DNA of 32,000 bases from Candidatus Omnitrophota bacterium (GTDB lineage: Bacteria > Omnitrophota > Gorgyraeia > Zapsychrales > JANLHA01): positions 2,610,001 through 2,642,000 of the forward strand of contig OY759724.1 of NCBI GenBank assembly GCA_963662715.1. Direction: 5' to 3'. The notes below the pieces were generated by a model. It saw only the letters and a program-made list of their open reading frames with translations. It made no database searches and was not told where the DNA came from. Made by a program: the position numbers and the translations under genes. Positions 1 through 32,000 of the stretch are shown piece by piece. The number at the start of each line of letters is the position of its first letter. Position 1 is the first letter of the stretch.

Positions 1-10
1 CGATCTTTCG

Positions 11-1600
11 ATGATCGAAGCGGAAAAAACCCTGGATTTAGCTAAAGAGTACAAGTACTGGACCCATTTTGCCAGTACGGCTAAAGGGGAGTTGAAAGAA
101 AAGGCGCTGGGGAACCGGGAGCGAGTCATGAGTGATTATACGAAACAGCAGGCGCTCAGTCAGAGGATGCAGACAGACTTAAACGTGAGGGAGGGCAATA
201 AGAATTACAACCAGGCCCTTATTCAGGAAGCCAAGTCGCAGAATTCTCAGATTCTTAATGAGGCTTCCAATATCATTGCCCTGAATAAGCCTGATTCCAA
301 GATTATGAACGGGAAAAAACAGCAGCCGGCTAAACAAGCTCTTGCGAATAGAAGACAGGTTAAAGGTTGGCAGTTTAAAACGAATGATTTTGCCGGTGAA
401 GAGCAGGTCGAACGTTCTATCACGAATTATTTGCAGCAGGAAGACAGAAAAAAAATGGCACAGCATAAAAGGGCAGAACAGAGAACTCGAATGATGAAAA
501 GGGAAGAAGTGTACGGCGGCCGGGATAAGGTTTCGACGGAAGTTCATGATCAGTTGGTTTTAATGCAGGGCCAAAATCTATCCGATTCTTCTGTGGCCGC
601 CACGAATGAGAATGTGATTCTCAATGGAGACATGCGGCAGGCTGATTATGAACAAAGCCTGCGGATCCGAGAGAAAGGGCGTCGTGTGCCGGAGAGGGGA
701 TCTCAGGTTTCTCAGTGGTCCTCTGCCTCTGCGCTTGGTTCCCAGACAGAACCGGTGTTTGGGTACAAACAACCTGCCCCTCTGCCGGAAAGTTCCGGCG
801 TGTCCTCGCGGGGAACCGGGGCGTATCGTGAAACTCCCCTTGAATCGGGGCGGCAGGATTCTATGGAATATTGGGGTGACGCGCTGGATGAAAAAACCGA
901 ATCAGAGGCCAAACCGTTCATCCAGATTTTTCAAGGGAAGGCGCCGGTGCAGAAGAAAAGCGCTTTGTTAAAAGGGCGCCGGTCCATTGACATCCCTATA
1001 CCGGAAGAGGGAAGACGGTTCTCTTTTAAAAAACTTGGCGGCAACCCCACTTTGAGTTTGGTATACAGGAAGAACGAGAGCCTGTCCAAAGTTTTTCTCC
1101 TGCTGTTGTGTATTGTGGCCACAGCCGGGATATGGAACGTCCGCACCGTCCCGTGGCCTTCCGACCGAGTACGCATGATGGTTTGCCGGGTTAAACCTAA
1201 GGGCTGGTTTTTTTTTATCGCTGATGCACGTATTGTCAGGATCGCCACTTATACCCTGATGCTGTTTGCGGTGATCTTTCGGTCGCCGCTTTTTTTCATA
1301 ACTTTGGGTTTTACGAGTATTTTTCTTTTAAGATCTATTTCCCGGAAGCGGTACAAAAAACTCGGATGTGTCCCTCAATATAATAAGAAACAATTCATGA
1401 AATATTTTCTTTCTTATCTGATCCTGATTTCCTCCCTGTTAAGCCTTTTTCACCTGGGCTTCTTAGTCCTGGTCGGCATTTCCACAACGATGAATTTTAT
1501 TGTCGCATTCATCTACGGGGTTTTTATTTTTCTGGCCCCCGGGAAAGCAAATTTCGGAGGGGAAACAGAACCCCCGGGCCAGGACAAGAAAGAATTGTAA
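11..1600 (+). CDS. hypothetical membrane-anchored protein: long K/E/Q/R-rich low-complexity N-part, then about 4-5 C-terminal TM helices; possibly 5'-truncated by the window edge
   Basis: 529-codon ORF with no credible competitor. The frame is open back to position 2, so the start may lie upstream. Hydrophobic segments VFLLLLCIVATAGIW, IATYTLMLFAVIF, LFFITLGFTSIFLL, LILISSLLSLFHLGFLVLVGI and FIVAFIYGVFIFLA. No family recognised. Confidence 0.5.
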   Translation: MIEAEKTLDLAKEYKYWTHFASTAKGELKEKALGNRERVMSDYTKQQALSQRMQTDLNVREGNKNYNQALIQEAKSQNSQILNEASNIIALNKPDSKIMNGKKQQPAKQALANRRQVKGWQFKTNDFAGEEQVERSITNYLQQEDRKKMAQHKRAEQRTRMMKREEVYGGRDKVSTEVHDQLVLMQGQNLSDSSVAATNENVILNGDMRQADYEQSLRIREKGRRVPERGSQVSQWSSASALGSQTEPVFGYKQPAPLPESSGVSSRGTGAYRETPLESGRQDSMEYWGDALDEKTESEAKPFIQIFQGKAPVQKKSALLKGRRSIDIPIPEEGRRFSFKKLGGNPTLSLVYRKNESLSKVFLLLLCIVATAGIWNVRTVPWPSDRVRMMVCRVKPKGWFFFIADARIVRIATYTLMLFAVIFRSPLFFITLGFTSIFLLRSISRKRYKKLGCVPQYNKKQFMKYFLSYLILISSLLSLFHLGFLVLVGISTTMNFIVAFIYGVFIFLAPGKANFGGETEPPGQDKKEL

Positions 1601-1831
1601 ACGCAATATTTCAAGGGCCCTGCTAATTTCTCCCCCGACAATTGGGAATGACATGTCATAGCCGTCTCCGTGCGGATAAGATAATTCATGCGGCATTTAT
1701 CATGGCGGGAACGGCCATAACTTTCTTCGGGAAGTGTCCAACAAAAAATTAGTGATACAAGCTGTTTTCGCGGTGTTCATTCACAAGAAGGAAAGGGGAC
1801 GGGCAGGATATGAAAGTAATTCTGTGAATTT

Positions 1832-3751
1832 TTAAAGCAGAAAAATGAGTACAAGAATCCCTATGGTCATATAGCCGGCCTGCGTTGTGGTCAAAAAAAA
1901 GAAAATAACAAGAAAAGGCAAAGACTTGTCCAGCAGGAATTTATTGATATGCTTATGTTTGAAGACAAGATATAAACTTGAATAACTTTGCCAGTTTAAT
2001 GTTGTCAGCCTGTTTTCTTTAAGCATTCTGGAATATAACTGCGTCCCCGGGAAGGGCGTTAAGACCCCCAGGCCGATTTTATAGGGCCGCAGGGCAAAGC
2101 AGAACTTCCACAATTTAAAAAGGCTCTTTATGTCCAAAGAATCGGATTCAAAACCGATTGTGAAATTTGCTTTAATCCTTATCCCGGCGTTTTTAATCCT
2201 TTGAGTGAAAAGATAATATTTTTCACTCATGGCGTATTTCCCCCCCTGTTTTTTCTCCGGAGAACTTGCAATAATCTCATATCCGATGCCTAAATTCCGG
2301 CAGCCGCTTTCTTTGGCCAAACGCAGCATTTTTTCATTGCTGCCGATGTCTATCGAAGAAAACCCTTCCCAGGTGAGCTTCAACGGGATCATGGAGGTGC
2401 ACAACTCCTGAAAATATCGAGGATCATTATAAAGGTTGGAATCCCGCAAGTTAACGAACCGGTATTTTTTTCTGACCTTTTGAAGAAGTTCAATGATTTC
2501 CGAGACGGGTTTATGTCTGATCCGGCCTTGATGAAGGATGGGGATAGAGCAAAATTCGCAGTGAAATTTGCATCCTCGCGAAGTCTCTAAACAGGATTTG
2601 ATCTGCTCGGGAGGAGACTGTAACAGTGCCTGGTGAACCGTGTCGGGCTCCGCATCAAGTGTTTGTGCTATGTATGTTTTTCTTAGGGAGCCGTTTTCGT
2701 AATCCCGGATCACGGCTGGCCAGACACTTTCCGCTTCACCTATGACAACACTGTCACAATACTCTAGAGCCTCATCCGGAAAGATTGAGGCGTGAAGTCC
2801 CCCGAGGATGACTTTGGACCCCCGCTCTTTGAAGGTCTTCGCTATTTCATAAACTTCCGGCGTTGTCTGGGTCAGGCAGGATATGGCGACAAGTTTCCCG
2901 GAGGCATAATACCGGTCCCGCCAGATGATTTGATAAAGATCCCTGAAATGGTAGCCTTTGGGGGACAAAGCTTTTAAAATAATAAAGACCGGAGGATAGG
3001 GGCGGCAGAGAAGATAATAAATCCGCTGAAAGATTCCGGTTCCTCCCGGTGGAACAATAAAATAGATTTCTTTTTTATGGGTAAAAAAAGATTTGATGGA
3101 ATATATTTCGATGAGGCATAGGGAGATCACTGTAAAAAGCAAAAGTTGCAGATATTTTGCGAAGAAAAGCCCGGCACGCATAATGAGTGAATCGTGATTC
3201 GCAAACGGAATAAAGGCATGATGAAATACTATATAAAGCGCAGCAAGCCCTGTGATCGTCCGGACATACTGGAAAGGTATATGGTATTTTTTCCGTGGAA
3301 TTTTGAATGGAAGAATGTGTTTCCTGTAGATAAAGGTATAGGCAAAAACATACTGTAGCAGAAGGTCTGTATGAACCGGGATATAGGGTTCGAGGGGTTT
3401 GGAGTTGGGAAAAGAGGAAAACAGGCTGAGGTTGATCGAAAAAACAAAGAATTCCAGGATGGCATAGATATACCAATATTTCTTAGCATTATCAAGGAAC
3501 TTGCTGAAGGAGACAATGATGTGTTCCCCGCTGACGAGTTCTATGATCGTCCCGTAAACGGCGCTGTAAATGAAGATTCTTAGGCCAATATGGGTCAGGT
3601 CTTCCAGGAAGGATATGAGGGCGTTGTGCGTCAGAAAGTTTGTCCTGTCCAGGAGTCCGAGGCAGAAGAAAAGAACGACGGCGGAAAAGAAAGAATGCAG
3701 TATCGAGAATGCCTGACTTAAAACGGATGGCTGTTGCGGATTTCTTCTCAT
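1832..3751 (-). CDS. B12-binding (class B) radical SAM enzyme with N-terminal ~230-aa multi-TM domain and a C-terminal TM helix
   Basis: 639 aa. Radical SAM cluster motif CKFHCEFC. Upstream Rossmann-like B12-binding region (KLVAISCLTQTTPEVYEIAKTFKERGSKVILGGLHASIFPDEAL...VVIGEAESVW). About 6 hydrophobic helices in the first 230 aa and a hydrophobic tail LPFLVIFFFLTT...IGILVLIFLL. Paralogue of 15300-17234. Confidence 0.85.
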   Translation of the reverse strand: MRRNPQQPSVLSQAFSILHSFFSAVVLFFCLGLLDRTNFLTHNALISFLEDLTHIGLRIFIYSAVYGTIIELVSGEHIIVSFSKFLDNAKKYWYIYAILEFFVFSINLSLFSSFPNSKPLEPYIPVHTDLLLQYVFAYTFIYRKHILPFKIPRKKYHIPFQYVRTITGLAALYIVFHHAFIPFANHDSLIMRAGLFFAKYLQLLLFTVISLCLIEIYSIKSFFTHKKEIYFIVPPGGTGIFQRIYYLLCRPYPPVFIILKALSPKGYHFRDLYQIIWRDRYYASGKLVAISCLTQTTPEVYEIAKTFKERGSKVILGGLHASIFPDEALEYCDSVVIGEAESVWPAVIRDYENGSLRKTYIAQTLDAEPDTVHQALLQSPPEQIKSCLETSRGCKFHCEFCSIPILHQGRIRHKPVSEIIELLQKVRKKYRFVNLRDSNLYNDPRYFQELCTSMIPLKLTWEGFSSIDIGSNEKMLRLAKESGCRNLGIGYEIIASSPEKKQGGKYAMSEKYYLFTQRIKNAGIRIKANFTIGFESDSLDIKSLFKLWKFCFALRPYKIGLGVLTPFPGTQLYSRMLKENRLTTLNWQSYSSLYLVFKHKHINKFLLDKSLPFLVIFFFLTTTQAGYMTIGILVLIFLL

Positions 3752-4045
3752 GAGGTCTCATTTTACAGCAATTAAAATAAATAATACAGGATATTATAAC
3801 ATACTTCTAGAGAAGCTGGCCGGGGAAATCCGCCTGCAAGGGCGATGATACCGCTTTTTGATCGTGTGAGGAATACAGCAAGTTGAATCCCGCGGGAAAA
3901 AACCGGATAATAATAATCCTTGGAATCACACCTTATTTTTGGTATAAATTGTTGCGAATAGGCTTTCCACGGTTTTTTCTTTTTATCGAAAAGAACCGTG
4001 TGGCTTCCAATCAAGGAAGCTCAGATAACAAAGGAGAGTGATATA

Positions 4046-4684
4046 ATGTGCGAGCAGAATTTAAACGATGACCAGAAAAAGAAAGATGTAAAACTGGAGA
4101 GGATGAGGTTCCCTAAATTAAAATTCACGGTCTTAAAAAATGAAGACGGTTTCTGCTACCATAATTATAAAGTCGGGGATGAATTTATTCTGGATGATTT
4201 TACGCACGCCCCGAAAAATTTCTGCCTGGGGATTGCCCATGCCGCTTTCCCCTGTATGCATGCTCTAACCTTCGGCGGGCGATTCCCGTTCAGGGAGAAT
4301 ACCGCTTCCATATGTGCAACGTGTCCGGACGGAGGGAAGATGGCCTTTAAGATCGAACTGCTGGATGAGAACGGTAATGTGGTTGTGGAGCCGCAAAAAG
4401 AGAAGCCCAAAGGCCCTAACCCGAAAAGGATGCTCATCGAAGTTGAATATAGTGACCAGACCTGTCCTTACGGCTATAAAGTCGGGGATCAATGGGAAGT
4501 CAAAGGCTTGCGGACTCCTGCGGAAATGTGCGGCGCCGCGTATCATTTGTTGTTCCCCGTTTTATTTGAAATGAATTTCGGCGCGTCATTCAGTTTTGAG
4601 AAGAACCCGCTTTGTAAGACGGGGATCACTTGTCCGGATGGGGGGAAAGTGAAGTTTAAAGTTACCCGGCTGGAGGACGAATAG
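4046..4684 (+). CDS. tandem-domain TIGR04076-like Cys-rich protein (two ~90-aa copies)
   Basis: ATG at 4046 follows AAGGAGA (4031-4037); I prefer it over the GTG at 3998 given in the ORF track. Copy 1: KFTVLKNEDGFCYHNYKVGDEF...FCLGIAHAAFPCMHAL...CATCPDGGKMAFKIELLDE. Copy 2: LIEVEYSDQTCPYGYKVGDQW...MCGAAYHLLFPVLFEM...CKTGITCPDGGKVKFKVTRLEDE. This matches my memory of the small TIGR04076 family (C...GxxF...FC....A......GG......C.DG.RPV.FKIERI). Confidence 0.65.
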   Translation: MCEQNLNDDQKKKDVKLERMRFPKLKFTVLKNEDGFCYHNYKVGDEFILDDFTHAPKNFCLGIAHAAFPCMHALTFGGRFPFRENTASICATCPDGGKMAFKIELLDENGNVVVEPQKEKPKGPNPKRMLIEVEYSDQTCPYGYKVGDQWEVKGLRTPAEMCGAAYHLLFPVLFEMNFGASFSFEKNPLCKTGITCPDGGKVKFKVTRLEDE

Positions 4685-4772
4685 ATGATCACGCTTCAGG
4701 GCGCGGGGCTTTCTCCGGAAGCTTGTCCCGTATGATGAAAGAGGGCGCGGCGGTTTTGGGGGCCGGTAGGAC

Positions 4773-5735
4773 ATGAAAAATTATGTAACTCCTGAGAAAA
4801 CAAGGCATCATGCGGAGCTTTTATCCAATCGGGTCCGCAAACGGTACGCTCATCTGCGCCGGAGGTTTGCCCGGCAAAATATTGAGTGTTTTCGGCTTTA
4901 TGACTGGGACATCCCGGAAGTCCGGGCCGTTGTGGACTGGTACGCCGGGCACATCGTTGTTGCCGAATATGTTCGTCTGCAGACAGGGCCGGAATGGCTT
5001 CCGCAAATGGCGCAGGCCGTTGCACAAACGCTGAATATCTCTCCGGACAAGGTCCATATTAAACGGAGGCGTACGGGCTCAGCGGGACAACCCCGTTATA
5101 AGAAGCTGGATACTCAGGGACGGCGGTTTACGGTCAGTGAACGGGATCTGCAGTTCTGGGTTAATTTGGATGACTATCTGGACACGGGATTATATTCAGA
5201 CCACCGGAATACGCGTGTTATTATCAAAGATCTTGCCGCGGACAAGGATTTCCTGAATTTATACGGTTACAGTGGCGCTTTTACCTGCGCGGCCGCGGCC
5301 GGCCAGGCTCAAAGAACGGTTACCGTAGACCGATCGGCCACCTATCTGAAATGGGCCAAAGATAACCTAATATTAAATAAACTGTGGGGCGGGCAGCATG
5401 CCTTGCTGCAGTCTGATGTGACCACGTATTTGGACAAGGTCGCCTTATCCGGCCGCCGTTTCACTTTGGCGTTCGTTGACCCGCCGTCATTCTTTCAGGA
5501 TCATAACCGAAAAAAATCTTTTGACATTAACCGGCATCATCCGGACCTGCTGAAGAAAGTTATTAAGGTCATGGTCCCCGGTTCACGGATATTTTTTTCG
5601 ACCAATCATCAGCGTTTTGAGCCCCGCCTGAACGGTCTTCCCGTCGGTGATTTGAAAGAACTGACCCCGAAAACCATTCCGGAGGATTACCGTAACCGGA
5701 ATATTCACCGGTGCTGGAGCATGACAGCCGTATAG
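4773..5735 (+). CDS. class I SAM-dependent RNA methyltransferase, RlmK-like (resembles the C-terminal half of E. coli RlmKL/YcbY, 23S rRNA m7G2069 MTase)
   Basis: The N-terminus LSNRVRKRYAHLRRRFARQNIECFRLYDWDIPEVRAVVDWYAGHIVVAEY resembles the RlmK-domain start of RlmKL. SAM-binding region FLNLYGYSGAFTCAAAAGQAQRTVTVDRSATYLKWAKDNL and catalytic-type motif FVDPPSF. Confidence 0.75.
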   Translation: MKNYVTPEKTRHHAELLSNRVRKRYAHLRRRFARQNIECFRLYDWDIPEVRAVVDWYAGHIVVAEYVRLQTGPEWLPQMAQAVAQTLNISPDKVHIKRRRTGSAGQPRYKKLDTQGRRFTVSERDLQFWVNLDDYLDTGLYSDHRNTRVIIKDLAADKDFLNLYGYSGAFTCAAAAGQAQRTVTVDRSATYLKWAKDNLILNKLWGGQHALLQSDVTTYLDKVALSGRRFTLAFVDPPSFFQDHNRKKSFDINRHHPDLLKKVIKVMVPGSRIFFSTNHQRFEPRLNGLPVGDLKELTPKTIPEDYRNRNIHRCWSMTAV

Positions 5736-5845
5736 TTCTGCTCGGCCGTGAAAAAGCGGGTTCGTCTTGCACGAGACGGATTTCTTAAGCGGGATTCCAG
5801 AGAATTTGCTTGCTAGAAAAAGGAAAAGGTGGTAATCATAATATC

Positions 5846-6340
5846 ATGACATATCCCTGTTATAAGAAAATATTCCGGTTCATTTTTGTCCTTTCAGTGG
5901 GGATGCTCGGTTTTGCCTGTCCCGTTCAGGCCCAAGCGTATCACGGGCGAGAGACCGCGGCAAGCCGTCTCACGGAACAGCAATTTGAACGGGTGAAACA
6001 ATGCGCCCGTTTATTGATGGATATTAAGTCCCAATCCGTTGACGGGATGCTTACCCGTCTTGAGGCCAGCTCTGATCCGGAAGCCAATTTGCAGATTCTG
6101 GAAGCCATAGCTAAGACTTACGTGCGTCTGGTGAGTGATTTGAAGATAGAAAAAGCCGAGGATAAAGAGAGTCTCTACGGCAGGATTTCTTTGAACATGG
6201 CTTTTCTTCAGATGGGGGGCGTGAATCCCGCCGCCGGAGAATCCCGGCAGCCATTGAACCGGTTGATTCTGCGAACTCTGCGGAGTTATCTGTCGGAAGC
6301 CCTGATCCGTAACTCCGATTTGTTTTATACCTTGGAATAG
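5846..6340 (+). CDS. hypothetical secreted/periplasmic protein
   Basis: In-frame ATG at 5846 gives MTYPCYKKIFRFIFVLSVGMLGFACPVQAQA, a Sec-type signal peptide with an AQA cleavage motif. The mature part looks helical. No family recognised. Confidence 0.5.
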   Translation: MTYPCYKKIFRFIFVLSVGMLGFACPVQAQAYHGRETAASRLTEQQFERVKQCARLLMDIKSQSVDGMLTRLEASSDPEANLQILEAIAKTYVRLVSDLKIEKAEDKESLYGRISLNMAFLQMGGVNPAAGESRQPLNRLILRTLRSYLSEALIRNSDLFYTLE

Positions 6341-6400
6341 GGTAAGGTTTGGTGTTTTTGTCATGCTTTAAGGAAAACGTGAAAGGGAGACGTATGATTT

Positions 6401-6688
6401 ATGAATAACTTTCCGGAAAAAAATGCTCAAATAACATGGGATGAAGAGACAAAAAACAAATTCAGCCGATTGCTGGAGAAAATCCCGGTCTTTTTGCGAG
6501 GCATGGCTGAGAAACAGGTGTCCCAAAAGGCTGAAGATTTAGTCAAAGAAGAAAACCGTTCGGTTATTTGTGAGAAAGATTTGGTGGATGCGCTTTTTGC
6601 CGAAACGCCCTTCGGCTTTCATGGCCCGATGAAGAGTGATATGGAAGACCTCCATATAGATTATTCGCAGTACGGTTATCCGAAATGA
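6401..6688 (+). CDS. PCP reductase family (PCP_red domain) small protein
   Basis: 95 aa. ITWDEETKNKFSRLLEKIPVFLRGMAEKQVSQKAEDLVKEENRSVICEKDLVDA fits the W-x-x-E-A...IP-x-F-V/L-R....E..A pattern of the protochlorophyllide-reductase C-terminal domain family. GGGAGA lies upstream of the ATG. Confidence 0.55.
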   Translation: MNNFPEKNAQITWDEETKNKFSRLLEKIPVFLRGMAEKQVSQKAEDLVKEENRSVICEKDLVDALFAETPFGFHGPMKSDMEDLHIDYSQYGYPK

Positions 6689-6701
6689 TTGAGGGGGATA
6701 C

Positions 6702-6726
6702 CTCAGGTTTATTCCTGAGTTTTTTT
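6702..6726 (+). terminator. weak intrinsic terminator after the PCP_red gene
   Basis: CTCAGG (6702-6707) / CCTGAG (6714-6719) 6-bp stem, 6-nt loop, then T7 (6720-6726). It overlaps the last codons of the convergent ATPase gene. Confidence 0.3.
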
Positions 6727-8880
6727 AGGAGTGAAGATCTCTTTATTAAGAGGAATCCCGGAAGTCTCAAATTCCTGGTAACATCTCGGCACATAACCGG
6801 TCGCCACGTAGTCCCCGAGAACAGTTCCATCGACATCCGTCCCTTTCTGATCAAAAACAAAAATATCTTTTAATTCTAGGTAATGGTCTTCTGTCAGACC
6901 GGTGACTTCCGTGATTTCAACGATTTTTCGTGAACCGTCGGCAAAACGGTTGACATGAACGATAATGTCCAAAGCTGTTGAGATCATTTCATTGATGGCC
7001 CGCATCGGCAGATCGACCCCGGCCAAAAGGATCATGGAACTCATACGCACCAAAACGTCCTTGGTGGAGTTGGCGTGCAGGGTCGTCATGGACCCGTCAT
7101 GGCCGGTGTTCATCGCCTGAAGCATGTCCAGGATTTCCGGTCCGCGACACTCACCGACGATAATCCTGTCAGGCCGCATGTGAAGACTGTTCATGAAAAG
7201 GGTTCTGATCGGGACACGGCCTTTCCCTTCGATATTGGCCGGCCTGGATTCGAGCCTGATCCAGTGCCTTTTGTTGATCCGCAATTCCGCGGCGTCTTCG
7301 ATCGTAACGATACGTTCGTTGTCCGGAATGAAGGTTGAGACAATGTTGAGAAGCGTGGTTTTCCCGGACCCGGTTCCTCCTGACACGATGATATTTTTTC
7401 GGCCCGTAACGCAGGCCTGCAGGAAATCCTGCATATCTTGATTAAGGCTTTTGAATTTGTTCAGCAGGTCTTCTACTGTCGGCCGCTGGCGCCCGAATTT
7501 TCTGATCGTAATGACCGGCCCGGTTAAAGAAAGAGGAGGGATGATGGCATTGAAACGCGATCCGTCAGGAAGGCGCGCGTCGACCATCGGCGTTGATTCG
7601 TCAATACGGCGTCCTAACGGGGCGATGATCCTGTCGATGATAGAGCGCATCTGCCTTTCTGAAGTGAACTTGGCCGGCGTTAAGGTGAGTTTTCCGTATT
7701 TTTCAATAAAGACCTGTCTTTGGCTGTTTACCATAATGTCTGAAATAAGCTCATCGGCCAAATATTCCTCTAAAGCGCCTAACCCGAAGGCTTCACTGAC
7801 AACTTCATTTATGATCCGTTTCCGCTCCGGTTCTTCTTTCGTGATAGGACTGTTTATGTCGTTTAATATCTGCCCGACGACCGTGAGAGCTTTCTTTCGC
7901 TGCTCTTCCGTTTGTTCTTCATTGTTGAGGGACTCCGGGTTGATGTGATCGATATTCATGATCTGTATGAGTCTCTGGTGAATCTCTTTCTTCAGTCTCG
8001 TCTCATCATCTTCCTCATCAATTTCAATGGCTTTATCTTCTTTCTGCTGATTCACGCCAAGCTTCTGCCAAAGATCGCTGCTGGGGCTGCTTTTGATATG
8101 CCCGGCGACCTTGACCGTTCCCATATTTTGTATTTCGGTGAAATTTTCTTCTTTCTCTAATTCTTTGGCAAGGCCCATAATGCTCTGACTGACTTGCGCC
8201 TGAGGGCTGTCCAGGACACAAGGAACCCCCCGGTTCAGGGCCAGCCCCACGATCCGTCCATCAGAAGGAATTTTTGCCAGGATATCCAACCCAAGATCTT
8301 CCTTGATCTTTCCGGCGTCTATTGCACCGCGGCTCGCGGCCCGGTTCAGGACCAATTTGGTCATCTCCGGAGGTAACTTTATCCCTTTCAGCATATTTAA
8401 ACACCATTTCATCTTATCCGTAGCCAAGTCATCCGGTGTGGCCACAAGCGCGATGAGATTTGAATTTTGCAGCACGGTGACCAAAGCCTCGCTAAAAGCC
8501 CGCGGGGCATCGACCAGAATATAATCATATAAAGTGGCAGCTTTTTTAAAAAAAGCATTAAGGACAGCAGGCGTGAAATGGGATATCTGTTGGGGGCTTA
8601 ATATCGTAGGGAGAACGTCCAGGCCGCTGGAGTGGGTCGCCACGGCTTTTTTAATCAGGTCGGGATTATCAATGGATTCAATTTGGGCTAACAGATTGAC
8701 CAGCCCGTAGCGGCAGGGAACGTTGAGCATTTTATCGATATCGTGACCGGACTGAAAATTGAGTTCCAGCAATAAAACCTTGTGTTTCGCCTCGGCCAGA
8801 GCTGTTGCGGTATTGACGGCTATAAAGGTTTTTCCTACCCCGCCTTTATTGCTGAAAAATGAAATTGTTTTAGCTGCCAT
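6709..8880 (-). CDS. cpaF: ParA/MinD(CpaE/TadZ-like)-CpaF/TadA fusion ATPase, distal paralogue
   Basis: 723 aa. N-terminal deviant Walker A FFSNKGGVGKTFIAVN plus VLLLELN. Charged linker. C-terminal secretion-ATPase core GRRIDESTPMVDARLPDGSRFNAIIPPL, Walker A SGGTGSGKTTLLN, Walker B/Asp box IVTIEDAAEL, His box GHDGSMTTLHAN. Confidence 0.85.
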   Translation of the reverse strand: MAAKTISFFSNKGGVGKTFIAVNTATALAEAKHKVLLLELNFQSGHDIDKMLNVPCRYGLVNLLAQIESIDNPDLIKKAVATHSSGLDVLPTILSPQQISHFTPAVLNAFFKKAATLYDYILVDAPRAFSEALVTVLQNSNLIALVATPDDLATDKMKWCLNMLKGIKLPPEMTKLVLNRAASRGAIDAGKIKEDLGLDILAKIPSDGRIVGLALNRGVPCVLDSPQAQVSQSIMGLAKELEKEENFTEIQNMGTVKVAGHIKSSPSSDLWQKLGVNQQKEDKAIEIDEEDDETRLKKEIHQRLIQIMNIDHINPESLNNEEQTEEQRKKALTVVGQILNDINSPITKEEPERKRIINEVVSEAFGLGALEEYLADELISDIMVNSQRQVFIEKYGKLTLTPAKFTSERQMRSIIDRIIAPLGRRIDESTPMVDARLPDGSRFNAIIPPLSLTGPVITIRKFGRQRPTVEDLLNKFKSLNQDMQDFLQACVTGRKNIIVSGGTGSGKTTLLNIVSTFIPDNERIVTIEDAAELRINKRHWIRLESRPANIEGKGRVPIRTLFMNSLHMRPDRIIVGECRGPEILDMLQAMNTGHDGSMTTLHANSTKDVLVRMSSMILLAGVDLPMRAINEMISTALDIIVHVNRFADGSRKIVEITEVTGLTEDHYLELKDIFVFDQKGTDVDGTVLGDYVATGYVPRCYQEFETSGIPLNKEIFTPKKTQE

Positions 8881-8901
8881 GATTTTTCAAGCCTTATATA
8901 T

Positions 8902-11082
8902 TTAGGTTGCCACGGGATCGGAAGAAAAGATCCCTTTATCCACCTTGATCCCTTTGGTGATAAGTTCATCTGCACATTTAGGAACATAATGGCACGACTC
9001 ATAGAATCCTTTGACTTTCCCGTCAGAGTCCCGCCCCGTTTGTCTGAATACAAAAATATCTTTTAAAATCAGTTCATGTTCGCTTGTTATCCCGGCGATT
9101 TCCGTGACCCCGGTGACTTTTCGTGACCCGTCTGTAAACCGGGCCATATGAACGATAACATTAATGGCCGAAGACATCATTTCATTGATGGCCCGCATGG
9201 GAAGTTCAATTCCGCTTAACAATATCATGGAACTCATGCGAATTAAAACATCGCGGGTTGAGTTGGCGTGCAGGGTCGTCATGGAGCCGTCATGTCCTGT
9301 GTTCATCGCCTGCAGCATGTCCAGAACTTCCGGCCCGCGGCACTCGCCGATGACGATGCGGTCCGGACGCATTCTCAAAGAGTTGACGAAAAGATCCCTC
9401 AGCGAAACTTCCCCGACCCCTTCAACGTTGGGGGGGCGGGATTCCAGCCGGCACCAGTGCTCTTTTTTTAAGCCTAATTCGGCGGCGTCTTCAATTGTGA
9501 TAATGCGCTCCCCGTCCGGGATAAATTCCGATAAAACGTTTAAAAGGGTCGTTTTCCCGGATCCGGTTCCCCCGGATATGATAACGTTCATGCGGCCCAA
9601 AACACAGGCATAAAGGAAATCTCTCATGGGGGGAGATAAACTCCGGAATTTTTGGATAATTTCGTCAACGGTGAGTTTTTCCGCCCCGAATTTCCGGATC
9701 GTTATAGACGGTCCGGTTAAACAGAGAGGAGGGATGATGGCATTAAATCGTGAACCGTCCGGAAGCCGGGCATCCACCATAGGGGTCGATTCATCGATAC
9801 GGCGGCCCAGGGGGGCGATAATCCGGTTTACGATGGCTCTTAACTGCTGGTCTGAAACGAACTGATGTTTGGTCAAGCGAAGTTGTCCCTCTTTTTCTAT
9901 ATATATCTCTTTACAGCTGTTAACCATGATATCGGTGACAGCAGGGTCTTCCATGACTTCCTCTAATATCCCTAATCCGAAAGCTTCATTAACAATTTCA
10001 TTAACCGTCTTTAAACGTTGTTCATGGGAAGCAATAAAAGCTCCTTCTTCTTCCAGCAGAGAGCTGACAATTTTTTTCGCAGATTCTTTTAATTGCTGGG
10101 CTTTTGACTGGTCGGTAAAATGTTCCGGCGTCAAAGATTCGAGATCCAGGCGGGTAATCAGTAAGGCATGGATTCTCCGTTTTAAGGCGAAAAGTTTTTC
10201 CTTTTCCGCGGCGGCTGCATCGTTTGCTGCAGATACGTCCTGCTTTTGTTCTCCGCTGAACTGATCCCAGAAAGTCTTGGAGTCTGCAAATTTTCCTGTC
10301 TCAACGTGGCTTCTTTCGTCCCCGGCGGTATGAAAAAACACATCTTTTTTCTTTAATTCATTAACGATTTTGCGGAAGGCATCGGCGATCGGGCCTTTAG
10401 GATTGTCAATGACGGAAGGGACTCCGCGTTCCAGCGCCTGTCCGACCCCGCTCCCATCGGAAGGAATGCGTCCGATGATATCTATATCCAAGGCATCACG
10501 GACTTCCTGCCAAGGGACGCCTCCCTGGCTTGCCGCCCGGTTTAAGACCAGTTTCACCATTTTGGTGGGGAAATGCATGTCTTCGAGAATTTTAATACAC
10601 CAGCGCAATTGATAAACCGCTAAAACGTCAGGAGTGCCGATCAGCAAAATAATGTTTGCGAGGTCGAGGACATTGAGCATCATTTCGCTGAATGTCTGCC
10701 CCAGATCTATAACGATATAATCGTAGCTCTGTGAGACCATCTTCAGAAACGCCTTGATATCTTTTGAAGCCATGGTGCTGATTTCTTGCGGATCTGTAAT
10801 GACGGGAAGGAAATCAAGTCCGGACGAATGGGAGATAACGTGTTTCCTGACAATATTGAATCCCGGCTGTTCTGTCTCCTGGATTTCCGTGAGCATCTGG
10901 GCCAGTGATTTTTCCGGAGCCACACCAATCATGCGGGCCATATCGTGTCCGGCCTGAATGTCCAAATCAAGCAATAATACCCGTCTCCCGGATAGGGCCC
11001 AGGAAGAGGCTAAATTGACAGCAACAAACGTTTTGCCGACGCCACCTTTATTGCTAAAAACAGGGATGATTTTTGAATCCAT
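8902..11082 (-). CDS. cpaF: ParA/MinD(CpaE/TadZ-like)-CpaF/TadA fusion ATPase, proximal paralogue
   Basis: 726 aa with the same architecture: VFSNKGGVGKTFVAVN, VLLLDLD; GRRIDESTPMVDARLPDGSRFNAIIPPL, SGGTGSGKTTLLN, IITIEDAAEL, GHDGSMTTLHAN. It is 21 nt upstream of the paralogue on the same strand. Confidence 0.85.
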   Translation of the reverse strand: MDSKIIPVFSNKGGVGKTFVAVNLASSWALSGRRVLLLDLDIQAGHDMARMIGVAPEKSLAQMLTEIQETEQPGFNIVRKHVISHSSGLDFLPVITDPQEISTMASKDIKAFLKMVSQSYDYIVIDLGQTFSEMMLNVLDLANIILLIGTPDVLAVYQLRWCIKILEDMHFPTKMVKLVLNRAASQGGVPWQEVRDALDIDIIGRIPSDGSGVGQALERGVPSVIDNPKGPIADAFRKIVNELKKKDVFFHTAGDERSHVETGKFADSKTFWDQFSGEQKQDVSAANDAAAAEKEKLFALKRRIHALLITRLDLESLTPEHFTDQSKAQQLKESAKKIVSSLLEEEGAFIASHEQRLKTVNEIVNEAFGLGILEEVMEDPAVTDIMVNSCKEIYIEKEGQLRLTKHQFVSDQQLRAIVNRIIAPLGRRIDESTPMVDARLPDGSRFNAIIPPLCLTGPSITIRKFGAEKLTVDEIIQKFRSLSPPMRDFLYACVLGRMNVIISGGTGSGKTTLLNVLSEFIPDGERIITIEDAAELGLKKEHWCRLESRPPNVEGVGEVSLRDLFVNSLRMRPDRIVIGECRGPEVLDMLQAMNTGHDGSMTTLHANSTRDVLIRMSSMILLSGIELPMRAINEMMSSAINVIVHMARFTDGSRKVTGVTEIAGITSEHELILKDIFVFRQTGRDSDGKVKGFYESCHYVPKCADELITKGIKVDKGIFSSDPVAT

Positions 11083-11223
11083 AAGAATAAATCGCAGTCA
11101 TCAATGGAGTATTCTTTCACAAGATTTTAATACATCTAATTATACTCATATTAAGATTTTTTTCCAGTGTTTTTGCTGCCGTCTTTTTCTCTAGGTCCCG
11201 GCGGATTTTGTGGTTGTTATTAA

Positions 11224-11253
11224 TTGAATAAGCCGAGGGGGTTGTGATATAAT
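11224..11253 (+). promoter_or_regulatory. candidate sigma70-type promoter for the MscS-family gene
   Basis: TTGAAT (11224-11229), 18-nt spacer, extended -10 TGaTATAAT (11245-11253). Followed by strong RBS AAGGAGGAGG and the ATG at 11340. Confidence 0.35.
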
Positions 11254-11339
11254 CTTACTATTATTCATGCAAGAGTGATTTTCCAGGTTTTTTAGTTGAA
11301 GAACGGCAACCCTTGTATACCGGTTAAGGAGGAGGAATT

Positions 11340-12407
11340 ATGGATTCAATACTGGATTTCCAATTTTTAAACAATAGTGTCGCAAGCTGGTTAATCGCCG
11401 GGGCTCTGGCGATAGCCATAATCATCACCGGAAAAATCGTCCAGAAACTTTTGTCAGGATTGTTAAGACAATGGAGCAAGAAAACAAAGTCGGACCTGGA
11501 CGATTTTATCGTTTCTGTCTTGGAGAAAATTAAATGGGAATGGGTCGCGGCCGGTATTTTTGCGGCATCGAGATATTTGAACTTCAGCGACACTTTTGAT
11601 AAATGGATGCTTTGGCTGTTTGCCCTGGTGCTGCTCAACCGCCTTATCAGAATTGTCAGTGCTGTTATGGATTATGTCGCGGAAACTGTGTATCTGGCCA
11701 AGGACGCTGTTGACACGGGAAGCAAAGGGGCTGTTAAACATATTCTTCTTATCCTGAAAATCGTTGTGTCCGGCCTGATGGTCGTCATCGCCCTTGATAA
11801 CCTCGGCTTTGATATCGGGGCTGTTATCGCAGGGTTTGGTGTTACGGGTATCGTCATAGGCCTGGCTGTGCAGAATATTGTGGGCGACCTTTTCAGCTCT
11901 TTCTGTATTATCTTCGATAAGCCGTTTGAAGTCGGGGATTTCATCATCGTTGGAGATTATATGGGGGTGGTCCAGAGGATAGGGATAAAAACGACGCGGA
12001 TAACCTCCTTGGGCGGCGAACAGATCGTATTCGCCAACAGCGACCTGACGGGCAGCCGGATCAGGAATTACAAAAGAATGGCGAAGAGAAGGGTCGTTTT
12101 CAGTTTTGGAGTCGAATACGGTACGACGGAAGATAAACTTAAAAGTATCCCCGAAACCGTAAAGAATATTATTACGAACATCAACGATACCGCTTTTGAC
12201 AGAGCCCATTTTCAGAAATTCGGGGGTTCCAGCCTTGATTTTGAAGTTGTATATTATGTCCTGAGCGCTGACTATAACAAGTACATGGATATTCAACAGG
12301 CGATTAATTTTGAGATATTTGCTGCGTTTAATAAAGGCGGCATTAACTTTGCATTCCCGACACAAACGCTTCATATAGAGGAATGCCATGTCACTCAACA
12401 GAGCTGA
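11340..12407 (+). CDS. mechanosensitive ion channel, MscS family
   Basis: 355 aa. N-terminal TM helices and the pore-helix/beta-domain signature GIVIGLAVQNIVGDLFSSFCIIFDKPFEVGDFIIVGDYMGVVQRIGIKTTRITSLGGEQIVFANSDL, closely matching the MscS TM3/beta-domain pattern. Confidence 0.9.
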   Translation: MDSILDFQFLNNSVASWLIAGALAIAIIITGKIVQKLLSGLLRQWSKKTKSDLDDFIVSVLEKIKWEWVAAGIFAASRYLNFSDTFDKWMLWLFALVLLNRLIRIVSAVMDYVAETVYLAKDAVDTGSKGAVKHILLILKIVVSGLMVVIALDNLGFDIGAVIAGFGVTGIVIGLAVQNIVGDLFSSFCIIFDKPFEVGDFIIVGDYMGVVQRIGIKTTRITSLGGEQIVFANSDLTGSRIRNYKRMAKRRVVFSFGVEYGTTEDKLKSIPETVKNIITNINDTAFDRAHFQKFGGSSLDFEVVYYVLSADYNKYMDIQQAINFEIFAAFNKGGINFAFPTQTLHIEECHVTQQS

Positions 12408-12445
12408 ACAGGAGCTGCTAAGGTCATCGCCAAACGAAGAACTCT

Positions 12446-13156
12446 ATGAACAAAAATAATTTGGGCCACAGGGTATTCTCTTTAGTGCTGGGTTTTCTGT
12501 GGATAATATTTTTTTATCCCCTGTTTAAGGCTTTGCGAGCCAGTAGCGGTCAGCTGTCTTTTGAGAATATCCTCCGTTCTTTTTATCTGCCGCAGTCCAA
12601 TCTTCAGCTTGGAGAGATTTCGGGGATTAACATCCATTGGTATGTCTATGGCGTTTTATCTTTCTTCCTTATCATAGGTTATTATGTCAAACATCATTGG
12701 CTTGCAGGGAGGGCCCTCCCGCCCTGTTTCCACCCCAAAACAGTTGTGATCGCTTTCCTGGCGCTTGTGATCGCGGGACAAACGGCAAACCGGTTGATGT
12801 CTTTCGGGCCGGAAATCCGGTATTACATAACGAAAGACAAACAGCAGAGATATTTTTCTTTTTTCCGCGGGCTGCACGATTTCGCCCGGCAATGCAAAAA
12901 TGTTTTGCCGGGAGCGCACAATGCCGAATTTATAAGTGATCTGGATTTCAGCGAGGAGGTTCCGGGCCTCTTCACATATTGGTGTCTGTCCTATTATCTT
13001 TATCCGATTGATATTAAAGATATTCATCCGCAGAAAAGCAAGGATTGTGTCATTGTCTTTTCCGGCAACAATCCTAAAAGCAGACTCCCCCGGGATTCCT
13101 ATGAAAAGATTTATCTTATCGGCAATCAGGGCCTTGTGGCGATAAAAAAACAATGA
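12446..13156 (+). CDS. hypothetical membrane protein
   Basis: 236 aa. About 3-4 hydrophobic helices in the N-terminal half (VFSLVLGFLWIIFFYPLF, WYVYGVLSFFLIIGYYV, VVIAFLALVIAG). No family recognised and no obvious RBS. Confidence 0.45.
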   Translation: MNKNNLGHRVFSLVLGFLWIIFFYPLFKALRASSGQLSFENILRSFYLPQSNLQLGEISGINIHWYVYGVLSFFLIIGYYVKHHWLAGRALPPCFHPKTVVIAFLALVIAGQTANRLMSFGPEIRYYITKDKQQRYFSFFRGLHDFARQCKNVLPGAHNAEFISDLDFSEEVPGLFTYWCLSYYLYPIDIKDIHPQKSKDCVIVFSGNNPKSRLPRDSYEKIYLIGNQGLVAIKKQ

Positions 13157-13163
13157 TATTCGT

Positions 13164-14582
13164 ATGGAACTTTACAGCTTAACTGCGGCTTTGCTCATTC
13201 CTTTGGGCCTGGGATATGTTGTGCTGCGGTTTTTACCGCCGGGCAAGAACCTCCCGTTTTTACTGTCCTTGGCTTTGGCTTTCGGTTTGGGAACCGGGAT
13301 GCTGACGCAATGGATGTTGTTGCTTGATATTTTCAGCATCCGCTTCAGCGCCAACACGATCAACATGCCGCTGATCGTATTTCTTGTTTTTACGGGGGTG
13401 GGGGTATGGACGCTTACAAGAACACGATATCCCCGTAAAGAGCCTCTTCCCGGACAGGTCATGGGGACGCCTCAAAAACAACTGCGGTTTTCTATGAAAG
13501 CTTTGTTCGTTGTCCTTTGTGTCGTATATGTTGTTGTTATGACAGCTTATGTTTTCTGGCGGGCTCTAAGTATCCCGATAGAAAGTTATGATGCCCTGGT
13601 TAAGATCTCTTATAAGGCAAAAATTTTCTTTTTTGACCGCAAAATACACCTCTTGAGACTTCCTCACAACTATTATCCTCTCCAGGTGCCGCTGCTGCAA
13701 TCCTGGGTCAGCTTTGTCCTGGGGCGATGGGACGATTATTGGACGAAGATATTTTTTCCGCTTTATTTTTCTTCTTATCTCATCATTCAGTTTTATTTTT
13801 TGAAAACGATAGCGGATAAATACAAAGCTCTTATGGGCGCCGGACTGCTTGTTTCTTCCAACTTGTTTATTTTTCATGCCACGATCGCCTATATGGATTT
13901 TACGATCATGTATTACAACTGCGTGGCGCTTCTTTTGATGATTTTATGGCATCGATCAGAAACAAAGGAGGCCTGGCTTATGACAGCCGGCCTTTTTTCC
14001 GGCATGATGACCTTTGTGAAAAGTGAAGGGACAGTGTACTTAATCATCCATGTTATTTTGCTGCTGGTGCTTCTGAAACAATTAAAGGGCGTCCGGCTGA
14101 AAGAAAAAATTTCCCATTTCCTGCGTTTTATTATCCCCAGCGCCGGCGTTTGCAGCATTTTTTCCCTGTATAAGATTATACAGGGGGTTGCTCCGTTCGG
14201 TCACGACAGGCGGATGATCTGGGATTTTGGAATGTCAAGCATAACCCGTTTGCCCAAGGTCATGGCCGCTTATGCTGATGACTTGTTTTTGAGCGGGAAC
14301 TGGAGCCTGCTTTGGTTTGTGTTCTTCTTTTTGATTATTTTTAACAGAAAAAAACTCTGTTTCTACTCGCGATGGCTTAGTCTGGCTTTGGGATTGTTTT
14401 TCCTGGTGTACACAGGTCTTGCTCTGACAACGCGGTCATTTGCTTATATCGGCGGTGAGTATACGGAACTTGGCCTGTCCCGGCTTATTTTGCATTTTTT
14501 CCCTTTGATTATCCCTGGGATCATCCTTGCTTATGATGCCGAGAGTGCTCCTGTTCAGGAATCATACCCGGGGAACGGCTGA
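13164..14582 (+). CDS. polytopic integral membrane protein (>=10 TM), possibly a GT-C/ArnT-PMT-like glycosyltransferase fold (weak guess)
   Basis: 472 aa, almost entirely hydrophobic helices with short loops. The overall layout resembles GT39/GT83-type enzymes, but I saw no diagnostic motif. Confidence 0.55.
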   Translation: MELYSLTAALLIPLGLGYVVLRFLPPGKNLPFLLSLALAFGLGTGMLTQWMLLLDIFSIRFSANTINMPLIVFLVFTGVGVWTLTRTRYPRKEPLPGQVMGTPQKQLRFSMKALFVVLCVVYVVVMTAYVFWRALSIPIESYDALVKISYKAKIFFFDRKIHLLRLPHNYYPLQVPLLQSWVSFVLGRWDDYWTKIFFPLYFSSYLIIQFYFLKTIADKYKALMGAGLLVSSNLFIFHATIAYMDFTIMYYNCVALLLMILWHRSETKEAWLMTAGLFSGMMTFVKSEGTVYLIIHVILLLVLLKQLKGVRLKEKISHFLRFIIPSAGVCSIFSLYKIIQGVAPFGHDRRMIWDFGMSSITRLPKVMAAYADDLFLSGNWSLLWFVFFFLIIFNRKKLCFYSRWLSLALGLFFLVYTGLALTTRSFAYIGGEYTELGLSRLILHFFPLIIPGIILAYDAESAPVQESYPGNG

Positions 14583-14605
14583 TTTCCCCGGGCTGTGTTT
14601 TTTTT
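14567..14605 (+). terminator. intrinsic terminator overlapping the stop codon of 13164-14582
   Basis: Perfect 9-bp stem CCCGGGGAA (14567-14575) / TTCCCCGGG (14584-14592), 8-nt loop containing the TGA stop, then T8 (14598-14605). Confidence 0.6.
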
Positions 14606-14657
14606 CGGAAGGTGGTACAATGACATTAACCTCCTTTAATATTTGTTATTTTTGGTT

Positions 14658-15257
14658 ATGAATATTGCCGTTTGTTCAATCAAAGGACTAAGAAGCACAA
14701 TCCTCAGGGATTATTATGTGTACCGTTGGTTCCTGTATCTGCTTCGTCAGTCTTCCTTGCGGTCCGAGCTGAGTGCTTGCCAGGAGAACCGCATCATTTA
14801 TGAACAGCTGGGAAAAATCACCCGTCTCCAATGGTTTTTGGGGATACTTATCCTCGGTCTTTCCATGCTGTATCTAAAAACGAAGTTTTTCTTGTTGTTG
14901 ATTTCTCTTGCCGTTGCGTGTCTTTGCGGCTTTAAAGTTTTGGCTGTGAAAAAAAGATATGTCGCTGATTTAAGCCTCCATGTTATTGAAAGGGATTTTC
15001 CGGCCGATAAGCTGGCGAAGACAACGCTTTATCAAATAGGCGAGATATTCGGGGAGAAATACCAGGTCCTTTCTCTGGTGGACGCCATATATCATTTGGA
15101 TAAAATTTACAGATTTACTTTGATATTCTCTTTTTTCCTGGTCGCTTATATTGTTAATATCGGAAACTGGAAGATCCGGCAGGCTTCATTCTTCTCCTTG
15201 TATTTCACCGTTGTTTTTCTCGTCAATACCCCGTTTTTCTACAAAAAGTTTAAATAA
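14658..15257 (+). CDS. hypothetical membrane protein
   Basis: First ATG at 14658 (the ORF track starts at a TTG at 14643). Hydrophobic helices WFLGILILGLSML, FFLLLISLAVACLCGF, FTLIFSFFLVAYIV and FFSLYFTVVFLV. No family recognised. Confidence 0.45.
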   Translation: MNIAVCSIKGLRSTILRDYYVYRWFLYLLRQSSLRSELSACQENRIIYEQLGKITRLQWFLGILILGLSMLYLKTKFFLLLISLAVACLCGFKVLAVKKRYVADLSLHVIERDFPADKLAKTTLYQIGEIFGEKYQVLSLVDAIYHLDKIYRFTLIFSFFLVAYIVNIGNWKIRQASFFSLYFTVVFLVNTPFFYKKFK

Positions 15258-15299
15258 TGGGCTCGTGAAGGGCTATGGGGAACGGGAGGTATTTTATCC

Positions 15300-17234
15300 C
15301 TAGAAAAGGAAATGCCTTAACCCGAAGAAATAGGCGTCAAGCAGAATAACGGCGGTGATAACAAGGCCGAAGGAGCAGGTCGTGGCCAGACAGAGGATGA
15401 AATGAAGCGGAAAAAGGAAATGGAACAAATTGTGGCTGAATGAACGGTGCTCGAAAACCAGGTTGTTTAGCCCGTAATACCTCCAGTTGTAATTGGTGAT
15501 GCGGTCTTCTCTCAGCAGCTTGTAGTATATCTGGGAGCCCGGTAAAGGCGTTAAGACCGAAATGATGGTCAGATAAGGCATAATAAAAAAACAGTATTTC
15601 CATATATGCAACATCGTGTGATAATTATCCGCTTCAAATCCGAGGATGAAGTGCGCTTTGATCGTGATCCCCGTTTTTTTGACTTTCTTGGTTAACTCAA
15701 TATACTGATCGGCCAAAGAAAATTTGCCTTTCTTGTGCTTCTCCCGTGATTCTCCGGTGATTTCATATCCGAACAACAGCTGAACACAGCCGCTTTCCTT
15801 CGCCAGTCTTAAAAGTTCTTCATCCTTGGCAATATCAATGGAACATTGGCTGGCCCAGGAGATTTCTAAAGGGATGAGCGCTCTGAAAAGCTCCTTGGCA
15901 TATTCAGGGTCTGCAATGATGTTATTATCGATAAAGGACAGGATCTGGTTCCGGCGCGGATGTATTTTCTGGATTAAGGCCACAACCTCCTCGACAGGCT
16001 TTTTCCTGACGACACCTTTTGTGAACAGGGGGATCGTGCAGAAATGGCAGTGGTATTTGCACCCCCGTGTGGTTTCCAGGAAGTCTTTGATAACGGCCGG
16101 AGGAGAGTTCAGCAGTTCCTGCTGAACATGGCGGTGAAAATCCTCCAAGGGAACGCCCTGGTAGATGCTTTTCAGGGTGTGATTTTCATAATCCCTGACC
16201 ACTTCCGTCCAGACGCTTTCGGCTTCACCGGTAACAACAGCATCGCAAAATTGCAGGGCTTCCTGCGGAAGGTAGGTGACATGCGGCCCGCCCATGACGA
16301 CCGTCGAACCACGTTTTTTAAATTCCTTGGCGATTTTATAAGCCTCACAGCAGTTTGAGGTGTAACAGGTCACGGCAACGAGTTTATTCCCTCGATAGAA
16401 TCTTTTTTTCCAGCTGATTTTATTGAACTCTTTGAAGTGATAGCCCTTGGGCGTCAGAGCCTTTAAGGTCAGGAAAAAGGGGGGGTACCAGCGGAACAGC
16501 AGAGAAGCGTCTCCTAACACGATCCCTCCGGAAACAGGGTTGACAAGATAGATCTCTTTTTCTTTGTCAAAGTGTTTTTCGATATCCGCATAACGGTCCA
16601 GGATAGTCATGGAAAAATATGTGAAGATAAAGAAATGCAGATAGGTATAGATGACAATAGGTTCATTACTGAGGAAGTCAATGGGGAAAAATTTTTTTAC
16701 GTTGCCGATCAGGATATTTAAGATAAATAAAACGGTCACGGAAAGAATATGCCCGGGGGGAACGGCTATTTTTTTATAAGGAAGCCCGAATTTTCTTATA
16801 TATTTATCCCTGATGATGAAAAAGCTGATCAGATAAATAAAGAATAAATCAAAAAAGAAATTGTCATAAAGAAACGCCAGATTGAACGCATTAAAAAATA
16901 CGGCAAAAAAGATATTCGCGCAAAAATGCAGGATCAGCAAGGGGAGATAAATTTTCCAGTAACGTCTGGCATTCTTGAAGAAAATCTTATTTGTTATGGC
17001 AACCTGTTCTTGGCTGGCAAGCTCGATAATGGTGCCGTACATCCCGCTGAAAAGAAATATTTTAAGGAATATTAAAAGGAACATGAACAGGACGGTCAGG
17101 CCAGGGGAGGCGGAAATAAAGGCAGGAGGGTCAACAAACAGGACGTGCAGGAAACAGGCGATTAACAGAAACAGAAGCGCGGAATGCAGGATGTCAAAAC
17201 TTTTAAGCAAAATTGTCCATGCCCCGTTTTTCAT
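15300..17234 (-). CDS. B12-binding (class B) radical SAM enzyme with N-terminal multi-TM domain and C-terminal TM helix (paralogue of 1832-3751)
   Basis: 644 aa. CKYHCHFC cluster motif. B12-binding region KLVAVTCYTSNCCEAYKIAKEFKKRGSTVVMGGPHVTYLPQEAL...VVTGEAESVW. Co-linear with 1832-3751 along the whole length, including the TM domain motif MYGTIIELA/VYGTIIELV. Confidence 0.85.
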   Translation of the reverse strand: MKNGAWTILLKSFDILHSALLFLLIACFLHVLFVDPPAFISASPGLTVLFMFLLIFLKIFLFSGMYGTIIELASQEQVAITNKIFFKNARRYWKIYLPLLILHFCANIFFAVFFNAFNLAFLYDNFFFDLFFIYLISFFIIRDKYIRKFGLPYKKIAVPPGHILSVTVLFILNILIGNVKKFFPIDFLSNEPIVIYTYLHFFIFTYFSMTILDRYADIEKHFDKEKEIYLVNPVSGGIVLGDASLLFRWYPPFFLTLKALTPKGYHFKEFNKISWKKRFYRGNKLVAVTCYTSNCCEAYKIAKEFKKRGSTVVMGGPHVTYLPQEALQFCDAVVTGEAESVWTEVVRDYENHTLKSIYQGVPLEDFHRHVQQELLNSPPAVIKDFLETTRGCKYHCHFCTIPLFTKGVVRKKPVEEVVALIQKIHPRRNQILSFIDNNIIADPEYAKELFRALIPLEISWASQCSIDIAKDEELLRLAKESGCVQLLFGYEITGESREKHKKGKFSLADQYIELTKKVKKTGITIKAHFILGFEADNYHTMLHIWKYCFFIMPYLTIISVLTPLPGSQIYYKLLREDRITNYNWRYYGLNNLVFEHRSFSHNLFHFLFPLHFILCLATTCSFGLVITAVILLDAYFFGLRHFLF

Positions 17235-17454
17235 ACAGTTTACTATACTTCATGGCTGTTGGGGAGGCAATACAAAATTCACTGATGATGCGGGCCTTTT
17301 TCGTCTTGTCCTATGGGGCAGGCAGGAGGAGTGCCGGTGTTTCTGTGTTGACAAAAGCTGGGATGTAAATTATATTAAATAAATAAGTAAAATAACTTCA
17401 GGCTGGTTTTTAGCCGCGTTTCCTGATTAATTTAACGTAACAAAGGAGAACAGC

Positions 17455-17901
17455 ATGAGAAGATTTCCTCTCTGTGTCGGTCTGATCCTGACACTTGCTA
17501 TCGCAGGTTGCACTACGGCGCCAAAGACTTTTATGCGGACACATGACGAACCCGGTATCTGGAAGACGGTTGATATCCGGGAAGGGATAGAGAACGATAA
17601 GATTTGGGAAACTCTGGTTGATACCTTAAGCCAAAAATACGATTTGGAAGTCCTGGAAAAAGATGCCGGATATATCCGTTCCTCTTGGAAATACTCTTAC
17701 TATTCCGGAGGCCAGGTGATCGACCGGTACCGCTCCCGTATCGTTGTGAAAGTCAAGGGAACTCCGGAATGGGATACGGTTCAGGTAAAGTGTGAATCTA
17801 ACTGGTTAGACAGCAAAGGCTGGATTCTCGGTTATGATACCCGGTTGTTGGAAGATATTTACGGTGATATTCAAGGAAAATTGGGCCGCGTAAGAAGATA
17901 A
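17455..17901 (+). CDS. lipoprotein, function unknown
   Basis: MRRFPLCVGLILTLAIAGC has a lipobox (LAIAGC). RBS AAAGGAGAA lies 6 nt upstream. 148 aa. Confidence 0.7.
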   Translation: MRRFPLCVGLILTLAIAGCTTAPKTFMRTHDEPGIWKTVDIREGIENDKIWETLVDTLSQKYDLEVLEKDAGYIRSSWKYSYYSGGQVIDRYRSRIVVKVKGTPEWDTVQVKCESNWLDSKGWILGYDTRLLEDIYGDIQGKLGRVRR

Positions 17902-17920
17902 AATTTTATGTTGTAAAAAA

Positions 17921-17952
17921 GGCCGCTTACTCATGTAAGCGGCCTTTTTTTT
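17921..17952 (+). terminator. rho-independent terminator
   Basis: GGCCGCTTA (17921-17929) / TAAGCGGCC (17936-17944) perfect 9-bp stem, 6-nt loop, T8 tail (17945-17952). It is preceded by an A6 run, so it may work bidirectionally. Confidence 0.85.
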
Positions 17953-18532
17953 GTCATTTTCCGGTTAATAAAGGGATGACCTCCGGGTGCAGCAAAAACC
18001 GTTCTGCCATAACCCCGATATTTTTTGTTTTTTTATGAGGATATATATTTTTGACTTCTTCGATGATATTTTCCTTCTAATAGTTTAGACACATAAAGCC
18101 GTGAAAAGTTTCGGTTTTTTTGGGGAATATCAGCTGTATTCTGAAAAATAATAGGTAAATGATGAATTAGTTTTATTTAAAGTTAAAAAATGTCAGAATA
18201 ATGTCGAGTTAAACCATTGTTTAAATTAATTTTTTTTATATAATAAATAAAAGGACACTCCTTTTACTTAATTTTTATGAGAAAGATTAAATTTTGCCTT
18301 GCCTGTAAAGAAAGTATGTATTTATGAGGTTTTCTAAAAACCACAGTATTTATTTTTTCTGTCCTAAAAGTATTATTCCGCCGATTTCTAATTTTATCCA
18401 TTCCTTATATATCATTTTATATATCACTTTCTTTTTTCCTGAAAATGAGAAGTTTTTTTATAAAGGCAAAGGACTGTGATAACAAAAGTTCATAAACAGT
18501 TTAGGGTACGATATAACAAAAGGAGAAGTTAA

Positions 18533-20317
18533 ATGATGTGTCTTGGGAAAAGAACCTGTCTGGCTGTTTTCGTGATGTTTTGTCTTGTGGGGATGACAAA
18601 ATTAAGTTTTGCCGACCTTATTTTGTGGAATAAATTAGGCACAGAGGATGAAATTTTGCATAGTGAGATCGGTGAAAGTTTATCTTGGACCGGCAGTGAA
18701 GAATACCAGGATTGTCAATATAATATGGGATCATATAGTAATGATAATTCTAACTACATAACTTTTCCAGGAACAGGTTTCACTCCGAATGCTTTTACTG
18801 TGGAGTTTTGGTTGAAAACAGATTGGGATTGTGTGAGTGGAACAGCTCAAGAGACAGGGTATTATTCTTACTTTCAGTGGTATTATGATAATGATAATCG
18901 AATTATGGCTCAAATTGATCATACGGGATGTTACCTTAATATTAGAGGAGAAGGTGTGCATAATTATCAATATTGGACACCTTCGCAGTTAAATTGGCAA
19001 GCTGGGGATATTGTTCATTTGGCTTGGGTATATAATCGTGATGGAATAGACGGGACCACAGATACGAAACGTCTATATTTTAATGGAAATGTCGTTGCCT
19101 CAACAACAGAACAACCAGAGGCGTTTTCTGTTTCTGGAGGAATGTTTTATCTTTTACAGCATCAAGATTTAAGCCGTACACTGAAGGGAACGGTTGATAA
19201 TTTAAAAATATATGATTATGCCAAGACAGATTTTTCCGACCGGTTCAATGAAGGGACAGCCTTGAGTATTACGCTCGAACCGCTGGAAGCGGTTGATGCC
19301 GGCGCACAGTGGCGGTTGACGGGCGGGCCGGATACGGACTGGCATGACAGTGAAGAAACCCTGCTGAACCTTCCTGCCGGAACATATAATTTGAACTTCA
19401 AGAATGTTATCGGCTGGGCCAAGCCGTCCAATCAGACTATAGAAATCATCGAAGGTCAGGCAACAACAGCAACCGGAACGTATGAATTATTGGCAAAAAG
19501 TTCCGTGACCTGTCTTATAGAACCTCCGGAAGCGATTGCTGATGGTGCCAAATGGAAACTGACAACCGGGCCGGATACGGAGTGGCATGAGAGCGGGGAA
19601 GTGCTTAATGATATTCCGGTGGGCAGTTATAAAGTGAAGTTTAAAAATATTTACGGTTGGGAGAAACCTGTCAACCAAACGATTGAAGTTGTGGAAGGAG
19701 TGACGGCCGAAGCATACGGCCTTTATGAACTACTGCCGCTTAGTTCGGTAACGGTAATCATAGAACCTCCTGGGGCTGTAGCCGATGGGGCAAAATGGCG
19801 GTTAACCAAAGGGCCGGATACGGGCTGGCATGAGAGTGGGGATATTATTACGGATATCCCGATCGGGACATATAACATTCGGTTTAAGACTATCACGGGG
19901 TGGGCCAAGCCGGAAGATCAGGCCCTAGAGATAGTCGAAGGTGTAATAGCCGAAGGATATGGAGAATATACCTTGCTGCCGTTGAGTTCGATGACCTGCA
20001 CGATCGAACCGCCGGATGCTGTAGCAGCGGGAGCGCAGTGGCGGTTAACGGGTGGGCCGGATACATCCTGGCATGCAAGCGGGGATGTATTAAATGATAT
20101 CCCGATCGGTAACTATACCATTAAGTTTAAGACAATTTACGGCTGGGAGAAGCCGGTGAATCAAAGTATCGAGGTCGTGGAAGGTTCCACAGCTTCTGCC
20201 ACAGGAATATATACAGAGGTAACGGCTAAAGGGAGTGTGAGTATTACGATTGAACCGCCGGAAGCCGTGGCAGTTGGAGCGCAGTGGCGGTTAATGAGCG
20301 GGCCGGATAACGTATAA
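18533..20317 (+). pseudogene. 5' fragment of a giant secreted adhesin-like gene (signal peptide, LamG/ConA-like domain, repeats 1 to 5a), interrupted by IS256-family insertion
   Basis: RBS AAGGAGA. Signal peptide MMCLGKRTCLAVFVMFCLVGMTKLSFA. LamG-like motifs TVEFWLKTDW, IVHLAWVYNRDG, RLYFNGNVVAS, GTVDNLKIYDYA. The frame runs 4 codons into the IS end (PDNV*). Confidence 0.8.
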
Positions 20318-20340
20318 TATTTTTCGCACATTTGCAGAAG

Positions 20341-20370
20341 GGACAAAAAAAGTCCTCCAATTGGTATAAT
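20341..20370 (+). promoter_or_regulatory. candidate transposase promoter inside the left IS end
   Basis: Extended -10 TGgTATAAT (20362-20370) with a partial -35 GGACAA (20341-20346). Confidence 0.35.
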
Positions 20371-20407
20371 AACTAGGCAACCAAACCTAACCAAAAAGGA
20401 GGACTCA

Positions 20408-21598
20408 ATGAACAATACTATTATTACAGTTAATGAAGAAAAAATCCAAGAAAAACTTGATGAGAAGATTCGGGGCAGCGTGGAAGAGACATTGAATAAT
20501 TTATTGAATGCAGAAGCCGATCACTTGGTTGGAGCCGAGAGATATCAACGCACAGAAGCCCGGAAGGACACACGGGCGGGCTATTATGAGCGGCAATTGC
20601 AGACACGAGTAGGAAAAGTAAAATTAAGAATGCCGAAGCTAAGAAAATTACCGTTTGAGACAGCCATAGTTGAACGATATAAACGACGAGAGATATCAGT
20701 AGAAGAAGCGATGATGGAGATGTATTTAGCAGGAGTGTCGGTAAGACGAGTTGAAGATATAACTGAAGCATTATGGGGATCAAAAGTATCGGCTAGCACA
20801 GTCAGCCGAGTAAACAAGAAGATCTATGAACGGATCAATCAATGGAGACATGAGCCTTTAGATGAAGAATATCCGTATGTTTATATGGATGGGATTAGCT
20901 TAAAGCGGAGCTGGGGTGGTGAAGTCAGCAATGTATCCGTCTTAATTGCCATAGGAGTTGATTGGCATGGATATCGAAAGATCATCGGGATTATAGAGGG
21001 GGCCCGGGAAGACAAGACGGGATGGCAAGCGTTGATGAGACATTTAAAGCAACGAGGACTTAACCGGATTCAATTATTGATCACCGATAAATGTCTGGGA
21101 TTGCTCAATGCCGCAGAAGAAATATATCCCATGGCTAAATGGCAAAGATGTATGGTTCATTTCTACAGAAATGTTTTCCGTTATGTGCCAAACGGAAAAA
21201 TTAAGACGGTTGCCACCATGCTAAAAGCTATTCATGCCCAAGAATGTTCGTCAGCCGCCTTTAACAAAGCCCAGGCGATTTATCAAAAACTCAAAGAGAT
21301 GAAGTTAAATAAAGCCGCCGAATGTGTTAATGAAGGCATTGGTGAGACTTTAACATACATGGACTTCCCGGTAGAACATTGGATACGGATTCGAACGAAT
21401 AATCCAATGGAGCGGATTATCAGAGAGATACGAAGAAGAACGCGGGTTGTGGGATGTTTTCCAGATGGGGAATCAGCATTAATGTTAGCTTCCGGACGGT
21501 TACGCCATATTGCAGGAACATACTGGAGTCAAAAAAAGTATTTGAACATGGATTACTTACGCAAGCAGCGGCTGCTCCCGGAACTCGCAGCAGTTTGA
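20408..21598 (+). CDS. IS256-family (Mutator-type) transposase
   Basis: 396 aa. Characteristic N-terminus ...LNNLLNAEADHLVGAERYQRTEARKDTRAGYYERQLQTRVGKVKLRMPKLR, then MEMYLAGVSVRRVEDITEALWG, YVYMDGISLKRSW, LLITDKCLGL, WQRCMVHFYRN, NPMERIIREIRRRTRVV. RBS AAGGAGGA. Confidence 0.95.
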   Translation: MNNTIITVNEEKIQEKLDEKIRGSVEETLNNLLNAEADHLVGAERYQRTEARKDTRAGYYERQLQTRVGKVKLRMPKLRKLPFETAIVERYKRREISVEEAMMEMYLAGVSVRRVEDITEALWGSKVSASTVSRVNKKIYERINQWRHEPLDEEYPYVYMDGISLKRSWGGEVSNVSVLIAIGVDWHGYRKIIGIIEGAREDKTGWQALMRHLKQRGLNRIQLLITDKCLGLLNAAEEIYPMAKWQRCMVHFYRNVFRYVPNGKIKTVATMLKAIHAQECSSAAFNKAQAIYQKLKEMKLNKAAECVNEGIGETLTYMDFPVEHWIRIRTNNPMERIIREIRRRTRVVGCFPDGESALMLASGRLRHIAGTYWSQKKYLNMDYLRKQRLLPELAAV

Positions 21599-21634
21599 GG
21601 ACTTTTTTGTTCCTTTAAATGTGCGAAAAATTCG

Positions 21635-24301
21635 TTGCACTACCGCGGGCCGGACACGGGCTGGCACAACAGCGGTGACACTGTAGATGATATTTGTGTT
21701 GGGAATTATGTCATTAAATTCAACACGGTTTACGGCTGGGAGAAGCCGGCTAATATTAATATTGAAGTGACCGAAGGGAACACAACAACGGCCACAGGAA
21801 TTTATACGGAGATTGCCGCCAAAGGATCTGTGAGCGTGACCATAACCCCTCCGGAAGCTATTGCAGAAGGAGCAATGTGGCGGTTAACGAGCGGGCCGGA
21901 TACATCCTGGCATGCAAGCGGGGAGACAATCAGTGATGTTTGTGTCGGGACGTATTATGTGAAATTTAAGAATATCTATGGCTGGATCGCTCCTGAGAAA
22001 CAAACTATTGAGATCACCGAAGGGAGTACGGCAACGGCGAGCGGGAATTATGAGCAGATCACCGAGAAAGGATTTGTGAGTGTGACCATAACTCCTCCGG
22101 AAGCCATTGCGGAAGGGGCGCAATGGCGTTTGACCGCTGGCCCGGATACGAGCTGGCATGGCAGCGGAGATGTGATCAATGATATCTGTGTTGGAAATAT
22201 CACGGTTAAATTCAAAAATATTTATGGCTGGATCAAGCCGGATAATCAGACAATCACGATAGAAGCCAATCAGACCAGCTATGCAACGGGCGAATATGAA
22301 CTCATCACAGAGTTCGGATCAATCAGCGCGACGATCGAGCCGCAGGGGGCCATAGATGACGGGGCGCAATGGCGGATGATAGTTGGGTCGGATACGGACT
22401 GGCATGACAGCGGGGACGTGATTGCGGATGTTCCTGTCGGGACGTATAAGATCAAGTACCGCAATATCGCAGACTGGACCAAACCGGACAATCAAACGGT
22501 TGAGGTCTTGGAAGGGGAGACCGCCACAACAACAGGCGTTTATGAACCTATTGTTCAGTCCATGATCTTTGGCGTGAGTGATGTGGAGTGGGGCCCAACA
22601 TCACATTATCTTGATGGAGAAATCAGTATTGGTGATTACTATATGAATGATGTCCAGGTGTTTATGGCCCATAAACCCGATGCTATCTATTCTGGATATT
22701 ATGATGAATATTCAAATATATCGTTCCGATTATCTAGTAGAGATACATCTAATCAAATACTAAGAATTGAAATATATTCTGTCATTTTTGATACTATGCA
22801 AGAAAATACATTGGTACGAACACTTATTGAAAATCAACCTGTAATGTTGGACCCAGATCCTTCTACGGGAGGGTATTCTAAATATTTTGAAAATTTTACA
22901 AGTTGGGACGGTCTAGATGATAATGGGCAAAATATTATGCCAGGATTTTATAAGCTTAAAGTAATTATGAATGAAGATAACAGTTGGAATGGAGAGGTTG
23001 AATTCGGTGATAATTTTGAGATTATTCCTAGACGTTTTTTAAGGAGTCCAATAAAAAAATCTGTATTTCGATTTATCGGAACAGATCTTGAAGAGGGTAT
23101 TAGTTCAGGTCTATATCCAATTTATAAATCAATTCCACCTTCCCCATACAATTATGTCCCTGCTGCCTACCCCCAGGTGACTTCGTGTGATTATGCCATT
23201 CAAGATTATGATTTTAAACACTCTTTTGCCTATGAAGGATTGTCTTCGAGTGAAATTAATATTCTTTTTGACGAATTATTAATAGTGAATGGTTATATTA
23301 ACCAACAATATTTTGTTCAGTATTATGGATCTCCAGCAACAATGATTCTTCCCCCTGAATTTGAGCCTTACAGAGAAGATATCTACGATATCTTATTAAA
23401 TCTTTATCCTCAGCATGATGGTAATATTTGGCATCAGTTCTACAACCTAGGGCTGTCAGTATCGGAAGTCAAAGAACTCGTCAAAGAAGTTATTTTTAAT
23501 GGTTATAATATCCTTGTTTTTCCAGAAATAACCATCCAAGAAAATTTTAGACAATTAACTAATCCTTCAGAGATGAATCTTTCCCCAGCATATGATGGTT
23601 ATAAAGATGAGATTTTCAGCATTTTATATTCAGCAGATGTTTTAAATGAATATGGATGGATGGGACATTGTTGGCGTGGTCCCAACGGCGTTCCAATGTA
23701 TGAAGGCCCTATTCAACATGGAATGCAAGCTGATTCTCTCTTTTATTTTAATGGTGTGCAAGGAGGCTTTTGCATCTGTGGGGAGCCAGAAACAATGCCG
23801 GAAGGAGAGTGTGGATATTGTTTGGAACCTTGGGCATGTTATGAAGAAGGACAGATATGTGATTCTTACGGAAGAATAGAGTATCCTTTTCCATACTGGG
23901 GGCAAGGTGAAGTGCCGGTAGAAGTCGATTATTATGGATATATTCATGCTCCTGTTGCCGGGACATATAAACTTCGTCTTTATGCCGATGATTCAGCAAC
24001 AATGAGTTTGGGCGGTGATCTGAATGTCTTAGGATATGTCTATGATATTACACTTTCAGGAGGAACAGTGCTTGGCACGGCAGATGCATCAAATAATAAC
24101 ACATTAGATACTGAAATAACTTTAGAACCTGGCTATTATCCAGTTGAGATAAATTTTAATAATACGGAAGGCAACAGCACATTAAATCTTTACTGGAATC
24201 TCCGGAGTGCGAATAACCAGAACTTTATTTTCATCGACCCGACGTTTATCCAGGAGAGTCAGGAAAATGCCCAGGCCTTTGAGGCGTTTATGGGGAATTA
24301 A
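21635..24301 (+). pseudogene. 3' fragment of the interrupted adhesin-like gene (repeats 5b-8, AT-rich middle region, C-terminal PA14-like domain)
   Basis: The TTG at 21635 lies inside the IS end and is not a real start; native sequence resumes at 21645. Same frame as fragment 1 (the direct-repeat copies are 1347 nt = 449 codons apart). PA14-like C-terminus at nt ~23888-24250: YYGYIHAPVAGTYKLRLYADDSATMSLGG...ITLEPGYYPVEINFNNTEGNSTLNLYW. Confidence 0.8.
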
Positions 24302-24578
24302 TGAGTTTATAGAAAACAAGGATATAATAATAATTCTTTGATATCTGTGATATATTCGGTTAAAATTTTCTGCCGATTCGGTCTTTTTGGACCTTTAGCT
24401 CTGTCGTTGTTCAGATACAACGCATTCGTTCACGGTTCCAAGTTCACTCATGCATTACATCTGAATCGGTACCGATTTTTCGCGGTGAATATTGGAACAC
24501 GAAACGACAAGTGACGCACTTAATTAACAATTGAGTATTATGTCTCTATAATTAGAAATATAAGGAGTAAAGGACTCT

Positions 24579-25829
24579 ATGGATCAATATAAAAGAGTGG
24601 AAATAATTTTATTGGTGGCATTGGGATGGGTATTCCAGGTCACTCCAGCGTTAACTGAACCGGTAAATTGTGAAATGTTAGTCGAAGAAGCGGTGGATGC
24701 GTTTAGAGAAGGGGATATAGAGGAGGCTCGTTTATATACCCAAGACGTCATTCGGTCTTGTCAGGTAAAAGCTAGCGCTCAACAAAGGGATTTAAGAAAA
24801 CAATTCCCGCATGAATTACAATTGTGGTTTTCTTCCACAGAAACAGGATTGTACGATAAAAAAGTATTGCCTCAAGGAGTCTTGGATGAGCGCCTTGTTT
24901 CAATTGGCTGGGAAGAACTCAATGCTGTCGGCAAAGCTCTTTTTATTGAAGCAGAAATATATAAGCAGGAAGGCAGAGATAAAGAAGCCCGTCAACAATA
25001 TCAAGAGATTATTAATAAGTACCCAGATGCTTATCAAAGGGCCTATCAAGGCTGGTTTTGGAAATTGTCAGAATTAGCCCAAGACGCTATCGACCTTACG
25101 GGGACTGATTATGATTACGAAGATTATCAGGCAGAGACTCTGATCAAGAAAGCATGGGGGGCCTTTTATAGAAAGGATTATGAAGGGGTTCAGTTATACG
25201 CCCGGAAGTGCTTGCGCTTATATGATCACCCCGGTCTAAATTATCAAAACGAATCTTCTGTGAGCCATTTCCTTCTGGGGAAAACGTATTTAAATGAGAA
25301 AAATGCCGGACAGGCTAAAATAGAATTTAAAAAAACCATTGAAAATTATCCCGAAACCATTTATCCAAATGTTAAAAATTATCCGTATTTCAACAATATC
25401 ACCCAAAAAGCAAAGGATCAGTTGGCTTTAATGGAAACTCTTTATGATTTCGGGAATTATACTACCGAGACTTTAACGATTAAAGCCTGGAAGAGCTGGG
25501 ACCGCGAAGATTATCGAGGCGTGGAACTGTATGCGAACAAATGTATTGAACTCTGGGCCGCCCGAGCCCGTGAGATGCAAAAAAAGATGCAGGGATTTGC
25601 CCGCGGCAGTTTTATCCCTTATTACTGGGCGGTTAATGACATCGGGACCTGCCATTTTATTTTAGCGATGACATATCAAAAGCAAAAGCAATTTGCTAAA
25701 GCCCACCAGATGTATCAAACCGTCATTGATGATTTTGCTTACGCTCAGTGCTGGGACCCGCGAGGACATTATTGGAAAGTGGCGGAAGTCAGCCAGGAAA
25801 GACTGGATGAATTAAATAACCAAAAATAG
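24579..25829 (+). CDS. secreted TPR-like (BamD/YbgF-style) repeat protein with a 3-fold internal repeat
   Basis: RBS AAGGAG. Hydrophobic N-terminus IILLVALGWVFQVTPALT. Repeated blocks AVDAFREGDIEEARLYTQDVI / KAWGAFYRKDYEGVQLYARKCL / KAWKSWDREDYRGVELYANKCI, and ...EARQQYQEIINKYPDAY / QAKIEFKKTIENYPETIY / KAHQMYQTVIDDFAYAQ. Confidence 0.7.
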   Translation: MDQYKRVEIILLVALGWVFQVTPALTEPVNCEMLVEEAVDAFREGDIEEARLYTQDVIRSCQVKASAQQRDLRKQFPHELQLWFSSTETGLYDKKVLPQGVLDERLVSIGWEELNAVGKALFIEAEIYKQEGRDKEARQQYQEIINKYPDAYQRAYQGWFWKLSELAQDAIDLTGTDYDYEDYQAETLIKKAWGAFYRKDYEGVQLYARKCLRLYDHPGLNYQNESSVSHFLLGKTYLNEKNAGQAKIEFKKTIENYPETIYPNVKNYPYFNNITQKAKDQLALMETLYDFGNYTTETLTIKAWKSWDREDYRGVELYANKCIELWAARAREMQKKMQGFARGSFIPYYWAVNDIGTCHFILAMTYQKQKQFAKAHQMYQTVIDDFAYAQCWDPRGHYWKVAEVSQERLDELNNQK

Positions 25830-25864
25830 AGTTTGTTTTCGAACAGGCGGTTGAATACGATAAA

Positions 25865-28111
25865 ATGATAGTCCTCTTATGCCTGCTGTTATTTGTTCCC
25901 CCGAGTGCTTATGCTCAGGATCCCCCCGCGACTTCTCTCGTGGCAGAAATAGAAGTCCCTTCAGCTCATGCTTTAGTGCGCGGGGACGTCCCTGTCTATG
26001 GCCGTGCTTACGGACCGGCTTTTAAAGAGTTCTTCTTGGAATATGGACAAGGACCTGCTCCTCAGGAATGGAGTTTAATTCATCACTCAACTGAGCCGCA
26101 AGAGACATTGAAGGGATTGTCATCTGTAAACTTTGATTTAGTAAAAACTGTAGCCGGGAATTTGGGGATGTGGACCACGGGATTGACCGAATACGATTAT
26201 GGTGATTATGATGTTGACCTTCCGATCGGCACATATACTTTACGCTTGAGGGTGGTGGACATCTCCGGTAGAGAAGTTGAAATGCGGGTTCCTGTTGAAG
26301 TGGGCCGGGTAGCTTTAAACTGTATGGCCAACAGGATTGACAGTCCAGACCAAGAGGCGGTTTTATTGATCCCGGAACACGCTATGGAAGTTCCGGCAAA
26401 AGTGTTTGCGTTAATATCCATCCCAACCCCTACACATATTCAAAACAGTAGCGAGAATTTTAAATTAGTAAGCCGATTGTTCCGTTTAAGGCCGGTGGGA
26501 ATGCCGTTCACTTTACCGGTCCGTTTAAACATTCAATATGACCCGCTTAAGGTGAAGGAGCCCGGGCATGTCGGGATATGCGCTTATAATGTCCGACAGA
26601 AGATGTGGGCTGTTTACCCGTCAATTTTGCTCCCAGAAGGGGCTGCCGAGACCGTGCTTGAATCTATCCCAGATGAGTTGGCTATCTTCGGCGTATTCGA
26701 AAGTCAGGAGATCGATAATAAAACATGGCAGGAACAGCCTGGACCAGTGAGGAAAATTGTCTGGACAACATTATGCCATAATACTTTTGATGATGGGCCG
26801 GGGAGTTGGAAGAACAAGCATGGCTCCAAAGGCGCGCAACTGGAGGTTATGGACTGCGGTCCTTCACAGGGGAAATGTTTAAAATTGAGTAATAGGCCCG
26901 GAGAAGGGAATTTTGCCGCACAGGCGTATGATCAGGACTTTGATGCGGGCCGATATCCTTATCTTGACTTTGATTATAATATCCCGCCTGAAGTAAAGGT
27001 GAACGTGTTGTTGAAAGTCAACGGGCAATGGTTTGATATTGTTTTCACTGATGATGAAAAGACTTACTGGGATTTGCATATGGAAAAGATCGGAACAGTG
27101 GAAGATGCTCATAGAGATAGGGCGTGGCATCATGCGCGTCTGAACATTTATAATATGCTTAAAGGCCATACCGAATCTTTTCTCGTGGAAGAGATTGTTT
27201 TTGCTGATTGGGATTCGACGGGTTTTAAACAATTAGAATTCGGCACAACTCCAAAAGGGGCGCAGTATTTTATCGATAATTTTAAGATTAGTTCCTCTCA
27301 GTATTTCTGGCAAATAGGATGGGACGATCATTCGGCAGAAGAATTTGGAGCCCCTTTGATCCGGGACGCAAAATATACTTATATGTTACAGCAACCTTTC
27401 AAAACTTTTCCCAAGGAATGGCCTGAGGATGTCACGATCAAATTTTCTGTGCCGAAGGATATCCCGGAAATGTCGTATCGGTTGACAATAAAATTTGTCG
27501 ACTCTCAAACACGGCTGACACAGCCTGAGATGAGAATAGCGAATAATCAAGTTCTAATTCCACAAGGCCATATTATGATATCCCCGAATCGTCTTGATGT
27601 TATTCTGGATTCTCTTGCTCCCGGGGCCCATTCCCTTCGAATTAAGAATTTGGCCGTAGATGGATATCTGGATTCTCTATCCTTATGTCCTCTAGGGCCG
27701 GGGCCTTGGGTCCTGGCGACGGTTCCCCAGGATGAAAAACAACAATGCCTTTTTCTGGGGGAATCATTTGAGCCGCAGAATTCCCAAACACTTAGTCTTT
27801 ATCATGAGGATCGGTTAATTCTGTATTTTTATCCCCTTTCATTAGAATCCCGGTATAAAATAGAAATTATTCCTGTCCCTCATCGGGGGCTGTCCGAAAG
27901 TTCCTGGTTGAACTTAAGAAAGATGCAGGTATTTATCAATAATGAAATGTTTAAAGAGGTGATTTATGGAAATACTGACCATGCGTTAGAATTTTTAATT
28001 CCGGAAAAGTATTTAAGAAAAGGTATAAACTCAGTGTCTTTTCAATCTGCTCCATCCCAGGGGATTTTTTTGAAAAAAATTACTATTTTGAAGGATCCGG
28101 CGGCTCAATAA
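25865..28111 (+). CDS. large secreted protein, unknown function (N-terminal Ig-like beta-sandwich; central jelly-roll/CBM-like region ending YFIDNFKI)
   Basis: Signal peptide MIVLLCLLLFVPPSAYAQDP. It starts 35 nt after the TPR gene, so it is probably co-transcribed. IGTYTLRLRVVDISGREVEMRVPVEV is typical of Ig-like surface domains. No family confidently recognised. Confidence 0.65.
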   Translation: MIVLLCLLLFVPPSAYAQDPPATSLVAEIEVPSAHALVRGDVPVYGRAYGPAFKEFFLEYGQGPAPQEWSLIHHSTEPQETLKGLSSVNFDLVKTVAGNLGMWTTGLTEYDYGDYDVDLPIGTYTLRLRVVDISGREVEMRVPVEVGRVALNCMANRIDSPDQEAVLLIPEHAMEVPAKVFALISIPTPTHIQNSSENFKLVSRLFRLRPVGMPFTLPVRLNIQYDPLKVKEPGHVGICAYNVRQKMWAVYPSILLPEGAAETVLESIPDELAIFGVFESQEIDNKTWQEQPGPVRKIVWTTLCHNTFDDGPGSWKNKHGSKGAQLEVMDCGPSQGKCLKLSNRPGEGNFAAQAYDQDFDAGRYPYLDFDYNIPPEVKVNVLLKVNGQWFDIVFTDDEKTYWDLHMEKIGTVEDAHRDRAWHHARLNIYNMLKGHTESFLVEEIVFADWDSTGFKQLEFGTTPKGAQYFIDNFKISSSQYFWQIGWDDHSAEEFGAPLIRDAKYTYMLQQPFKTFPKEWPEDVTIKFSVPKDIPEMSYRLTIKFVDSQTRLTQPEMRIANNQVLIPQGHIMISPNRLDVILDSLAPGAHSLRIKNLAVDGYLDSLSLCPLGPGPWVLATVPQDEKQQCLFLGESFEPQNSQTLSLYHEDRLILYFYPLSLESRYKIEIIPVPHRGLSESSWLNLRKMQVFINNEMFKEVIYGNTDHALEFLIPEKYLRKGINSVSFQSAPSQGIFLKKITILKDPAAQ

Positions 28112-28211
28112 AGCTGTTTGCCGTGAATAACGTTATTTATGCTTTTTGAGTTTCTTCGGGAATATCTTTAAGACACGATTGGCCATGAATTGTGAATAAT
28201 AAGGGGGGAGC

Positions 28212-28240
28212 TTGCAATTGTCTGTTGAATGTTTTATATT
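28212..28240 (+). promoter_or_regulatory. candidate sigma70-type promoter for the riboswitch-regulated transcript
   Basis: TTGCAA (28212-28217), exactly 17-nt spacer, TATATT (28235-28240). It is about 30 nt upstream of the aptamer. Confidence 0.45.
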
Positions 28241-28269
28241 TTAACTGAGCAAGAATCGCTGATGCTTGA

Positions 28270-28360
28270 CTATGACGAAAAGGCAAACCCATCGTAAGGT
28301 GGGGACGCAAAGCTGAAGGATCCTGTCAAAGTAAGGATAGCCTGGCTACCGAATCGACTT
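28270..28360 (+). promoter_or_regulatory. c-di-GMP-I (GEMM-I) riboswitch aptamer
   Basis: ACGAAAAGGCAAACC-CAUC-GUAA-GGUGGG-GACGCAAAGC...AUCCU-GUCAAAGUA-AGGAU-AGCCUGGCUACCGAAUCG. Compare V. cholerae Vc2: ACGCACAGGGCAAACC-AUUC-GAAA-GAGUGG-GACGCAAAGCC...GCGGGGUUACCGAUGG. It has a 6-bp hairpin capped by the GNRA loop GUAA, the conserved ACGCAAAGC junction, a second hairpin, and the conserved 3' UACCGA. I could not define the P1 stem cleanly by eye. Confidence 0.8.
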
Positions 28361-28377
28361 AATTACCAGACAATTTT

Positions 28378-28415
28378 GCCTAATCCTGCTATTGAAGGAT
28401 TAGGCTTTTATATTT
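28378..28415 (+). terminator. intrinsic terminator serving as the riboswitch expression platform
   Basis: GCCTAATCC (28378-28386) / GGATTAGGC (28397-28405) perfect 9-bp stem, 10-nt loop, then TTTTATATTTT. It lies between the aptamer and the RBS AGGGAGGGA / ATG 28431. Confidence 0.7.
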
Positions 28416-28430
28416 TAAAGGGAGGGAGAC

Positions 28431-29240
28431 ATGAAAAAAAAGATTTTAGTGGTAGACGACGAACGGGACGTCGTGCAGTTCATGAGCCGCAAGCTTGAGC
28501 GGGCCAATTACATGCCGTTCATTGCTTTCGACGGTAAAGACGGGTTCGATATCGCCCGGGTGCAGGATATCGATCTTATCTGTACGGATATTGTTATGCC
28601 GGGACTGGATGGGTATCATTTCTTCAAGAAGTTAAAGGAGTCCAAGAAGAATGCCAATGTTCCTATCGTTGTTTTCAGTGCCTATGCCAACCACGAACAG
28701 ACCTTTAGAGAACTGGGCGCTTCGGATTTCCTGGCCAAGCCGTTTGACGGGCAGGCTCTGCTGGAGACTGTCGAGCGGATTCTGAAACGGGCCAGCCTGC
28801 AGAACACCATCAAAAGCGTGAAAGAAAAGGGGATAAGCGGAAAAATTTTATTGCATGTCGGACCGGGCAGTATTGTTCAGGATGTTGTACGCCTGATTCA
28901 GGATCCGGATTCTAAAATCGAAATAAAATGCGCGGAGAACAGCAAGGATCTTCTTGATGAAGCTCTCAGAAATCCTCCGGACGTTATTTTTGTCGATGCC
29001 TTGCGGGAGGATGTTCCTGCGCATAAGACAATCAAAATGTTCAGGAGTTATCCTCTGCTCAAGGATTTGACGATATTGGTCTATGCCAACACAACGGATG
29101 CGGAAAAGCAGAACAGGGGTTATGAAGCGCGGTTGGAGAAAATCAAGAAGCTTTGTCTGGAAGCCGGCGCTAATCAATTTGTCGGTCCTTTGACTCATGA
29201 GGTTTTGTTTTCGGCTTTAAACGATTATTGTACGAACTAG
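28431..29240 (+). CDS. response regulator: canonical REC domain plus C-terminal degenerate (pseudo-)receiver domain, no recognisable output domain
   Basis: REC1: ILVVDDERD, phospho-acceptor context DLICTDIVMPGLDG, VVFSA, AKPF. Second half: KILLHVGPGS (acidic pocket lost), DVIFVDAL, ILVYAN, ANQFVGPL, a receiver-like fold pattern. Confidence 0.85.
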   Translation: MKKKILVVDDERDVVQFMSRKLERANYMPFIAFDGKDGFDIARVQDIDLICTDIVMPGLDGYHFFKKLKESKKNANVPIVVFSAYANHEQTFRELGASDFLAKPFDGQALLETVERILKRASLQNTIKSVKEKGISGKILLHVGPGSIVQDVVRLIQDPDSKIEIKCAENSKDLLDEALRNPPDVIFVDALREDVPAHKTIKMFRSYPLLKDLTILVYANTTDAEKQNRGYEARLEKIKKLCLEAGANQFVGPLTHEVLFSALNDYCTN

Positions 29241-29312
29241 CGATATGCAGCGCCTTTGATTTTTTGCGTATTTGAAATAATATCATTTGTTAAGAAAGAA
29301 GGACATTGGAAA

Positions 29313-29350
29313 ACAGACAGCCGCGTTATCGCGGCTGTCTGTTCTTTTTA
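29313..29350 (+). terminator. strong rho-independent terminator after the response regulator gene
   Basis: ACAGACAGCCGCG (29313-29325) / CGCGGCTGTCTGT (29330-29342) perfect 13-bp stem, TTAT loop, then TCTTTTT. An A4 run on the 5' side allows some bidirectional activity. Confidence 0.8.
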
Positions 29351-29397
29351 TGTGTGTGTGGCTCTCCTGTCATGGGGTTCTTGTGTAATGACCCTAG

Positions 29398-30189
29398 TTA
29401 AGCAAGGATTTTTTTGTGTAGATCGAGTTCTTTGTTAATCCATCTTTTGTAAAACTCTTCAGGCGTAGCGAAGAATAATGCCTGATGAGGGAAATCGGTG
29501 TTGTAATCGTTGATCCAACGCTTGAAGTCATCTTGAAGATCAAATGGGTTGTCCCATTCATTGATCCAAATGAAATCTTCTTTGATTCTGCGGATGACGC
29601 GTTCGGTGTCAGCATTGCCTTTGGGGTTGGACCAGGTTGAGAAGATCTGCTTGATGCCGGCCAGTGAACAATTAAGCCTGAAGCGCCCGCTGGTGGGCTG
29701 ACAGCCATTGTCCGAGATCAGGTGCAGGTCATGATTCAGTGTGTCTTTGATGCCGTTTGGGAATCGGTTGTTGATGGCCATTTCCAGGGCATCCAGCCAG
29801 TCATCAGTCTTTGACTGGATGTTGAGGCTATAGCCGATAATTTCTTTGGTATACCAGTCTAGGACGATGGTCAGATAGAACCAGCCCCAGGTCGCCAGTT
29901 TGATTTTTGTCATATCGATACCCCAGAATTGATTGGGGTGAGAAGCTCGTGGTTTCCGGCGGAGGTTGCCACGCTTGGCCTTCAAGCGATCGTTGGGTTG
30001 AACCGTTAATTGATTTTCTTGCATGAGGCGTTGGACACAATTTTTGCCAATTTTGTAATGTTTACGGTTGTTTAAATAGGCCCAGACTGAACGGTATCCC
30101 CAGAGGGGATGTTGCTTTTTAATTTGTCGGATTTTGACTAAATGTTTTTGGTCTTGTTCGATACGCTTTAGAGAACGGCGTCTTTTCAT
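29398..30189 (-). CDS. IS3-family transposase OrfB (rve integrase core, DD(35)E)
   Basis: 263 aa. WGIDMT (D), LISDNGCQ (D), then E of NADTER exactly 35 residues later with K at +7. The ATG overlaps the OrfA stop (ATGA). The frame is open upstream back through the A9 run. Confidence 0.9.
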   Translation of the reverse strand: MKRRRSLKRIEQDQKHLVKIRQIKKQHPLWGYRSVWAYLNNRKHYKIGKNCVQRLMQENQLTVQPNDRLKAKRGNLRRKPRASHPNQFWGIDMTKIKLATWGWFYLTIVLDWYTKEIIGYSLNIQSKTDDWLDALEMAINNRFPNGIKDTLNHDLHLISDNGCQPTSGRFRLNCSLAGIKQIFSTWSNPKGNADTERVIRRIKEDFIWINEWDNPFDLQDDFKRWINDYNTDFPHQALFFATPEEFYKRWINKELDLHKKILA

Positions 30190-30461
30190 AACTCGTACTC
30201 GTTTTTTTTTAGTTCAACGGTCAAGTCGCCGATGATGCGTTTGAGTTTGGCGTTTTCTTTTTCAAGACGTTGCTCTTTCTGGGACTGTTGTTTGATGTCA
30301 AAGGCCATATGGCATTCTTTGAGGAACTGGTCGCGCCATTTGTAATATTGGGTTTGGCCAATTTGGTATTTGTTACAAAGTTTACTGATGTCGATTTTCC
30401 CGCTGAGGCCTTCAAGCACGATTTGGGTCTTTTGTTGGCTGGTCCATTGGCGTTTTTTCAT
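30186..30461 (-). CDS. IS3-family transposase OrfA (HTH plus leucine-zipper-like C-terminus)
   Basis: ATG at 30461 follows AAGGAG, with 10 nt between the AGGAG core and the ATG; I prefer it to the TTG at 30491. MKKRQWTSQQKTQIVLEGLSG...ISKLCNKYQIGQTQYYKWRDQF is typical of the IS3/IS911 OrfA HTH. The coiled-coil tail ends at the A9 slippery run (30202-30210). Confidence 0.85.
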   Translation of the reverse strand: MKKRQWTSQQKTQIVLEGLSGKIDISKLCNKYQIGQTQYYKWRDQFLKECHMAFDIKQQSQKEQRLEKENAKLKRIIGDLTVELKKNEYEL

Positions 30462-30528
30462 GGGAATTGGGCTCCTTTCCTTGGAACTCAATTCTACACC
30501 ATTTGTTTAAATTTGTTAACTAGGGTCA

Positions 30529-32000
30529 CTATACTTGTTCTTGCGGGAGATGCCTCATCCGGCGGGGTTTGCGGAATCCCAGCTTTCCCGTGATGGTCCG
30601 GTAGATATGAAAGAGATAGTACTTGGCATAAATGATGTGATCCGCTTCCTTTGTGAGCAATCCGGAGAGCAGGTCAAGCGTAAAAGCTATCCCTTCGTTA
30701 ATAAAAGGCGGAATCGCTTTGAAAAGACCCGGTTTAAGCTTTTTTCGGAATCTGACCGGTGTATAGGGAAGAAGTTTATAGATAACCTGGTAGATTTCGT
30801 AAATTTTGAGCTGGTCTTTGGAAATTAAATTATGGCTGTGTTTAAATGAATCCAGGGAAATGCCTTCATTTAACCGTTCGGCATCTTCGTGTGTGATAAG
30901 TCCCATCTCAAGAGCCGTTTTCTGAATGGCTGTCCCCGGATAAAAATTGACCCAGTAGGAATGGATTCTGGAGGGTGTGTTCCGGACATAGAACTGGCGG
31001 GCTGTCTCTTGCGCTTCGGGCGGTTCCCCGGGCAATCCCAGCATATGGTCTATGCGCGCCCGGATGCGGTATTTCTTTGTCAGGCGGATGATTTCGGCGG
31101 TTTTTTCTTTTGTCTCATGGCGTTTCAGATACTTGCGTTTGTATTCATCATCCAGGGACTGCACCCCTATCTGGGCGGCATAGCAGCCCGCGGCGGCGAG
31201 GCTTTTCACGGTCGGTTCGTCCAGATGGTTGACATGTGAGAAGATCTGGAAGGGTATCTGAATGTCTTTTTTATACGCTTCCAAGAAAGAATTCAGCCAT
31301 TTTTTATCAAACGTGAAAACATCATCAAAAAATTCTATCATACGGACGTTATACCGTTTTTTTGCCCAGCGCAGTTCCGTGAGCACATGATCGGCAGAAC
31401 GATAACGGACGTATTTCCCTTTATCTTTCTCCGGCAGATCTGCGAAAAAGCTGTTAAAGCAAAAGGTGCAGCGGTAGGGGCAGCCCCGGGACGCCATTGT
31501 GACATAATAGTCCGATAAATTAAAATAATCTTCCCATAAAGATTTATCGAAAAAGGGTAAGCTGTCCAGATCCTGAATAAATCCTGTCTGCGGGCCTTGA
31601 ATGATCTGTCCGTCAGCCGATTTGTATCTTGTGTTCGGCAGGGGAGAGGTGACCTCTCCTTTCTCAACCGCCTCCAGTATTTCTATAAAAGCGATATCCC
31701 CTTCTCCCAGGCAGATATAATCGACTTCCGGGCGGGCTATGACGCGTTCCGGAACGGCTGTCGTATGGACGCCGCCGAAAACTGTTTTGACGTGCGGGAA
31801 TATCTCTTTGGCTTTTTGTGCAATCGTGAGGGACCAGCGATAGGAACCTGAAAGGGGAGAAAAAGCAATGATGTCCGGCCGGTAATGTTCGATGGTATGC
31901 AGGACATCTTTTGTGTCATCAAAAAACCGGGATACAGGAGGGCAGGTCATATGCAGCCGGTCGTTGAATAAAGCAACACTGAAGGCCAAACGGACATCAT
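30529..32000 (-). CDS. B12-binding (class B) radical SAM enzyme, soluble type; 5' end beyond the window, 3' end altered by the IS3 insertion
   Basis: B12-binding region PDIIAFSPLSGSYRWSLTIAQKAKEIFPHVKTVFGGVHTT...YICLGEGDIAF. Cluster motif CPYRCTFC. The frame is open to the window edge (the track's start at 31989 is a TTG). The stop codon TAG (30529-30531) lies within the extended IS3 end. Confidence 0.85.
   Translation of the reverse strand, partial: DVRLAFSVALFNDRLHMTCPPVSRFFDDTKDVLHTIEHYRPDIIAFSPLSGSYRWSLTIAQKAKEIFPHVKTVFGGVHTTAVPERVIARPEVDYICLGEGDIAFIEILEAVEKGEVTSPLPNTRYKSADGQIIQGPQTGFIQDLDSLPFFDKSLWEDYFNLSDYYVTMASRGCPYRCTFCFNSFFADLPEKDKGKYVRYRSADHVLTELRWAKKRYNVRMIEFFDDVFTFDKKWLNSFLEAYKKDIQIPFQIFSHVNHLDEPTVKSLAAAGCYAAQIGVQSLDDEYKRKYLKRHETKEKTAEIIRLTKKYRIRARIDHMLGLPGEPPEAQETARQFYVRNTPSRIHSYWVNFYPGTAIQKTALEMGLITHEDAERLNEGISLDSFKHSHNLISKDQLKIYEIYQVIYKLLPYTPVRFRKKLKPGLFKAIPPFINEGIAFTLDLLSGLLTKEADHIIYAKYYLFHIYRTITGKLGFRKPRRMRHLPQEQV

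Follow-up and report, generated by a model that had tools for sequence, protein, structure and literature searches.

A 32,000-nt stretch of an Omnitrophota contig (hereafter the window) encodes two paralogous radical SAM proteins that are integral to the membrane, together with a predicted four-helix membrane protein that accompanies enzymes of this family in most of the places where they occur. We propose that enzyme and partner act together on a membrane-resident hydrophobic substrate, a reading that we hold tentatively and to which we give slightly less than an even chance.

Paralogue A (positions 1832–3751, minus strand) starts at an ATG and encodes a polytopic radical SAM protein of 639 aa with a B12 domain, delimited by its open reading frame, its Pfam domains, and an AlphaFold2 (AF2) model of high confidence (pLDDT 94.5, pTM 0.91); an identical protein is already public (record P0001). 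The first-pass annotation had described this reading frame as a B12-binding plus radical SAM enzyme preceded by about six hydrophobic helices and followed by another, and translation, both Pfam domains, hydropathy, and the AF2 helices agree with that description. The protein is composed of an N-terminal six-helix transmembrane (6-TM) domain (residues 1–216; 3104–3751, from hydropathy, the positive-inside rule, AF2 helices, and translation), a Rossmann-type B12-binding-like domain (residues ~228–361; 2669–3070, from PF02310 and AF2), a radical SAM partial TIM-barrel core (residues ~385–580; 2012–2599, from PF04055 and Foldseek), and a C-terminal kinked pair of hydrophobic helices (residues 604–638; 1838–1942, from hydropathy, conservation, and AF2), all on the minus strand. 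The CxxxCxxC [4Fe-4S]-binding motif, CKFHCEFC, is read from the translation at 2549–2572 (minus strand; C394, C398, and C401). All 24 of the 24 residues that are invariant in the family are kept in paralogue A.

Both Pfam domains proposed for the catalytic part were found in paralogue A and in its paralogue B. PF02310 matched residues 287–347 of A with 37.5 bits (cut-off 32.1), a match that covers the C-terminal half of the model only (positions 54–120), and PF04055 matched residues 389–534 with 29.5 bits, exactly the cut-off; the corresponding scores for paralogue B were 37.2 bits (B12-binding) and 53.6 bits (Radical_SAM). Across 133 homologues, C394, C398, and C401 are invariant, as are G318 and H320 of a GGxH motif in the Rossmann domain (G317, G318, and H320 in A). 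In the AF2 model, residues 228–361 form five beta-alpha units of a five-stranded Rossmann-like fold, strands and helices alternate over residues 385–580, and Foldseek matched the catalytic part to AprD4, MgmA, TsrM, CysS, and MiaB, with a probability of 1.00 to several radical SAM structures. Paralogue A has the CxxxCxxC motif and the PF04055 partial TIM-barrel expected of the radical SAM superfamily, as well as the Rossmann-type B12-binding domain that precedes the radical SAM core in class B. An initial description as a textbook class B enzyme stood as far as the B12-type domain and the barrel are concerned; "textbook" was an overstatement, given that the best structural match is AprD4.

AprD4, a radical SAM 1,2-diol dehydratase (PDB 6fd2), was the best match both by sequence (E = 1e-11 with the family profile) and by fold (Foldseek E = 1.5e-14; TM-score 0.66 on the target), and it has the Rossmann-plus-barrel layout in common with the enzyme; unlike the enzyme, it is soluble and acts on an aminoglycoside, and the two are only 16–17% identical (NCBIfam AprD4 model, 24 bits; cut-off 500). 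The second-best fold match was MgmA (TIGR04014 model, 36 bits against 360), and the top NCBIfam model for paralogue A was TIGR04013 (MJ_1487; 87 bits against 251); proteins of both these archaeal families differ from the enzyme in being soluble and in having no membrane partner. A search of the PDB with the catalytic part as a single sequence returned mainly spurious antibody matches. We know of no universal sequence motif for cobalamin binding in class B radical SAM enzymes; MgmA, TsrM, and CysS bind cobalamin, and the Rossmann domain of AprD4, to our knowledge, does not. The enzyme described here may use cobalamin. No cobalamin or SAM riboswitches were found in the window or in six related loci, and the lack of a cobalamin riboswitch counts against the preferred explanation.

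We deduced the topology of paralogue A from hydropathy, the positive-inside rule, and the AF2 model. Hydropathy averaged over the family gave hydrophobic segments at residues 18–33, 46–67, 98–112, 126–138, 162–178, and 199–210, and a single one near the C terminus (611–639); the AF2 model has long N-terminal helices at residues 10–36, 44–74, 82–113, 124–149, 160–183, and 189–216 and two C-terminal helices at 604–622 and 624–638. The N-terminal 230 residues therefore do contain transmembrane helices, six of them, in support of the earlier proposal that the protein is permanently integrated in the membrane. Because the K/R content of successive loops alternates in the family (3.2/0.8/4.1/0.8/5.6/1.1/4.0), the data indicate that the N terminus is inside and that the catalytic domain is cytoplasmic. 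The C-terminal helix pair, in which a TTS..G kink is conserved, is either a membrane anchor or re-entrant. The pTM of 0.91, together with a TM6-to-beta1 linker that is short and modelled with confidence, suggests that the membrane and catalytic domains are packed as a single body without a flexible tether. Conserved residues of the 6-TM domain cluster at the cytoplasmic membrane interface and include a family motif where TM2 ends on the cytoplasmic side and TM3 starts (YGTIIELVSGE, N88, W93, and Y96); K144 sits where TM4 ends, and a basic residue lies in mid-helix within the membrane (R58 in A, K/R58 in the family).

The 6-TM domain belongs to no Pfam family (a scan of 30 members at E ≤ 1 gave isolated single matches only), and an exhaustive profile search of 1.84 billion representative proteins returned 66 matches, all of them proteins of ~640 aa or fragments; the domain is exclusive to this architecture and is previously undescribed. 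One alternative is that it merely localises or scaffolds an enzyme with a soluble cytoplasmic substrate and a Rossmann domain that, as in AprD4, is free of cobalamin; such an enzyme might, for example, sit by a transporter or an envelope-assembly machine. The rank of AprD4 as best sequence and fold match, the restriction of the Pfam B12-binding match to half of the model, and the existence of soluble ~440-aa relatives in other phyla all speak for this alternative, which we nevertheless regard as improbable, since a simple anchor would need neither six helices with conserved interface motifs and a mid-membrane charge nor an additional anchor at the C terminus and a membrane partner of its own, and since the TM domain is detectably conserved throughout the family and is never exchanged for another anchor.

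Paralogue B (15300–17234, minus strand; 644 aa) has the same architecture as paralogue A and is 39% identical to it over the full length, N-terminal domain included, as the first-pass annotation had recognised. Its locus is syntenic with an orthologous locus in three other genomic regions (L017, L081, and L082). The polytopic family (class i) is monophyletic and restricted to Omnitrophota, and its members occur singly or as arrays of two to four. Tail-anchored relatives (~440 aa) and soluble relatives also exist, which, together with the monophyly of class i, implies that a radical SAM enzyme was recruited to the membrane stepwise. Arrays of the soluble sister group adjoin a GH3-type adenylating enzyme, and one soluble sister cluster (L078) lies near a transporter with weak RND (below cut-off) and sterol-sensing-domain (just at the Pfam cut-off) matches. 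The window also encodes, at 30529–31989 on the minus strand, a soluble 486-aa radical SAM protein with a B12 domain, assigned from Pfam, whose family is a different one and has no name (best NCBIfam match HpnJ, 127 bits against a cut-off of 577.6); in L017 and L004, orthologues of it (68% and 55% identity, respectively) recur close to the module, and it may be part of the system.

A conserved partner gene, absent from the first-pass annotation, lies convergent to paralogue B at 14658–15257 on the plus strand, with a gap of 42 bp between the two genes, and encodes a predicted 4-TM protein of ~199 aa from an unannotated family. The longest reading frame starts at a TTG (14643); a public record of 199 aa (P0170) fits the ATG at 14658. 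In 35 of 43 modules, enzyme and partner (~200 aa) are paired as convergent genes or as a fusion; where it is not fused, the partner is always convergent to the enzyme, often with overlapping 3′ ends. In one MAG (L040), the partner is fused to the N terminus of the enzyme in two proteins (847 and 865 aa; HMM E = 4e-31 and 6e-27), a further, independent 845-aa protein (P0166) supports the linkage, and a reciprocal look-up from three partner homologues showed an enzyme adjacent in four of the four places shown. The partner has numerous invariant residues (D113, T123–Q126, E129, S139–D142, Y145–D148, Y151, and R152), and its AF2 model has a pLDDT of 82. It matched nothing in Pfam, NCBIfam, or PADLOC; when TM domain and partner were both considered, PADLOC gave a weak generic radical SAM match only. 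Membership of a known Pfam family was rejected (30 members at E ≤ 1, isolated single matches only). The idea that the partner is a cobalamin carrier, either an ECF S-component or BtuM-like, was also rejected, because its model matched no fold in the PDB at E < 1. Seven of the 43 modules, including that of paralogue A, lack a partner that is adjacent or fused. Throughout the window, a six-frame HMM search found one copy of the partner only, at 14640–15254, and the C-terminal TM region of an ORF at 11–1600, considered as a partner of A, was rejected as unrelated. Besides having no adjacent partner, paralogue A departs from two highly conserved positions of the TM domain (G64A and Y145H); both observations count against the preferred explanation.

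The tight linkage of a partner rich in invariant residues to the enzyme, the finding that one partner gene can follow two to four enzyme genes, and the place of MgmA, a B12-dependent radical SAM enzyme with a protein side chain as its methylation target, among the closest solved structures would also fit a membrane protein as substrate, i.e., the partner itself or another envelope protein (a pilin or a lipoprotein) modified post-translationally, for example by C-methylation; tandem paralogues would then install several modifications on one target. We consider this improbable: an enzyme fused to its own substrate, as in L040, would allow a single turnover only, which would be unusual; the extended polar helical patch of the partner resembles a binding or functional site more than a single target residue; in the seven modules mentioned above, the partner is neither adjacent nor fused; and no short precursor ORFs are conserved. 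Enzyme and partner together would have about 11–12 TM helices, a number within the range known for transporters, and the partner is a separate, sometimes fused membrane subunit; these features, and the transporter beside the soluble sister cluster in L078, could be taken to suggest that the pair modifies a molecule during import, export, or flipping. We think this very improbable, as no transporter family resembles the TM domain or the partner, and no ATPase or other energy-coupling component is conserved nearby. We instead suppose that the enzyme and its partner form a physical complex that acts on a molecule residing in the membrane.

The genomic neighbourhood is heterogeneous. As had been noted, paralogue A is divergently transcribed from a TIGR04076-like gene (3998–4684, plus strand; 88.8 bits against a cut-off of 33, in two stretches); as a component of the system, this neighbour was rejected, being a singleton among 80 related loci. 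Tightly coupled upstream genes were likewise rejected as operon partners, since they vary in kind (an MnmC-like methyltransferase, a ThiF-like protein, and unknowns). The commonest neighbour of the module is a response regulator, which is generic; GT-C or PMT_2-like neighbours occur in a few loci only, a 472-aa multi-TM neighbour in the window had no Pfam or PDB match, and promoter and terminator scans gave results at chance level. Beside 41 class-i loci, no short ORFs that might encode precursor peptides are conserved, which speaks against a peptide substrate, and no consistent biosynthetic context was seen; the modules lie in neither RiPP nor antibiotic clusters. The neighbours of class-i modules also include no conserved genes for lipid biosynthesis or lipid transport. 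The suggestion of the first-pass annotation that the substrate is a lipid or another membrane-resident molecule remains reasonable, although this lack of conserved lipid-biosynthesis genes weakens it; our best inference is that the substrate resides in the membrane and is most likely a lipid.

A working model can be drawn from these features. The six N-terminal TM helices and the C-terminal helix pair would hold the Rossmann domain and the barrel tightly against the inner side of the membrane. For most members of the family, we picture an enzyme that acts with its dedicated ~200-aa partner, whose conserved polar helical region would face the cytoplasm, in an assembly of about 11–12 TM helices, and one partner could serve several enzyme paralogues. 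The membrane domain, through the mid-membrane basic residue and the interface cluster (E71, S74, E76, N88, K144, and Y145), may capture the membrane-resident substrate and hold it with an unactivated C-H position towards the active site. Lipids, or else polyprenyl- or quinone-type molecules, would be the most likely substrates, modified in an acyl, alkyl, or isoprenoid chain. A 5′-deoxyadenosyl radical would take hydrogen from the substrate; the next step would be cyclisation, desaturation, C-C coupling, or the transfer of a methyl group from methylcobalamin, and the paralogues may differ in the position or step on which they act. A more specific version, in which a phylum-specific membrane radical SAM machine with paralogue arrays tailors lipid hydrocarbon chains in Omnitrophota by methylation, ring formation, cross-linking, or desaturation, appears to us possible but rather doubtful.

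Two unannotated membrane-protein families are flagged here, as is a trait confined to Omnitrophota; this phylum is widespread and uncultured, and we know of no characterisation of its envelope chemistry. How radical SAM enzymes extract lipid tails from a bilayer is a mechanistic question for which a polytopic enzyme and its partner provide a defined system. Should the enzymes act on a lipid, their arrays of paralogues could account for methylated or cyclised bacterial lipids of anoxic environments that are still orphans; if the tailoring of lipid chains is borne out, Omnitrophota would be a source of unusual bacterial lipids, and the assembly would be the first polytopic radical SAM lipid-modifying complex.

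No cut-off of a named radical SAM family was reached with the NCBIfam models. Models related to lipids scored far below their cut-offs, which counts against a lipid substrate: 63.4 bits for paralogue A against 577.6 with HpnJ, 32.9 against 650 with HpnR, and, with the TIGR04072 lipid biosynthesis (ladderane-type) model, 63.1 (A) and 53.1 (B) against 360; HpnP was absent among the NCBIfam matches. The ranking of the structural matches, in which AprD4 (a soluble enzyme with an aminoglycoside substrate) comes first and MgmA (protein methylation) second, points in the same direction. The BchE anaerobic cyclase model gave 57.4 (A) and 70.1 (B) bits against 481, RiPP-type models 17.7 against 281.85 (rSAM_ocin_1) and 48.7 against 750 (ApyD), and the MiaB/RimO model TIGR00089 33 against 251; with C291 and C332 as its only conserved cysteines, the Rossmann domain has no UPF0004-like Cys triad.

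The closest functional parallels are offered by GrsA/B (archaeal GDGT ring synthases), Gmm/Cgm (GMGT/GDGT methylases), Ted (tetraether desaturase), and HpnP/HpnR (hopanoid methylases), which have the same organisation of a B12-type Rossmann domain and a radical SAM domain as the enzyme, act from the cytoplasmic face on inert lipid C-H bonds, and include paralogues that differ in the position or reaction for which they are specialised. Characterised lipid-modifying B12-dependent radical SAM enzymes methylate, cyclise, and desaturate their substrates at the membrane. Tes and bacterial Mss (membrane-spanning lipid synthases) are also radical SAM enzymes acting on membrane lipid tails, and homologues of Mss, Hbs, and ElbD have been reported in some Omnitrophota MAGs; Tes lacks a B12 domain and carries rubredoxin and additional Fe-S domains, whereas the family described here has a single conserved Cys triad and offers no conserved Cys for the auxiliary clusters that Tes requires. 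Cgm and Ted are predicted to be peripheral (10.1101/2025.10.20.683597), and Tes has no clear TM helices by TMHMM (PMC8941075), in keeping with the earlier remark that membrane integration is unusual in such enzymes; our literature search for membrane-bound or integral-membrane radical SAM enzymes, or for this family, returned nothing. Characterised lipid-acting radical SAM enzymes have all been reported as soluble or peripheral, and the present family, set apart from Grs, Gmm, Cgm, Ted, Tes, and Mss on the basis of their descriptions rather than their sequences, stands out from them by its 6-TM domain, its C-terminal anchor, and its dedicated membrane partner.

The open reading frame at 1832–3751 (−), proposed in the first-pass annotation to encode a membrane-embedded B12-type radical SAM enzyme, is real; it starts with ATG and encodes a protein of 639 aa (paralogue A), and an identical protein from a 3.36-Mb contig is present in public collections. 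Both catalytic domains claimed for this protein were detected by Pfam, i.e., a B12-binding domain (residues 287–347; 37.5 bits versus a gathering score of 32.1), with the match confined to the C-terminal half of the Pfam model, and a Radical_SAM domain (residues 389–534) whose score of 29.5 bits equals the cut-off. The full-length paralogue that had been noted at 15300–17234 (−) (paralogue B, 644 aa) scored 37.2 and 53.6 bits for these two domains, respectively, and is 39% identical to paralogue A from end to end, including the hydrophobic N-terminal region, where both carry a YGTIIEL.S.E motif. In all 133 aligned full-length homologues, the three Cys residues of the cluster motif (CKFHCEFC in paralogue A, translated from 2549–2572) are conserved without exception; as this is the single Cys triad conserved in the family, a MiaB- or Tes-type auxiliary cluster is unlikely.

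A single-sequence Kyte-Doolittle scan yielded four to six N-terminal hydrophobic segments and one at the C-terminus. Hydropathy averaged over 133 family sequences gave six N-terminal segments (18–33, 46–67, 98–112, 126–138, 162–178, and 199–210) and one C-terminal segment (611–639), and the AlphaFold2 helices agree with these, upholding the multi-TM N-terminal domain and C-terminal hydrophobic helix of the earlier description. The mean number of K/R residues alternates between successive loops (3.2, 0.8, 4.1, 0.8, 5.6, 1.1, and 4.0), so the positive-inside rule predicts a cytoplasmic location for both the N-terminus and the catalytic domain. The AlphaFold2 model of paralogue A, built with the family alignment (pLDDT 94.5; pTM 0.91), contains six helices of 24–32 residues each (10–36, 44–74, 82–113, 124–149, 160–183, and 189–216), followed by a five-stranded Rossmann unit (228–361), the radical SAM barrel, and a C-terminal kinked helix pair (604–622/624–638); a pTM this high, together with a TM6–β1 connection that is short and confidently modelled, points to membrane and catalytic domains packed as a single body. 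The best-conserved residues of the TM domain (G64, G67, E71, S74, E76, N88, W93, Y96, K144, and Y145) are located where TM2, TM3, and TM4 meet the cytoplasm, and a further conserved residue in the middle of TM2 is K58 in the family and R58 in paralogue A; paralogue A departs from two highly conserved positions (G64A and Y145H).

A full-length search identified 321 relatives, almost all of ~640 aa, for which the named sources are Candidatus Omnitrophota. A profile of the N-terminal domain retrieved only 66 matches among 1.84 billion representative proteins; all had the same ~640-aa architecture or were short proteins (probably fragments), except for one 845-aa protein with a match beginning at residue 214. 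Since, in addition, no consistent Pfam match was found for the membrane domain (paralogues A and B, and 19 diverse N-terminal domains at E ≤ 1), these searches indicate that it is an unannotated module restricted to this family (TM-rSAM). In a scan of relatives limited to one genome per species (525 found, 80 kept), TM-domain-containing matches belonged to Omnitrophota MAGs and to a single SAG; the label "uncultured Planctomycetales" is attached to some of these MAGs, and Elusimicrobia to one. Three architectures could be told apart by ORF length and hydrophobic segments, namely (i) ~640-aa proteins with six N-terminal TM helices and a C-terminal TM, (ii) ~440-aa proteins, mostly from Omnitrophota, with C-terminal hydrophobic helices only, and (iii) soluble ~445-aa proteins from Clostridia and Bacteroidota, encoded in arrays of up to five genes beside genes for an unknown protein of ~235 aa and a GH3-type adenylating enzyme. 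Three loci in Clostridia/Bacteroidota MAGs (L077, L078, and L079) carry two to five tandem soluble B12-type radical SAM genes and represent an uncharacterised cluster type; beside the class iii array in L078 there is also a transporter that weakly matches RND and, just at the Pfam cut-off, the sterol-sensing domain. Class i was monophyletic in a neighbour-joining tree of catalytic domains (52 sequences and four ORFs truncated at contig ends). None of the three classes reached the NCBIfam cut-offs of named families; paralogue A scored (cut-off in parentheses) 87 bits for TIGR04013 (251), 63 for HpnJ (577.6), 63 for the ladderane-type TIGR04072 (360), 57 for BchE (481), 33 for HpnR (650), and 24 for AprD4 (500).

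Clustering of all ORFs revealed a gene for a membrane protein of ~200 aa, unnoticed in the first-pass annotation; in most related loci, a homologue directly follows the radical SAM gene on its downstream side. The copy in the window adjoins paralogue B (longest ORF 14643–15257 (+)); its likely ATG at 14658 agrees with a 199-aa public record. By HMM-based counts over 43 class i modules, this partner is convergent with the enzyme gene in 32, plus L026, where it lies between two enzyme genes; it is fused to the enzyme in two and was never found on the enzyme's strand. The 3′ ends overlap by 4–46 bp in 13 of the 32 convergent loci, and this always convergent arrangement suggests antisense or transcriptional-interference regulation. 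The convergent layout is unusually conserved for two proteins that are fused elsewhere. A reciprocal look-up of three partner homologues found a 650–652-aa B12-type radical SAM enzyme immediately convergent in all four places shown, and a single partner gene can follow an array of two, three, or four enzyme genes. Paralogue A is among the minority of class i modules with no adjacent partner; its closest relative (53% identity), in L001, has one. The partner had no match in Pfam, NCBIfam, or PADLOC, and its AlphaFold2 model (pLDDT 82) matched no PDB fold with E < 1. Its four hydrophobic helices, with basic residues following TM2 and at the C-terminal end, predict an N-in/C-in topology, which the fusions in L040 fit; these are two uninterrupted ORFs (847 and 865 aa) with the partner domain N-terminal to TM-rSAM (HMM E = 4e-31 and 6e-27), in line with the 845-aa protein from the profile search. 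Invariant polar residues are dense in a helical region predicted to be cytoplasmic (RDFP..LAKTTLYQ.GE.Y and SLVDAIYHLDKIYRF).

No gene other than the partner was consistently linked to class i modules; the commonest neighbour was a generic response regulator, and tightly coupled upstream genes were heterogeneous (MnmC-like, ThiF-like, and unknowns). No conserved short ORF was found beside the modules, and no cobalamin or SAM riboswitch was present in the window or six related loci. The tandem TIGR04076-like gene reported as divergent from paralogue A is indeed present and divergent (3998–4684 (+); 228 aa; two repeats; 88.8 bits versus a cut-off of 33), but occurs in no other related locus. The paralogue B locus is syntenic with L017, L081, and L082 (CpaF-type ATPases, partner, enzyme, a 148-aa protein, and a response regulator); in the window, this contiguous gene order is broken up by a Mutator-family transposase (20408–21598 (+)), an IS3-type (rve) element (29398–30491 (−)), and large surface-protein genes (18533–20317, 21635–24301, and 25865–28111). 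Two tandem ~725-aa proteins (6709–8880 and 8902–11082 (−)) each combine, in one chain, a MinD/ParA-type ATPase domain with a TadA/CpaF-type secretion ATPase; L017 and L081 have this pair next to the module as well. A c-di-GMP-I-GGC variant riboswitch aptamer (RF03167; 28273–28354 (+); 60.8 bits versus a gathering score of 59; E = 1.6e-11) immediately precedes a gene for a 269-aa response regulator (28431–29240). It is kept in L017 (7152–7233 (−)) upstream of the regulator's 71%-identical orthologue, which is itself two genes away from the paralogue B orthologue. A third B12-domain radical SAM gene (30529–31989 (−)) encodes a soluble 486-aa protein of an unnamed family (best match HpnJ, 127 bits versus a cut-off of 577.6), with orthologues near the module in L017 and L004. 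Upstream of the partner are two multi-TM genes (13164–14582 (+), 472 aa, and 12446–13156 (+), 236 aa) with no Pfam or NCBIfam match and, for the 472-aa protein, no PDB match; PMT_2/GT-C-like membrane glycosyltransferases are encoded close to the module in a few other loci (L001, L004, L010, L042, and L047). A 95-aa protein (6401–6688 (+)) matched DUF2621 (31.7 bits versus a cut-off of 27.7) and, more weakly and below threshold, PCP_red, the C-terminal domain of a protochlorophyllide reductase subunit.

The evidence shows TM-rSAM to be a polytopic radical SAM enzyme that is specific to Omnitrophota and has its own membrane partner; its architecture is clear and open to testing, but its function is one we infer. 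TM-rSAM has six conserved helices, a basic residue in mid-membrane, and conserved motifs at the interface, is anchored a second time, co-evolves with a membrane subunit, and has multiplied into paralogue arrays; a substrate that resides in the membrane would account for these features most economically. Such a substrate could quite possibly be a lipid or another hydrophobic molecule, the reading we favour; of its rivals, modification of a membrane protein seems improbable, and modification coupled to transport very improbable. In a Foldseek search against the PDB, the catalytic part alone was matched, by AprD4 (E = 1.5e-14), MgmA, TsrM, CysS, and MiaB/RimO, and a profile sequence search concurs (AprD4, 1e-11; MgmA, 9e-9). 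A membrane domain used for anchoring only, combined with AprD4-like chemistry, would fit these matches and leave the conserved membrane features to be explained otherwise; we regard it as unlikely. MgmA, TsrM, and CysS bind cobalamin, and to our knowledge the Rossmann domain of AprD4 does not; with nearest folds of both kinds, cobalamin binding by TM-rSAM is putative.

The type of catalytic scaffold is already known; what is new is its polytopic integration, a TM domain specific to the family, the partner family, and the fusion of partner and enzyme. The literature that could be searched yielded no account of this family or of radical SAM enzymes that are integral membrane proteins. Omnitrophota MAGs have been reported to carry Mss, Hbs, and ElbD homologues, which makes unusual lipids in this phylum plausible, with no tie from those lipids to TM-rSAM. 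The best precedent for a membrane-resident substrate is the lipid-tail chemistry of B12-type radical SAM enzymes, including cyclisation by Grs, methylation by Gmm/Cgm, and desaturation by Ted. However, while AprD4, MgmA, TsrM, CysS, and MiaB/RimO are soluble, Tes has no clear TM helices (PMC8941075), and the lipid-tail enzymes Cgm and Ted are predicted to be peripheral (10.1101/2025.10.20.683597), TM-rSAM is an integral membrane protein with six predicted N-terminal TM helices.

Follow-up and report, generated by a model that had tools for sequence, protein, structure and literature searches.

The leader at 28212-28430 of the window, as we call the whole 32,000-nucleotide stretch of DNA that was analysed, in all likelihood constitutes a canonical c-di-GMP-I riboswitch that has its own promoter and controls, by way of a terminator, a monocistronic gene for a receiver/pseudo-receiver protein. 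The original prediction had read the region as a GEMM-I aptamer followed by an intrinsic terminator and a stand-alone REC-pseudoREC gene, and the Rfam search, the terminator scan, the folds and the conservation among relatives agree on this core reading. The leader is a new example of a long-known riboswitch class and not a new kind; both c-di-GMP-I riboswitches with terminators and riboswitch-controlled response-regulator genes are already known. Omnitrophota are known chiefly through metagenome-assembled genomes. With this riboswitch, a stand-alone receiver/pseudo-receiver protein of an Omnitrophota-like bacterium would come under c-di-GMP control as part of that regulon, and signalling by c-di-GMP in Omnitrophota could be tested cheaply by way of it.

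The unit of promoter, aptamer, terminator and gene recurs in four Omnitrophota-related contigs, with ∼70% protein identity. A protein scan of genome and metagenome contigs recovered two close loci (L001 and L081); L161 and L162/L163 came from a large protein search, bringing the distinct relatives to four. An aptamer match is present upstream of all four orthologues (60.3-62.7 bits), and the order of the leader elements (promoter-like site, aptamer, terminator, ribosome-binding site, ATG) is identical in the window and the relatives. The riboswitch is absent at a homologue with 38% identity (L164), even at E <= 1, and at the REC-REC homologues L002, L003 and L082-L084. The window and the relatives have different flanks while the riboswitch and its gene are retained together, and the module appears from this comparison to be a self-contained unit. 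The original prediction had pointed to its position directly downstream of an adhesin-like operon. This is true of the window, but the link is not conserved: the adhesin-like genes sit in a ∼10-kb insertion that is found in the window only and is missing in the relatives.

Aptamer fold and binding pocket

Scanning the whole 32-kb window against 4227 Rfam families with cmscan gave a sole match above the gathering threshold, at 28273-28354 on the forward strand (E = 3.4e-12), which is full length and covers model positions 1-80 of 80. The top family at this site is RF03167, c-di-GMP-I-GGC, of clan CL00126, whose cut-off of 59 bits is exceeded with a score of 60.8. Another CL00126 family also exceeds its own cut-off there; this is presumably RF01051, clan competition reporting the best family per clan only.

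The aptamer spans 28273-28356 on the forward strand according to the Rfam match, the minimum free energy (MFE) and centroid folds and the alignment to Vc2. The Rfam structure line and the folds are concordant in giving a three-helix junction of P1 (28273-28277 with 28350-28356), P1a, also called P2 (28283-28308, with a GUAA tetraloop), and P1b, also called P3 (28311-28347), with the GNRA tetraloop on P1a. Both P1a and P1b are recovered in the MFE and the centroid folds of the leader. The elements by which the original prediction had recognized GEMM-I are all found where it had placed them: GGCAAACC at 28282-28289, the hairpin CCCAUC[GUAA]GGUGGG with its GNRA loop at 28288-28303, GACGCAAAGC at 28304-28313, the second hairpin at 28311-28347 and UACCGA at 28347-28352, all on the forward strand.

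The aptamers of the four relatives are nearly invariant. Over the five leaders, 99.4% of the pair cells are paired, as compared to 22-46% when the partners are slid by 1-3 columns. Three one-sided changes occur among the leaders, with pairing kept each time, and the P1a tetraloop is of the GNRA type throughout, GUAA of the window being replaced by GCGA in the relatives. We found no compensatory double changes over the window and the four distinct relatives, so that support from covariation is nil in this set.

[quoted passage not shown] The equivalents of G20 and A47 of Vc2 are G28282 and A28309, and those of A91 and C92 are A28348 and C28349. The original prediction had left the G20 position unsettled on account of a 1-nt gap in its alignment; the position is now assigned to G28282. 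The gap exists, in the junction 5' of the G20 equivalent, but has no effect on the assignment. All five leaders have G in this column. The roles of G20 and C92 in c-di-GMP-I have been described, and cGAMP sensors have A at position 20 (PMC6140456); G20, A47 and C92 have also been named as a triad (PMC11218506). Because the equivalent of Vc2 G20 is G28282, we infer that the ligand would be c-di-GMP rather than 3'3'-cGAMP. That c-di-GMP-I and GEMM-Ib share the same fold and have overall sequences that are hard to distinguish (PMC7266159) speaks for a GEMM-Ib riboswitch responding to 3'3'-cGAMP, but the window and all relatives have G at the G20 equivalent, where cGAMP sensors have A (PMC6140456), and we regard this identity as exceedingly improbable.

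A ligand other than c-di-GMP would also be expected if the RNA belonged to the orphan c-di-GMP-I-GGC class (RF03167), which we consider very unlikely. Nominally, this variant is the best Rfam model here: RF03167 ranks first in the window and in 4/4 relatives, with 60.3-62.7 bits against the cut-off of 59. However, the margin over this cut-off is only 1-4 bits, and the second CL00126 family likewise passes its own. The label 'GGC', which reportedly goes back to Weinberg et al. (2017, PNAS), is taken by us, also in view of the model consensus, to mean positions 20, 47 and 92. At both columns where the GGC consensus has its distinguishing G (ACGC-G-AAgC and cU-G-Cc), A is found in the window and in every relative, and these two A columns correspond to the canonical Vc2 residues A47 and A91. 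The RNA agrees with RF03167 in its overall helix lengths and in most of the conserved columns, but by its binding site it is a wild-type c-di-GMP-I RNA; it has A in place of the variant's characteristic G residues, though it scores above the RF03167 cut-off. Automated Rfam annotation would call this RNA an orphan 'GGC' variant despite its wild-type binding-site nucleotides. Since the best score falls on the GGC model, yet the pocket residues are wild-type, the aptamer lineage could be the immediate wild-type sister of the GGC variant. If so, it would be of use as a matched control in the search for that variant's ligand.

Vc2, from the tfoY leader of Vibrio cholerae, serves as the structural reference, and its sequence contains GGCAAACC, GACGCAAAGC and UACCGA in identical form. 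The GNRA tetraloop on P1a and the G20/A47/C92 equivalents are also common to both RNAs. In contrast to Vc2, the junction 5' of G20 is 1 nt shorter here and has A in place of G19, P1b differs in its sequence and loop, and the platform is an intrinsic terminator.

Expression platform and direction of switching

A sigma-70-like promoter with TTGCAA as the -35 element, a 17-nt spacer and TATATT as the -10 element lies at 28212-28240 on the forward strand (9/12 matches), where the original prediction had it. The match is not significant by itself: four promoter-type sites were found in 1.7 kb and 3.5 are expected. The site is conserved in the relatives, with the TTG of the -35 element (CTTG) and the blocks TATATTTTAA and TTTTATATTTTAA invariant across the five leaders, which show no relation to one another further upstream. 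The rules used for promoters and terminators are those of model bacteria and are assumed to apply in Omnitrophota.

The aptamer is followed on the same strand by a linker (28357-28377), which the alignment of leaders reveals to be the part most divergent among the relatives, and by an intrinsic terminator (28378-28416) detected by the terminator scan and the folds. Its stem, formed by GCCUAAUCCU (28378-28387) and AGGAUUAGGC (28396-28405), encloses a loop of 8 nt, and the U-tract UUUUAUAUUUU (28406-28416) lies directly 3' of the stem. The terminator and U-tract named in the original prediction are present ahead of the ribosome-binding site, with a stem of 10 bp and not 9. The hairpin appears in every fold of the full leaders, in the window and in the relatives. 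Its stem is invariant in the relatives save for the closing pair, where they have U:G and the window has U:A, and the relatives' terminator is 2 bp longer. By direct reading, the ribosome-binding site GGGAGGG (28421-28427, forward strand) is placed 3 nt 5' of the ATG, and purine-rich equivalents are found in the relatives.

This layout suggests that control would be exerted by transcription termination. We hold with moderate confidence that the leader is an OFF switch, in which the ligand would induce termination. In the MFE structures of the full leaders, the aptamer helices and the terminator coexist. [quoted passage not shown] An OFF switch is likeliest because the aptamer and the terminator can coexist here as they do in Cd1. 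Binding of c-di-GMP would lock P1 and the junction, leaving the left arm of the terminator without a competitor; the hairpin would form and transcription would stop before the gene. With no c-di-GMP bound, the free junction strand GAAAAGGC at 28277-28284, a P1b strand or both might transiently pair with the emerging left arm GCCUAAUCCU, and part of the polymerases would read through. The terminator is predicted to be ∼11-13 kcal/mol more stable than any alternative on a partial transcript. Since the difference is so large, ligand-free read-through would have to rest on kinetics.

Among the leaders, GCCUAAUCCUGCUAU, which comprises the left arm and the loop's 5' half, is invariant, in contrast to the variable linker and the loop's 3' half. 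The left arm thus appears to be under a second constraint, which would fit another pairing partner. Candidate duplexes between the left arm and aptamer strands reach -8 to -12 kcal/mol in every leader, and no single anti-terminator duplex is clearly best or clearly conserved among them. The original prediction had proposed the pairing of AGGCAAA (28281-28287) with UUUGCCU (28375-28381), the UUU of which lies in the linker. These strands are complementary, and RNAfold picks the helix on partial transcripts, but its 7-bp form is not conserved: the AAA:UUU pairs are formed in just 1, 1 and 3 of the five leaders. When the helix is extended by GA:UC, six of its nine pairs are invariant (AGGC:GCCU and GA:UC) and the other three are not conserved. 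The unconserved AAA:UUU part rules out the 7-bp anti-terminator as a conserved mechanism.

An ON switch, with termination as the default and bound c-di-GMP suppressing it, would have the thermodynamics on its side: the terminator is strongly favoured in all full-length folds, which makes default termination plausible. Both polarities exist among c-di-GMP-I and related riboswitches (PMC9262584), and in a model of Bc1 the terminators form when c-di-GMP is low (PMC11218506). For such a switch, however, the bound aptamer would have to sequester terminator nucleotides, and here P1 and the terminator are 21 nt apart and share none. Neither in the window nor in the relatives did we find P1 reaching into the left arm through shared or complementary nucleotides. 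Moreover, all alternative partners of the left arm lie within the aptamer core, which the ligand would withdraw rather than offer. We therefore regard an ON switch as unlikely. Less likely still is an arrangement in which the aptamer works but the hairpin is a constitutive attenuator or stabiliser, control passing through translation or RNA decay. Some c-di-GMP-I riboswitches, such as Vc2, act on translation or RNA stability (bioRxiv 10.1101/617340; PMC11218506), and a convincing conserved anti-terminator was not found in the leaders. Against this arrangement, the hairpin and U-tract occupy the expected position of an expression platform and are conserved nucleotide for nucleotide. The ribosome-binding site is unpaired with any conserved segment in the folds, and no consistent pairing that would sequester it was found in the folds of the window and relatives.

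The preferred reading, a transcriptional OFF switch, has its closest parallel in Cd1, the flgB leader of Clostridioides difficile, which likewise combines a class I aptamer with a separate intrinsic terminator in compatible folds (PMC9262584). The two differ in that Cd1 controls a flagellar operon and the present leader a receiver protein, and in that the linker is much shorter here than in Cd1 (P1 and the terminator lie ∼21 nt apart). The anti-terminator of Cd1 is experimentally defined, whereas here it is a candidate only, and the host of Cd1 belongs to another phylum.

The encoded receiver/pseudo-receiver protein

The gene at 28431-29240 on the forward strand encodes a protein of 269 aa, as seen in the list of open reading frames, in Pfam matches and in an AlphaFold model. 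A strong intrinsic terminator at 29312-29353 on the same strand, with a 14-bp stem of which nine pairs are G-C, followed by CUUUUUAUGU, closes the monocistronic unit. In the protein, an intact receiver (residues ∼1-120) is followed by a long helix and then, at ∼135-269, by a degenerate receiver-like domain; an output domain is lacking. Its N-terminal half matches Response_reg (PF00072) at residues 5-114 with 93.2 bits; all aligned sequences have D9, D10, D53 and K103, and the Ser lies in VVFSA. The C-terminal half matches Response_reg weakly (15.5 bits, E = 0.02) and aligns with the intact second receivers of REC-REC homologues. It has HVGPGS in place of DD and has lost the Lys (KP to GP), with the Asp at the acceptor position retained. 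The AlphaFold model (pLDDT 85.5) comprises two (beta-alpha)5 domains. Pfam, the homologue alignment, the model and its PDB match uphold the description of a stand-alone REC-pseudoREC protein.

The best PDB match of the whole model is the D1-D2 stem of PleD (∼280 columns, E = 4e-17), and PleD-family proteins are also among the sequence matches. The PleD stem, with its D1 receiver and D2 adaptor pseudo-receiver, has the same tandem of an intact and a degenerate receiver. In contrast to PleD, the GGDEF domain is missing here; identity is ∼22%, and the two domains are placed differently relative to each other, which keeps the TM-scores modest (0.42-0.46). No GGDEF, EAL or PilZ domains were found in the window. 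If the OFF mechanism is true, high c-di-GMP would lead to less of this PleD-stem-like receiver protein.

The coupling of second-messenger and two-component signalling through a riboswitch, as put forward in the original prediction, has a precedent in C. difficile, where CD630_32650 and CD630_32670 belong to c-di-GMP riboswitch-controlled operons with response regulators (PMC6200980). The C. difficile regulators have DNA-binding domains and are encoded in operons, whereas the present gene is monocistronic and its product has no output domain. The protein probably serves in a phosphorelay, as phosphoryl acceptor or as adaptor. More tentatively, and with considerable doubt, it might be a phosphate sink or adaptor for a FIST protein and a PAS-HisKA-HATPase-REC hybrid kinase, in which case the riboswitch would be a device dedicated to coupling c-di-GMP, at the level of RNA, to an Omnitrophota phosphorelay. 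In the relatives, the FIST and PAS-HisKA-HATPase-REC hybrid kinase genes are found two genes downstream of the receiver gene.

Aptamer motifs and ligand class

Every aptamer motif named in the original prediction of a GEMM-I riboswitch was found on the + strand of the window: GGCAAACC (28282-28289), the hairpin CCCAUC-GUAA-GGUGGG (28288-28303), GACGCAAAGC (28304-28313), a second hairpin (28311-28347) and UACCGA (28347-28352). We compared the entire 32-kb window, in both orientations, with the full set of 4227 Rfam families at the gathering threshold. The sole match lies at 28273-28354 (+), with E = 3.4e-12 and the model spanned end to end; a looser scan of 28150-28450 gave only noise beyond the aptamer (E >= 0.4). 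The top family is RF03167 (c-di-GMP-I-GGC), which scores 60.8 bits (cut-off 59). A second family of the same clan, CL00126, presumably RF01051 (c-di-GMP-I), reaches its own cut-off at this site with a lower score. The predicted class is therefore recovered as a clan CL00126 match above cut-off, with RF03167 as the best family.

Aligned to the RF03167 model, the window carries A at both columns where the GGC model has a conserved G (ACGC-G-AAgC and cU-G-Cc), and so do all four relatives. By alignment to Vc2, the Vibrio cholerae reference aptamer, these columns are A47 and A91. By the same alignment, G28282, directly 5' of a paired GC, is the equivalent of G20, and C28349 that of C92; in line with the model consensus, we take the name "GGC" to refer to positions 20/47/92. 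The 1-nt gap that had left position 20 unassigned is present, but it falls in the A-rich junction 5' of G20 (4 nt in the window versus 5 in Vc2) and does not affect the assignment. G20 recognises one ligand guanine at the Hoogsteen edge, C92 is the Watson-Crick partner of the other, and position 20 is A in cGAMP sensors (PMC6140456); the accepted pocket triad is G20, A47 and C92 (PMC11218506). Since equivalents of all three nucleotides are present, the aptamer is predicted by its binding site to be a wild-type c-di-GMP sensor. The GGC variant was rejected because both distinguishing columns hold A and not G, and the cGAMP-sensing class GEMM-Ib because the G20 equivalent is G and not A. The marginally higher score of the GGC model, which is small, probably reflects lineage-specific likeness elsewhere in the RNA.

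Conservation of the leader

The nearest genomic relative of the downstream protein (71% identity) is encoded in a Candidatus Omnitrophota MAG (L001). Proteins of ~70% identity occur in an activated-sludge contig (L081), in a contig of another MAG (L161) and in the Logan contigs L162 and L163, and the named members of the protein's clusters are annotated as Omnitrophota response regulators. All five contigs have a riboswitch match directly upstream of the gene (60.3-62.7 bits). No riboswitch was found at the more distant homologues, namely L164 (38% identity) and the REC-REC proteins of L002, L003 and L082-L084, which suggests that the riboswitch-gene association is confined to one shallow clade.

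In an alignment of five leaders, the -10 region, aptamer and terminator stem are nearly invariant; the linker and the Shine-Dalgarno spacing vary, as do the 5' leader and the terminator loop in its 3' half. Across helices P1, P1a and P1b and the terminator, pairing is intact in 99.4% of pair cells, and sliding the partners by 1-3 columns lowers this to 22-46%. The lone non-standard cell is an A-G in P1b of L081. Three one-sided changes were seen (U:G to U:A twice, U:A to U:G once), and the P1a tetraloop changes from GUAA to GCGA, still a GNRA loop. The five leaders contain no double compensatory change and hence provide no independent evidence of covariation.

The predicted promoter TTGCAA-17-TATATT was located at 28212-28240 (+). 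By itself this match is no better than chance, as the promoter scan yielded 4 sites versus 3.5 expected; however, the -35 TTG and the block TTTTATATTTTAA are invariant across related leaders amid unrelated sequence further upstream, which supports a real promoter here. The predicted intrinsic terminator lies before the gene (28378-28387 : 28396-28405, +), although its stem is 10 bp and not 9, with an 8-nt loop followed by UUUUAUAUUUU. Every leader has a small hairpin upstream of the aptamer, just after the predicted start of transcription (28248-28271 in the window, ~5811-5830 in L001). Its sequences are unrelated: the window has GCAAG...CUUGAC, whereas L001 and L162 have AUUAUAA...UUAUAAU. 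Its fold is weaker in L081 and L161.

Direction of switching

Terminator-based OFF and ON versions of c-di-GMP-I riboswitches have both been characterised (PMC9262584; PMC11218506). Full-length folds of the window leader, a check proposed with the original prediction, and of every relative recovered the aptamer helices together with the terminator, which starts 21 nt past P1 and has no nucleotides in common with the aptamer. Such coexisting folds are described for Cd1, a transcriptional OFF switch of C. difficile, whereas the two folds exclude each other in the pilM ON switch (PMC9262584). This comparison leads us to favour, with some reserve, ligand-induced termination, that is, an OFF switch. 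We consider an ON switch unlikely, and a mode of control other than the terminator more improbable still.

The anti-terminator originally proposed for the OFF switch, AGGCAAA:UUUGCCU, is present as a complementarity in the window, and RNAfold picks it for transcripts that stop short of the right arm (-31.6 versus -26.8 kcal/mol). Its three A:U pairs, however, are retained in just 1, 1 and 3 of the 5 leaders, because relatives have UUUAC, UAAC or UGAC in place of the linker UUU. Invariant in the leaders is GAAAAGGC (28277-28284) opposite GCCUAAUC (28378-28385), a duplex of 6 pairs interrupted by a 2x2 A/A internal loop. Rival duplexes of the left arm have similar strength (-8 to -12 kcal/mol), with the P1b 3' strand (AGGAU...GGC with GCC..AUCCU), the P1b 5' strand (AGC...AGGAU with AUCCUGCU) or the P1a 3' strand as candidate partners. 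The segment GCCUAAUCCUGCUAU (28378-28392), comprising the left arm and the 5' half of the loop, is invariant in 5/5 leaders (window, L001, L081, L161, L162) next to a divergent linker and 3' loop half. This argues that it may have a second pairing partner, the candidates being indistinguishable with so few sequences. The folds place the terminator 11-13 kcal/mol below every alternative in free energy, so that read-through without ligand would be kinetic. The two terminator arms also have look-alikes in the aptamer: the P1 3' strand (ACCGAAUC) for the left arm and the junction strand (GAAAAGGC) for the right.

The receiver gene and its neighbourhood

The receiver gene (28431-29240, +) encodes 269 aa and bears out its earlier description as a REC-pseudoREC protein. 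The N-terminal half matches Response_reg (residues 5-114, 93 bits), and D9, D10, D53 and K103 are invariant in the alignment of homologues. The C-terminal half alone gives a sub-threshold Response_reg match (15.5 bits, E = 0.02) and aligns column for column with the intact second receiver of REC-REC homologues. Its acidic pair is replaced (ILVVDD to LLHVGPGS), the MPxxDG turn is gone, the Lys of KP is G, and ~12 residues are inserted; the Asp at the acceptor position is retained. The AlphaFold model (pLDDT 85.5) has two (beta-alpha)5 domains linked via a long helix. Its best PDB matches are PleD structures (~280 columns, E around 1e-16), whose D1 receiver and D2 adaptor align with the two halves. 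Pfam detected no GGDEF or other output domain in the protein. A strong terminator follows the gene (29312-29343, +), and the gene is therefore predicted to be monocistronic.

In the relatives, the gene order is a ParA/T2SSE-type ATPase, a 199-212-aa protein, a B12-binding radical SAM enzyme (- strand), a 148-aa protein, the riboswitch-REC unit, a second B12-binding radical SAM enzyme (- strand), FIST and a PAS-HisKA-HATPase-REC hybrid kinase. This backbone recurs in the window, interrupted by two insertions. One, of ~10.3 kb (17950-28200), separates the 148-aa gene from the riboswitch and is absent from the syntenic L161 and L162. It encodes a LamG protein (18533-20317), a Mutator-family transposase (20408-21598), a PA14/GLEYA protein (21635-24301), a TPR protein (24579-25829) and a 748-aa ZU5-like protein (25865-28111), and resembles a mobile or variable island of surface proteins. 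The adhesin-like operon noted earlier does adjoin the riboswitch in the window, but since it sits within this insertion, it is a strain-specific neighbour outside the conserved unit. The other is an IS3-type element (29398-30491, -; orfA with HTH_Tnp_1 at 30186-30491, orfB with rve at 29398-30189) between the terminator of the REC gene and the radical SAM gene, where the relatives have no mobile element.

c-di-GMP-I riboswitches are a large, well-studied class with very diverse associated genes (PMC7266159), and operons under the direct control of c-di-GMP riboswitches in C. difficile encode response regulators as presumed relays of the signal (PMC6200980). Nothing on riboswitches came up in a full-text search that combined Omnitrophota with c-di-GMP. 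The novelty is one of instance only: an Omnitrophota-like host, and an output-less PleD-stem-like receiver/pseudo-receiver as the sole regulated product. No GGDEF, EAL or PilZ genes were seen within the 32-kb window. The FIST-domain protein and hybrid kinase, two genes downstream of the receiver gene (L161 6817-8807, L162 6975-8807), are candidate phosphorelay partners; their positions come from these two contigs, as the region would fall past the window end. The protein might act as a regulated sink or adaptor for phosphate, through which c-di-GMP would be coupled to the phosphorelay of the nearby hybrid kinase, and, separately, the aptamer lineage might be a wild-type sister of the orphan GGC variant; jointly, we regard these two ideas as speculative and rather doubtful.

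The 148-aa gene (17509-17901, +), which has no Pfam match, is followed by a terminator of its own (17915-17951) and in the relatives stands directly upstream of the riboswitch promoter. It is 90% identical to its L161 counterpart, compared with merely 49-70% for neighbouring genes. The window contains three paralogous B12-binding radical SAM enzymes (1832-3751, 15300-17234 and 30529-31989, all -) and tandem ParA/MinD-like and T2SSE fusion ATPases of ~725 aa (6709-8880 and 8902-11082, -); the relatives likewise have radical SAM genes and a ParA/T2SSE-type ATPase on the flanks of the riboswitch module.
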